A stretch of 50,338 nt of DNA from Paracoccaceae bacterium (GTDB taxonomy: Bacteria > Pseudomonadota > Alphaproteobacteria > Rhodobacterales > Rhodobacteraceae). Both the position numbers and the translations under genes were made by a program. The first letter of the stretch is position 1, and each line of letters opens with the position of its first letter. Below, in pieces: positions 1 to 50,338 of this stretch. Location of the stretch: the NCBI GenBank assembly GCA_026982515.1, contig JALSGY010000424.1, positions 1 through 50,338 of the forward strand, given 5' to 3'. The notes under the pieces were generated by a model. The model had not been told where the DNA came from, did not search any database, and saw nothing but the letters and a program-made list of their open reading frames with translations.

Positions 1-127
1 TCGATGGCGTCCCACATGACCTCGCGCACGAAGCCGCCGATCTGGCGGAAGCAGTCCACGCGATAGAATTTCGTCATCCCGACCGACATCTCATCGCCGC
101 ATTTTTCCGAAACCATCCGCCCCGAGG
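1..127. repeat. Terminal overlap, copy 1 (identical to 50212..50338); circularisation signature
   Basis: I compared 1..127 with 50212..50338 base by base and found them identical, both running from tcgatggcgtcccacatgacc to ccatccgccccgagg. The overlap lies inside one continuous reading frame. Confidence 0.9.
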
Positions 128-536
128 CCGCCTTGAAATAGGGCTTGCCCGAACAGGTGCCGATGCGCGGGTTGGCTTCCATCCGTTCGATCAGCCCGGC
201 GAAATAGCCGCTCGGCAGGTCAAGGTCGAGGTCGAGCTTGCACAGGTAGCTGAAGGTCTCCAGATCGACCGTGTCCAGCCCGGCATAGAAGGCCTCGATC
301 ACCCCCGGCCCGACGGCGCGGTGGCCGCGGTCGGGTTTTGGCACCACCCGGATCCAGTCATGGCGGGCGGCGTATTCGGCCAGGATCTGCGGCGTCTCGT
401 CGCTTGAGCCGTCATCGACGATGACCCACAGCGCCGGCGGCACCGTCTGGGCCACCACGCTGTCAAGCGTGCGGCGCATGTAGTCGGCCTCGTTGCGGCA
501 GGGCGAGATCAGGACATAGGCGTGGGGGTCAGGCAT
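1..536 (-). CDS. Family-2 glycosyltransferase, 5' (N-terminal) part of a gene that wraps the contig junction; GtrB/ArnC/DPM1-like polyprenyl-phosphate sugar synthase candidate
   Basis: ATG is the reverse complement of 534..536. The hand translation is MPDPHAYVLISPCRNEADYMRRTLDSVVAQTVPPALWVIVDDGSSDET...LDLDLDLP...SGKPYF. The frame stays open to base 1 and continues in frame into ORF 49824..50327 through the overlap. 536 + 388 unique nt = 924 nt, giving 307 aa plus stop. Confidence 0.8.
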   Translation of the reverse strand, partial: MPDPHAYVLISPCRNEADYMRRTLDSVVAQTVPPALWVIVDDGSSDETPQILAEYAARHDWIRVVPKPDRGHRAVGPGVIEAFYAGLDTVDLETFSYLCKLDLDLDLPSGYFAGLIERMEANPRIGTCSGKPYFKAASGRMVSEKCGDEMSVGMTKFYRVDCFRQIGGFVREVMWDAI

Positions 537-792
537 CAGGTCTCTTCTGTGGATTGCAGGCCCACGGGTTTCGGGGCTGTAAAAGCATCCCTATTGCACG
601 ATGGCGACCAAAAAGACAAATTGGTGCGCCGACGCCATTTTTGCAGTTGCGTTGCGGGAAATAGTAAGCGCTGCTGCCATTTATTGTGGCGCCAACGGCG
701 GTATTGTCCAAATTCGCGGGGCCGGGCGTGTTTCGAGATGGAAAAACCTGTTATGAACTGGCACTGGAAGTGAAACTCGGGGAACGTGACAC
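537..792. promoter_or_regulatory. Divergent intergenic region between the wrapped GT2 gene and the exosortase gene (promoters not mapped)
   Basis: 256 bp lie between two divergent start codons. GC is locally lower. Only weak short ORFs are present (522..773, 529..711). Confidence 0.35.
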
Positions 793-2397
793 GTGTCGAT
801 GATCAGTAACATGGCGCAGGTGCGCAGGCTTCCCCAGACATTCGCCACCTGGGGGATGTTCTGGCTGGTGGTGGCCGTGCTGGGGGCGCTTGCGTTCTTT
901 TCGGACGGGCTGCGCGCGCTGCTGGACGCCTGGCAGTTGCCGGAATACAGCCACGGGCCGCTGATCCCGGTGCTGTCGGCCCTGCTGTTCCTGCGCCAGC
1001 TGAAAACCGAACCGGTCGAGACCGGCCCGGTGCGTGACTACTGGCCCGGTATCGTGGTGTTGCTTGCCGCCCTGCTGATGGGGGCGCTTGGCCGGCTGGC
1101 CAATATTTCCGACATCGTGGCCTATGCGCTGATCCTGTGGGTCGGGGGCATCCTGCTGGTCAGTTTCGGCTGGAAGCAGGGCCGCCGGTTCTGGCCGCCG
1201 GTGCTGCACCTGATCTACATGCTGCCGCTGCCCGGGGTGGTCTATTACAAGCTGTCGACCTACCTGCAGTTCATCTCGTCCGAACTCGGGGTCTTTCTGC
1301 TGCAGTGGCTGCAGGTGCCGGTTTTCCTGGATGGCAACATCATCGACCTGGGGGTCTACAAGCTGCAGGTGGCCGAAGCCTGTTCGGGGCTGCGCTACCT
1401 GTTCCCGATCCTGAGCTTTTCCTACATCTTTTCGGTGCTCTACAAGGGGCCGATCTGGCACAAGGCGATCCTGCTGGTCTCGGCGGCGCCGATCGTTGTG
1501 GTGATGAACTCGGTGCGTATCGCGCTGGCCGGCTACATGGTGAACGCCTATGGCATCGAATGGGTCGAGGGGCTGAGCCACTTCTTCGAGGGCTGGGTGA
1601 TCTTCGTGATCAGCATCGTGATCCTGTTCATCCTGGCGCGCATCCTGCTGATCTTCCAGCCGGTGAAGATGAGCCTTGCGCAATCGCTCGACCTGGAAAT
1701 CGACGGCATCGGCACGCAGTTCATGCGCCTGCGCCTGGTGCAGGCCTCGACGGGGATGATCCTCGCCGCGGTGCTGATGGTGGGCGCCGCCCTGTCCTGG
1801 CAGTTGCTGCCGGAACGTGGCACGCAGATGGTGGAGCGCGCGCCGTTCAGCCTTTTCCCGCGCCAGTTGGGCGACTGGAAGCAGCGCGGACCTGCCCAGT
1901 CGCTCGAAGCAAGCGTGGTGGTTGTCCTGGGGGCCGATGATTATCGCTCGGTCACCTTTTCCAGGCCGGGCGCCGCATCCGATATCGGCCTGTTCATGGC
2001 CTGGTATGACGACCAGAGCCAGGGGGGCGTGCATTCGCCGGAAATCTGCCTGCCCGGCGGCGGCTGGGAAATTGCCTGGCTGGAACGCACCGACATCGCC
2101 GACAGGCTCGGGCGGCAGGAGCCGTTCAGCATCAACCGGGCGATCATCCAGAAAGGGGAAACCCGCATGATGGTCTATTACTGGTTCGATCAGAAGGGCC
2201 GCAAGATTGCCTGGGATTTCGCCGCCAAGTTCTGGCTGCTGGCCGACGGTATTGCCACCGGACGCACCGACGGGGCGCTGGTCCGGCTGACCACGCTGAT
2301 CGAACAGGGTGAGACCGATGCCCAGGCCGAGGCGCGCCTTCTCGACATGACGCGGGCCCTGCTGTCGCCGTTGCCGAAATTTATCCCGGCAGGGTAG
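793..2397 (+). CDS. xrtD: Exosortase fused to a C-terminal EpsI-family domain (XrtD-like, VPLPA-CTERM-type)
   Basis: The N-terminal half is polytopic and carries the exosortase catalytic motifs: Cys in AEACSGLRYLFP (TGT at 1381..1383), Arg in MNSVRIALAG and His in LSHFFEGW. The C-terminal ~190 aa carries the EpsI-like motif GGVHSPEICLPGGGWE. A VPLPA-CTERM protein is encoded on the same replicon. The start is uncertain (GTG 793, ATG 799 or ATG 811). Confidence 0.8.
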   Translation: MSMISNMAQVRRLPQTFATWGMFWLVVAVLGALAFFSDGLRALLDAWQLPEYSHGPLIPVLSALLFLRQLKTEPVETGPVRDYWPGIVVLLAALLMGALGRLANISDIVAYALILWVGGILLVSFGWKQGRRFWPPVLHLIYMLPLPGVVYYKLSTYLQFISSELGVFLLQWLQVPVFLDGNIIDLGVYKLQVAEACSGLRYLFPILSFSYIFSVLYKGPIWHKAILLVSAAPIVVVMNSVRIALAGYMVNAYGIEWVEGLSHFFEGWVIFVISIVILFILARILLIFQPVKMSLAQSLDLEIDGIGTQFMRLRLVQASTGMILAAVLMVGAALSWQLLPERGTQMVERAPFSLFPRQLGDWKQRGPAQSLEASVVVVLGADDYRSVTFSRPGAASDIGLFMAWYDDQSQGGVHSPEICLPGGGWEIAWLERTDIADRLGRQEPFSINRAIIQKGETRMMVYYWFDQKGRKIAWDFAAKFWLLADGIATGRTDGALVRLTTLIEQGETDAQAEARLLDMTRALLSPLPKFIPAG

Positions 2398-2423
2398 TTT
2401 ATCAACAAGGACTTTGGTATCGA

Positions 2424-3326
2424 ATGCCCAGTATCAGACCCTATTTTCGTGTGTTGCGGCCCCATCAGTGGCTCAAGAATGCCTTGGTGTTCCTGCCCTT
2501 GCTGGCAGCGCACCGGTTTGACGGCGGCACGCTTCTTGATGCCGGCCTTGCCTTCATCGCGTTCAGCCTTGTCGCCTCGAGCGTTTATGTCCTGAACGAC
2601 CTGGTCGACCTCGAAGCCGACCGGGCCCACCCGCGCAAGCGCAACCGCCCCTTTGCCTCGGGGGCAATTGCAACGTCCAGGGGGCTGCTTCTGGTGCTGG
2701 CGCCCCTGGGGGCCGGGGCTCTGGTTGCCGCGCTGCTGGGGCCATGGTTCGGCCTCGTGCTGTTCGGGTATTACGCCACCACGCTGGCCTATTCCTTCTT
2801 TCTCAAGCGGCGCATCGTGATCGACATCTGCGTCTTGGCCGGGCTTTACACCTTTCGCATCATTGCCGGCGGGGCGGCCACGGGCATCGAGATTTCCGTC
2901 TGGCTTCTGGCCTTTTCGGTTTTCTTTTTCCTGTCGCTTGCCGCCGTCAAACGCCAGGCCGAACTGGTTGACGGGGTGGCCAGCGGCAACCTGAAGGCCC
3001 ACGGGCGGGGCTACATCACCGATGACCTGCCGATCGTGGCCAACATGGCCATTTCCTCGGGTTATGTTTCGGTGCTTGTCATGGCGCTCTACCTCAATTC
3101 ACCGGACGTCGCGCGGCTTTATGCAACGCCGGTCCTGCTCTGGGGTATCTGCCTGGTGCTGCTCTACTGGCTGAGCCGGATGGTCCTGGTCACCCATCGC
3201 GGCCAGATGCACGATGACCCGGTGGTGTTTGCCGTCAAGGACCGGACCAGCCTGGTCTGCTTTGCCCTTGTGCTTGTCATTGCGCTGGCCGGGGCGTGGT
3301 CTGGAGAACTCCCTTTCTCGGGATAA
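2424..3326 (+). CDS. UbiA-family prenyltransferase, decaprenyl-phosphate phosphoribosyltransferase (DPPR synthase)-like
   Basis: 300-aa polytopic membrane protein with the Asp-rich motif YVLNDLVDLEADRAHPRKRNRPFASG, matching the UbiA NDxxDxxxD signature. It lies 26 bp downstream of the exosortase gene on the same strand. Confidence 0.7.
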   Translation: MPSIRPYFRVLRPHQWLKNALVFLPLLAAHRFDGGTLLDAGLAFIAFSLVASSVYVLNDLVDLEADRAHPRKRNRPFASGAIATSRGLLLVLAPLGAGALVAALLGPWFGLVLFGYYATTLAYSFFLKRRIVIDICVLAGLYTFRIIAGGAATGIEISVWLLAFSVFFFLSLAAVKRQAELVDGVASGNLKAHGRGYITDDLPIVANMAISSGYVSVLVMALYLNSPDVARLYATPVLLWGICLVLLYWLSRMVLVTHRGQMHDDPVVFAVKDRTSLVCFALVLVIALAGAWSGELPFSG

Positions 3327-3363
3327 GTCGACAGGGCACGATCGCAGCCGCAAGACACTGACC

Positions 3364-4032
3364 CTAACCCCGGCCCCCGACATCCTCGGGCAAAGGCGCC
3401 CCCGAAGCGCGGGCCAAATGGGCCATCCGGCGCTGAAATTCCGCGTGGAAATCATGCTCTTTCGCAAACTGCGCGGCCTTCTGGCAGCGTGCCGCGATCT
3501 CTGCCCGGTCCCGGTCTGTTGCCGCGATACAAGACGCCAGCTTTTCCGGCTTGCCCAGGGGCGTCACCCAGCCGGCCCCGGACTCTCTGGACAGGTCCGC
3601 CCACATCCGGTTCCCGTAGCCGACAACGGCAAGACCGCAGCCCATGTTCTCGAGATAGGTGCAGGACGGGTCCGACTGCCGGTGACAGCACAGGTAGAGA
3701 TCTGCGTTCCGGCGCAGATGGGGAACCAGGACCGTGGCGAAATCCACGGGCTCATGCAACGTGACCTCGGCTTGCAGCCCGGCCTCGCGGATTGCGGCCG
3801 AAATCTGCTCCTGCAGGCTTCCGCTGCCAAATATGTCGAGCGTAAAGCGGAGACCCTGCGCGCGAAGCCGGCGCGCCACGGGAAGCAGGTCCTGCGCACC
3901 TTTCATGGGTTCAAGCCGCCCCGAATAAACCAGCCGAAGCGGCGCGCCATCAAGCAGGCGCCGTGTCTTGTCAGCCATCTCGGCCTGCGAAATGAAAAGC
4001 TCCGGAGACATCCTGTTGTCCAGATACATCAT
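3364..4032 (-). CDS. GT4/GT1-type glycosyltransferase, C-terminal Rossmann half only (possibly truncated or frameshifted)
   Basis: Shows C-terminal GT-B features: LRLVYSGRLEPMKGAQDLLPVA...DIFGSGSL...YLENMGCGLAVVGY. No ~170-aa N-terminal domain is encoded upstream. A short upstream ORF (MSKSKIINEYPRLLIIS...) sits in another frame. Confidence 0.55.
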   Translation of the reverse strand: MMYLDNRMSPELFISQAEMADKTRRLLDGAPLRLVYSGRLEPMKGAQDLLPVARRLRAQGLRFTLDIFGSGSLQEQISAAIREAGLQAEVTLHEPVDFATVLVPHLRRNADLYLCCHRQSDPSCTYLENMGCGLAVVGYGNRMWADLSRESGAGWVTPLGKPEKLASCIAATDRDRAEIAARCQKAAQFAKEHDFHAEFQRRMAHLARASGAPLPEDVGGRG

Positions 4033-4204
4033 CGTGTTGTCGTTCAGATGGCGGTATTTTTCATAAGCGGGATCACCGGCGCAGGCGAGATGATCAGCAG
4101 TCGGGGATATTCATTTATGATTTTGGATTTGCTCATAATTCCTGTAGTATCTAGCCAGATATTACCCCGCCGGAAAGCCCGGCCGAAATGAATAGTGACA
4201 TGGC

Positions 4205-5380
4205 ATGGCTTTTTTCGTGCAAAAACCGATCCCGAGGGGGATTCTCTGGCTTCTTTTCTTTTCATCCGTGCTTGCGGTGCTGTCCTTTCCCGTTGTGGCG
4301 CGGGCCTGGTTTGACTGGCTGAACGGCGGTAGCGACTGGCGCCAGGGGGACTGGCTGATCAACATGGGGTCCGGGTTCATCCGGCGCGGCCTGATGGGGG
4401 ACAGTCTCATCGCGCTCAGCGATGCAACCGGCTGGCCGCTGCTGGCGGTGGCCCAGCTCTTTCAGGGCCTGCTTTTCGTCATGCTGGTTTTCGTGGTCTG
4501 GCTCATCGGGCTGCTCTGCCCGAACCGCCGCCTGCTGGCGTTTCTTGCCGCCTCGCCGGCCATATTCCTGATCTTCTGGGCCGGGGATATTCAGGGCACG
4601 ATGCGCAAGGAGCTGTTTGGCCTTCTTGCCCTGGCGCTGCTGGCGCTCAACGGCATCTGCCGCTGGCGTGGTCCCGTGCTGCCGGTGGCGGCCGTCGTGC
4701 TGTTCACGCTTGGTTGTATCGGCAACATCCTGCATGTCTTCATGCTTCCGGCCCTGATCGCCGGGCTCTTGATGACCCGGGAGGCCGGGCTGATCTCCTC
4801 GCGCCAGTTTGCCGGCCTTGTCATCACGTCCCTGGCGATGAGCGCCCTCTGGATGGGCGTCGCGGTCTGGTTTCGGGAAGTGCCCGAACTGACAGGCATG
4901 TGCGCCCGCCTCGTGGCCCGGGGGCTGGACAAGGACATCTGCGGCGGGGCGATCGGCTGGACAGTTGCCGGCAATATCGATCACGCCTCCGAGCTTTCAC
5001 TGAAACTGACGGCCGGGGCGCTGAAGCGTTATGTCATCGTGGCCGCCCTGTGCATGCTGCCGGTGGCGCTGAGCTTTCGGTTCTTTGCCGAACGCCGGGA
5101 TCTGGCCATTCTTGCCGCGATCACCTTTCTGCCCCTGCTGCCGCTTTATGGCGTGGCAACCGACTGGGGGCGCTGGATCAGCATTTCCTATACGGCCTGG
5201 GCGTTGTTGCTGTTGCAGGGTCATGCCTCGGGCCGGTTCACGCTTTTGAAGACACCCCCCACGGGGCTGATTGCCGGGTTGCTCCTGCTGGCGCTCGTGA
5301 TCTCTCCCGAACACGGGATCGGCTGGCAACCGGGCGGGGCGGTGCGCTCGGTCCTGGCCGCGGCGCAGGACTTTCGCTGA
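4205..5380 (+). CDS. Polytopic inner-membrane protein of unknown function (possible polysaccharide polymerase or membrane GT)
   Basis: 391 aa, mostly successive hydrophobic segments (LWLLFFSSVLAVLSFPVV, LLFVMLVFVVWLIGLL and others). Composition is coding-like, whereas the antisense ORF 4262..4984 is Arg/Pro/Gly-rich. Confidence 0.6.
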   Translation: MAFFVQKPIPRGILWLLFFSSVLAVLSFPVVARAWFDWLNGGSDWRQGDWLINMGSGFIRRGLMGDSLIALSDATGWPLLAVAQLFQGLLFVMLVFVVWLIGLLCPNRRLLAFLAASPAIFLIFWAGDIQGTMRKELFGLLALALLALNGICRWRGPVLPVAAVVLFTLGCIGNILHVFMLPALIAGLLMTREAGLISSRQFAGLVITSLAMSALWMGVAVWFREVPELTGMCARLVARGLDKDICGGAIGWTVAGNIDHASELSLKLTAGALKRYVIVAALCMLPVALSFRFFAERRDLAILAAITFLPLLPLYGVATDWGRWISISYTAWALLLLQGHASGRFTLLKTPPTGLIAGLLLLALVISPEHGIGWQPGGAVRSVLAAAQDFR

Positions 5381-5395
5381 GCCCGGGCCAGACGG

Positions 5396-6283
5396 CTACC
5401 GCGCAAACCGCTCTTTGGTCAGCGCGATGAAGCTGCGCACCGTATCCAGCCCGGCTTTTTCCTTTTCTTCAAGCATGCCGAGAACCTTGTCGCGCGTGGC
5501 CAGGGCATGCCCGGCATCTTCGATGCCATAAGCCACGCCATAGCGATACAGATCATGCTGGGCGGCCCATTCCTCGCGCGAGGCATGTTCGCCGGGCACC
5601 ACGATGCTCAGGCACCCGCAGATCGCCGCATATTGGGAATACATCGTCGCTTCGTCATAGGAATAGAACACCTCGCAACGATTGAAGATGTCGTTGATCT
5701 CGGCCGGCCCGAGATCATCGATGCAAATGGCGCCGGGCACTTCGGTTTCGGGGATGCGCTCCTTGTAGGCGCCCTTGCGCAAAAGATAGCAGACGCCCGA
5801 GCGGTCGGGCCGGTTTTCATTGCGATAGATCCGGTTGATCTTCCAGAGGAACAGCTCGGGGGCGCCCCCGGTCAGTTCTGGCAGGTCGGCTTTCTCGAAT
5901 GCCCGGAAAAACAATTCTCCCTCGGTGAATTCATAGGGGTGGCGTTCGCCGGGCTTGTAGAGCAGCCAGCGGGCCACATGCCTTGCCTGCAACGGGTTTC
6001 CCGGAACGATTTCCGGATAAACGACGATCGTTTTTTCATCGATGTCGGACCTGCGTGCAACCGGTGTGTCAAGCTGCGGGTTGCACTGGAACGGCGGCGG
6101 GAAGATCCGGTTGAAAATCCGGTTGTGGAATCTCTGCCTGAAAATGGGTTTCATTGGCCAGAGATATGCCTGCTCTCCAAGCGTGTTCAGGGCATGCACA
6201 AGCTCATGCAGAAAGATGGTCCCGCCGCTGTCCGCAGTAAAAGACGGTGCGTAGACAATATATTTGACCGAACTGTCAGACAT
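5396..6283 (-). CDS. Hypothetical protein, weakly GT-B-like
   Basis: 295 aa with balanced soluble-protein composition. The N-terminus KYIVYAPSFTADSGGTIFLHELVHAL and the C-terminal CEVFYSYDEATMYSQYAAICGCLSIVVPGE resemble GT-B donor-binding motifs. I recognise no clear family. Confidence 0.5.
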   Translation of the reverse strand: MSDSSVKYIVYAPSFTADSGGTIFLHELVHALNTLGEQAYLWPMKPIFRQRFHNRIFNRIFPPPFQCNPQLDTPVARRSDIDEKTIVVYPEIVPGNPLQARHVARWLLYKPGERHPYEFTEGELFFRAFEKADLPELTGGAPELFLWKINRIYRNENRPDRSGVCYLLRKGAYKERIPETEVPGAICIDDLGPAEINDIFNRCEVFYSYDEATMYSQYAAICGCLSIVVPGEHASREEWAAQHDLYRYGVAYGIEDAGHALATRDKVLGMLEEKEKAGLDTVRSFIALTKERFAR

Positions 6284-6428
6284 GGAAACGAGCCTTTTTG
6301 CGTCCTTTCCTCAAAACCGAACCGGCGTGATGGCCCCTCTCGGGAGCCGTGGCAGGAGACGATGGCATTTCATTGGCCAATGTGGACAGAAATCACGACG
6401 AAACGGCAGTGGTCCCGGTGGCCCGCAC

Positions 6429-7505
6429 TCACGTTGCACGATGCTCCAGAAGTCTTTCGATATCCTCCGCGATCCGGGTATCGGTCAGGGCGCACATATC
6501 CGGGTGGGTCGGAAAATTCACCATCTGCGCGTGCAGTTCCCGGACCCGCGCCAGAGGCGCCAGCGGTTCATACTGGCGGGCGATGTCGACATGGTTTGTC
6601 GGCGCCGTGGCTGTTGCCTCGACAGGGGCGCCAAACAGGATCGGCAGGCTGGTTGTCGGGGGCGCCCCGTCAACGGGCAGCAACGAAGACAGCCCGAAGC
6701 CGGCGCTGATGTCCAGAACGCGTTGGCGCTGTTCCATGTAAGCCGGTTCCCACTGGCCGGCGCGCCGCAGCCGGGCAATCAGGAAGGCGCAGGAAATATC
6801 GGAAATCTTGCCATTGTTCAGCCAGTGGGACGGATCAGACGGAGCCTTGTCATAATTGATCAGCAGGCGCAGGAACTCCCGGGATTCGGCGGGGGCCAAT
6901 GCCAGGCCCCCCTCACCCATGCCATAGGGTTTCGTGTGGTGCAGGCTGAAGGCCTGCCATGGCCAGTCCGGAACATGGCGGTCGATGCCTGCGGCATTGT
7001 CGATCAGCAGTTTTTTCCCGGTGGCCCTGGCAAACCGGATGAAATCTTCGAAACCGCTGTGCATGCCGAATGGATTGGTGACAACGATCCCGTCGTAACT
7101 GTCCGGCGGAAGCTTTTCGAGCGCGGCAAGATCGAGAACGCCGCGCCGGTCGCAATCCAGAAACGTCATGTCGGCGAAATAGCCGCGTCCGAGGTTCTTG
7201 AAGCTGAACGCCGAGCCGACCCAGCGCAGCGCGGGCTTGCCGGCCTCGGCCGCCAGCGCCCGCGCCAGCAGCTCCAGAGCGATGCCGCCGTTTGCGCAGG
7301 GGGTCAGCGCAACACCGGCCGGAAGGTTCATGTGTTCTGCATATTCGGCCGCCAACCGATCATGGAGCGGGCCGAAATTGGCCCAGTGGTTCACGGCGCG
7401 GCACTCATCAAGCAATGCGTCAACCAGATCCATGTCAGGCTGCTTGGCTTCAATGAATTTCACTCGTCTGGAGCCGACGATCGGCTCTCGGGCAGCAAAG
7501 TTCAT
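6429..7505 (-). CDS. DegT/DnrJ/EryC1/StrS-family PLP-dependent sugar aminotransferase
   Basis: I chose the internal ATG at 7503..7505 (MNFAAREPIVG...), which has an upstream GGAAGGA-like RBS. The longer track ORF adds an Arg/Gly/Pro-rich extension. Family-like segments include NFGPLHDRLAAEYAEHM and SLHHTKPYGMGEGG, whose Lys would be the PLP lysine. Confidence 0.7.
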   Translation of the reverse strand: MNFAAREPIVGSRRVKFIEAKQPDMDLVDALLDECRAVNHWANFGPLHDRLAAEYAEHMNLPAGVALTPCANGGIALELLARALAAEAGKPALRWVGSAFSFKNLGRGYFADMTFLDCDRRGVLDLAALEKLPPDSYDGIVVTNPFGMHSGFEDFIRFARATGKKLLIDNAAGIDRHVPDWPWQAFSLHHTKPYGMGEGGLALAPAESREFLRLLINYDKAPSDPSHWLNNGKISDISCAFLIARLRRAGQWEPAYMEQRQRVLDISAGFGLSSLLPVDGAPPTTSLPILFGAPVEATATAPTNHVDIARQYEPLAPLARVRELHAQMVNFPTHPDMCALTDTRIAEDIERLLEHRAT

Positions 7506-7624
7506 GGCAGCATTCCCTTTTCCTTCCCTCTTGCGCAGGTCTCGCCTCCCTTGTCCGGCTCCCTTGTCCGGCTGCCCTGCAGCGCCGCGCCAAAGCCCCC
7601 CCTTCGGCCGGCCATGAAGGCCGT

Positions 7625-8425
7625 TTACGTCCCCAGTTTCTGCCCTGACCGCCCCCGGCTGCGCAGGGCCGTCCAGACCAGTTGCGGCAAAATGGCAATA
7701 CAGGCCCCGTAACGCCCCGCCAGCCGGCCGGGGCTGGTGGCCAGGCGCCACAACCATTCGACAGCCAGCAGGCGCGCCAGTTTCGGCGCCCGGGTCTGGA
7801 CGCCAGAAATGAAGTCCAGCCCCGCCCCGATCGACAGGAACCCCGTTTCGGGCAGCTTTTCCTGCGCCAGCGCGGCGAAAATTTCCTGCTTCGGGGCGCC
7901 AAGCGCCAGAAAGACCAGCCGCGCGCCGGCCGCCTGCAGCTGTGCAATGGCCTCCTGCCCCTGCTCGCCGGTCGGGTCAAACCCCATGGGTGGCGCGATA
8001 CGGGCCACCACGTGCAGCCCCGGATAACGTGTGCTCAGAACGCGCTCGGCTTGCGCCAGAGAGGCTTCGGTCGACCCCAGAAACGCCACCGGCACCCCCA
8101 GGCTCGCGGCCACGTCCGCCACCGGGTCGACCAGGTCGGCCCCCGGCACAAGGTCCACCTTCTGGCCGGCCAGCCGGGACAGCCAGACAATCGGGTTGCC
8201 ATCGGCGGTGACATGGCTGTGGCGCAGATAGGCGTCGCGAAACATCGACAGGCTGCGAAGCTTCACGACATGATCCAGGTTCAGCGTTGCCACCGAAAAC
8301 CCCCGCCTGGTGCGCAGCCGCGCCTCCAGATCGGCCAGCAGCGCATCGCGCGAACTGACATTGACTGACAATTCAGCATCCGCTTTCACGGCGCTGTCCA
8401 TACCTGTACCGGACCAATTGATCAT
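7625..8425 (-). CDS. WecB/TagA/CpsF-family (GT26) glycosyltransferase
   Basis: Family-typical segments are present: ATLNLDHVVKL, VTADGNPIVWLSRL, FLGSTEASLAQA, VFLALGAPKQEIF, GAGLDFISG and EWLWRL. The start is uncertain (ATG at 8425 or 8401; the ORF is open to 8533). Confidence 0.75.
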   Translation of the reverse strand: MINWSGTGMDSAVKADAELSVNVSSRDALLADLEARLRTRRGFSVATLNLDHVVKLRSLSMFRDAYLRHSHVTADGNPIVWLSRLAGQKVDLVPGADLVDPVADVAASLGVPVAFLGSTEASLAQAERVLSTRYPGLHVVARIAPPMGFDPTGEQGQEAIAQLQAAGARLVFLALGAPKQEIFAALAQEKLPETGFLSIGAGLDFISGVQTRAPKLARLLAVEWLWRLATSPGRLAGRYGACIAILPQLVWTALRSRGRSGQKLGT

Positions 8426-8591
8426 CCCGTTTCCCCAATTACCCGACCAGCGACAATGACGCCGGTCCCCTCTCGCAGATTGCTTCAGCTTTTCTTCAGA
8501 TTTCAACGTAGCCGGAGTCGGGTTTTGCCCCAAACACGCTCACCGCACCAAATCAATCAACTCTGGTTCAATCAATTTCAGGTCTTCGACC

Positions 8592-8626
8592 CAAAATGAA
8601 GAAGAATCCGCCTGGAGGCGGAGATT
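8592..8626 (-). terminator. Candidate rho-independent terminator downstream of repA
   Basis: Stem tccgcc (8607..8612) / ggcgga (8617..8622) with a 4-nt loop. On the minus strand it is followed by the T-rich run ttcttcttcatttt. It lies about 55 nt past the repA stop. Confidence 0.35.
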
Positions 8627-8677
8627 CCGGGTCCATTGTTTCTGTTTTCAGCCCAATTCGCAACCAGCAAAATGATT

Positions 8678-9697
8678 TTACCGGCCCCGCTCCGCGCGCC
8701 CCTTCACCCAGCCAAGAAACGCACGATCCGGGGCGCCAAGGCGCGGCTTGCCGGAACTGGCCCACCAGGCGCGCCATTGGGCTTCCAGCGCATAGACATC
8801 GGCGCCCGGCAGCAGGGCGCGCGCGTCCTCCAGCGTTTCGGGCCGCAGTTGCGGGGCTTCGGCCGCATCGACCACCACGGCGCGGCGGCTGATGCGGATG
8901 ATGTCGCCCGCTTCCTCGCTCAGGGTGTAATCGGGCAGGCTGTCGGCGCGGATGATCTCGCGCACCATGGCGCGAAACACCCGGCGCGGGCTGACAGAGC
9001 CCGATTTCTTCAGCAGCGTGCTCACCGACACGCGCCAGTCAGGCTGGCGGCCGCAATGTTTGCGCGCCAGTTCATACAGCCGGCGCTCAAGCGGGCGGCG
9101 CAGGTTGAAATAGTCTCTGTTCAAGGTCAAAACCGACTTTGACAGCACCGCGCGATACAGCCATTCCGACAGGGTGACCGACACCGACACCATGCGCCCG
9201 GCGCGGGTCTTGCGCACGATCTCCCAGCTTTCGATCAGCCCGAAACCGGTGGTCACTTCATCCTCGCCGGTGACGATATTGGTGGTGATGCGGGTGCCGG
9301 CCAGGCGTTCGAAGGCGTCGCGCAGCCGCCGGTAGCTGTCGCCCGAGGTTTCGCGCCCGGTCGCCAGCAGCAGGTCATGGGCGGTCAGCGTCAGCCGGCG
9401 CGAGGTCTTGCGCCCGGCATTGAGCGCGGCCATCAGCTGGCTGATGCAGAAGATCAGGATATCGGCGTCAAAGATCGTCGCCCGCCCCTTGACGCTTGGC
9501 GTGATGGTGATCGAGGCGGCGTTGTGCTCATAGCGCAGGATGCGCCGGTCGGGGCGGGTCGACAGCGAAAAGATCGGGTGTTCCATCGAGGCCAGATCAT
9601 GTTTGGGCACCGCACCGAAGAAATCGCAGACGAAGAAATCGCGGCTGGCGGCCGCCCTGCCCTGTCCTGTGCCCTGTCCTGCAACCCCCCCCGTCAC
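8678..9697 (-). CDS. repA: Plasmid replication initiator protein A (RPA/RepA family of Rhodobacterales RepA-type plasmids)
   Basis: Contains DFFVCDFFGAVPKHDLASMEHPIFSLSTRPDRRILRYEHNAASITITPSVKGRATIFDADILIFCISQL, typical of replication initiator protein A. The ORF is open to a TTG at 9937, but that extension would contain the DnaA box and iterons, so I place the start at GTG 9695..9697. The start remains uncertain. Confidence 0.75.
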   Translation of the reverse strand: MTGGVAGQGTGQGRAAASRDFFVCDFFGAVPKHDLASMEHPIFSLSTRPDRRILRYEHNAASITITPSVKGRATIFDADILIFCISQLMAALNAGRKTSRRLTLTAHDLLLATGRETSGDSYRRLRDAFERLAGTRITTNIVTGEDEVTTGFGLIESWEIVRKTRAGRMVSVSVTLSEWLYRAVLSKSVLTLNRDYFNLRRPLERRLYELARKHCGRQPDWRVSVSTLLKKSGSVSPRRVFRAMVREIIRADSLPDYTLSEEAGDIIRISRRAVVVDAAEAPQLRPETLEDARALLPGADVYALEAQWRAWWASSGKPRLGAPDRAFLGWVKGRAERGR

Positions 9698-9783
9698 GCG
9701 CCCTGCCCCTGCCTGTTTTCTGCCCGGTAATCCCGTTTGGTGATCCCGTTTCGGGATTCGTTGTTTCAGTGACACCTTGGTAG

Positions 9784-9792
9784 TTATCCACA
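9784..9792 (+). promoter_or_regulatory. DnaA box, perfect consensus TTATCCACA
   Basis: The sequence ttatccaca is read directly at 9784..9792. Confidence 0.6.
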
Positions 9793-9814
9793 GGGGCCGC
9801 GTCCAGCCCGGTGA

Positions 9815-9874
9815 TCGGGGGATCAGAGTCGGCTTCTCGGGGGTTCGGAATCGCTTTATCGGGGGTTCAGAGTC
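9815..9874 (+). repeat. Three iteron-like direct repeats with 22-bp phasing
   Basis: TCGGGGGATCAGAGTC starts at 9815, TCGGGGGTTCGGAATC at 9837 and TCGGGGGTTCAGAGTC at 9859. The start-to-start spacing is exactly 22 bp. Confidence 0.6.
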
Positions 9875-9942
9875 ACCCGGGCCTGAAAAAGTTGCGAAAA
9901 CCCCTTGTTCTTCCGTGGCTTGCCTGAACCACGCCAATCCCG

Positions 9943-9990
9943 TAACTGATAAGTAACATCAGATAACAGGCCGGTTTTTTTCTTTCGGGT
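9943..9990. other. AT-rich tract (candidate DNA-unwinding element)
   Basis: The sequence taactgataagtaacatcagataacaggccggtttttttctttcgg is much more AT-rich than its surroundings. It contains the ctgat/atcag inverted repeat and a T7 run. Confidence 0.4.
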
Positions 9991-10119
9991 TCCCCAAACC
10001 CCGCTTTCCCCCCGAAAAGGCGGGAATTTGCTTGGAAAACACAGGGTGTGTTCGACGCTTCTTCCCATGTCCCACCTTTTGTGCTACATCGCTCAAAACG
10101 CATAACATCGAGGGTCGGC

Positions 10120-11505
10120 ATGAGCAGCGAAGATCTTCCTCCGTATTTCAACATATCGCCGGATGCAGCCCTGGCCGAGCTTGACCCGCCAACCGGCACC
10201 GCCGGGTTCGGGCAGATCGCCGCCGCCTGCCAGCGCGGGCGCGACGACCTGGCGGGGCGAGGTCTGGACGAAAGCGGCGCGCGCAAGCTGCGGCTGTTTT
10301 CGACCTGGGAAATCACCAAATACCTGATCCCGGTGGCGCCGGCCCATTTCCGCCGCGTGCTGCGCCAGAACCCCGACCTGCCGCAGGGGCGCAGCGAAAC
10401 CGAAGGCGGCGCCAAGTGGTTCACGCTTGACGAGGTGCTGCGCCTGCGGGCGCATTTCGCCAGCCAGGGCTCGAAGGCCAAGGGCTACCTGCCCTACCGC
10501 CCCAAGGGCCAGCCCGCCAAGATCGTGGCGCTGGCCAATTTCAAGGGCGGGGTCGGCAAGACCTCGACCTGCGCGCATCTGGCGATGTCGGCAGCGCTCG
10601 ACGGCTACAGGGTGCTGATGATCGACCTCGACAGCCAGGGCTCGATGACCTCGATCTTCGGCGGGCGGGTGGAGGACGAATGGGGCACGGTGTTTCCGCT
10701 GCTGGCACGCCACTACGGCGAAACGCTGCAGGCCGACAACCAGCGCCGGCTGGACCGCGGCGAGGCCCCCCTGCCCCTCGATGACACGCTGTCAGAGGCG
10801 CTCAGGCTGCGCTCGCAGGACGTGATCGCCAAGACCCACTGGCCCAACATCGACCTGATCGGCGCGCAGCTGAACCTTTACTGGTCCGAGTTCCAGATCC
10901 CGGTATGGCGCATGCAAAGCCGCGGCTGGAAGCTGTGGGACGCGCTCAGCGGGGTGCTGGAGGCCGATGGCGTGCTCGATGAGTATGACATCGTGTTTCT
11001 CGACACGCCCCCTGCCCTTGGCTACCTGACGATCAACGGGCTGGCGGCGGCCGACATCCTGCTGGTGCCGGTTGGCGCGTCGTTTCTGGAGTTCGATTCG
11101 ACGGGGCGGTTCTTCGACATGCTGCACGCGACATTCGCCTCAATCGAAGACGGCGAAAACACCGCCGCGCGCGCCCTGGGCCGGCCCGAGATGGGTTTTG
11201 AATGGGATGCGGTGCGCGCCATCGTGACCCGGTTCGACGCCAGCCAGCAGGCCGAGATGGCCGGGCTGATGCAGGCCTACCTGGGGCGCACGCTCAGCCC
11301 CTACCGGCAGGATTTCACCGCGCTGATCGGCCAGGCCGGGGAAAGCGTGAACGGGATCTACGAAGCCGACTACCGCGATTTCAACCGCGAGACCTACGCC
11401 CGCGGCCGCGCCACGTTTGATGAAACCTATGCCGCGTTCAAGAAGCTTCTGGTCGGGATCTGGCGGCGCGATGAACTGGCGGCGCAGCAGGCGGCGGCCG
11501 AGTAA
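10120..11505 (+). CDS. parA: ParA-family partition ATPase
   Basis: Deviant Walker A motif ANFKGGVGKTSTCAHLA. ATG at 10120 is preceded by GAGGG. It is followed by parB and lies divergent from repA. Confidence 0.85.
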   Translation: MSSEDLPPYFNISPDAALAELDPPTGTAGFGQIAAACQRGRDDLAGRGLDESGARKLRLFSTWEITKYLIPVAPAHFRRVLRQNPDLPQGRSETEGGAKWFTLDEVLRLRAHFASQGSKAKGYLPYRPKGQPAKIVALANFKGGVGKTSTCAHLAMSAALDGYRVLMIDLDSQGSMTSIFGGRVEDEWGTVFPLLARHYGETLQADNQRRLDRGEAPLPLDDTLSEALRLRSQDVIAKTHWPNIDLIGAQLNLYWSEFQIPVWRMQSRGWKLWDALSGVLEADGVLDEYDIVFLDTPPALGYLTINGLAAADILLVPVGASFLEFDSTGRFFDMLHATFASIEDGENTAARALGRPEMGFEWDAVRAIVTRFDASQQAEMAGLMQAYLGRTLSPYRQDFTALIGQAGESVNGIYEADYRDFNRETYARGRATFDETYAAFKKLLVGIWRRDELAAQQAAAE

Positions 11506-11589
11506 AACAAGGCGCGCAACCGGGCAGGGGCGGGGAAATTCCAGAGATGGCTCAGAAAAAATCTTATTTTTCAATGACTTGTTCCTGCG

Positions 11590-11610
11590 GCGTTTCGCGT
11601 GCGAAACATC
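11590..11610. promoter_or_regulatory. parS-like palindrome copy 1 (core GTTTCGCGTGCGAAAC, 11592..11607)
   Basis: Near-perfect 16-bp palindrome in the parA-parB intergenic region. Its reverse complement shares 19 nt (gatgtttcgcacgcgaaac) with the copy at 12721. Confidence 0.5.
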
Positions 11611-11679
11611 GGGGCGCGCGCGGGGGCAGGGTTCTGTTTACCCCGGCGTCGCAGGATGGGGCCGCAGGAGGTGCAAGAC

Positions 11680-12720
11680 ATGGCAAAACGTAAACGGCTG
11701 ACCCCGCCCGAGATCGCGTCGCAACCGGCGCCGGAAACCAAGTCGGTGTCCCATCCGCTTGGCGTGCAGCCGGTGGTGAGCCGGCGGGCGCCGATTGCCC
11801 AGGTGGCGGGCGAGGCGTCGGCCCAGGCGGCGCTGGAAGAGGTGGCGGGCGAGTTGCGCAATGCCCGGACCGGCGGGCGCCTGGTGCTGGAACTGCCGCT
11901 TGACGCGGTGGATGAAACCTACCTGGTGCGCGACCGGCTGGAAACCGAAGGCGATGAGCTGGACGCGCTGATGGAAAGCCTGCGCCAGCGTGGCCAGCAG
12001 ACGCCGATCGAGGTGGTCGAGCTGGGGCAGGGGCGCTACGGGCTGATCTCGGGCTGGCGCCGGCTTGCAGCGCTGCGCCGGCTGCATCAGGGTGGCGGGG
12101 CCGAGGCCGGGGCGGGCGCGGTGCTGGCCCTGCTGCGCCAGCCGGAAACCGCCTCTGATGCCTATCTCGCGATGGTCGAGGAAAACGAGATCCGCACCGG
12201 TCTGTCGTTCTACGAACGCGCGCGCATCGTGGCGAAAGCCGCCGAAAAGCGTGTCTATTCCAACGAAACTGCCGCGCTCAAGGGGCTGTTTGGCAATATC
12301 GCCCGGGCCCGGCGTTCAAAGATCGGGTCATTCCTGAAACTGTACAAGGCGCTCGACAGCCGGCTGCGCTTTCCTTCGGCGATCTCCGAGCGCCTGGGGC
12401 TGGCGCTGGTCAAGGCGCTGGAGGCGGACCCCGAGTTCGGCCCCCGCCTGCGCGACCGGCTGCGCAAGGCCGACGTGCAGAGCGCGGCTGACGAGGTCGC
12501 GCTGCTGGAACGCGCGCTCAAACCCGCGGCCAGGCCGGCGCAGGCGCCGAAAACAGTGTCTGAACCGGGCGAAAAGGGCGAAAAGCGGGAAACAGAGCCT
12601 TCATCCGAGGTCGCGCCGGGGATCCGGCTGCAGGCCGAGCAGGGGCGCCTGGTGCTGAGCGGCAAGGGGGTGGACGCGGCGCTGCAGCGCGATCTTGTTG
12701 CCTGGCTGGCGCGGCGCTGA
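11680..12720 (+). CDS. parB: ParB-family partition protein
   Basis: ATG at 11680 is preceded by GCAGGAGG. ParB N-terminal box-like segments are present: RQRGQQTPIEVVEL..YGLISGWRRLAALRRL and YLAMVEENEIRTGLSFYERARI. Confidence 0.8.
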   Translation: MAKRKRLTPPEIASQPAPETKSVSHPLGVQPVVSRRAPIAQVAGEASAQAALEEVAGELRNARTGGRLVLELPLDAVDETYLVRDRLETEGDELDALMESLRQRGQQTPIEVVELGQGRYGLISGWRRLAALRRLHQGGGAEAGAGAVLALLRQPETASDAYLAMVEENEIRTGLSFYERARIVAKAAEKRVYSNETAALKGLFGNIARARRSKIGSFLKLYKALDSRLRFPSAISERLGLALVKALEADPEFGPRLRDRLRKADVQSAADEVALLERALKPAARPAQAPKTVSEPGEKGEKRETEPSSEVAPGIRLQAEQGRLVLSGKGVDAALQRDLVAWLARR

Positions 12721-12742
12721 GATGTTTCGCACGCGAAACATC
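12721..12742. promoter_or_regulatory. parS-like palindrome copy 2 (GATGTTTCGC-AC-GCGAAACATC)
   Basis: 10-bp perfect arms around a 2-nt centre, starting immediately after the parB stop codon. It has the same core as the 11592 copy but in the opposite orientation. Confidence 0.5.
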
Positions 12743-12756
12743 TGGCGCCTTTCCCC

Positions 12757-12800
12757 ATGAAAAACGGGGCCGGACAGGTGCCCGGCCCCGGAAAGTTTTC
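12757..12800. terminator. Bidirectional rho-independent terminator between convergent parB and the 1057-aa gene
   Basis: 9-bp GC stem cggggccgg (12765..12773) / ccggccccg (12782..12790) with an 8-nt loop. It is flanked by aaaaa (TTTTT on the minus strand) and gaaagtttt on the plus strand. Confidence 0.6.
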
Positions 12801-12814
12801 GGCGTTGCCCTGCC

Positions 12815-15800
12815 TCAGGCGGCCGCTTCGGCAATCAGCAGATCATTCGAATAGATCTCGGTCGGCAGATCGTCGCTGAGGGTCTCATGGCCCGCAGTCA
12901 GCGCCTCCCAGAGCGCCGCCGCCTCGGGTGAGTCCATGTCGGTCTCTGTGCCAACCGTGGACAGCGAGGCCGCGCCGCTGCCGCTGCCGGGGGCCGTAAG
13001 CTGCACGGTCAGCGTGTCAGTGGCATAGTCGATGACCAGATGCGCATCCTGGTTGCCGGACAGGCCAATGAGGCGGATGTCGCTGAGTTCGCCGACCAGT
13101 TCGTCGACCGAGATCAGCTCATATGTTCCGGCGGCAAGGCCCGCGACATCAAGTTCGAGCGTGCCCAGCCCCAGGTTGACGCCCGATGCGATGTCGGGGT
13201 TGTCGCCCATGGCGCCGGTGCGGAATTCCTCGATGGTCGAGAAGCCGCCGGCATCGGCGTCGAAGGACAGGGTGCCGCCGTCGTCCAGCCGCAGCACGCC
13301 GGTATCGCCCTGCGTGCCGTCAAAGCCGACGCTGGCCGCGCTGCCGTCGATGTTCAGGCTGGCGCCGGCTTCGACATCGTATGTGGCCCCGTCGGTTGCC
13401 AGCACGGTCTGGCCGTCGCTGATGTTCATCTGGACATTGCCGTCGACGGTGCCGGTGTTCACGAAGCGCCCGCCGTCGACGTCGATGGTCAGCCGGTCCT
13501 GGTCGCTGTAGCCGTTCATCCAGACCTGGCCGACATTGGAAATATCGAAGTGGCCACCATTGGCCCCGGCCTGGGTCACGCCGTCGATGTTCAGCCGGCC
13601 ATGGGTCACGTTCAGCTCTCCGCCCGATCCGAAATCGAAATCCGCGATCGTGGTGGTGCCGCCGTAGTTGACGATGTTGCCGCCCAGATCGACACTATCG
13701 CCGGCAACAGAGCCGGGCAGATCGTCGCTCGACCAGTTGATCTGATTGTCCCAGCGGATGCCGTCACCCAGATCATTGGGAATGAAACGCAGGGTTTCCG
13801 GGCTGAGCCGGTCGCCCGGGCTGAGGCCGAACCCGACCTGAAAGAAGTCGATGATCAGGTCGGCATCGACATAGTCATCCAGCGAGCCGTCGGCCTGGGC
13901 ACGCAGGAAAGCGGCCAGTTCCGGGATGCCGGCATTCGGGTCGCCCAGAAGCTGCTGGGTGAAGATCTGAATGGTCGTGGCATTGAGCACCGAGGTATCG
14001 AGACCGTCGACATTCTGATCGTCCAGGTTGGGGTCATGGCCCCATTGGGCCTGTCCGCTGCCGACCCAGTTGTAGATGATCGTGTCGTTGTAGAACGGGT
14101 TTTCCTGGTTGCTCAGAGGATAGTTGGAACCCGACTTGGCTGCGATTTCCGCCGGGTTGTTCGGATCGGCAAGGTGGGCGATGATGTTGTCCAGCAGGGT
14201 GGAATCCATCCCGGCATTGCGCACGCCCTCGGCCAGGTAGCCGATGCCGGCTGCCGTTTCCTTGTATCCGGCCGAAGTGATCAGGTTGTCGGAGAACTGG
14301 GTGTAGTTCCCGACAAAACCGGTGCCCTCGAACTCACCTCCGGTGAAGTCCACCGCGGCGTTGTTGTCGAGGAAGACGTTGCTTTCGATAAGGCCGCCGC
14401 TGCGGATGTGGGCGCCGAACATCGAGCCCTGCATCGTGATGTTGTCGCGGAAGGTGACGTCGGTGTTGTCCCAGTCGATGTAGAAGTTGTGATTGAACAT
14501 CGTCGGGGACTGGCCGCCGCTGGTGGACTGGTTGAACTGGTAGTCCGGGGCCCAGCCATTCTGATCGAAAAGCGAGCCTTCGACCAGCACACTGTCACTG
14601 TTGCCGATAAAGCCGCCGGAGGTCATGAGACCGCCACCCGGCCAGGAGCCGGCGCCATCGGGATGCACTGTCCGGAAGACATCGATGATCGAAGAGTCAT
14701 GCAGGGTGAAGCCCTGGGCATTCTGGACGACAAGCCCCATCACGTTGTCATGGGTGACGGTGGTGTTGGTGATGTCCACATTGTCCAGCATCAGGTTCGT
14801 GCCGCTGAGCGCATAGACGCCCCCGGTCACGAAAAGGTCGCTGACGACGATATTTTCGTTTCCGCCGCCCCAGGGCGACAGCGAGATGCTGGTGTTCAGA
14901 ACCGGTTTTGCGCCATCGCCGTAAGCCGTGATATGGACCGGATGCATCGGGTCTTCGCCCATTGTTCCGTCGTCAATGACCGCGCCGAGGTTGTCGTATT
15001 CAAAGCCGCGCTCGAACAGCAGCCAGTCGGAAGACGGAGCGTTCCCGCTGCCGGTCATCCCGTACCAGAGCCGCATCCCGGCCTCGCTGTCGAGCGCCAT
15101 GTCGGGTACGCTGCCATAGTCCGGGTGGGCCTGGAGCCAGTCGGCCGTGATCTGGTTGACGTCCAGCCCCTCGAGGGCCGCGATGTCATTCAGGCTCAGG
15201 GCGTCGTTGCTGCCCGAGATGTAGACTTCGCGGTGATTGTCGCCGGCCTCGACGATAACGTCGCCGTTTGCATCGGTTTCCAGCATGTAGACATTGCCTT
15301 GAGCCCAGCCGGCACCCTGGGTCGGCTGCAGGACGTCGACCGTATTGCCAAAGGATTGCGTGGTGCCGTCCTGGTAGGTGACCTCATAGCTGAAGCTCAG
15401 CTGGCCGCTGTAGTTTTCACCGCTCATGACCAGGGCCAGCGTGTTGTCGGGGTTGACCGAAAGGTGGCCGTATGCCGGCTGCCCGGTGATGCGCACCGAG
15501 TCTATGGAGTCGGCGTTGTCGAGGCGCAGGGTGGTTACCCGGCCGCCGGCGACATCGACACCATTTGACAGCTGTGTCGCCGCGACGCCGCCACCGTTGC
15601 TGGTATCGGTCAGCTGTTCCGGCGCAGTCGGGTCGGGGTTGCTTGGCGCCGGCGGGGTGGGGTCGGTCGGCGGGGTGGGATCGGTCGGTTGCGGATCGGG
15701 TGAACCGGTGTTGGGGTTCGGGGCCGGATCCGGCGTCGGATCGGTCGGCGCAGGATCGGGATCTGGCGCGGGGTCCACCGGGTCGGTCGGCTGCCATGGC

Positions 15801-15988
15801 TCTTCCGGATCGGGATCGACCGGGACAATGACCTCCGTGGGCCCCACGGATGGCTGCGGGGGCTCCTTGTCATTGTTGAAGGCCGTTGGTGCCGGATCTT
15901 CGGAACTGGCTTCGGAGGCCGAATTTCGGCCGAAGGCAGTCCCCAGGACAAGCACTCCGAGCAGAGAAAAGAGCAAGTAGATCATCAT
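12815..15988 (-). CDS. Large secreted or anchored surface protein: N-terminal signal/anchor, P/T/D-rich stalk, Ig/cadherin-like segment, right-handed beta-helix region, repetitive C-terminal beta-rich region
   Basis: The N-terminus MMIYLLFSLLGVLVLGTAFG is hydrophobic. Residues ~56-125 are a Pro/Thr/Asp low-complexity stalk. The centre has beta-helix-like repeats (NIVVSDLFVTGG, NLMLDNVDITNT, FRDNITMQGSMFGAHIRSGGLIESNVFLDNNA). The C-terminal third is Gly/Asp/Val-rich repeats. Confidence 0.75.
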   Translation of the reverse strand: MMIYLLFSLLGVLVLGTAFGRNSASEASSEDPAPTAFNNDKEPPQPSVGPTEVIVPVDPDPEEPWQPTDPVDPAPDPDPAPTDPTPDPAPNPNTGSPDPQPTDPTPPTDPTPPAPSNPDPTAPEQLTDTSNGGGVAATQLSNGVDVAGGRVTTLRLDNADSIDSVRITGQPAYGHLSVNPDNTLALVMSGENYSGQLSFSYEVTYQDGTTQSFGNTVDVLQPTQGAGWAQGNVYMLETDANGDVIVEAGDNHREVYISGSNDALSLNDIAALEGLDVNQITADWLQAHPDYGSVPDMALDSEAGMRLWYGMTGSGNAPSSDWLLFERGFEYDNLGAVIDDGTMGEDPMHPVHITAYGDGAKPVLNTSISLSPWGGGNENIVVSDLFVTGGVYALSGTNLMLDNVDITNTTVTHDNVMGLVVQNAQGFTLHDSSIIDVFRTVHPDGAGSWPGGGLMTSGGFIGNSDSVLVEGSLFDQNGWAPDYQFNQSTSGGQSPTMFNHNFYIDWDNTDVTFRDNITMQGSMFGAHIRSGGLIESNVFLDNNAAVDFTGGEFEGTGFVGNYTQFSDNLITSAGYKETAAGIGYLAEGVRNAGMDSTLLDNIIAHLADPNNPAEIAAKSGSNYPLSNQENPFYNDTIIYNWVGSGQAQWGHDPNLDDQNVDGLDTSVLNATTIQIFTQQLLGDPNAGIPELAAFLRAQADGSLDDYVDADLIIDFFQVGFGLSPGDRLSPETLRFIPNDLGDGIRWDNQINWSSDDLPGSVAGDSVDLGGNIVNYGGTTTIADFDFGSGGELNVTHGRLNIDGVTQAGANGGHFDISNVGQVWMNGYSDQDRLTIDVDGGRFVNTGTVDGNVQMNISDGQTVLATDGATYDVEAGASLNIDGSAASVGFDGTQGDTGVLRLDDGGTLSFDADAGGFSTIEEFRTGAMGDNPDIASGVNLGLGTLELDVAGLAAGTYELISVDELVGELSDIRLIGLSGNQDAHLVIDYATDTLTVQLTAPGSGSGAASLSTVGTETDMDSPEAAALWEALTAGHETLSDDLPTEIYSNDLLIAEAAA
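15614..15823 (-). repeat. Coding low-complexity repeat (PTDP/PDPAP-type stalk)
   Basis: Encodes PVDPDPEEPWQPTDPVDPAPDPDPAPTDPTPDPAPNPNTGSPDPQPTDPTPPTDPTPPAPSNPDPTAPE. The DNA shows reiterated gggtcggtcgg-like units. Confidence 0.8.
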
Positions 15989-16480
15989 GGCAGCGTATTC
16001 CCAGGTTTTGCCGCATCAGCGACGGAGTGGATTTCGGAACGCAGCCCCACATGGTCAAAGCAAAGCCTGCGATGACGGAAGGGCGGAAACTGGCAACGGT
16101 TCACCCGCAGTTTGTCTTTTGTTCCCACGAACTTGGTTAATCCCGCGCAATTACTGAGGCTTTTTTGTGGCGGGCCGGTTCCGGGCAGACGAGTGATTAC
16201 TGGTTGCCGGTGTTCATACTAGGGGTTGTGGGGGAATGTCTCTGCCAGCCTAGGTTTCGTGCATTTTCGCGCAAGACTCTGCCAAGTGCTGGCGGAAATC
16301 CGCCCCTGAAGGCCGATTCGAGAGGGGAAAGGAGGCCTTTCCCGCATTCAGCGGCCGCAGAACCGGCGAGAACCCGCTCAACCGGGCGGTTTGTCTGGCG
16401 CCCGTCCCGTTGCGCGCCTCGGGGTGAACCCCTGGGCGCAGGGGCGATTCCCTGACATGGGGGCCTGACATGGGGGGGCG

Positions 16481-17419
16481 TCAGGGAGAGACGCCCGTCT
16501 GCCTGTTCTGCGTGACAACGTCCCAGACGATCTGTTGCATCAGGCGGGCGGCGTCCGGCCCGGGGTCGCGGGCGGGGCTGCCGTCGGCCCGGGTCAGCCT
16601 GTGGGGCAGGCCGCGCGGATCCTGTCGATAAAGCACCGCATAATGGGTCAGGGCCACCAGATAGGCGCCGAAATCGTTGAAATGGATATTGTCGGAGAAC
16701 AGGTCGGCCCGGGTTCCGATCGGGCCGACCCCGCCGCGCTTTTCCACGTCGCGCACGAACCGGGCCATGACCTGGCCTGCCGGGATCAGGTAGATCGGCT
16801 GCGGCGCCTCTTCATAATTCAGGGCGCGGCGCAGGATTTCGCCTTCCCAGTAGCGCTCCAGATCCCGGTCAATCCGTTCCAGCCAGCCCTCGGGGTCATC
16901 CAGTTCATGCCATGTTTCGTATAAATAGACACTGATTTCAGGGTTGGCGGCGCGGGCAGCAGAGGCCCATTCATGCAGATAGCGTGCCGGGTCGAAATAC
17001 TTGATGGCGTCGCGGATCTCGACGCCTTCGGTCAGCACCAGGGCGTCATAGTCGCCCGAGTTCACGGCCTCATGCGCGTCGCGGTAGCGGGGATGGTCGT
17101 TTTCGGTCTCGAACCCGTTGATCGGCTCATCCGGCTCCCAGTGGGCTTTCAGGAAGGTTCCCCAGCCAAGCTGGCTTTCATAGGCATGCCCGGCCCCGGC
17201 CAGCTGCGCCAGCATCGCGGGCATGTCGCGCCCGACCAGGCTGTGGCCCAGGTGAAACACGCGCAGAGGCCTGTCGGGGGGCGATGCAGGCTGGGCGTAG
17301 AGCGCATCGAAGGCCGCCTTGTCCAGCGGCTCGGGCAGGCTGCAGCGCGACACCATTCCGCAGGCGCCCAGCAACAGCAGCAGCAGGGCCGAACCCTGGC
17401 GTTTCAGGCGGGCAATCAT
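16481..17419 (-). CDS. Secreted protein or lipoprotein, possibly SGNH/GDSL-like hydrolase (esterase or acyl-handling)
   Basis: The internal ATG at 17419 gives MIARLKRQGSALLLLLLGAC, a signal peptide with a lipobox-like LGAC. VFHLGHSLVGRDM resembles SGNH block I and DNIHFNDFGAY resembles the DxxH block V. The functional call is weak. Confidence 0.5.
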   Translation of the reverse strand: MIARLKRQGSALLLLLLGACGMVSRCSLPEPLDKAAFDALYAQPASPPDRPLRVFHLGHSLVGRDMPAMLAQLAGAGHAYESQLGWGTFLKAHWEPDEPINGFETENDHPRYRDAHEAVNSGDYDALVLTEGVEIRDAIKYFDPARYLHEWASAARAANPEISVYLYETWHELDDPEGWLERIDRDLERYWEGEILRRALNYEEAPQPIYLIPAGQVMARFVRDVEKRGGVGPIGTRADLFSDNIHFNDFGAYLVALTHYAVLYRQDPRGLPHRLTRADGSPARDPGPDAARLMQQIVWDVVTQNRQTGVSP

Positions 17420-17502
17420 CGGGTTTCGTTTCTTGTGTCCATCCTGCCAATATAAGTTGAATTTGCCAGGGCAAAAAGGCATATCGGTCCGGTTGGATGT
17501 GA

Positions 17503-18759
17503 ATGGTCAGGGTGTGGATGATGGGCTCCGAGGGCAGGCAAGGTGGGGACGGCAAGCGTCTCCTGGTCTATGCGCCGGTTCCCCTGTATCAATCCGACAA
17601 CGGATTTCTTCTGGAAGATCAGGCCTGTAACGGCATCAGGCTCTGGGCCGAGAATTTTGACAAGGTGTCGATCATGATGCCTGTCGAAGCCGGCCCGGCC
17701 CCTGCCAACTGGGTTCCGATCGAGGCGATCGGCCCCAACCTTGAGCGCGTCGAGATCGTGCCGCTGCCGACGGCCTATCGGCCCGACCAGTTCCTGCGCC
17801 ATCTTCGCGCCACGCGCCGCATCATCCGCGCGCAGATCGACAAGGCCGACTACCTGTCGTTTTCGATTGGCGGTCTGTTCGGCGACTGGGGGTCGGTGTC
17901 GTGTTACGAGGCCTGGCGGAAGGGGCGCCCCTATGCCGTCTGGACCGACCGGGTTGAATCCGAGGTGATCCGGCGCACGGCGCATGCCGGCCACTGGCGC
18001 AAGCGGCTGCGCGCGCGCCTGACGCACCGGCCAATGTTCCAGCTTGAAAAATTCCTGATCCGGCGCGCCGCCCTGGGGTTGTTTCATGGCCGGGAAACCT
18101 TTGACACCTATGCGCCGTTTTGCCAGAGACCCGAGGTCGTTCATGACATTCACCTGAAGAAATCGGAACATATCCCGCCCGACAGGCTGGCGGCCAAGCG
18201 CTCGGCGGTGACCGACGGGCCGTTGAAAATACTCTATCTCGGGCGGGCCGACCCGATGAAAGGTCCGCTGGACTGGGTCGAGGTGCTGGAAACGGTCGCC
18301 CGGGCCGGGGTGGCATTCGAGGCCTGCTGGCTGGGCGAGGGGCCCGAACTGGCGGCCATGCAGGCGCGGGTCAGGGCGGCGGGCCTGCAAGATCATGTCG
18401 AATTCCCCGGTTTTGTCAGGGATCGGCAGGCGGTTCTGGACCGGCTGCGTGCGGCACATGTCTTTCTGTTCTGCCACAAGACACCGGAATCGCCGCGCTG
18501 CCTGATCGAAGCGCTGGTGTCGGGCACGCCGATCATCGGGTATGACGGCCCGTTTGCCCGGGATCTGATTGCCGATGGCCAGGGCGGTCTGCTGAGCCCT
18601 GTCGGCGACACCGGCACGCTGGCGGGCAATGTGGCCGGCCTTGGGCGTGACCGGGACAGGCTGGCCGAGATGATCGGAGCGGCGGCGCGGGCGGGATCGA
18701 TTTTTGACGATGAGGGCGTTTTTGCGCACCGCAGCGAGCTTATCCGTCGCTATCTGTAA
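17503..18759 (+). CDS. GT4/GT1-family glycosyltransferase
   Basis: The C-terminal half is GT-B-like: ILYLGRADPMKGPLDWVEVL, GEGPELAAMQARV and FLFCHKTPESPRCLIEALVSGTPIIGYD (an EX7E-like motif). Confidence 0.75.
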   Translation: MVRVWMMGSEGRQGGDGKRLLVYAPVPLYQSDNGFLLEDQACNGIRLWAENFDKVSIMMPVEAGPAPANWVPIEAIGPNLERVEIVPLPTAYRPDQFLRHLRATRRIIRAQIDKADYLSFSIGGLFGDWGSVSCYEAWRKGRPYAVWTDRVESEVIRRTAHAGHWRKRLRARLTHRPMFQLEKFLIRRAALGLFHGRETFDTYAPFCQRPEVVHDIHLKKSEHIPPDRLAAKRSAVTDGPLKILYLGRADPMKGPLDWVEVLETVARAGVAFEACWLGEGPELAAMQARVRAAGLQDHVEFPGFVRDRQAVLDRLRAAHVFLFCHKTPESPRCLIEALVSGTPIIGYDGPFARDLIADGQGGLLSPVGDTGTLAGNVAGLGRDRDRLAEMIGAAARAGSIFDDEGVFAHRSELIRRYL

Positions 18760-18780
18760 GCGGTTTGCTCAAAACAGTGT

Positions 18781-19455
18781 CTAATCAGGCAAAATCAGGC
18801 CGCAGACAAGCAGGTTTCCGACAATTTGCCACCGTCCGTCCGGGGGTGCATGACCGGGAAAGCGGGCAAGCCCGCCGGGAAAGGCGATCGAGAACCCGCC
18901 GGTGCTGGTGGATGCCGTGATCTCGACCGCGTCAAATCCGATCATCTCGCCGGTCAGCGGATACCGGGCCTTGTAGACGGCTTCCTTGGCGCTGAAGATC
19001 AGCTTGGCCAGCAGGGCGCGGTCGCGGGCGGGCTGGCGGTCAAGCCAGGCGCGTTCGGAGCGCGTGCAGATCGTGCCTTCCAGTTCCGCTTCCAGGGGCG
19101 TGGCGTCTTCGATGTCGATGCCGATCGCGCGCAGGTGCGTGCGGGGGGCCACGGCGGCGATGCAGGCGGTGGAACAATGGGCGATGGACCCCACCAGCCC
19201 TTCGGGCCAGACGGGCGCGCGGTCGGGGCCCTGCGGCACCGGGGCGGGGGGCAGGCCGATGTCGGCCATTGCAAGGCGCGCGGCCTGGCGCCCGGCGGCA
19301 AACTCCAGCCGCCGCCGGGGCACCGCGCGCGTCACTGCGGCGTCTTCCCCGGGATACAGCGCGCCGGCCGCAGCCGTCGGATCGGTGGCCGCGACCCCGA
19401 CACCTGGCCCCAGAAGCCCGCGCAGGGCTTCCGTGAGCGCTGCGAGATCGCTCAT
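18781..19455 (-). CDS. 4'-phosphopantetheinyl transferase (EntD/Sfp type)
   Basis: Contains FAAGRQAARLAM, GSIAHCSTACIAAV, IGIDIE and KLIFSAKEAVYKA. Its ATG overlaps the upstream NRPS-like stop codon (ATGA at 19452..19455). Confidence 0.85.
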   Translation of the reverse strand: MSDLAALTEALRGLLGPGVGVAATDPTAAAGALYPGEDAAVTRAVPRRRLEFAAGRQAARLAMADIGLPPAPVPQGPDRAPVWPEGLVGSIAHCSTACIAAVAPRTHLRAIGIDIEDATPLEAELEGTICTRSERAWLDRQPARDRALLAKLIFSAKEAVYKARYPLTGEMIGFDAVEITASTSTGGFSIAFPGGLARFPGHAPPDGRWQIVGNLLVCGLILPD

Positions 19456-22400
19456 GCGCTGCTGGACTGGCGGCGCGCGCGCATTTCGCGCCGCCGTTTC
19501 ATGGCTTCGGCGCGGGCTTCGGCTTTTTCGCCGGAAACAGTGTCTGTTTCAGGGGTTTTCGCTGGTTTTGCGCCCCCGGAAAGCTTGTCTTCCACGGTGC
19601 GGGCCAGCCCATCCAGCGTCGGAAAACGGAAGATGTCGGTGATGGAAAGCCGGTCGGCGCCCAGCTCCTTGCGAATCTCGCGATGCGCCTGCACGGCCAG
19701 CAGCGAATGGCCACCGAGATCGAAGAAGTTGTCCTTTGCGCCGATCCCGGACACCCCGAGGATGCGTGACCAGATATCCGCCACCTGCTGCATGACGGTG
19801 CCAACAGGGGCGGTGTCTTCTGTTGCCGAAGACGGCTTGCCGGCCGCGGCAGCAGCCATCGGGGCGGGCAGGGCGTTGCGGTCGACCTTCTTGTTGGGCG
19901 TCAGCGGAAAGGCGTCAAGCGTGACGAAGCGCGCCGGCAGCATGTGGGCTGGCAGGCGCGCGCCAAGATGGGCCTTCAGGTCGGCTTCGGGCACCGGGGT
20001 CTCGGCCAGCGTGTAGGCGACAAGCTGGCGCAGCCCCGGCACATCCTCGCGCAGCATCACCACCGACTGGCGCACGCCCGGATGGGTATCGAGCGCGCTT
20101 TCGATCTCGCCCAGTTCGATCCGGTAGCCGTGCAGCTTGACCTGGTCGTCGGCGCGGCCGAGAAAATCGAGCTGCCCGTCCGCGCGCCAGCGCACCAGAT
20201 CGCCGGTGCGATACAGGCGTGCGCCCTGGCTGTCGGTGAACGGGTCGTCGACAAAGCGTTCATCGGTCAGGTCGGGCCGTTGCCAGTAGCCGCGCGCCAC
20301 CCCGGCCCCGCCGATGTAAAGCTCACCCGCCATGCCAAGCGGCACCGGCGCGCGGTTTTCGTCCAGCACATAAACGCGGGTATTGGCGATCGGGCGTCCG
20401 ATCGGCGCGACGGTGTCGGTCGGGACAACCGGGCCGGTGGTCGACCAGATCGTGGTTTCGGTCGGGCCATACATGTTTTCGACATGGCCCCCGGCAAGCC
20501 CCAGCAGTTCGCGCACGAGCCCCCCCGGCAGCGCCTCGCCGCCGATCATCAGGTGGCGGACATGCGACAGCGCGTGGCGCGCCTCGTCGTTCATCACCAG
20601 CATCTGCGCCATCGAGGGCGTGCACTGCATATGGGTGACCGCGTGGCGCTGGATCTGGGCCGCGATCGAAAAGTCATCCTCGGCCGGCCCGGTTTCCTGG
20701 TTGGTGCGGCGCACCACCTCGGCCAGCGGCTTGAGGCCCTCGAGCACGGTGTCGCGCGCGATGCCGTAGTCGATCAGGCAGGCGATTTCGTCGACACCGA
20801 TGCGCTTGAGCTGTTCGGTGCGCGCCAGGCAGTCGTCAACCGTGCCAAACAGGCCCGAATCCTCGAAATAGCGCAGGAAGGCAAACTCGAGGATGGCGTC
20901 GAGCTCTTCCTCGCTCAGGATGCCGAGGTCGATATCGAAGGCGTTGTTCACGCCCTTGGGTTTCTTGAAGGCCGGGAAGACCCAGGCAAACTGCTTGATC
21001 AGCCCGGCGGCCGAGCGCAGGTAGTCCTTCATCGGCCCGCGGGCGATTTCGCGCACCGCTTCGCGGTCGGTCCCGACGAAAGTGTGCAGCATCAGCGTGA
21101 CGGTGAAGTCATCCGGGTCGTGGCCGGCCTCGCGCAGGGCGGCGTGGTAGATCCTGATCTTTTCGCCGACCTCGTCGATGCTCTGGCCAAGCAGGTGGGT
21201 CAGCACGTTGGCGCCGATCTCTCCGGCTTCGCGCCAGGTGTCGGGATTGCCGGCCGTGGTGATCCAGATCGGCAACTCTTTCGAGACCGGCCGGGGCTGG
21301 GTGAGCACCGCGTGCGGTGTGCCGTCGGCGGTCGGAAATTCCACCTCTTCGCCACGCCACAGGCGGCGCAGATCGTCGATTGCGCGATACATGGCGGGCT
21401 TGTTTTCGGGCGGCGTGTTTTCCGGGCGCAGCACGAAGTCATGCGGCTGCCAGCCCGAGGCGATGCCCAGCCCGGCCCGCCCGTTGGTCAGGTTGTCGAT
21501 CACCGCCCAGTCTTCGGCGATGCGCGCCGGGTGGTGCAGCGGGGCGACGCAGCTGCCGGCGCGCACCGCGATATTGCGCGTGATGGCCGCCACCGCCGCG
21601 CCGGTGACCGAGGGGTTGGGATAGGGGCCGCCGAACGCGTGGAAGTGCCGTTCCGGCGTCCAGACCGCGCAAAAGCCGTTCTGGTCGGCGAACCGTGCGC
21701 CATCGAGCAGCATCTTGTACTTGTCGCGCCCCTGGCCGTCGTCGTTGCCCCAGTAAAACAGGCTGAATTCCATGCCGCGCCCGGTGATGGCGTGCACCCC
21801 GGCGTTGTCGCCGGCCACCAGTGCGCGGTTTTCGTCGCTGCTGAGCACGACCTTGAAGCCGCGCGCAAGCGTCCAGAACAGCTCGAGCACCGAAATGTCG
21901 AACGACAGGCTGGTCAGGGCCAGCCAGACGCCCGGCGGGTCATGGGCGATGCGTTCATCCATGCCGGTGAAGAAATTGGCGACGTTGCGATGCTCGACCA
22001 TCACGCCCTTGGGCTTGCCGGTGGAGCCCGAGGTATAGATCAGGTAGGCCAGATCTTCGCCGGTCACGCCGCTTTGCGGGTTGATCGCCGGGGCCGAGGC
22101 GATCTGTGGCGCATCGTCAAGGCTGAGCAGTTGCGCGCCCGTTTCCGGCAGTGCATGCGCCAGGCCGGTATTGGTCACGATAACCCGGGCCCCGCTGTCT
22201 TCGGCATAAAGCGCGGTGCGGTCGGCCGGATAGGCCGGGTCCATCGGCAGGTAGGCGCCGCCGGCCTTGAGGATCGCCAGCGCCGCCACCAGCAGGTCGG
22301 TCGAGCGCGGCAGGTGCAGCCCGACGACGACCCCGGGCCTGACCCCCATGTCCTGCAGCACATGGGCGATGCGGTTGGCGCGCGCGTTCAGGGCGTCATA

Positions 22401-24080
22401 GCTCAGGCTTTCGCCTTCGAACGCCAGCGCCTCGGCCTCGGGGTTGCGGGCGACCTGCTGTTCGAAGAATTCATGAATGCAGGTGTCTGCCGGAAAGTCG
22501 CGCGCGGTGTCGTTCCAGTCTTCCAGCAGCATCCGGCGTTCGGCGTCGGGCAGGATCGGCAGGGCGCCGGGCGCCGTGTCGGGGGCCTGCACCGCCGCCT
22601 CCAGAAGATGCGTCAGCCGCGCCGCCAGGCGTTCAAGCTCGGCTGCATCGGGGCCGGTATTTGTGCTGATCAGTGTCGCTTTTGCGCCCTGAACCGCCAG
22701 GGTCAGCGCGGTGCCCGGCAGGCATCCGGCGCCCGCATCGCGCGACAGGCCGATGGTGGGCAGAACCGCCTTTTCGGCCAGGCGGGCGGGCAGGTCGCAG
22801 GCGAAACCGCCGTTGTCGAGCGCCTGGGCCAACTGTGCCGACAGCGCATCCCGGCTGGCGGCGAAACTGCTTTCGAGCGCGCCATGCACCGGAACCCAGG
22901 GGCAGACGTAATCGGGCGCATCGGGCAGGTGACAGGCCATGTCCAGCCCGTCCGTCCCTGCCATCCTGGCAAGCAGGATGGCGAGGGCGGCCCAGGCATC
23001 TTCGGCGCCGGCCCCTTCGGGCAGGGCAAAGCCGTGGCGCGGCGCATCGCCGTCACCGTTGCTGCCGAGCCGCGGCAGATCAAGCGGGGCGACCTGCTCG
23101 AGCCGGTCGCGCCAGAACGGTTCGGCACGCAGCAAAGGGGCAAGAACTGCATCGATCCGGGCCGCGTCTTCGGTGTCCGGGCTGGGCAGAACGTCGCCGG
23201 TCTGCGCCACATCGGAGGCCGGGACCGGACGGCCGAAACAGTCACTGATACGGCTTAAAACGATGTCATTCGTGCCGGTTGCCACGGTCAGGCTGTCGGC
23301 CGTGGCGGCCGTGACAGTGCCCGGCGCCTTGCCCGAAGCGGTCGGCGCGGGCACAGCGCTGTGCACCAGCCGGATTTCCCCGCCGGCCTCGATCTTGGGG
23401 CAAAGCAGCGGGTTGCGATAGTCGCCATGGTCAAGCGCACGCACCAGCCCCGCGAGGGTCTCGGCCGATTTCGTGAAATCGAGCCGTCCGCCGGCCTCGG
23501 GCCGGGCGTCGCGGCCGAAGTAGCTGCGCTGGTCCAGATCCTGGGGCGTGGCGGCCGGCGTGTCGCTGGCCAGTTCGGCCATCACCTGGCCAAAGCTGTC
23601 GATGGCGGCGCTGTAGCATTTCGTGTTGAGCGTGAGGGCGGTTTCGTCAGGGGCGATGTCAAACCGGCTCTGGGCGATGATGTCGCCTTCATCGACGCCG
23701 CCCGAAATCAGGTGCCAGGAGATGCCGTGGGTTTTCTCGCCATTGATCAGCGCCCAGACCGGCGCATTGAGACCGGCATAGCGCGGCAGCGGGCCATCGT
23801 GAAAATTGACCGCGCCGCGGGCGGCCATGTCAAGCGCGTCCTGCGGGATCAGGTCGAGATTGGCGATGGACAGGAGCCAGTCGAAATCATGGGGTTTCAG
23901 CCGTGCGGCCAGATCGGCGCCGGGGGCGAGCACCGGCAGGCCGCGGGATTTTGCCCAGTCCTGCACTTCGGCATTGCGGGTCACGACAGCGCGGATCGGA
24001 TTGTCCGCCTCCAGCAGCATTTCACCACATTGAATGACAAGGGATTCGTTGCCGATGAGGACGGAACTGAAACCGGGCAT
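19452..24080 (-). CDS. NRPS-like module: formyltransferase-like domain, degenerate condensation remnant, adenylation domain interrupted by a luciferase-like monooxygenase, PCP
   Basis: Fmt-like residues ~1-300 (VNFHDGPLPRYAG). C-to-A linker LPILPDAERRMLLEDWNDT. A motifs LAYLIYTSGSTGKPKG, SFDISVLELF, NMYGPTETT, GELYIGGAGVARGY, YRTGDLVRW, GRADDQVKLHGYRIELGEIE and PNKKVDR. An LLM insert of ~350 aa sits between A4 and A5 (MEFSLFYWGND...GIASGWQPHDF...). PCP motif FFDLGGHSL, with the Ser codon at 19704..19706. Confidence 0.9.
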   Translation of the reverse strand: MPGFSSVLIGNESLVIQCGEMLLEADNPIRAVVTRNAEVQDWAKSRGLPVLAPGADLAARLKPHDFDWLLSIANLDLIPQDALDMAARGAVNFHDGPLPRYAGLNAPVWALINGEKTHGISWHLISGGVDEGDIIAQSRFDIAPDETALTLNTKCYSAAIDSFGQVMAELASDTPAATPQDLDQRSYFGRDARPEAGGRLDFTKSAETLAGLVRALDHGDYRNPLLCPKIEAGGEIRLVHSAVPAPTASGKAPGTVTAATADSLTVATGTNDIVLSRISDCFGRPVPASDVAQTGDVLPSPDTEDAARIDAVLAPLLRAEPFWRDRLEQVAPLDLPRLGSNGDGDAPRHGFALPEGAGAEDAWAALAILLARMAGTDGLDMACHLPDAPDYVCPWVPVHGALESSFAASRDALSAQLAQALDNGGFACDLPARLAEKAVLPTIGLSRDAGAGCLPGTALTLAVQGAKATLISTNTGPDAAELERLAARLTHLLEAAVQAPDTAPGALPILPDAERRMLLEDWNDTARDFPADTCIHEFFEQQVARNPEAEALAFEGESLSYDALNARANRIAHVLQDMGVRPGVVVGLHLPRSTDLLVAALAILKAGGAYLPMDPAYPADRTALYAEDSGARVIVTNTGLAHALPETGAQLLSLDDAPQIASAPAINPQSGVTGEDLAYLIYTSGSTGKPKGVMVEHRNVANFFTGMDERIAHDPPGVWLALTSLSFDISVLELFWTLARGFKVVLSSDENRALVAGDNAGVHAITGRGMEFSLFYWGNDDGQGRDKYKMLLDGARFADQNGFCAVWTPERHFHAFGGPYPNPSVTGAAVAAITRNIAVRAGSCVAPLHHPARIAEDWAVIDNLTNGRAGLGIASGWQPHDFVLRPENTPPENKPAMYRAIDDLRRLWRGEEVEFPTADGTPHAVLTQPRPVSKELPIWITTAGNPDTWREAGEIGANVLTHLLGQSIDEVGEKIRIYHAALREAGHDPDDFTVTLMLHTFVGTDREAVREIARGPMKDYLRSAAGLIKQFAWVFPAFKKPKGVNNAFDIDLGILSEEELDAILEFAFLRYFEDSGLFGTVDDCLARTEQLKRIGVDEIACLIDYGIARDTVLEGLKPLAEVVRRTNQETGPAEDDFSIAAQIQRHAVTHMQCTPSMAQMLVMNDEARHALSHVRHLMIGGEALPGGLVRELLGLAGGHVENMYGPTETTIWSTTGPVVPTDTVAPIGRPIANTRVYVLDENRAPVPLGMAGELYIGGAGVARGYWQRPDLTDERFVDDPFTDSQGARLYRTGDLVRWRADGQLDFLGRADDQVKLHGYRIELGEIESALDTHPGVRQSVVMLREDVPGLRQLVAYTLAETPVPEADLKAHLGARLPAHMLPARFVTLDAFPLTPNKKVDRNALPAPMAAAAAGKPSSATEDTAPVGTVMQQVADIWSRILGVSGIGAKDNFFDLGGHSLLAVQAHREIRKELGADRLSITDIFRFPTLDGLARTVEDKLSGGAKPAKTPETDTVSGEKAEARAEAMKRRREMRARRQSSSA

Positions 24081-24083
24081 GCG

Positions 24084-25112
24084 TTACTCTCCAGGTTGAG
24101 GGGGCAGAGGTCGGGCGTCGCGCTTCGCCGGTGAAAGGAGCCTGCGCCGCAGGGCGGCCAGATCGTGGCGCGCCATGGAGCGCAGGAATTGGGGGGACAC
24201 TTCGCGTTTCTTGCGGGTCAGCGTTGCACGCAGCCAGCACAGGCCGCCACCGGTCAGGTGGGCAAGCGTCGCGAGGCCGGCATAAAGGGCGCCGTGGTTC
24301 TTGGCGAAGTAGTGCCAGCGCGAGTCGTACCAGTAGTCGGGCACCCGCGACCAGGTTTTCATTCCGGTGGACACCGAACCGATATGGGTCACGACACTGT
24401 CGCGCAGAAAAATGATCTCGTGGCCAGCAAGGCGGACGCGGCGGCACAGGTCGGTTTCCTCGAAATAGAGAAAGAAGGTTTCATCGAACAGGCCCACCTC
24501 ATCGAGCACGCTCTGGCGCATCATCAGGCTGGCCCCGGCCAGCCAGTCGACAGACTGCCCGTCGCGCGGTGTTTCGATCGGCACCCGGTGGCGGGCCAGC
24601 AGGCGGCTGACCGGCCCGAAGCGGATCGCGCTTTCGAATTCGCTGAGGATCGAGGGGAAGCGGAAAGCCGAGGTGTGCGCCACCCCGTCCTCGCCGTGGA
24701 TGTAGCTGCCGGCGAAGGCGGTTTCGGGATGGGCAACCAGGTGGTTCAGCAAAACGCGGATCGCCTCCGGCTCGGGGAAGGCATCCGAGTTTTGCACATA
24801 AATGAAATCGGGGCGCGATCCGTCACTGAGTCCGGCCCGGATGCCGACGTTGTTGCCGGCCCCGAAGCCACCGTTGTGACCGGATTGCAGAAGGCGCACC
24901 CGGTCGTTCCTGTCCCAGCCCGCGTCCGCGATGTGATTGCGGATCGTTTCATCGGAACCGTCCCGGCTGTCGTTGTCGACGATGACGATTTCACCGGCGA
25001 TGCCGTCCATCGCCGCCAATGCGGCTTCGGTTGCGCGCAGGGTCATCGGCGCCGTGCGGTAGTTCAGGATGACGGTCAGAAGTGTTGGATCCGACGTGGT
25101 ACTGGTCTGCAT
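24084..25112 (-). CDS. Family-2 glycosyltransferase embedded between the PKS and NRPS-like genes
   Basis: ATG at 25110..25112 (MQTSTTSDPTLLTVILNYRT...IVIVDNDSRDGSDE...) lies 1 nt after the PKS stop. The longer track ORF (to 25187) would overlap the PKS. The stop is 3 nt before the NRPS-like start. Confidence 0.85.
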   Translation of the reverse strand: MQTSTTSDPTLLTVILNYRTAPMTLRATEAALAAMDGIAGEIVIVDNDSRDGSDETIRNHIADAGWDRNDRVRLLQSGHNGGFGAGNNVGIRAGLSDGSRPDFIYVQNSDAFPEPEAIRVLLNHLVAHPETAFAGSYIHGEDGVAHTSAFRFPSILSEFESAIRFGPVSRLLARHRVPIETPRDGQSVDWLAGASLMMRQSVLDEVGLFDETFFLYFEETDLCRRVRLAGHEIIFLRDSVVTHIGSVSTGMKTWSRVPDYWYDSRWHYFAKNHGALYAGLATLAHLTGGGLCWLRATLTRKKREVSPQFLRSMARHDLAALRRRLLSPAKRDARPLPPQPGE

Positions 25113-25113
25113 A

Positions 25114-28100
25114 CTATTCTGCTGCCTTGATTGTTTTTGGTGGGATGCTGGTTTCGCCAGCCTCCCATGCCCGTTCTGCCGCTTCAAGCCGGTGTTTCAT
25201 TCGTGCGGCGAGAACCCGCACATTGGGTTCAAGCACCATGGAATCGTGGTCGCCCGGCACTTCGAATACCTCGATGGCATGGGCCCATCTGGTCCAGCCG
25301 TTGTCCGGAAGAAGGTAGTGGCGATGCTTGTCGACAAGCCGCCCCGGCGCCACTTCCCACTGGCCGATCTGGGGCGGGCGGATCAGGGCAAGCGGCCCGG
25401 ACCAGGGCATGACCTTGTAGGCCCCCACGCTTTCGAGGAAAGCATCCTGGATGGCCGCATTGTGGAATTCATGCGCTGCCTCGGTTTCTTCGTCATGGCC
25501 CTGGCGTTTGCCCAGTTCCCAGGCGATGCGGTTCCTTGCCCAGGTGGTCAGATAGCCAAGGCCCTGACGGCGCAGGTTGATCCAGTTGATCATGATGCGG
25601 TCGCGCCGCGACAGCGGCGGGCGCACCGGCAGGGGGGTGTCGAGCATGATCAGCTCCGACACGGTTTCGCCGGCGGCCGTCAGCTGTTGGGCAATCTCGT
25701 AGGCAATGATGCCGCCGCCGGAAAACCCGCCCAGCATGTAGGGGCCATGCGGCCGGACCTGGCGCATTTCGGCGATATAGTCGCGCGCCGCCTCGACCAC
25801 CGAGCGGTGCGGCTCCTCATCGCCGTAAAGCCCGCGCGCCTGCAGCCCGTAAAACGGCCGGTCGGCGCCCAGAAGATGCGCAAGATGGCGCAGGTTCAGC
25901 ACGTTGCCGAACATGCCGGCCACCAGGAAGAACGGGGTTTTCGGCCCCCCTTCGCCGGCATGCATCGGCACCAGGTGGGTGAAGCGGCGTTCGGTCCTGG
26001 CCACAGCCGGGGCCGGGGCGCCGTCTTCTTCGTCGGTGGCCACACCGCGCGCGGCGATCAGCTCGGCGCATTTGCGGATCGTCGGGGCTTCGAACAGCAC
26101 CGAAATCGGAAAGTCGACCTGCCAGGTCTTGCGGATCTGTGCAAACAGCCGCACCGCGATCAGGGAATGTCCGCCAAGGTCGAAGAAACTGTCTTCGACG
26201 CCGACCTGATCGACCCCGAGCAGGTCCTGCCAGAAGCCGGCCAGCCGGGATTCGATCGCATTTTCCGGGGCAACGTAGTCGGCATCGAGCTCGGGGCGCT
26301 GGAACTTCTGCTCGCTGCCCTGGTTGTCGGCCACGCTTTCGCCGGCCTGGGCGGCCAGCCCGGCGAGATCGAGCGACGACACGATCACCTGGGGCAGATC
26401 GGTGCTCAGGGCGCGCAGGAACAGGTCAGCCCCCTCGGCCGGGCGAATACCCTGGGTCAGGTTGTGGCGCAGGCGCTCTTCGGCGGGCGACAGCGGGCGC
26501 GCGGCCTCGTTGTCGGGCAGGGTGGCGACAGGGTTGTCGGCCGGGGCGGCCGCGAATTGCGCCGCGCTTTCCAGGCGGCGGATCGAAAACCCGCGGATCT
26601 CGACGCAGACGGTGCCGTCGGGGGCCGCGATGGTGACATCGAAACTTGCGGTTTCGGCGCCGGCCTCGTTTTCGCCGCTGTTGCGCACCCAGCTGACGAC
26701 CTCGGCCGGCAGGGGGCGGAAGACCCGGACCGAGCGGTAGGAAACCGGCACCCACAGGTGGGTCGGGCGATAGCCGGCGATCAGCTCCATCGCCCAGCCG
26801 GTGGCGATATCCATCAGCCCGGGGTGCAGCAGGCAGCCGGTGTCATTCCCGGCCCCGGGCAGGGCAAGCCGGGCCAGGCCCTCGCCCTGACCCAGGGCGG
26901 TTTCACGCAGCACATGCCACTGGGCGCCGAAGTTCAGCTGTGCTTCCTGGGGCGCGCTCAGCCATTGGCCCGGCGGCGCGGTGACCGGAGCGCCGCAGCG
27001 CGCGGCGATGGCCGCGGGGTCGATCGGGTCGGGGGGCGTCTGCGGCAGCAGCGAAAGACTGGCCTGGGCGTTCTGTTCGCGGTCCGCGCCGGCGCCGCTT
27101 TCAACGCTCAGGTCATAGCCGGTGTCGCTGCGTGAAAGCGTCAGGCGGATGTCACGCTCTTGTCCGTCTTCCACGGCCAGCGGGCGCAGGAAATAGAGGT
27201 CGCGGATCTCGAATGTCTGTGGCTCGCCCTGTGCGCGCAGGGCCTCGGCGGCCAGTTCGATATACCCGGTGCCCGGCAACAGCGCGTCGCCCGCGCGGGT
27301 CCGGTGCTGGTCGAGAAACCAGCGCCCGTCCGCCCGCCAGCGCGCCGTGAACAGCCGGTTGCCGGCGCCGTCGAAGCTGGCGTCGTCCAGCATCGGCTCG
27401 CCCGCCGCCTCGACCGGCGGGGGCGGGGTGGACCCGGTGCGCACCTGCATGGCATCGGCGGCCATGCCGACATCGGCCCAGATGCCCCAGTCGATGGCCA
27501 GAACCCGGGTCTTGCCGCCGGCGCGCGCCCTGGCGTAGGCGTTGAGATATTCGTTGGCCGCGACATAGTCGACCTGCCCCGGCGGGGCGGTGACGGTGGA
27601 GGTCGAGGAAAACAGCACCAGCCAGTCGAGCGCGCCATCGGGGAAGAGCTCATCGAGCACCTGGGTGCCGTGGATCTTGGGGGCGAAGACATCTTCGATC
27701 CCGGTCATCGACTTGGTCATGATCAGCCCGTCTTCGATCAGCCCGGCGGCATGGATCACGCCATTGACCGGCCCCCAGCGCCCCTCGATCTCGGCGCGGG
27801 CGGCCCGCATGTCCTCGACATTGCTGACATCGGCGGCAAGACACATGACCTGCCCGCCGGCCTCTTCCAGCGCCTGCACCGCCCGGATGCGCCGCGCCAG
27901 GCTGTCGCCGGGGGCGGTATTGCGCAGGATCTGCTCCCATTTGTCCCGGTCGGGCAGGGCGTTGCGCGACAAGAGCACGATACGCGCCGAGACCTTGCGG
28001 ATCAGGGTTTCGGCCAGGGTCAGCCCGATGCCGCCGAACCCGCCGGTGATCAGGTAGACGCCTTCTTCGCGCAGCGGTGGCACCAGGGTGTCCGGGGCGG

Positions 28101-31100
28101 CGATTTCCTGTTGCCGCCAGCCCAGTTCGAACCGCTTGTCGCCGCGCAGGGCCACGGTGGCGGTGGCCGGCGGGGCGAGCAGATCTTCGAGCAGCCGTTC
28201 GGCCAGCGCGGCCATCTGCGGATCGGGGCCGGTGCGTTTGCGGCGCGCGGGCTCCTGCGGCAGCTCCAGGTCGATCAGCGAACAGCTGAAGCCCGGAAAC
28301 TCGCGCGGGATGACCCGCGCCGGTCCGGCGATCGTGGCCTTTTCCGGATAGGCCAGCCCCTCATCGCGCACCTGTTGCGCCCCGGTGGTCAGCACGCTCA
28401 GGTGCAGCGGCATGGCCAACCCCTCGTCGCCGATGGCCTGGGCCAGAAACAGCAGGCTGTAAAACCCCTGTTCGAGATTGCGGTGGAAAAAGCTGCTGCC
28501 GGGGCGGAAGGTTTCCTTGCGGGTGGCCAGCCAGCCGTGGACGATCCGGCTCGGGGCCATGTCGCGTTCCACGAGGTCGCGGATCAGCGCGTCATAGCTT
28601 TCGCGCCCGCGCTCGGGGGCGATGATGTAACCGTCGTCGCCCATGCGCGCGAAAGTGTCGCCGGCGCGCACGGTGATCACCGGGTGCCCGGCCGCGCGCA
28701 GCCGTTCGGTGATGGCCCCGGTCAGCCCGGCGTCATCGGCAAAGACCAGCCAGGTTTCGCGCGGGGCCTCTGACAGGTCACCGCTTGTGTCGATGTCGCA
28801 GGCGGCATAGGTCGGGGTCCAGGCCGGGCGATAGCCCCAGCGCGACAGGTCATCCTCGCGCATCAGCCAGCGATTGTCGGTTTCGGCGGGTTTGCCCGGC
28901 TCGATGAAATAGGGCGCACGCTGGAAGGCGTAGCCGGGCAGCGGCACCCGCAGGCGCCGCGCGTCGCCCCAGTATTGTGCCCAGTCAAAGCGCCCCCCCA
29001 TGGCCCAGAGCCGCCCGAGCATGGCCAGGAAATAGGCATCATCGCCGATTTCGTCTTTCGGGTGGCGCAGGCTGGACATCACCTGGTTGGCGGTGGCATC
29101 GCCATGCTGGCCGGTCAGCGCGGCCAGCGCCTTGCCGGGGCCGACCTCGAGGAAGATGCGCCCGGGGGTCTGTGCCAGTGTCGCGATACAGTCGGCGAAA
29201 TGCACGGTGCCGCGCAGGTGGCCGACCCAGTAGTCGGGGTCGGTGGCTTCGGCCTCGGTGATGAACGCGCCGCTGCGGTTCGAGGTGAAGGGGATGCGCG
29301 GGGCGTGCAGCTCGATCGAGCGCAGATAGTCGCCGAAATCCTTCAGGATCGGTTCGAGCATGCGCGAATGGGCGGCAATGTCGATCGGGATGCGCTGGCA
29401 GTCGATGTCACGTTCTTTCAGCACCGCTTCCAGCGCGTCCAGCGCATCCTGGGCGCCGGTGGCGACGCTCAGCCCCGGCGCGTTGACCGCCCCGAGGTCC
29501 AGGTCGTCGCCCAGCAGCGGCTTCAGGTCTTCGGCGGGCAGGGCCACCGACAGCATGCCGCCGGCAGGCACCGTATCAAACAGGCGACCGCGCAGGTGCA
29601 CCAGCCCGATGCAGTCTTCGAACGACATGACCCCGGCCACGCAGGCGGCGGTGTTTTCCCCCATCGAATGGCCGACCAGGGCTGCCGGGCTTACCCCCCA
29701 GCTCATCCACAGCTGCGCCAGCGCATATTCGACGATCATGATCAGCGGCAATTGCACCGACGGCTGCTTGAGCCGGTCTTCGGCCTCGGCCCTGGCGCCG
29801 GGTTCGGGCAGCCAGATTGCGCGGATGTCATAGTCGAGCTTCGGCTGCAGGATTTCCAGGCCGCGGTCCATCCATTCGGCAAAGACCGGCTCGGTCTCGT
29901 AGAGGTCGCGCGCCATGCCGGCATATTGCGCCCCGCCGCCGGGGAACATGAACACGACCTCCGGGTCGTCGCCGACCACCGTGTGGGTGAAAACGCGGCG
30001 CGGGTCGTTTTCCTCGAGCAGGCGGGCGGCTTCTTCGTGGGTCTCGGCCACGACGACGCGGCGCCTTTCGAATTCGCGCCGGCCTTCCTTCAGGGTCCAG
30101 GCAATGTCGGCCAGGGGCTGTTCGGGATGGGCGCGCAGATGGGCGGCCAGCCGGGCGGCGTTGCCGTCGAGCGCGCCCTTGCTGCGCCCCGAAATGCACA
30201 GCAGCTGGAACGGCCAGTCCGAGGCTTCGGAGGCGACCCGTTCGGGGGCTTCTTCCAGAACGGCATGGGCATTGGTGCCCCCGACCCCGAGCGAGTTCAC
30301 CCCGGCCCGGCGCGGCCCCTTGTGCGATTGCCAGTCGCTCAGCCGGTCGTTGACGCGAAACGGGCTGTGCGCGAAGTCGATTGCCGGGTTCGGCTTTTCG
30401 TAGCCGAGCGAGGGCGGGATCTGGCGCCTGTGCAGCGACAGCGCGGTCTTGATCAGGCTGGCAACCCCGGCCGCGGTGTCGAGATGGCCGATGTTGGTCT
30501 TGACCGAGCCAAGCCGGCAATAGCCGGTTTCATCGGTGGTTTCGCCAAACGCCTGGGTGAGGGCGGCCACCTCGATCGGGTCGCCCAGGTAGGTGCCGGT
30601 GCCGTGGCACTCGACATAGTCGATGGTGTCGGCCGGCGTGCCGGCCATGCTGAGCGCTTCGGAAATGGCGGCGGCCTGGCCGTCGACCGACGGGGCAAGA
30701 TAGCCGGCCTTGGCGGCGCCATCGTTGTTGACGGCGGTGCCCTTGATCACGGCCCAGATATGGTCGCCGTCGGCGATGGCATCGGCCAGCCGACGCAGCA
30801 CCACGACACCCGCGCCCGAGCCGAACACCGTGCCCTGGGCGCGGTGATCGAACGCGTGGCAATGGCCGTCGGGCGACAGCACTTCGCCTTCCTTGTAGAT
30901 ATAGCCGCGCCCCTGCGGCAGTTCGATTGTCACCCCGCCGGCCAGCGCGATGTCGCATTCGCCGGTCATCAGCGCCTGGGCCGCGTAATGGGTGGCCACC
31001 AGCGAGGTCGAACACGCGGTCTGCAGGTTGATGCTCGGGCCCTTGAGGTCAAGGATGTGGCTGGCCCGCGTCGACAGGAAGTCCTTGTCGTTGCCGGTGT

Positions 31101-31563
31101 GGCGCAGCAGGAACATGCCCACGTCTTCAACCAGGTCCGGGTTCGAGCAGACGTTGAAATAAAAGTAGCTGCCCATGCCGCAGCCGGCAAACACCCCGAT
31201 CGGCCCCCTGGCCTTTTCCGGCGGGTGGCCGGCGTTTTCCAGCGCTTCCCAGGCCACCTCCAGGAACTGGCGGTGCTGCGGGTCCATGATCGCGGCTTCT
31301 TTCGGCGACAGCCCGAAGAATTCGGCATCAAAGGTTTCGAACCCTTCCAGCGGGGCGGCGGCGGGCACATAGTCGGGGCGGTTCAGCAGGTGCGGCGCCT
31401 CGCCGTTTTCCAGCAGCTCCTCGCGGCTGAACTGGCGGATCGATTCGATGCCGTCGCGCAGGTTGGCCCAGTATTGGTCTATCGAGCCCGCGCCGGGCAG
31501 ATGTGCGGCCATGCCGACGATGGCGATGTCGGTGTCGGCGCTGCGATGTGTCGTGTCATTCAT
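25114..31563 (-). CDS. Type I polyketide synthase, KS-AT-KR-DH-carrier protein-TE
   Basis: KS: QTACSTSLV (Cys184), ECHGTGT, KTNIGH. AT: GHSMGE (Ser633). KR: VYLITGGFGGIGL (aa ~1170). PS-DH: LDQHRTRAGDALLPGTGY (aa ~1420). Carrier: FFDLGGHSLIAV (Ser1800, codon 26164..26166). TE: MLGGFSGGG (aa ~1948) and VPGDHDSM. Confidence 0.9.
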   Translation of the reverse strand: MNDTTHRSADTDIAIVGMAAHLPGAGSIDQYWANLRDGIESIRQFSREELLENGEAPHLLNRPDYVPAAAPLEGFETFDAEFFGLSPKEAAIMDPQHRQFLEVAWEALENAGHPPEKARGPIGVFAGCGMGSYFYFNVCSNPDLVEDVGMFLLRHTGNDKDFLSTRASHILDLKGPSINLQTACSTSLVATHYAAQALMTGECDIALAGGVTIELPQGRGYIYKEGEVLSPDGHCHAFDHRAQGTVFGSGAGVVVLRRLADAIADGDHIWAVIKGTAVNNDGAAKAGYLAPSVDGQAAAISEALSMAGTPADTIDYVECHGTGTYLGDPIEVAALTQAFGETTDETGYCRLGSVKTNIGHLDTAAGVASLIKTALSLHRRQIPPSLGYEKPNPAIDFAHSPFRVNDRLSDWQSHKGPRRAGVNSLGVGGTNAHAVLEEAPERVASEASDWPFQLLCISGRSKGALDGNAARLAAHLRAHPEQPLADIAWTLKEGRREFERRRVVVAETHEEAARLLEENDPRRVFTHTVVGDDPEVVFMFPGGGAQYAGMARDLYETEPVFAEWMDRGLEILQPKLDYDIRAIWLPEPGARAEAEDRLKQPSVQLPLIMIVEYALAQLWMSWGVSPAALVGHSMGENTAACVAGVMSFEDCIGLVHLRGRLFDTVPAGGMLSVALPAEDLKPLLGDDLDLGAVNAPGLSVATGAQDALDALEAVLKERDIDCQRIPIDIAAHSRMLEPILKDFGDYLRSIELHAPRIPFTSNRSGAFITEAEATDPDYWVGHLRGTVHFADCIATLAQTPGRIFLEVGPGKALAALTGQHGDATANQVMSSLRHPKDEIGDDAYFLAMLGRLWAMGGRFDWAQYWGDARRLRVPLPGYAFQRAPYFIEPGKPAETDNRWLMREDDLSRWGYRPAWTPTYAACDIDTSGDLSEAPRETWLVFADDAGLTGAITERLRAAGHPVITVRAGDTFARMGDDGYIIAPERGRESYDALIRDLVERDMAPSRIVHGWLATRKETFRPGSSFFHRNLEQGFYSLLFLAQAIGDEGLAMPLHLSVLTTGAQQVRDEGLAYPEKATIAGPARVIPREFPGFSCSLIDLELPQEPARRKRTGPDPQMAALAERLLEDLLAPPATATVALRGDKRFELGWRQQEIAAPDTLVPPLREEGVYLITGGFGGIGLTLAETLIRKVSARIVLLSRNALPDRDKWEQILRNTAPGDSLARRIRAVQALEEAGGQVMCLAADVSNVEDMRAARAEIEGRWGPVNGVIHAAGLIEDGLIMTKSMTGIEDVFAPKIHGTQVLDELFPDGALDWLVLFSSTSTVTAPPGQVDYVAANEYLNAYARARAGGKTRVLAIDWGIWADVGMAADAMQVRTGSTPPPPVEAAGEPMLDDASFDGAGNRLFTARWRADGRWFLDQHRTRAGDALLPGTGYIELAAEALRAQGEPQTFEIRDLYFLRPLAVEDGQERDIRLTLSRSDTGYDLSVESGAGADREQNAQASLSLLPQTPPDPIDPAAIAARCGAPVTAPPGQWLSAPQEAQLNFGAQWHVLRETALGQGEGLARLALPGAGNDTGCLLHPGLMDIATGWAMELIAGYRPTHLWVPVSYRSVRVFRPLPAEVVSWVRNSGENEAGAETASFDVTIAAPDGTVCVEIRGFSIRRLESAAQFAAAPADNPVATLPDNEAARPLSPAEERLRHNLTQGIRPAEGADLFLRALSTDLPQVIVSSLDLAGLAAQAGESVADNQGSEQKFQRPELDADYVAPENAIESRLAGFWQDLLGVDQVGVEDSFFDLGGHSLIAVRLFAQIRKTWQVDFPISVLFEAPTIRKCAELIAARGVATDEEDGAPAPAVARTERRFTHLVPMHAGEGGPKTPFFLVAGMFGNVLNLRHLAHLLGADRPFYGLQARGLYGDEEPHRSVVEAARDYIAEMRQVRPHGPYMLGGFSGGGIIAYEIAQQLTAAGETVSELIMLDTPLPVRPPLSRRDRIMINWINLRRQGLGYLTTWARNRIAWELGKRQGHDEETEAAHEFHNAAIQDAFLESVGAYKVMPWSGPLALIRPPQIGQWEVAPGRLVDKHRHYLLPDNGWTRWAHAIEVFEVPGDHDSMVLEPNVRVLAARMKHRLEAAERAWEAGETSIPPKTIKAAE

Positions 31564-32081
31564 TGAAATGCGAAGTCCCTATCGCATCAAGTGCGGGTTT
31601 CTGAGAGTTGAAAGACTCGAAAAAAATCCAGAGATAATCAAAAAGACCAACCTTTTTCTACCGGGGGCAATTCGCCGGGTCAAACAGCGGCATTGTTGCG
31701 TATCGGGCAGTAGCATGGGACAGGCCATTCTCAAATGCGGCAGCCCGGAAAATTGCCCTGATGATCACGATCCGGCGTCAATGTTTCGTGAGCGGGCGGA
31801 TTGGTTCGGTTCCCGGCAAGATCATTCCGCGCTTTTCTGGTGAACCTGCCCGGGGTCTTGCCCGGGTGGATGGCCCGTGAGCGCGCCTTTACCCCTTGTT
31901 TTCAGGGTGAAAAAACGGGTGATCGTGGCGGTTTCCGAGAAAAAACAGGGCCATTTCCGGTTTTTTGCCCCGCTCAGCAGCGCCAATTGCGGCAGCATTG
32001 CGTTGCAATCATGGCCCCAATGGTGCAGTTTGGCCGAGGATGAGTTTCCCGGCTATTTCCGGGATATTGAAGGAGTGGGTA
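31564..32081. promoter_or_regulatory. 518-bp divergent intergenic region between the PKS operon and the VPLPA-CTERM gene
   Basis: No credible ORF. An AT-rich core lies at ~31610..31660 (gaaagactcgaaaaaaatccagagataatcaaaaagacc). The RBS GAAGGAG at 32069..32075 precedes the cargo ATG. Confidence 0.45.
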
Positions 32082-32840
32082 ATGGGGTTGAAGTTTTTGA
32101 AAGCCTGCGTGGCTTGCGCAATGGTTTATCTGCCCGCCGTCGGGACGGCGCAGGCGGCGACGGTCAATATTGTCCGGGTTGCCGATAATCCTCAGGAAAC
32201 GGTTTACGGGATTCGTGACAACACCGGGACAGACGGGGTTGATCTGGATGGTGCGATCTTTACGGCGACCTATGCCGATGGAACAAGCGAAGAGATCGTC
32301 TGGAACGCCTTGCGCACATTCAACTACAGCATCGATGGCGAAGCGGCCGGGACGGACACATATGTCTACATGAGCTGGGACGGGTTCGAAATGACGACGA
32401 CCCGCCTGCTGACCTCGCTTCTCATCCAGCTTGCTCCGGCCAGCTCGGTTTTTGACACGACGTTCATCTTCGATCCCGATCCGGCCTCTACGCCAGGGTC
32501 CAGCTTTGGCTATCCGTTCGAGCTTTACAGTGCCTATTCCGGTCTGCAGGGCAGCATCACGGCGACCTATTCGGGGATCGTGAACATGGCCGGCGATGTG
32601 GCGCGGGGCGATCTGTTCACCGACATGCTCGTCGACTTTTCGGGTCTGTCGACCGGTGGAATTCTTGGCGCCGTGAGCTTCAGGTCCGACATGGACACCC
32701 TGCGGTATGCGGGCGATCTGACGCCGATTTCCCCGGTGCCGCTTCCGGCCGGTTTCTGGCTTTTGCTGGCCGGCATGGGCGGTTTCGTGTTGAGCGGTCG
32801 CATGGCGCGGCGCGGCTCTGCGGCCCGGGTTTCCGCCTGA
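32082..32840 (+). CDS. Secreted protein with a C-terminal VPLPA-CTERM exosortase sorting signal
   Basis: Signal peptide MGLKFLKACVACAMVYLPAVGTAQA. The C-terminus reads ...PISP-VPLPA-GFWLLLAGMGGFVLSG-RMARRG (motif, TM helix, basic cluster). VPLPA is encoded at 32735..32749. I recognise no family for the ~200-aa mature domain. Confidence 0.85.
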   Translation: MGLKFLKACVACAMVYLPAVGTAQAATVNIVRVADNPQETVYGIRDNTGTDGVDLDGAIFTATYADGTSEEIVWNALRTFNYSIDGEAAGTDTYVYMSWDGFEMTTTRLLTSLLIQLAPASSVFDTTFIFDPDPASTPGSSFGYPFELYSAYSGLQGSITATYSGIVNMAGDVARGDLFTDMLVDFSGLSTGGILGAVSFRSDMDTLRYAGDLTPISPVPLPAGFWLLLAGMGGFVLSGRMARRGSAARVSA

Positions 32841-32995
32841 CGGCAGCCAGGGCGGACAGTCGATGAATTGCAGCGCGTCGGGGCCATTGTTGCAACTTCG
32901 CGCCGACCGGGCGGATTCTCCGGTCAGGGGATGTAAATTCCCGCAGAACCCGTAAATAGTGTGGATGAATAGGAAAATTCATCAATAGGTGAAGA

Positions 32996-33841
32996 GTGTC
33001 GCAGAAGAAACGGCCTGAAAAATCGGCAGACATGGTCATTGGCTGCCTGTCAAACAACGCCGACATCCTGTCCGCCAACCTGATGCTGTCTCCGGCTGTT
33101 CGCTCGGGCGCGCTCAAGCTTGTCGTGGAAAAAAACCCGACAAGCGCCGCCACCGGCTACAACCGCATTCTTGACCGAACAGATGCTCCGATCGTTATCC
33201 TGGCCCACCATGATGTTTTCCTGCCGGATGGCTGGGAGCAGCTTCTTGCCCGCCGGATTGCGGAGGTTGAAGCGGTCGACCCGGACTGGGGGATCATTGC
33301 CCCCTACGGGATCGATGAGCATGGCACGGGGTGGGGCCCGGTCTGGTCGTCTTCGATCGGCCAGGTTGTCGGCCGCGTCGCCACCGAACCTGTCGCAATC
33401 AAGAGCAGCGACGAGTTGCTGATCGTCCTGCGGCGCCACGAAGGGCTGCGCTTTGATGAAGGCATGGCGCATTTTCATTTTTACGGGCTGGATATCGTGC
33501 AGACGGCCTGGGCCCTGGGCCATGGCGCCTGGAACGTGCCCCTGCCGCTTGTTCATAATGACAGGTTCAAGGGCGACCTGGGAGAAGACTATGCGCAGGG
33601 CTATCATTTCGTGCGCAAGAAATGGCGCGCGCAATTGCCCCTGCATTCTCCGACTGCAAAGGTTTCGTGGCACGGGCTGCATCTGCGCGGTGTCAGGAAA
33701 CGGATGCGTGAAAGCGTTGAACACAGGAAAGCCATCGCCGTTGCGGCCGAAGTTGATCCGCGCATTCATGCAGAACGCTGCGGCTGGGAAACGCTCGGCG
33801 GGGTGCCGGCGCCGGCCATCCGGCCAGCGCTGGCCTCCTGA
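32996..33841 (+). CDS. Hypothetical protein, GT-A (GT2)-like glycosyltransferase candidate
   Basis: Coding-like composition, whereas the antisense ORF 33050..33919 is Arg/Pro-rich. Segments ATGYNRILDRTDAPIVILAHHDVFLPDGW and SSDELLIVLRR resemble small GT-A enzymes. The start is GTG 32996 or ATG 33032. Confidence 0.5.
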   Translation: MSQKKRPEKSADMVIGCLSNNADILSANLMLSPAVRSGALKLVVEKNPTSAATGYNRILDRTDAPIVILAHHDVFLPDGWEQLLARRIAEVEAVDPDWGIIAPYGIDEHGTGWGPVWSSSIGQVVGRVATEPVAIKSSDELLIVLRRHEGLRFDEGMAHFHFYGLDIVQTAWALGHGAWNVPLPLVHNDRFKGDLGEDYAQGYHFVRKKWRAQLPLHSPTAKVSWHGLHLRGVRKRMRESVEHRKAIAVAAEVDPRIHAERCGWETLGGVPAPAIRPALAS

Positions 33842-34052
33842 GCGCCGGCACCGGCCTGCATGCCCGCTTTCCACTTGCCACGGCCTTTGTCGCGGGCGTC
33901 GGGACGATGCGGGCATCACAGCCCTTCTGTTTCTTGTGAGCGGAGATCGGTCATTGGCAGATGCTTCGGTGGCGACTTTCCATTAAGGCTGCTGTCAGGC
34001 GCATGTCCGGTGTGGGGCGGGCAGGGCGCGGGATGAAATGTGGTAGGGCAGG

Positions 34053-35072
34053 ATGGGCAAGCGAATTCTTCTGACTGGCGGGGCCGGGTTCATCGGTTCG
34101 CATACCTTTGTGGCTTTGGCTGAAGCCGGTCATGAGGTCACGATTCTCGACAGTTTCGAGAATGCGCATCGGGATGTTCCCGGGCGCCTGGCGCAGATTG
34201 TCGGGCAGCCCGTCGATGTGATCGAGTGCGATATCCGGGATGCCAGGGCTCTGGACGGCGCTTTTTCCGGGCGCGGGTTCGATGCGGTCGTGCATTTTGC
34301 CGCCCGCAAGAGCATCGCCGAGGGCGAGGCCGATCCGGTCGGTTATTACCAGAGCAACTGCACCGGGCTGATCAATGTCGTGGCGGCAATGCGCGCCCAT
34401 GATGTGAATGCGATCGTGTTTTCCTCGAGCGCGGCGATCTATGGCAATACCGACAGGGTGCCGATCCGCGAAGACGACGCGGTTGCCCCGATGAATACCT
34501 ATGCCCGGACCAAGGCCATCGGAGAGAACATCCTGACGGATGTTGCCCGGTCCGATCCCGGGTTTATCGTGGGCATATTGCGGTATTTCAACCCGGTGGG
34601 GGCACACCCTTCGGGGCTGATCGGGGAAGATCCGAGCCAGCCGCCTTCGAACCTGGTGCCGGTGATTGCGCGGGTTGCAAACGGAGAGCTGCCGGAACTC
34701 ATGATTTATGGCAATGACTACCCGACCCCGGACGGAACCGGTGTGCGCGACTATATTCACGTTTCGGATCTTGCGCGCGGCCATGTCCTGTCACTGGAGG
34801 CGCTACTGACACGCGGACAGGGGCATCTGGTCAACCTGGGGACGGGCCGGGGCCACAGTGTGCTGGAGGTTCTGGACGCCTATCAGGACATATGCGGGCG
34901 CAAGCTGGCACATCAGGTTGTTGCACGCCGGCAGGGTGATGCGGCAGTGTCATTTGCCGATGTTTCCCTGGCACGCGACGTTCTGGGGTTCGAGGCGCAG
35001 CATGATCTGCGGGCCATGTGCGAAAGCAACTGGCGTTTTTCACGCCGGAGTGCGTCGCCGGCCGGGGGCTGA
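34053..35072 (+). CDS. galE: UDP-glucose 4-epimerase
   Basis: Contains ILLTGGAGFIGSH, SSSAAIYG, YARTK (YxxxK) and LRYFNPVGAHPSGLIGEDP, the classic GalE signature. Confidence 0.9.
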   Translation: MGKRILLTGGAGFIGSHTFVALAEAGHEVTILDSFENAHRDVPGRLAQIVGQPVDVIECDIRDARALDGAFSGRGFDAVVHFAARKSIAEGEADPVGYYQSNCTGLINVVAAMRAHDVNAIVFSSSAAIYGNTDRVPIREDDAVAPMNTYARTKAIGENILTDVARSDPGFIVGILRYFNPVGAHPSGLIGEDPSQPPSNLVPVIARVANGELPELMIYGNDYPTPDGTGVRDYIHVSDLARGHVLSLEALLTRGQGHLVNLGTGRGHSVLEVLDAYQDICGRKLAHQVVARRQGDAAVSFADVSLARDVLGFEAQHDLRAMCESNWRFSRRSASPAGG

Positions 35073-35087
35073 AAAAGAGACTGTTCC

Positions 35088-36308
35088 ATGCGTGTTGCCT
35101 ATCTCGTCAATCATTATCCGGCCGTAAGCCACACCTTTATCCGGCGCGAAATCCGGGCGCTCGAACGCCAGGGCGTCGAGGTGGAAAGATTTGCCCTGCG
35201 CGGCTGGGACAGCGAGCTTGTCGATCCGCGCGACCGGGATGAACTGGAAAAGACGCGCCATACGCTGAAGGACGGATTGCCGCGCCTGCTGCTTGGAGCG
35301 CTGAAATGCCTGGTGCTGCGGCCGGGGCGGTTCTGGAAGGCGCTGAAACTGGCCCTGTCCATGTCGAAAAACGGGGCGCGGCCCTGGCCGTTCCACCTGG
35401 TCTACCTGGCCCATGCCTGTCGGATCGTGCAATGGCTGGAGGCAAGCGGGGCATCGCATCTTCACGCCCATTTCGGCACCAATTCCGCCGAGATCGCGGC
35501 GCTGGTCCAGGCCCTGGGGGGGCCGACATTCAGCTTCACGGCGCATGGATCGGAGGTGTTTGACGATCCGAAGGCACAGGCCCTTGAACAAAAGACCACC
35601 CATGCGAAATTCGTGGCGGCGTCCTGCGCATATATCGCCAGCCAGCTGATGTATAACGTGCCGCCTGATCTGTGGCACAAGATCAGGGTGGTCCATTGCG
35701 GGCTGCCGGAAGACGCGTTTGCCCCGAAGGCGGCTCCCTTGCCCGAACAGCCGGTGTTTCTGAGCGTTGGTCGGCTGAGTTCGGAAAAGGGGCATCTTGT
35801 CCTTCTGGAGGCCTTTTCAACGGTTCTGAAAGCACACCCGACGGCGCGGCTGGTCCTTGCCGGTGACGGGCCATTGCGGCCGCTTGTCGAGGGTCGGATC
35901 GATGACCTGGGTCTGGGGGCGGCTGTCGAGATCACGGGCTGGATCAGCTCGGACGAAGTGCGCGAGCGGATCCGCGGCTGTCGGGTGCTTGTGCATCCGA
36001 GCTTTACCGAGGGGCTGCCGGTGGTGATCATGGAAGCCATGGCACAGCGCCGCCCGGTGATTTCAACCTATATCGCGGGTATTCCCGAGTTGGTCCGGCC
36101 CGGTGAAACCGGCTGGCTGGTTCCGGCCGGCCGCGCGCGCGCGCTGGCCGAGGCCATGACCGAAAGCGCGTCCCTGCCGGCAGAGGCGCTGCAGGCGCTT
36201 GGTGATGCCGGGCATGACCGGGTCAGGATCCGCCATGATGCCGATGTCGGCGCGACGCGGCTCAGGGCCCTTTTTTGCGGGGAGCGGCCTGATGAAATCT
36301 GCCGCTAA
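35088..36308 (+). CDS. GT4-family glycosyltransferase (WcaL-like)
   Basis: N-terminus MRVAYLVNHYPAVSHTFIRREI. C-terminal FLSVGRLSSEKGH and VLVHPSFTEGLPVVIMEAMAQRRPVIST (EX7E motif). Confidence 0.8.
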   Translation: MRVAYLVNHYPAVSHTFIRREIRALERQGVEVERFALRGWDSELVDPRDRDELEKTRHTLKDGLPRLLLGALKCLVLRPGRFWKALKLALSMSKNGARPWPFHLVYLAHACRIVQWLEASGASHLHAHFGTNSAEIAALVQALGGPTFSFTAHGSEVFDDPKAQALEQKTTHAKFVAASCAYIASQLMYNVPPDLWHKIRVVHCGLPEDAFAPKAAPLPEQPVFLSVGRLSSEKGHLVLLEAFSTVLKAHPTARLVLAGDGPLRPLVEGRIDDLGLGAAVEITGWISSDEVRERIRGCRVLVHPSFTEGLPVVIMEAMAQRRPVISTYIAGIPELVRPGETGWLVPAGRARALAEAMTESASLPAEALQALGDAGHDRVRIRHDADVGATRLRALFCGERPDEICR

Positions 36309-37287
36309 ACGCGCAGCTCTCGGCCTGCTGAGTTCGGCGCCGGTGCATGGGATGTTGCGCTGGCGCGCGCTGCGAAACAAGCCGCTGACCGTTCTGTGCT
36401 ATCACACGCTGCGTCCCGACAATGAAAACCTTGATGCCTGGCTGGCCCTGCGGCTGGGTGATTTCCGCCGCCAACTGGATATCCTGCGGCGCGACTACGA
36501 TATCGTCAGCCTCGATGAAGGGCTGGAGCCTGCCCGGCCGGGCACCCGACCGCGGGCGGTTCTGACTTTCGATGACGGCGAGTGGGGACTGTATGAATAT
36601 CTGCGTCCTCTGGTCGAGGCCGAGGGCGTGCCGGTGACCGTCTATGTCGCAACCGGCCAGATCGAAAGCGGGGTGCCCTATTGGTTTGACCGGGTGATGA
36701 ATGCCTTGCAGCGCGAGGGGGCGGGGCAGATCGACCTGACGGCTGCCGGGTTGGGCCGCTGGACGGTCGGCCCGGCGCGCGGCAAGGCCCGCTGGCAGGT
36801 CATCGGCGACATACTGGAAGCGCTGAAAGCTGTGGCCCCGCCGGATCGGGAGGCCCTGGCCCAGGATGTTGTTGCCCAGGCCGGGGCAGGGGCCGGCACA
36901 GGGACAGACGCATTTTCCCCGCTCCGGCCAATGTCGGTCGAGCAGCTTCGCGATCTTGCGGCCAGCCCCCATGTGACAATCGGGGCCCACAGCCATTGTC
37001 ACAGCCTGCTGGATCAGATCCCGTTGAACGAAGCGCGCGACAGCATTGCCCGCTCACGAGAGCTTCTGCGCGCCTGGACGGGCCAGCCGGTGCGCCATTT
37101 TGCCTATCCGAACGGAAATTTTTCACCCGCGCTGGTATCTGAAATGGCGGCTCTTGGTTTTGCTTCTGCCAGTATACTTGGCGATCGGCCCGCCCCCCCC
37201 GGAAGCGACCCTTTCGCCTTGCCGCGGATCGGGATCGGCCGTTATGATGGACCCGAGCGCTTTCGGTTGCGTCTTGTCGGCATTTGA
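36292..37287 (+). CDS. Polysaccharide deacetylase (NodB-homology) family protein
   Basis: ATG at 36292 is preceded by GGGGAG and overlaps the upstream gene's end by 17 nt. Family motifs are LTFDDGEWGLY and GAHSHCHSLL, plus HFAYPNG. Confidence 0.75.
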   Translation: MKSAAKRAALGLLSSAPVHGMLRWRALRNKPLTVLCYHTLRPDNENLDAWLALRLGDFRRQLDILRRDYDIVSLDEGLEPARPGTRPRAVLTFDDGEWGLYEYLRPLVEAEGVPVTVYVATGQIESGVPYWFDRVMNALQREGAGQIDLTAAGLGRWTVGPARGKARWQVIGDILEALKAVAPPDREALAQDVVAQAGAGAGTGTDAFSPLRPMSVEQLRDLAASPHVTIGAHSHCHSLLDQIPLNEARDSIARSRELLRAWTGQPVRHFAYPNGNFSPALVSEMAALGFASASILGDRPAPPGSDPFALPRIGIGRYDGPERFRLRLVGI

Positions 37288-37423
37288 GCGGAGCAATTTT
37301 TCCGGTTTCCCGGACGTGCCCAATCAGGTGGTTCCCGTGTGACTGTATCTGACTGGTCGTCAGGCGGCACCTTTCGACGATCGGCGCTTTTTAAGCCGCG
37401 CCAAATTTCATAGTGATCAGTGC

Positions 37424-39037
37424 ATGCATAGTGAAAATGATCTTACAAGACATCGGAACCGCAAGATGAGCCTTCTCAAGGAAAGAACCGTTTTCCTGTT
37501 CATTGCGGCGGCGCTGGTGTTCGGGGCGGCCTACCGGCTGTTTCCCGTCATTGCGGGCCCCCCTGCGCTGGCGCAGTTTTTCATGACGGAAGACGGCTAC
37601 CTGATGCTGACCATTGCCCGGAACATGGCAATCGGGCTGGGAATGTCGGTGTCCGACGGCACCATCCCGAGCAATGGCGTCCAGCCGCTGGCGACATTCC
37701 TGTTTGCCCTGCCTTATCTGCTGACCGGCGGCGACAAGACCGGGGGGCTTGTCGGTGTGCACCTGATTTCTGTCGTCATTTCCGTGGCGGCGGTCTTTTC
37801 GGTGCGCGCCCTGGCGCGCGATGTGCTCAGGCCGCAGGATCCGTCCCCACTCTGGCCCTGGCTGGTGGCGGCGCTGTGGTTTGTCAGCCCGCTTTTGCTG
37901 CTGCATACGATGAATGGCCTGGAAACCGGGCTGTATACGCTCATGGTCACGGTGACCCTGTTGCTGTTCGGCCGGCTTCTGGCGCGGGGCGAGGCGGCGA
38001 CGATGCGCGATCGCCTGATCCTGGGCGGAGCCTGTGGCGTGACCTTTCTGGCGCGCAATGACGCGGTCTTCCTGATCACGGCCATATTCGCGGTCTGGGC
38101 CGTGCATGACCTGGTGACACTGCGCCGGAGCCTGGCGGATGTGGTGCTGCGCCTGATCCCGCCCGGCCTTCTGAGCGTTGCGCTTGCGGCCCCCTGGCTG
38201 ATCAACAACTACCTGAATTTCGGCTCGATCGTGCCGATCAGTGGCGCGGCCGAAGCCCGTGGCACCAGTTTCGCTGCCCATGCCGATCTGTTGCCGGCCA
38301 AACTGTTCGAACTGTTCTTCCCCATGCTGCCGGTGCCTGGCGCGCTGGAACGCAACCCGGTGTTCATGGCCGTGGCCCTGCTGCTTGTTGCCGTCATTGT
38401 GCTGAGCTTTCTTGTCGGTGTCTGGCGCCGGGGAGGGGTGATGCGGTATGTCATCGGGGCCTATGTTCTGTTCGCGCTGGCGATCTGTTTCTACTACGGG
38501 TTCACCTTTGGCGCGCCATGGTTTCTCAGCCGATACCTGTCCCCGCTTGCCCCGCTTGCAATCATCGCCAGCATTTCGGTGCTGATCGGTCTTGCGCAGC
38601 GGTTGGCGCCGGGCAACGGGGCTGCGCTGGTGCGGTTGCTTGGCGTGGCCGGGCTTGCCCTGTCTGTCGCCCTGCTGGCGCGTTTTCTTGTCCCGGGCGC
38701 CCGCGAGCAGGGGCATTTCCAGGTTGTCGAATGGGTGCAGCAGAACGTGGCGGATGAGGCCTGGGTCGGTGCCATACAGACCGGAACGCTGGGATATTGG
38801 CATGACCGGACCATCAATCTGGACGGCAAGGTCAACCCGGATGCGCTGCGGGCGCTTCAGGAAGAGGGCAATGTCCTTGACTATGTGCTGAACAGCCCGA
38901 TCGAATATCTGGCCGACTGGCACGGGATTGCCACGTGGACGACAACCGGCAACATGGGCAACACCGCATTTTCCGACAGCTTCGAGGTCGTCGTGGAAGA
39001 TCCGGCCCGCAACCTGGGAGTGCTGAAACGGAAGTGA
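37424..39037 (+). CDS. GT-C-fold-like membrane glycosyltransferase candidate (ArnT/PMT-like) with a C-terminal soluble domain
   Basis: The ~400-aa polytopic N-terminal part has an acidic first-loop motif FFMTEDGYLMLTIARNM. The C-terminal ~130 aa are soluble. The start is ATG 37424 or 37466. Confidence 0.55.
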   Translation: MHSENDLTRHRNRKMSLLKERTVFLFIAAALVFGAAYRLFPVIAGPPALAQFFMTEDGYLMLTIARNMAIGLGMSVSDGTIPSNGVQPLATFLFALPYLLTGGDKTGGLVGVHLISVVISVAAVFSVRALARDVLRPQDPSPLWPWLVAALWFVSPLLLLHTMNGLETGLYTLMVTVTLLLFGRLLARGEAATMRDRLILGGACGVTFLARNDAVFLITAIFAVWAVHDLVTLRRSLADVVLRLIPPGLLSVALAAPWLINNYLNFGSIVPISGAAEARGTSFAAHADLLPAKLFELFFPMLPVPGALERNPVFMAVALLLVAVIVLSFLVGVWRRGGVMRYVIGAYVLFALAICFYYGFTFGAPWFLSRYLSPLAPLAIIASISVLIGLAQRLAPGNGAALVRLLGVAGLALSVALLARFLVPGAREQGHFQVVEWVQQNVADEAWVGAIQTGTLGYWHDRTINLDGKVNPDALRALQEEGNVLDYVLNSPIEYLADWHGIATWTTTGNMGNTAFSDSFEVVVEDPARNLGVLKRK

Positions 39038-39084
39038 CGGGGGCTTGCGGAGGATCCGGTGGCCGGGGCGATGGGAGAGTGGAC

Positions 39085-39996
39085 ATGAAGTTCGATGAGA
39101 CGCAGCTGATGCAGGCGCGCGAAGCGCTGCTCGGCGAAGGGTCGGCCGAGCTCATCCGTTTCATGCATCATGTCAGCCTGTCACTGGACACCGGCGGCTT
39201 CCCTGCACAGACCGTTCGGCAGGCCGTTGACCTGGGCTGGATCGACGCGCAGTCCGGGCGTCCCACCGGGACGGGGGGATGTGTGGCGGATTCCTGTCGC
39301 GAATACCAGTTCTGGCTGGAACGCGCGAAAGCGCTGCCGTTCGAAGGGGCGGCACCGGGCCTGTCGCTCGAATACTTCCGGGGCAAGTCGGTTCTTGAAA
39401 TAGGGTCGGGAATGGGCGCCAACCTGATGTCGATGAGCGGGACCGCCGCCCGGGTCTGCGGCCTGGAGCCGGTGGAGTGCTATGCGCAGCTGGGGGCCAT
39501 CTTGTGTGAGCGGGAAGGGTTGCCGGCACCGGAAGTTCTGCCGGGTGCGGCCGAAGCACTGCCGTTTGGCGACAACCACGCAGAATTGATTCTCTGTGTC
39601 ACGGCGCATCAGTATTTTGACATACGCCCGGCCTTGACCGAGATTGCGCGTGTCCTGCGTCCGGGCGGAGAGCTGATCATCATCGGGGCGACGCTGGAGT
39701 CCTGTTTCAGCGAAGGGCTGGGCGAGCTGCTGCACGGGCGGCATGGCACGAAGGCCTTTGCCATCACGATCATCAATACGCTGAGCTACATGACCATGGG
39801 CCGCCGCATCATTCCCGAACGCAGCACATCGACAACGTCCCGGCCGATCTACCCCAGCCAGGCGGCCATGCATCGCTGGATGGATGCAACCGGCCTCATA
39901 CCCACCATGCCGACAGTCCGCATCGGACCCGAGACATGCTTCCGTTTCCGGTTGGCGCCAGAGGATGTCGGGGCAGCCGGGCGCCAGTTCGCATAA
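39085..39996 (+). CDS. Class I SAM-dependent methyltransferase
   Basis: ATG at 39085 is preceded by GGGAGAG. Motif I is VLEIGSGMGANL. Post-I and motif III-like segments are LPFGDNHAELILC and LRPGGELIII. Confidence 0.75.
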   Translation: MKFDETQLMQAREALLGEGSAELIRFMHHVSLSLDTGGFPAQTVRQAVDLGWIDAQSGRPTGTGGCVADSCREYQFWLERAKALPFEGAAPGLSLEYFRGKSVLEIGSGMGANLMSMSGTAARVCGLEPVECYAQLGAILCEREGLPAPEVLPGAAEALPFGDNHAELILCVTAHQYFDIRPALTEIARVLRPGGELIIIGATLESCFSEGLGELLHGRHGTKAFAITIINTLSYMTMGRRIIPERSTSTTSRPIYPSQAAMHRWMDATGLIPTMPTVRIGPETCFRFRLAPEDVGAAGRQFA

Positions 39997-40010
39997 TGTT
40001 TCTTATGTTA

Positions 40011-40031
40011 AAAGATGGCCCGTCCATCTTT
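40011..40031 (+). terminator. Weak candidate hairpin/terminator after the methyltransferase gene
   Basis: aaagatgg-cccgt-ccatcttt forms an 8-bp stem with a 5-nt loop, 15 nt after the stop codon. The stem is AT-rich and has no separate U-tract. Confidence 0.25.
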
Positions 40032-40214
40032 CCCGGCCCCGATGAGATCGGGCCATTTCGGCCCATGATGCGATGACGGGTGCCAGAATGGCGGATTATT
40101 CGTCAAACCCGGACAATTACCCATGTTTCAGCCCCCAGGACGTTGTTTTCTCGCTTCTCCCGAACAGATATCGTAAGGGCTTGCCGAAGGTATCCGCGGG
40201 ATGAAGCTGACATC

Positions 40215-41591
40215 ATGAAAAACCTGGTTTTCTCGATCCTGACCGGAGACGGGATGAAAGCCCGTGCGATCCGGGGAACGGCCCTGAGCATTATCGGCTT
40301 CGGTGGCAGTCAGGTCATCCGCCTGGGCTCCAACCTGATCCTGACGCGGATCCTTTTTCCCGAGGCCTTCGGTCTGATGGCGCTGGTGCTGATCGTTCTG
40401 GCCGGGCTGGAGATGTTTTCCGATATCGCCATCGGCCCGTCGATCATCCAAAGCGCGCGCGGCGATGAAGAAACCTTTCTGAATACCGCCTGGACGCTTC
40501 AGATACTGCGCGGCATCGTGCTGTGGCTTGCGGCCTGCGCCCTGGCCATCCCGATTGCCCATTTCTACGAACAGGATGCCCTGGCCCGGATGATTCCGGT
40601 TGTCGGGTTCAGCACGGTGATCGCCGGGTTCAGTTCGATCGGCATGTATACCGCAAACAGGCATCTTACCCTGGGGCGGCTGACGGCGCTCGAACTTGCG
40701 GCACAGGTTGTGGGAACACTTGTCATGATCGGCCTGGCGCTCTGGTTGCAGTCAGTCTGGGCGCTGGTTCTGGGCTCTCTGGCCATCGCCATGGCGAAGA
40801 CCGCGTTGTCCCATGTTTTCCTGCCCGGGCCGGGCAACCGCATAGGCTGGGACAAGTCCGCCTTCCTTGAGATCTTCCATTTTGGAAAATACATTTTCCT
40901 CGGGACGATCGCGGGGTTTTTCATCCAGCATGGCGACCGGCTGGTGCTTGGCAAGTTCATCAGCCTGGAAGAGCTTGCCGTCTATACGATCGCCCTGCTG
41001 TTTGCCGGGATCCCCCAGATGCTGAACAACCATCTGGTCAGCCGCGTTCTTCTGCCGCTTTACAAGAACAGACCACCCTCCGAGAATGCAGGCAACCGGG
41101 CCCAGATCGGACAGGCCCGGTTCCTGCTCAGGCTTGCGTTTCTCGGTCTTGGAGCGGTGCTGGCGCTTGGCGGCGAGCCGCTGGTCTCATTGCTGTATGA
41201 TTCGCGCTACCAGCTGGCGGGGCCGCTTCTGGTGCTGGTCAGCCTGTCGCTGCTGAGCAAGATCATCATCGGCGGTTATGATGCGATCCTGCTGGCCAAC
41301 GGCAATTCCCGGGATTTCACGATTCTCACCGTGGGAACCGCTGTCCTGAGGGTGATCGTGCTGCTTGTTCTGGTGCAGAATTACGGCGTGCTGGGCGCCG
41401 TTCTTGCTTCGGTCCTGATTGACATCCTGACCTATCCCGCCCTGGTCTATTTCATCCGGCCATACCGCGGGTGGTATCCCGGGCAGGACCTGGGTTTTCT
41501 CATACTGGCCCTTGCAATCGGAACGCTGGCGCTCTGGATGAGTCCGACGGCCCAAACCATGCTGGCAGATGTTTTCGCAGCCGGCGGCTAG
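40215..41591 (+). CDS. wzx: Wzx-like oligosaccharide flippase (MOP/polysaccharide biosynthesis protein family)
   Basis: 458-aa protein with about 12-14 hydrophobic segments. The N-terminus (GTALSIIGFGGSQVIRLGSNLILTRILFPEAFGLMALV) is typical of PST-family flippases. Confidence 0.7.
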   Translation: MKNLVFSILTGDGMKARAIRGTALSIIGFGGSQVIRLGSNLILTRILFPEAFGLMALVLIVLAGLEMFSDIAIGPSIIQSARGDEETFLNTAWTLQILRGIVLWLAACALAIPIAHFYEQDALARMIPVVGFSTVIAGFSSIGMYTANRHLTLGRLTALELAAQVVGTLVMIGLALWLQSVWALVLGSLAIAMAKTALSHVFLPGPGNRIGWDKSAFLEIFHFGKYIFLGTIAGFFIQHGDRLVLGKFISLEELAVYTIALLFAGIPQMLNNHLVSRVLLPLYKNRPPSENAGNRAQIGQARFLLRLAFLGLGAVLALGGEPLVSLLYDSRYQLAGPLLVLVSLSLLSKIIIGGYDAILLANGNSRDFTILTVGTAVLRVIVLLVLVQNYGVLGAVLASVLIDILTYPALVYFIRPYRGWYPGQDLGFLILALAIGTLALWMSPTAQTMLADVFAAGG

Positions 41592-41595
41592 CAGG

Positions 41596-42564
41596 TTACT
41601 TGTACTCGATCAGCCCCCGTCGGGCGCCCCGCACCCGGCCCCACCAGTAGTCGGCCACGCCCTGCGCTTCGGGCAGTTTTCCAAGAGTCAGGAAAAAGGC
41701 ATGCGCCCAGTCCCCCTCGCGCAGCCCGAGGCGCAGGACCTGGGCCGGCCAGCCCAGCAAAAGCAGCAGGGACCATGGTGTCAGAGCCAGACCGGAAAGC
41801 GCCAGAAGCGGAAGCCCGGCCCCCCAGGCCAGGGCCGAACGCACCTGCCGCACGCCATGACGTTCGGGCGGGGCCCCGTGCAGCGCGGCGCCCTCGGCAT
41901 AGGCATGGCCGGCCCGGCGATTGCGCTTCCACCACTGTGAAAACCGGCTGAGCGCCGCGTCATGCAGCGTCATTTCCTCATCCAGGCGCCAAATGGTCCA
42001 GCCGGCCGCGCGCAACCGGACGCAAAGCTCGGGCTCTTCGCCGGCAATGAGAGCGGGATTGAACCCGCCGACCTCCTGCAAGGCCTCCATGCGCATCAGT
42101 GCGTCGCCACCGCAGGCCCTGGTTTCCCCCACGGGCGTATCCCATTCCCGGTCAATCAGCCGGTTGTAGACCGAGGCGTCCGGAAAGCGCTCTCGTCGGC
42201 GCCCGCAGACCACTGCCACCCCGGGGTTCGCCCGGAGAAAGGCCCGCCCCGCCGGCAGCCAGCCGGGTTGCATTTCGCAGTCGCCGTCGATGAACTGCAC
42301 CAGCGCGGGGGGCGACCGGTGATCGGCCAGCAGCCTGAGCCCGGCATTGCGCGCCCGCGCTGCGGTGAACGGTCGGTCGCGATCAAGCTCGACCAGCCGG
42401 GCACCCTGCGCGCGCGCGGCGTCCTGGCTGCCATCGGTTGAGCCGCTGTCGACATAGATGACCTGGTCGGCCAGACCTTTTACAGAGTCCAGACAGCGCA
42501 ACAGGCGCGGCCCTTCGTTGCGCCCGATGATCACGACGCCAATTGCCATATCGGAACTGTTCAT
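41596..42564 (-). CDS. Family-2 glycosyltransferase
   Basis: The ATG at 42564 gives MNSSDMAIGVVIIGRNEGPRLLRCLDSV...VIYVDSGSTDGS...FTAARARNAG...FIDGDC. It follows the upstream Wzy-like gene's stop by a few nt. C-terminal hydrophobic segments are present. Confidence 0.8.
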   Translation of the reverse strand: MNSSDMAIGVVIIGRNEGPRLLRCLDSVKGLADQVIYVDSGSTDGSQDAARAQGARLVELDRDRPFTAARARNAGLRLLADHRSPPALVQFIDGDCEMQPGWLPAGRAFLRANPGVAVVCGRRRERFPDASVYNRLIDREWDTPVGETRACGGDALMRMEALQEVGGFNPALIAGEEPELCVRLRAAGWTIWRLDEEMTLHDAALSRFSQWWKRNRRAGHAYAEGAALHGAPPERHGVRQVRSALAWGAGLPLLALSGLALTPWSLLLLLGWPAQVLRLGLREGDWAHAFFLTLGKLPEAQGVADYWWGRVRGARRGLIEYK

Positions 42565-42571
42565 GCCGCGC

Positions 42572-44116
42572 TCATCGGGTTTTCGGCCTGTTATGTCCAT
42601 CGGCCCGGTCCCGCCTGATCCTGGCTTTCTGGCGTGTGTATCGTTGCCGCGCCGCTGGTTCCGGGGCGGGTTGTCCGGCTTGTTCCGGTTCGGGTGTGGC
42701 CGGTTCCGGCGCCCGGCGGGCATAGGCTGCACGCGCCCGTTCCGGCTCTGGCGTCGGTATTTCGGCAGGCGAGGCGTTCACATCGCGGCCCAGTTCCAAC
42801 CGGCCCCAGATCGCGCCGGCCATCAGCCAGGTCAGCGGCGTGATGGTTGCATTGGGAATGAGATCGGCCAGGTTGCCTGCAAGGATGAGAAGGAGCACCG
42901 AGGTCTCCAGGCCGATCCGGTAGTGGCGGGCATGCCAGGCCGCAAGGATCGGGGCCAGGCAGAGCAATCCGAACTCGGCAAGATACCTGACCCAGCCACC
43001 AATGCCGATGACAATGATCCAGTAGCCATCGGTGACGCTGATGTCTCTTCCGAATTCGTCATAGACAAAGCTGCGCCCCCATCCGCCCCAGCCGAAAAGT
43101 GGACGTTCGCTTGCCTTTTCCAGCAGGATATCTTCGTTTGCCAGACGAAACCCGAAAGATTCCGCGCGCTCCGGGCTGAGCCCCTGGACCCAATTGAAAA
43201 CCTGATCGACGGGAATCAGGTTGGCCCCGCGCAACATCGGATAAAGCAGAACGATCACCGCGACACCCGCAGCCACCAGCAACTGGATGCGCACGGGCGA
43301 AAACACGACAATGGGCAAGAGCAGCAGGGTAATTGCCAGCGCGCCCAGGGATTTGGCCAGAACAAGGGTCATCAGCAACCACAGGCCCGCCCCGAGATAC
43401 GCGACCTTGAGATTTCCCGTCGAAAGACGCATCAGGCCGAAAGCTGCAAGGATCGCTCCGGAAAAGAAGATCGCCAGCCACAGCCCGTGAACGAGAAAAA
43501 CGATTGGTCGGAACCCTCCTGCCCGAATATGCTGAAGCCAGCTGTGAGGGAAAAACCCGTAGATGATATTGTTCAGCTGTGGCGACATGCGCACTTCGTA
43601 AAGAGCGAGAAACGAATAGAGGAATGCCGCGACCACCAGGGCGACAAGAATGACCTGGTGGTGCTCTGGCCTGGCCAGAAGCCTGCGCCCGAGAAAAAGC
43701 GGAAGCAGCGAGACCAGAACCGTCAGAATGGCCGAAAGCGCATCCCAAAGCCGCAGGGCGGGTACGAAAGTCGCCCCGTAGATCAGTGCATCCCCGTTCG
43801 TGACCACCGTCAGGAACGTTCCGATGACGATCGCGCTCACGAGTATCTTGGGCAGCAGGCTGCGGGGCACCCAGCCGGCGGGGCCTTGTTGGTCCTTGCC
43901 TGCTCCAACCATCAGAACGACCAGGAACGTGGCGATCGCCGGCACGGTATCCTTGTTCAGTGTCGGCAGCCCCGGCAGGTTCAGTTCGGTCTGGGTCGGC
44001 AAAAGCAGGTAGCCGGCAATGATGGACGCAAGAAGGGCGACGGGTCTGGAACAGGTGCGAAACAGCACCATCACAACCAGGGGCCAACCAAACAGGGCAA
44101 TATTAGCAACCATCAC
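42572..44116 (-). CDS. O-antigen ligase / Wzy-like polymerase family membrane protein with a Pro-rich basic C-terminal tail
   Basis: Polytopic protein. A Wzy_C-like region reads HGLWLAIFFSG...LLEKASERPLFGWGGWGR...DGYWIIVIGIGGWVRYLAEFG. The tail reads APEPATPEPEQAGQPAPEPAARQRYTRQKARIRRDR. Confidence 0.6.
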   Translation of the reverse strand: MMVANIALFGWPLVVMVLFRTCSRPVALLASIIAGYLLLPTQTELNLPGLPTLNKDTVPAIATFLVVLMVGAGKDQQGPAGWVPRSLLPKILVSAIVIGTFLTVVTNGDALIYGATFVPALRLWDALSAILTVLVSLLPLFLGRRLLARPEHHQVILVALVVAAFLYSFLALYEVRMSPQLNNIIYGFFPHSWLQHIRAGGFRPIVFLVHGLWLAIFFSGAILAAFGLMRLSTGNLKVAYLGAGLWLLMTLVLAKSLGALAITLLLLPIVVFSPVRIQLLVAAGVAVIVLLYPMLRGANLIPVDQVFNWVQGLSPERAESFGFRLANEDILLEKASERPLFGWGGWGRSFVYDEFGRDISVTDGYWIIVIGIGGWVRYLAEFGLLCLAPILAAWHARHYRIGLETSVLLLILAGNLADLIPNATITPLTWLMAGAIWGRLELGRDVNASPAEIPTPEPERARAAYARRAPEPATPEPEQAGQPAPEPAARQRYTRQKARIRRDRADGHNRPKTR

Positions 44117-44360
44117 CCAAGGGGCCTCTTTTCAGGACGGGCGAAACAGACGAAAGTCGCTGCACCCGGGTCATTTTCTTGTTGAGGAACACCCGCTTGT
44201 CCCTGCGCTCTGCCCCCCATCGCGCGGTGCATACACCAAAGCTTGACCATTGTCATCAAAGCTGAGGGCCTCGTGTTGACGGGGAAAAATGCCCGTCGGA
44301 AACGGCCTTGGTTCGCTTTTGCCGGCCTGGGCTATATTCTTTTCTTGGCCAGAGGTAGAT

Positions 44361-46265
44361 ATGGAATTAGGGTTCTCGGTTTCGATCGGCGCATTCCCGA
44401 TCGATGGGGCGGCAAACCAGGGTCAGGGAGGAGACACACCAGGAGTGGAAGCACAGATCAACATCATTCGCCGTTCCCGGCTCTGGTGCGCGCCGGAAGG
44501 GGTTGTCTTCGAGGTGGCGGTCAGCGGGTTCGATGCCGCCGGGCCGAGCGGTGGCGCGATCTACGATGACCGCTTTCATGACCTGTATTATTTCTGGGAT
44601 TTCGGCGATGCCTACACGTTCAGCGCGCCGCAGAACCTTCCGCCCGTTCATCGCAATGCCAATGTCGCCTATGGGCCGATGGCGTCTCATACCTATCGCG
44701 CAGAGGGCATCTATACCGTTTCGGTCCTGGTGGTCGAACCCTCTTCAGGCAAGCAGGCCACAGCAACCCTGCAGGTGCCTGTCGGCAACCCGGATGCCCA
44801 GTTTCCGGGGCTGAATACGCTGTTTGTCAGCCCGTCATCGGACTGGACAAATGCGCCGGCTGGCGCCGGGCACTACACCTCTTTCGACGCGGCAATCGCT
44901 GCCGTGCTGGGCAATGATGCAGCCCCCAGGCGCATCCTGCTGAACCGGGGGGAAAACCACACATTTTCCGGCGCAGGCCTTGGCACATCTTCTGCCAGCC
45001 GCTGGCCCACCTGTCATATCATGGCCGGCGCCGGCACCGGCGCCCGCCCTGTCGTTAGCTGCACCGGCGGGTTTTACTGGGACGACACGGCAACGACAGG
45101 AAGCGGTGCAGACAAGGACTTCGTGCTGCAGGGCATTGACTTTGTCGGGCCCTATTCCAGCGTTACCAATTCCGGGACCGCAATTGACCTGTTTACCATG
45201 TTCCAGAATGCGCCCCAGTTGCTGTTGCTTGACCAGGTGTCGATGTCGGGCTTCGGGCATGCGATCTTCTCGACCGACTATGGCAGTTCCAGTTCGGCGC
45301 ATCGCACAACCGTTCTGAATGACAGTGTGATCACCGACTTCCAGGCCTGGGGGTTTGCTGACTACGACAAGTTTGCCACCGCGATCACGGGATGTTCCCT
45401 GCGGGCCCATGTGGATGCCCTTGTAGACAGCACGCCGAACATGGGGGCCCCGCTTCGTTCGAACGGGGGCAAGACGATCGTTCACAGTTGTGACGGGTTC
45501 AGTCGTCAGGGCTGGTCGCCGCACGGCGACCACATTGCGACCCAACCCAGTTTCCGGCTGAATGCGGAAGGTGTCGCCGGGGCAAAGATCGTGGTCGCGG
45601 CCAGCGCAGTCGAGGGCGGGCACGAAGCCTTGCAGATCAAGCTGTCCGGTGTCGGAACCGCCCATGCCGTCAATGCCCTGATCGAAAAGAATTACATGGT
45701 CGGCGGCTATCAGACCTACAATATGGTTTCCCTCGACATGGGGGGGGTGACGGTCAGAAACAACGTGATGGTCTGGCCCGACACCGGGCGCCTGCAGACA
45801 ACAAACGACCCCAGCGCCTTTGTGCGTGCCGACAGCTCGCAAGGCGATGGGGAAAACCAGTCCAGTCCGATTCGGGTCTATTCCAACACGATGGTGAATT
45901 TGCTTGCGGCCGCCAACCATACCTGGACGGATCAGCCTGCCGCCAGGGTGAATGTCACCGGCTTCACCGCCGTGACCGAGGCCAACAACGTCGAATACCA
46001 GCCGAACCTGACAAGCCCCGTCACCGGCGATGCGCCGCTGGCAACCAGCCCCGCCATGTGGGTGCCGCGCGAAAAGGGTTACAGGACCAGTTCGGTGCCC
46101 CTGCAATCGCAAACCGCAACGCCACCCGGGATCACGGCGACCTACGCGCCGCTTTCCGGCTCTGATGCCATCGGCGATGCCCTGGCCGGTCCGGTTGCCC
46201 GAGATGACTTTGACGGCGATGTGCGGCCACAATACCCGTCGCGCGGTGCATTTGAGATGCCCTAG
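44361..46265 (+). CDS. PKD-domain plus right-handed beta-helix-like protein (polysaccharide lyase, glycanase or epimerase candidate); no obvious signal peptide
   Basis: ATG at 44361 is preceded by AGAGG. PKD signature: YYFWDFGDAYTF...GPMASHTYRAEGIYTVSVLVVEP. The rest is rich in short beta-strand repeats (FVLQGIDFVGP, VLNDSVITDF, VTVRNNVMVWPD). Confidence 0.65.
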   Translation: MELGFSVSIGAFPIDGAANQGQGGDTPGVEAQINIIRRSRLWCAPEGVVFEVAVSGFDAAGPSGGAIYDDRFHDLYYFWDFGDAYTFSAPQNLPPVHRNANVAYGPMASHTYRAEGIYTVSVLVVEPSSGKQATATLQVPVGNPDAQFPGLNTLFVSPSSDWTNAPAGAGHYTSFDAAIAAVLGNDAAPRRILLNRGENHTFSGAGLGTSSASRWPTCHIMAGAGTGARPVVSCTGGFYWDDTATTGSGADKDFVLQGIDFVGPYSSVTNSGTAIDLFTMFQNAPQLLLLDQVSMSGFGHAIFSTDYGSSSSAHRTTVLNDSVITDFQAWGFADYDKFATAITGCSLRAHVDALVDSTPNMGAPLRSNGGKTIVHSCDGFSRQGWSPHGDHIATQPSFRLNAEGVAGAKIVVAASAVEGGHEALQIKLSGVGTAHAVNALIEKNYMVGGYQTYNMVSLDMGGVTVRNNVMVWPDTGRLQTTNDPSAFVRADSSQGDGENQSSPIRVYSNTMVNLLAAANHTWTDQPAARVNVTGFTAVTEANNVEYQPNLTSPVTGDAPLATSPAMWVPREKGYRTSSVPLQSQTATPPGITATYAPLSGSDAIGDALAGPVARDDFDGDVRPQYPSRGAFEMP

Positions 46266-46427
46266 GAAACAGTCCCCGCCCAGAGGGGTCGGCACGGCTT
46301 TACTCCGCAAGCGCGCATCGGCATAGAGGGCCGGTAGTTCTTGAGGGGTCCGGCCTGTGGTCTTCGGTTTCAACATATCTGCAGACATCATTCCCCCGGT
46401 GGCCCGCCTCGGCGGCCGGCGCCTCTG

Positions 46428-48392
46428 ATGTGCGGGATCACCGGATTCCTCTGGCCCCCGGGCCAGCCGCAAGGACGCGATGCCCCCGAAGTCGTGCGCG
46501 CGATGATGCGCACGATCGCGCACCGCGGGCCGGATTCGCAAGGTCACTGGTGCGACGCCGCCGCCGGGGTTGCCCTTGGCCACCTGCGCCTGGCGATCGT
46601 TGACCTGAGCCCGACGGGCCATCAGCCGATGGCCTCGCCCACGGGGCGCTATCAACTGGTGTTCAACGGTGAGGTCTACAATTTCCAGTCCTTGCGGCAG
46701 GAACTGGAACAGGCCGGGCTGGCCCCGCCCTGGCGGGGCACATCCGATACCGAAGTGCTGATTGCCGGCATCGAGGCCTGGGGGCTGGAAGACACCCTCA
46801 GACGCACGCAGGGGATGTTCGCCCTTGCCCTGTGGGACCGGGAAAGACAAATGCTCAGCCTGGCCCGCGACCGGCTTGGGGAAAAGCCGCTTTACTATGG
46901 CTGGCAAGGCACGGGGCGCGATGCGTTGTTTCTTTTCGGCTCCGAGCTGAAGGCCCTGCGGGCGCATCCCGGCTTTCAGGAGCGTATCGACCGGAATTCC
47001 CTGGTTGCCATGCTGCGCCACGGCCATGTGCCGGAAGATCGGACAATTTACGAAGGTGTGGCCAAGCTGCGCCCCGGCGAGATCGCCGAAATCTCGCGGC
47101 AGGCGCCGGCCCCGGCGCGGCGGCACTACTGGGATGGCGGCCAGGTCGCCGCAGCGCCCCGCCCCCCTGCCCCGGATCCGCAAGAGGCCGTCGACCGGCT
47201 GGAGGCGCTTCTGCTCGATGCGGTTGGTCAGCAAATGATATCGGATGTGCCGCTCGGGGCGTTCCTGTCGGGGGGGATCGACAGCTCGACCATCGTTGCG
47301 CTGATGCAGCACCTGTCGGAACGTCCGGTGCATACCTTTTCCATCGGCTTTCATGAGGCACGCTACAACGAAGCGGTGTTTGCCGCAGAGGTCGCGGCCC
47401 ATCTGGGCACCCACCACACCGAGCTGTATGTCGGCGACACCGACCTGCGGGACGTGATCCCGCGCCTGCCGGACATGTATGACGAACCCTTCGCCGACAG
47501 TTCGCAAATTCCGACCTTCCTCGTGGCGCAGCTTGCGCGCCAGCATGTGACCGTCGCCCTTTCCGGGGATGGCGGCGACGAGCTGTTTGCCGGGTATGAC
47601 CGCTACCGCCAGGGGGCCTCGCTGATGAAGGCGGTCCGCGCCCTGCCCCGGCCATTGCGCGCACTTGGTGCCGGTGCTGTCCGCACCCTGCCCGTGCCCC
47701 TGCTCAACCGGCTGATGGAGCCCCTGCGCCCGACCCCGCAGGGCAAGGAACCCAACGGCCAGCGCCTGCACCGGCTGGCCGACTATGCCCGCAGCCGCAA
47801 CGTGGAAGAATTGCATCGCAAGCTCGTCTCGATCTGGCGCTTCCCCGAGGCGGCGGTGATCGGCGGCAAGAGCCCGCCCAGCATTCTGGCCGACCACGTG
47901 CCGCCCCGCGGCAACCTGAGCGACCTTGAGCGCATGATGCAGCTCGACATGCTGGCCTACATGCCCGACGATATCCTGACCAAGGTCGACCGTGCCACCA
48001 TGGCCGTGGCGCTGGAAAGCCGGGCCCCGCTGCTTGATCACCGGGTCGCCGAGTTCGCCTGGTCCCTGCCGCAGGATCTGAAGATCCGTGATGGCAAATC
48101 GAAATGGGTGTTGCGCCAGGTGCTTTACCGGCATGTGCCGAAAGCGCTGATCGAGCGCCCCAAGATGGGGTTCGAGGTGCCGATCGGACTGTGGCTGCGC
48201 GGCGGGCTGCGCGACTGGGCCGAAGCGCTTCTGGCGCCGGACCGGCTGACGCGCGAAGGGTTTCTCGACCCGGCGCTCATCACCCGGCTCTGGGGGCAGC
48301 ATCAGTCGGGCAGTCACAACTGGGGCCTGCAACTGTGGAATGTGCTGATGTTCCAGGCCTGGCTGGAAAGACAATCGCAAGATCCGGCATAG
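46428..48392 (+). CDS. asnB: Asparagine synthase (glutamine-hydrolysing)-family amidotransferase
   Basis: N-terminal nucleophile MCGITGF. Also HRGPD, LAIVDLS, FNGEVYNF and the PP-loop FLSGGIDSS. It is 654 aa long. Confidence 0.85.
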   Translation: MCGITGFLWPPGQPQGRDAPEVVRAMMRTIAHRGPDSQGHWCDAAAGVALGHLRLAIVDLSPTGHQPMASPTGRYQLVFNGEVYNFQSLRQELEQAGLAPPWRGTSDTEVLIAGIEAWGLEDTLRRTQGMFALALWDRERQMLSLARDRLGEKPLYYGWQGTGRDALFLFGSELKALRAHPGFQERIDRNSLVAMLRHGHVPEDRTIYEGVAKLRPGEIAEISRQAPAPARRHYWDGGQVAAAPRPPAPDPQEAVDRLEALLLDAVGQQMISDVPLGAFLSGGIDSSTIVALMQHLSERPVHTFSIGFHEARYNEAVFAAEVAAHLGTHHTELYVGDTDLRDVIPRLPDMYDEPFADSSQIPTFLVAQLARQHVTVALSGDGGDELFAGYDRYRQGASLMKAVRALPRPLRALGAGAVRTLPVPLLNRLMEPLRPTPQGKEPNGQRLHRLADYARSRNVEELHRKLVSIWRFPEAAVIGGKSPPSILADHVPPRGNLSDLERMMQLDMLAYMPDDILTKVDRATMAVALESRAPLLDHRVAEFAWSLPQDLKIRDGKSKWVLRQVLYRHVPKALIERPKMGFEVPIGLWLRGGLRDWAEALLAPDRLTREGFLDPALITRLWGQHQSGSHNWGLQLWNVLMFQAWLERQSQDPA

Positions 48393-48424
48393 GAACCGGG
48401 CCCCCGCCCGCTGAAAGCCCCCTG

Positions 48425-49684
48425 TCACCCGTGGCGCGGATTTTTGCGCCCATGCTTCATGTATCGCTCGGCCAGGGCTGCCAGAAACATCCCGTTGCCG
48501 GCAATGATCAGCCAGTCAAACGGCAACCTGAATCTCACCCGTGTGAAAAAGACCGCATAGGCCAGGCCCGCCCCGACCCACAGGCACAGGAAAAGCAGCT
48601 CCACCGGAGAAAAGGGAAATTGCCGCCTGAGGGCGACATGCACCACCAGGGGAAGGATCATGCCACCATAGGAGATGAGCAGCACCATCTCCCGGGTGCC
48701 GATCCCGACCCCCGAGGCACCGCCGTCAATGACCTTGTCTGACACCAGGTCGTTGGTGAAGTGAAACCAGTGAGCGAACTTGCCGGCGTAGCGGGTTCCG
48801 GCGCGCAACGGGTCGTTCCGGATTTCCCGGATGGCGGCACGGGTCATGATCCTGTTTGCCGCAACCTCATCGGCGCCGGTGAGATCGGCATACACATATT
48901 CCGGGAAGCGGATTTCGGTGCTCGTGTCATGTCTGGCCTCGGGCGTGTTCCCGACCAGAAGATTGTATCCGGCGCTCGTTGAAACGGGGATGAATGTGTC
49001 GAAGGCCATATGGTTGCGCATGGACCATGCGCCGACGAGGGACAGGCTGACCGCGCAGAAAACCAGGGACTGCATCCAGCGATGTCTTGAATGGATGACA
49101 ATCCACCCCAGGAAAACCGGCAGGAGCAACAGCGCCACGGGAATGGTCAACACAAGATATCCGAATGACAGCCCCGCCAGCGCCGCGACCATTGGAAAGG
49201 GCCCATGTGCAAGACGCTCCAGAAAATTCACGGTGATGATCAGGACAAGCGCCGCAAGGGTCTGGGGATACAGCGTTGACGATGCATAGATCACGACCGG
49301 CCATGTCGGGACGAGGGCAACCGCGATCAATCCGGCAAGCGGCGTGCTGATCCGGCGGATGAAATGAAACAGCACAACCAGGCTGAGGCCGACCAGCAGG
49401 GCATTTGCCAGGCGCAGCCCGACCACGCCCGCACCCATTTTGACAAGGGGCGCCAGGAAGAAGATCAGCCCCGGTGCCCGATAGGCGGTAAGCTCCCCAT
49501 TCTCGTCGGCATAGCGCCCATGGGTTGCCAGGCTGTCGGCAATGGCGATGAAGGCCGTCTCATCGAAAGACCTGATCCTGCCGCCTTCAAGAAAAATGAC
49601 GCCCCAGCAGATCAGAACCACAAGGGTTGCAACCGTATATGCCCAGAGCTTTTCGCGGCCCGAAATGAAGCCAGGAACCCACAT
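48425..49684 (-). CDS. GT-C-fold membrane glycosyltransferase candidate (ArnT/PMT_2-like)
   Basis: 419-aa polytopic protein. The first-loop motif RSFDETAFIAIADSLATHGRY resembles the DE-motif of ArnT/GT83/GT39 enzymes. It lies immediately downstream of the GtrB-like GT2 on the same strand. Confidence 0.6.
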   Translation of the reverse strand: MWVPGFISGREKLWAYTVATLVVLICWGVIFLEGGRIRSFDETAFIAIADSLATHGRYADENGELTAYRAPGLIFFLAPLVKMGAGVVGLRLANALLVGLSLVVLFHFIRRISTPLAGLIAVALVPTWPVVIYASSTLYPQTLAALVLIITVNFLERLAHGPFPMVAALAGLSFGYLVLTIPVALLLLPVFLGWIVIHSRHRWMQSLVFCAVSLSLVGAWSMRNHMAFDTFIPVSTSAGYNLLVGNTPEARHDTSTEIRFPEYVYADLTGADEVAANRIMTRAAIREIRNDPLRAGTRYAGKFAHWFHFTNDLVSDKVIDGGASGVGIGTREMVLLISYGGMILPLVVHVALRRQFPFSPVELLFLCLWVGAGLAYAVFFTRVRFRLPFDWLIIAGNGMFLAALAERYMKHGRKNPRHG

Positions 49685-49823
49685 TCAAAAACACCATGAA
49701 GCCTGCCCGCATAATCGTCTGCTGGCTGCGGGAGGCGAAAAAAATCACGCTCTCCAATACCTGGAGCGCGCGTCAGCCTACCATGGTTTCCGTTTTGGCG
49801 AAAGAGCCCGGCCGAACGGCCTC

Positions 49824-50338
49824 TCAGGCCTGCCATACCCCGGCGCGTTCGGCTTCGATGCGCGCGACCGCGCCGGTCTTGCCGCGCAGCAGCGCCTGCC
49901 ACTGGTAGGCGCGGATGAAACGGCGCAGTTCCACATCGCCATGCTGTTCGGACCGCTTCAGCATGGCCCCGAAATAACCCTGCAACATCGCCAGCCCGCC
50001 CAGCACATAAGGAGGATGCGCCATGCGGAAAACTGCGGTGGCGATGAAATACAGCGGATGGGTGCCCATGTAATACTGTCCGAACCCGTGCCGGCGGCGG
50101 CCGGTAAAGATGCTTTGTTGCGAAGACCCCATCGGACGCAGGTGCTCGAAGCGCAGCTCGGGGTCGTCCCAGCTGACCGCGATCCAGCCCAATTGCCGGG
50201 CCTTGTGGCAATCGATGGCGTCCCACATGACCTCGCGCACGAAGCCGCCGATCTGGCGGAAGCAGTCCACGCGATAGAATTTCGTCATCCCGACCGACAT
50301 CTCATCGCCGCATTTTTCCGAAACCATCCGCCCCGAGG
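49824..50338 (-). CDS. 3' (C-terminal) part of the junction-spanning GT2 gene (see feature 1..536)
   Basis: The ORF ends with a stop at 49824. The translation ...MVSEKCGDEMSVGMTKFYRVDCFRQIGGF...THPLYFIATAVFRMAHPPYVLGGLAMLQGYFG has a hydrophobic C-terminal segment as in GtrB/ArnC. The frame is continuous with 1..536 through the overlap. Confidence 0.8.
   Translation of the reverse strand, partial: SGRMVSEKCGDEMSVGMTKFYRVDCFRQIGGFVREVMWDAIDCHKARQLGWIAVSWDDPELRFEHLRPMGSSQQSIFTGRRRHGFGQYYMGTHPLYFIATAVFRMAHPPYVLGGLAMLQGYFGAMLKRSEQHGDVELRRFIRAYQWQALLRGKTGAVARIEAERAGVWQA
50212..50338. repeat. Terminal overlap, copy 2 (identical to 1..127)
   Basis: Direct base-by-base comparison with 1..127. Confidence 0.9.

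Follow-up and report, generated by a model that had tools for sequence, protein, structure and literature searches.

Plasmid and locus

The window analysed in the present study is the whole stretch of 50,338 nt, of which the first 127 nt are identical to the last 127 nt; it therefore represents an entire circular replicon of 50,211 bp. This complete circular 50.2-kb plasmid is of the RepA type and carries a replication initiator (Pfam RPA, 331 bits) together with ParA/RepB-type partition genes. Since the circle is complete, a statement about what is found "on the replicon" becomes a checkable one. The main features are the following, with coordinates in the window and the basis of each assignment in brackets.

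793-2397, + strand: xrtD, a VPLPA-CTERM-specific exosortase with a fused EpsI domain at residues 354-530 (TIGR04152, TIGR02914)
18781-31563, - strand: divergent polyketide synthase (PKS) operon (Pfam, NCBIfam)
25114-31563, - strand: PKS1, with the domain order KS-AT-KR-DH-ACP-TE
31564-32081, no strand: divergent intergenic region of 518 bp between PKS1 and the cargo gene
32070-32075, + strand: Shine-Dalgarno-like AAGGAG, 6 nt 5' of the ATG at 32082 (read from the sequence)
32082-32840, + strand: cargo gene for a 252-aa VPLPA-CTERM protein (open reading frame including the stop codon at 32838-32840)
32996-48392, no strand: polysaccharide gene array, from the cargo gene to xrtD on the circle (NCBIfam, Pfam, synteny)
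32996-33841: conserved protein without assigned function, the first in the array after the cargo gene

The product of xrtD scores 642.2 bits against TIGR04152 (cut-off 400), covering model positions 1-486 of 486, and 132.9 bits against TIGR02914, with a best match of 67.5% in Ruegeria. XrtD is common on Rhodobacterales plasmids of 50-190 kb and occurs on some larger replicons as well (26 PLSDB records). An initial annotation, made from the sequence alone, placed the cargo gene about 30 kb from xrtD. This holds as a linear distance (29,685 bp, or 29.7 kb) but not on the plasmid itself, where the two genes lie 18,164 bp (18.2 kb) apart the other way round the circle; the 30-kb separation arises because the circle was linearised. 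The cargo gene is the first gene of an 18-kb polysaccharide array that runs into xrtD. Beyond the conserved protein at 32996-33841, the members of this array include GalE, a GT4 glycosyltransferase, a deacetylase, a membrane protein (37424-39037), a methyltransferase, a Wzx flippase, a GT2 glycosyltransferase (- strand), a Wzy-like protein (42572-44116, - strand), a PKD-domain protein and an AsnB-type amidotransferase.

On the other side the cargo gene is directly divergent from the PKS operon, as had been annotated, with PKS1 on the - strand across a gap of 518 bp. PKS1, the best match of which is 76.5% identical (a Marinosulfonomonas MAG), is followed in the operon by a GT2 glycosyltransferase, then by PKS2, which combines a formyltransferase, an A domain split by a luciferase-like monooxygenase and a PCP, and lastly by a PPTase. 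No riboswitch or other RNA element was detected in the divergent intergenic region using Rfam (no match at E ≤ 1). A shared operator was considered for the same region and rejected, as the single 12-nt block, common to the Marinosulfonomonas locus (L004) only, was not above chance.

The GC3 of the cargo gene is 0.73, similar to that of the adjoining polysaccharide genes. The protein has 78 database homologues at E ≤ 1e-3, the closest match being 64% (Sedimentitalea), and close homologues already carry generic VPLPA-CTERM naming at NCBI. A longer open reading frame beginning at an alternative TTG (31965) is unsupported, because the homologues begin at the position equivalent to 32082.

Export and sorting signals

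The cargo protein comprises five consecutive segments, all encoded on the + strand.

32082-32156: predicted signal peptide, residues 1-25, cleavage AQA|AT (sequence features, conserved A-x-A)
32157-32735: mature all-beta domain, residues 26-218 (AlphaFold2, conservation, composition)
32736-32750: VPLPA motif, residues 219-223, the presumed XrtD recognition and cleavage site
32751-32798: hydrophobic transmembrane segment GFWLLLAGMGGFVLSG, residues 224-239 (sequence)
32799-32837: basic cluster RMARRG, residues 240-245, and the 7-residue end SAARVSA (sequence)

The N-terminal region, MGLKFLKACVACAMVYLPAVGTAQA|ATVN, follows the n/h/c layout of the Sec type, with two Lys, a hydrophobic core and an A-x-A site, and the pattern A-x-A|[AT]T is kept in cargo homologues. 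For homologues lacking a signal peptide, the start falls exactly on the predicted mature N-terminus, at the counterpart of residue 26, and their M-P-[TS]-I-D-I aligns with A-T-V-N-I (ATVNIV) of the target. These features and their conservation bear out the clean Sec signal peptide (AQA|AT) that had been annotated. A lipoprotein reading was rejected, the cleavage site having no lipobox.

At the extreme C-terminus, motif, hydrophobic helix and basic cluster follow in that order and the protein ends at residue 252, with residues 223-249 modelled as a helix by AlphaFold2. The initial annotation described this end as a tripartite VPLPA-CTERM signal and suggested a profile search, which agrees: TIGR03370 (VPLPA-CTERM) scores 28.7 bits on the target tail against a curated cut-off of 25.35 (E 9.8e-7), aligning residues 219-240 to model positions 1-22 of 25. 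The score exceeds the cut-off by only 3 bits, and 7 further residues follow the basic cluster.

The protein had also been annotated as the sole VPLPA-CTERM cargo on the replicon, none of the other large secreted proteins ending in this signal. We built a tail HMM from 126 homologous tails and ran it on all six-frame open reading frames of at least 40 aa, in which the target reached 31.6 bits and no other frame more than 4.6 bits. Neither this HMM nor a regular-expression scan found a second VPLPA tail in any reading frame of the replicon, and the annotation of a single cargo stands. We further checked the target for membership in the VPLPA-CTERM/XrtD cargo by its TIGR03370 score, the order and position of its tail, a predicted Sec signal, an XrtD on the same replicon and an exopolysaccharide locus, and all of these were found.

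Mature domain

If cut near VPLPA, the mature protein would comprise ~195 residues (~20.9 kDa, pI 4.05), rich in Thr, Gly, Asp and Ser and containing no Lys, His or Cys. Four residues, D125, G143, D177 and D205, do not vary across 127 diverse family members, D203 is nearly invariant, and D185 and D212 are invariant or nearly so among closer relatives. Following the structure prediction and fold search that the initial annotation had suggested, the domain alone was modelled by AlphaFold2 with a 65-sequence profile alignment, giving a compact all-beta model of high confidence (pLDDT 94.2, pTM 0.91).

The mature region of the target has no Pfam-A match above gathering score and no NCBIfam match, and the annotation of residues 26-218 as an unrecognised domain is upheld, no Pfam or NCBIfam model covering them. 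Of the Pfam families matched by the 127 members, sorting motifs alone occurred in more than three of these proteins, namely PEP-CTERM (108) and VPDSG-CTERM (19). The 65-sequence profile found nothing at E ≤ 10 among PDB sequences. Using a Foldseek criterion of E ≤ 0.001, or TM ≥ 0.5 with a confident model, no match reached threshold in either the PDB (best E 0.086, TM at most 0.21) or BFVD (best E 0.032, TM 0.28). The domain may thus have no known fold, a description that is provisional as it refers to PDB and BFVD only and Foldseek can miss distant beta-sandwich similarities. A profile of distant members gave a resemblance to CBM2 in the PDB (1exg, E 0.1; 6qfs, E 0.55) that is not significant, and CBM_2 was absent among the 25 of 37 Pfam families listed for the 127 members; we keep it only as a lead. 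An internal duplication, suggested by ITATYADG and ITATYSG, was rejected, a BLASTP of the two halves giving nothing.

Domain family and architectures

All 1.84 billion cluster representatives (clusters at 50% identity) were searched with a profile, which matched 1,343 of them at E ≤ 1e-3; the number fell to 795 at E ≤ 1e-10 and to 96 at E ≤ 1e-30. The domain had been annotated as uncharacterised, which is correct in that it is unnamed, but with at least 795 representatives at E ≤ 1e-10 it is neither an orphan nor rare. Most members are 225-265 aa long and match end to end, and the family is mainly made up of ~240-aa proteins with a signal peptide, the domain and a PEP- or VPLPA-CTERM tail. We did not find this large, coherent domain family described in curated libraries or in the searchable literature. 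The sorting system is an ordinary one; its cargo domain belongs to a large family for which curated libraries have no model and the searches detected no structural relative. The distant family members are almost all metagenome proteins. A total of 207 retrieved proteins with the full domain were assigned to architecture classes as follows.

Signal-like N-terminal extension, domain and VPLPA-/PEP-type tail: 138 of 207
CTERM-tailed without N-terminal extension: 7 of 207
Domain and Hint_2: 29 of 207
Domain and RTX repeats: about 10 of 207
Domain and Big_9/cadherin-like repeats: about 5 of 207
Domain and other long C-termini: about 13 of 207
Other proteins: 5 of 207

The two ends are strictly coupled: a signal-like N-terminal extension is present in 138 of the 145 members with a CTERM tail, and 52 of the 57 members that end in Hint, RTX, cadherin-like or other extended C-termini start with the domain at residue 1-6. 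Pfam confirmed Hint_2, Big_9 with Hint_2, HemolysinCabind and Cadherin_4/5 in the long forms, the domain forming the N-terminal tip of the Big_9/cadherin-like repeat and RTX proteins; distant PEP-CTERM relatives occur in tandem arrays of four paralogues. Based on pairwise identity, the Sec-independent forms make up one cluster, sister to the VPLPA subgroup of the target, and are ~52% identical to it versus 37% for the median CTERM-type member. This pattern suggests that the Hint and RTX forms arose from within the Rhodobacterales exosortase cargo.

The position of the exchange is nearly constant. Counting from a conserved GDL, the distance to the start of the P-x-P in the sorting motif of CTERM forms is 3-10 residues, and that to the catalytic Cys1 of Hint forms is 8-10 residues; the Cys1 motif and the [ST]xxH motif are kept in 29 of 29 Hint forms. 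We did not find it described that one passenger has been moved, at a single junction, between the contexts of exosortase, Hint and type I secretion, and nothing relevant on Rhodobacterales Hint proteins was found in the searchable literature. Sister proteins in which a Hint takes the place of the tail provide a natural counterpart against which to judge what is gained by C-terminal processing. A reading of the Hint forms as polymorphic toxins, in which the N-terminal domain would be a cytoplasmic module that targets secretion, was rejected because most members bear the same domain behind a Sec signal peptide.

Genomic context in relatives

A genome scan yielded 56 loci, nearly all in Rhodobacterales genera. 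Homologues of the island genes adjoin the cargo gene in seven of the 11 VPLPA-type loci and are missing nearby in the other four, and the array is syntenic with Litoreibacter loci L025 and L006/L007 and with a Ruegeria plasmid. In L025 the order is Wzx, GT2, Wzy-like, AsnB, XrtD, GT, cargo, the 32996-33841 homologue, GalE and GT4, with an XrtD that is 66% identical encoded 2.6 kb upstream of the cargo gene. Two Litoreibacter species (L006 and L007) share the co-directional order GalE, GT4, deacetylase, membrane protein, methyltransferase, cargo, PKS1, GT and PKS2. The divergent PKS arrangement of the window recurs in the Marinosulfonomonas MAG. No second VPLPA-tailed open reading frame was found within 10 kb of the cargo gene in the loci of these relatives.

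Two plasmids differ in module content. Plasmid pW43C of Parasedimentitalea marina has the same PKS operon and polysaccharide genes and, instead of the VPLPA form, a 477-aa protein composed of the domain, Big_9 and Hint_2. The plasmid of Ruegeria sp. SCSIO 43209, which carries the closest XrtD, shares the polysaccharide-PKD-AsnB-XrtD module; of its 89 kb, 41.5 kb were examined and contained neither PKS nor cargo. As judged from that stretch, therefore, XrtD does not need such a cargo nearby. Because module content differs in this way among related plasmids and loci, the island is, as judged from comparative gene content, modular, consisting of a polysaccharide/XrtD module, a PKS module and the cargo gene, all three of which are present in the window. 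The domain appears to be a fixed component of this XrtD/polysaccharide/PKS island in several genera, an association that we did not find described.

Comparison with known systems

The target fits the definition of the VPLPA-CTERM/XrtD system (TIGR03370 and TIGR04152), the Rhodobacterales branch of PEP-CTERM/exosortase, throughout, sharing its signal peptide, tripartite tail, EpsI-fused XrtD, polysaccharide locus and location on a plasmid of 50-90 kb. For its mature domain no separate model exists. Predictions place exosortase systems in thousands of genomes, most of which encode dozens of cargo proteins, and genetic analysis is therefore blurred. Whereas PEP-CTERM cargo is often present in many copies, the target is encoded by the one cargo gene on its replicon. 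Within 50 kb the plasmid couples a single sorting enzyme to a single cargo gene, which lies in its presumed partner polysaccharide cluster; this clean pair lends itself to knock-outs and C-terminal proteomics and, together with the Hint/exosortase swap, gives handles on what exosortases attach their cargo to.

One of the systems compared is PepA of Aquincola/Zoogloea (NF033554), which is like the target ~250 aa long, consists of a signal peptide, a beta-rich domain and an exosortase tail, is encoded with polysaccharide genes and is a proposed matrix component. Floc formation requires PepA, which moves polysaccharide from the soluble to the bound state and is present in several processed forms (PMC9850573). 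Unlike the target, it is a PEP-CTERM protein tied to XrtA rather than XrtD. The target gave no match to NF033554 (cut-off 80 bits), while distant family members reached a best E of 2.9e-9 with scores, among those shown, of 26.5-27.5 bits, well under the cut-off. We did not accept these matches as a sign of homology to PepA, as they are subthreshold and owe much to the shared tail. Given such scores, and since the profile search returned no protein named PepA, the target is not a member of the PepA family. Matches of distant members to EDSAP-1, THxN and NF038129 were similarly below threshold and largely a shared-tail effect.

Rhodobacterales proteins with Hint_2 (PF13403), for which the bacterial intein-like and Hedgehog-type autoprocessing domains are the comparison system, carry the same N-terminal domain at ~52% identity, and their chain is predicted to be cut at almost the same point after GDL, such that both devices would free the C-terminus of the passenger. 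They differ in having no signal peptide and an intramolecular thioester chemistry, whereas the target has no Hint and would rely on a membrane transpeptidase. In the adhesins of type I secretion the domain is the N-terminal head of RTX, Big_9, Cadherin_4/5 and CshA-repeat proteins; in contrast, the target has no repeats and combines Sec export with an exosortase tail. The sortase/LPXTG system of Gram-positive bacteria follows the same logic, in that the substrate has a signal peptide and a C-terminal motif with helix and basic tail, the enzyme is a membrane transpeptidase, and a single sorting enzyme has its own substrate nearby, but the enzyme family of the target is unrelated and its envelope is Gram-negative.

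Proposed sorting and function

The tail score, the full-length XrtD on the same replicon and the presence of a single tail support the XrtD-type sorting that had been proposed for the cargo. On balance, we consider the target to be probably a dedicated surface or matrix protein processed by XrtD, with its domain most plausibly a ligand-binding head. The proposed steps are modelled on comparable exosortase and sortase systems. The 25-residue signal peptide would direct Sec export and then be removed; the C-terminal helix and RMARRG would anchor the protein to the inner membrane such that VPLPA faces the periplasm; and XrtD would cut at or near VPLPA and pass on the acidic all-beta domain of ~195 residues. 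Exosortases are described in 10.1101/2023.06.07.544157 as cleaving PEP-CTERM, and we infer XrtD cleavage of the cargo from its sequence features. The recipient would probably be part of the cell-surface polymer to which the polysaccharide and PKS genes give rise, or else the cell exterior, where the domain may act as a ligand-binding or matrix-building head that helps to keep polysaccharide and cells together. Such a role is suggested by the stalk-tip position of the domain, the four-paralogue tandem arrays and the analogy with PepA. The acidity of the domain, its lack of Cys, its conserved Asp and Gly and its compact all-beta model are in keeping with an extracellular head. No fold match to any lectin or adhesin was obtained with Foldseek in PDB and BFVD. 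The ecological setting would be the surface attachment and aggregation of marine Roseobacter-group bacteria, which are often plasmid-borne traits at such plasmid sizes.

The domain could alternatively be an enzyme acting on the island polymer (a hydrolase, lyase, epimerase or transferase) that XrtD only positions. We consider this unlikely, although the invariant D125, D177 and D205 and near-invariant D203, as well as D185 and D212 in closer relatives, would suit a catalytic or metal site, and the gene is embedded among genes that modify polysaccharide. Against an enzymatic role, neither sequence nor fold searches of Pfam, NCBIfam and PDB matched the domain to an enzyme family, its place at the tip of repeat stalks and its occurrence in arrays of four paralogues are typical of adhesins or structural cargo, and conserved Asp and Gly at strand ends would fit the Ca2+ sites of marine extracellular proteins equally well.

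There is also a slim chance that the protein is simply tail-anchored, the helix being a permanent inner-membrane anchor for a periplasmic domain and XrtD uninvolved. In keeping with this, the tail HMM score is barely over the cut-off, the island genes are missing near four of the 11 homologous loci, and we found no processing experiments, indeed no experiment on XrtD or any VPLPA-CTERM protein, in the searchable literature. A plain anchor would, however, leave several observations unaccounted for: V-P-L-P-A, helix and basic cluster are conserved together with the signal peptide in more than 130 homologues, XrtD is encoded on the same plasmid and close to the homologue in L025, the same domain is borne by clearly extracellular scaffolds (RTX, cadherin-like repeats), and a self-cleaving Hint replaces the tail at nearly the same junction in sister proteins. 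That the open reading frame is spurious or silent is very unlikely: although the 518 bp upstream contain no sigma-70-like promoter in a scan with a crude E. coli-type consensus, the gene has a correctly spaced ribosome-binding site and coding-type GC3, its full length is kept in hundreds of homologues, its product gives a confident AlphaFold2 model and its synteny is conserved.

An extension of the surface-protein reading, which we put forward as an unlikely speculation, is that the domain has a new fold and forms the head by which a lipid-primed capsule or exopolysaccharide, the product of the co-inherited PKS and polysaccharide genes, binds polymer or surface. Its clean exchange between exosortase tail and Hint at nearly one residue would then mean that the two are equivalent devices, both freeing the C-terminus of the passenger as an activated acyl for the same kind of acceptor. 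If the devices were equivalent, the self-contained Hint paralogues would provide a simple in vitro route to the acceptor of exosortase cargo. In rhizobial capsule loci, type I PKS-like genes (rkpA) are thought to build a lipid carrier for polysaccharide, and a similar lipid-carrier role for the plasmid PKS would fit its linkage with the polysaccharide genes and the cargo. The AsnB-type amidotransferase of the polysaccharide array resembles that of the XrtA system.

Replicon structure and gene content

The first 127 nt of the window (1-127) are identical to its last 127 nt (50212-50338), and the sequence is therefore a complete circular plasmid of 50,211 bp. Features examined in addition to the cargo gene and xrtD are as follows.

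Plasmid features (window coordinates, strand, description)
8678-9937, minus: RPA-type replication initiator
10048-12720: ParA/RepB genes
12815-15988, minus: 1,057-aa protein with an N-terminal hydrophobic signal
16481-17482, minus: 333-aa protein with a lipobox-like LLLLGAC close to the N-terminus
18781-31563, minus: hybrid PKS operon
42458-44185, plus, and 42572-44116, minus: two long overlapping ORFs
46341-48392, plus: asparagine-synthase-type amidotransferase

PKS operon and its linkage to the cargo gene

In three genera the PKS operon is kept beside the cargo gene, and it is also present on Parasedimentitalea marina plasmid pW43C. Its PKS1 has the domain order KS-AT-KR-DH-ACP-TE and is followed by a GT2 gene, while a second megaprotein of 1,542 aa, a homologue of which bears the name MupA/Atu3671 family, comprises a formyltransferase, an adenylation domain with an inserted luciferase-like monooxygenase, and a PCP. 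The last member of the operon is a PPTase gene. We infer that the operon's product may be a lipid primer for the polysaccharide. The divergent PKS-cargo intergenic regions of the window and of a Marinosulfonomonas MAG (L004) share a single well-conserved stretch, the 12-nt block GCGGATTGGTTC (window 31796-31807; L004 9613-9624), which was not found in the other 63 loci and whose occurrence in the window is not above chance.

On pW43C (L059) the cargo domain occurs in a Hint form. Its gene adjoins Wzz-like, tyrosine-kinase and sugar-transferase genes, and the PKS operon homologue is 8 kb away.

24747-26180 of L059: annotated "Hint domain-containing protein"

This protein is ordered as cargo domain, Big_9, Hint_2 and a short C-terminal extension, the latter being about 57 aa in simple domain plus Hint_2 forms. 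An xrtD homologue was not found in the first 48 kb of pW43C.

Two further proteins of the plasmid gave no family match. The 1,057-aa protein, which lacks a sorting tail and had no match in Pfam or NCBIfam, has a homologue (52% identity) immediately upstream of the cargo homologue in locus L005. Homologues of the 333-aa protein are found in L005, adjoining the PKS on pW43C, and close to xrtD on the related plasmid of Ruegeria sp. SCSIO 43209.

Composition and copy number of the cargo domain

The mature cargo (window 32157-32744, residues 26-221) contains no Lys, His or Cys and has a pI of 4.05. Across the cargo-domain family, 35% of CTERM-type domains are Lys-free compared with none of the 29 Hint-type domains. 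One possible reason is that amine side chains are avoided close to a transpeptidase; another is simply the acidic composition. Whereas the window holds one copy of the domain, four tandem paralogues of 232-236 aa each, distant PEP-CTERM-type relatives, are present, adjoining an Flp/Fap pilin gene, in L062 (10001-13494; also L063).

Polysaccharide array

The minus-strand member of the overlapping ORF pair has a GC3 of 0.71 versus 0.65 for the plus-strand ORF, has a sub-threshold Wzy_C match, and occupies the same position and strand as a Ruegeria plasmid gene annotated as O-antigen ligase family. This correspondence makes the plus-strand ORF a probable shadow. Against the model for the amidotransferase of the XrtA/PEP-CTERM system, which has a cut-off of 817, the asparagine-synthase-type amidotransferase scored 580 bits. 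Its gene lies a short way upstream of xrtD in the window, on the Ruegeria plasmid and in Litoreibacter (L025). The enzyme looks like an XrtD-system counterpart of the XrtA-linked one.
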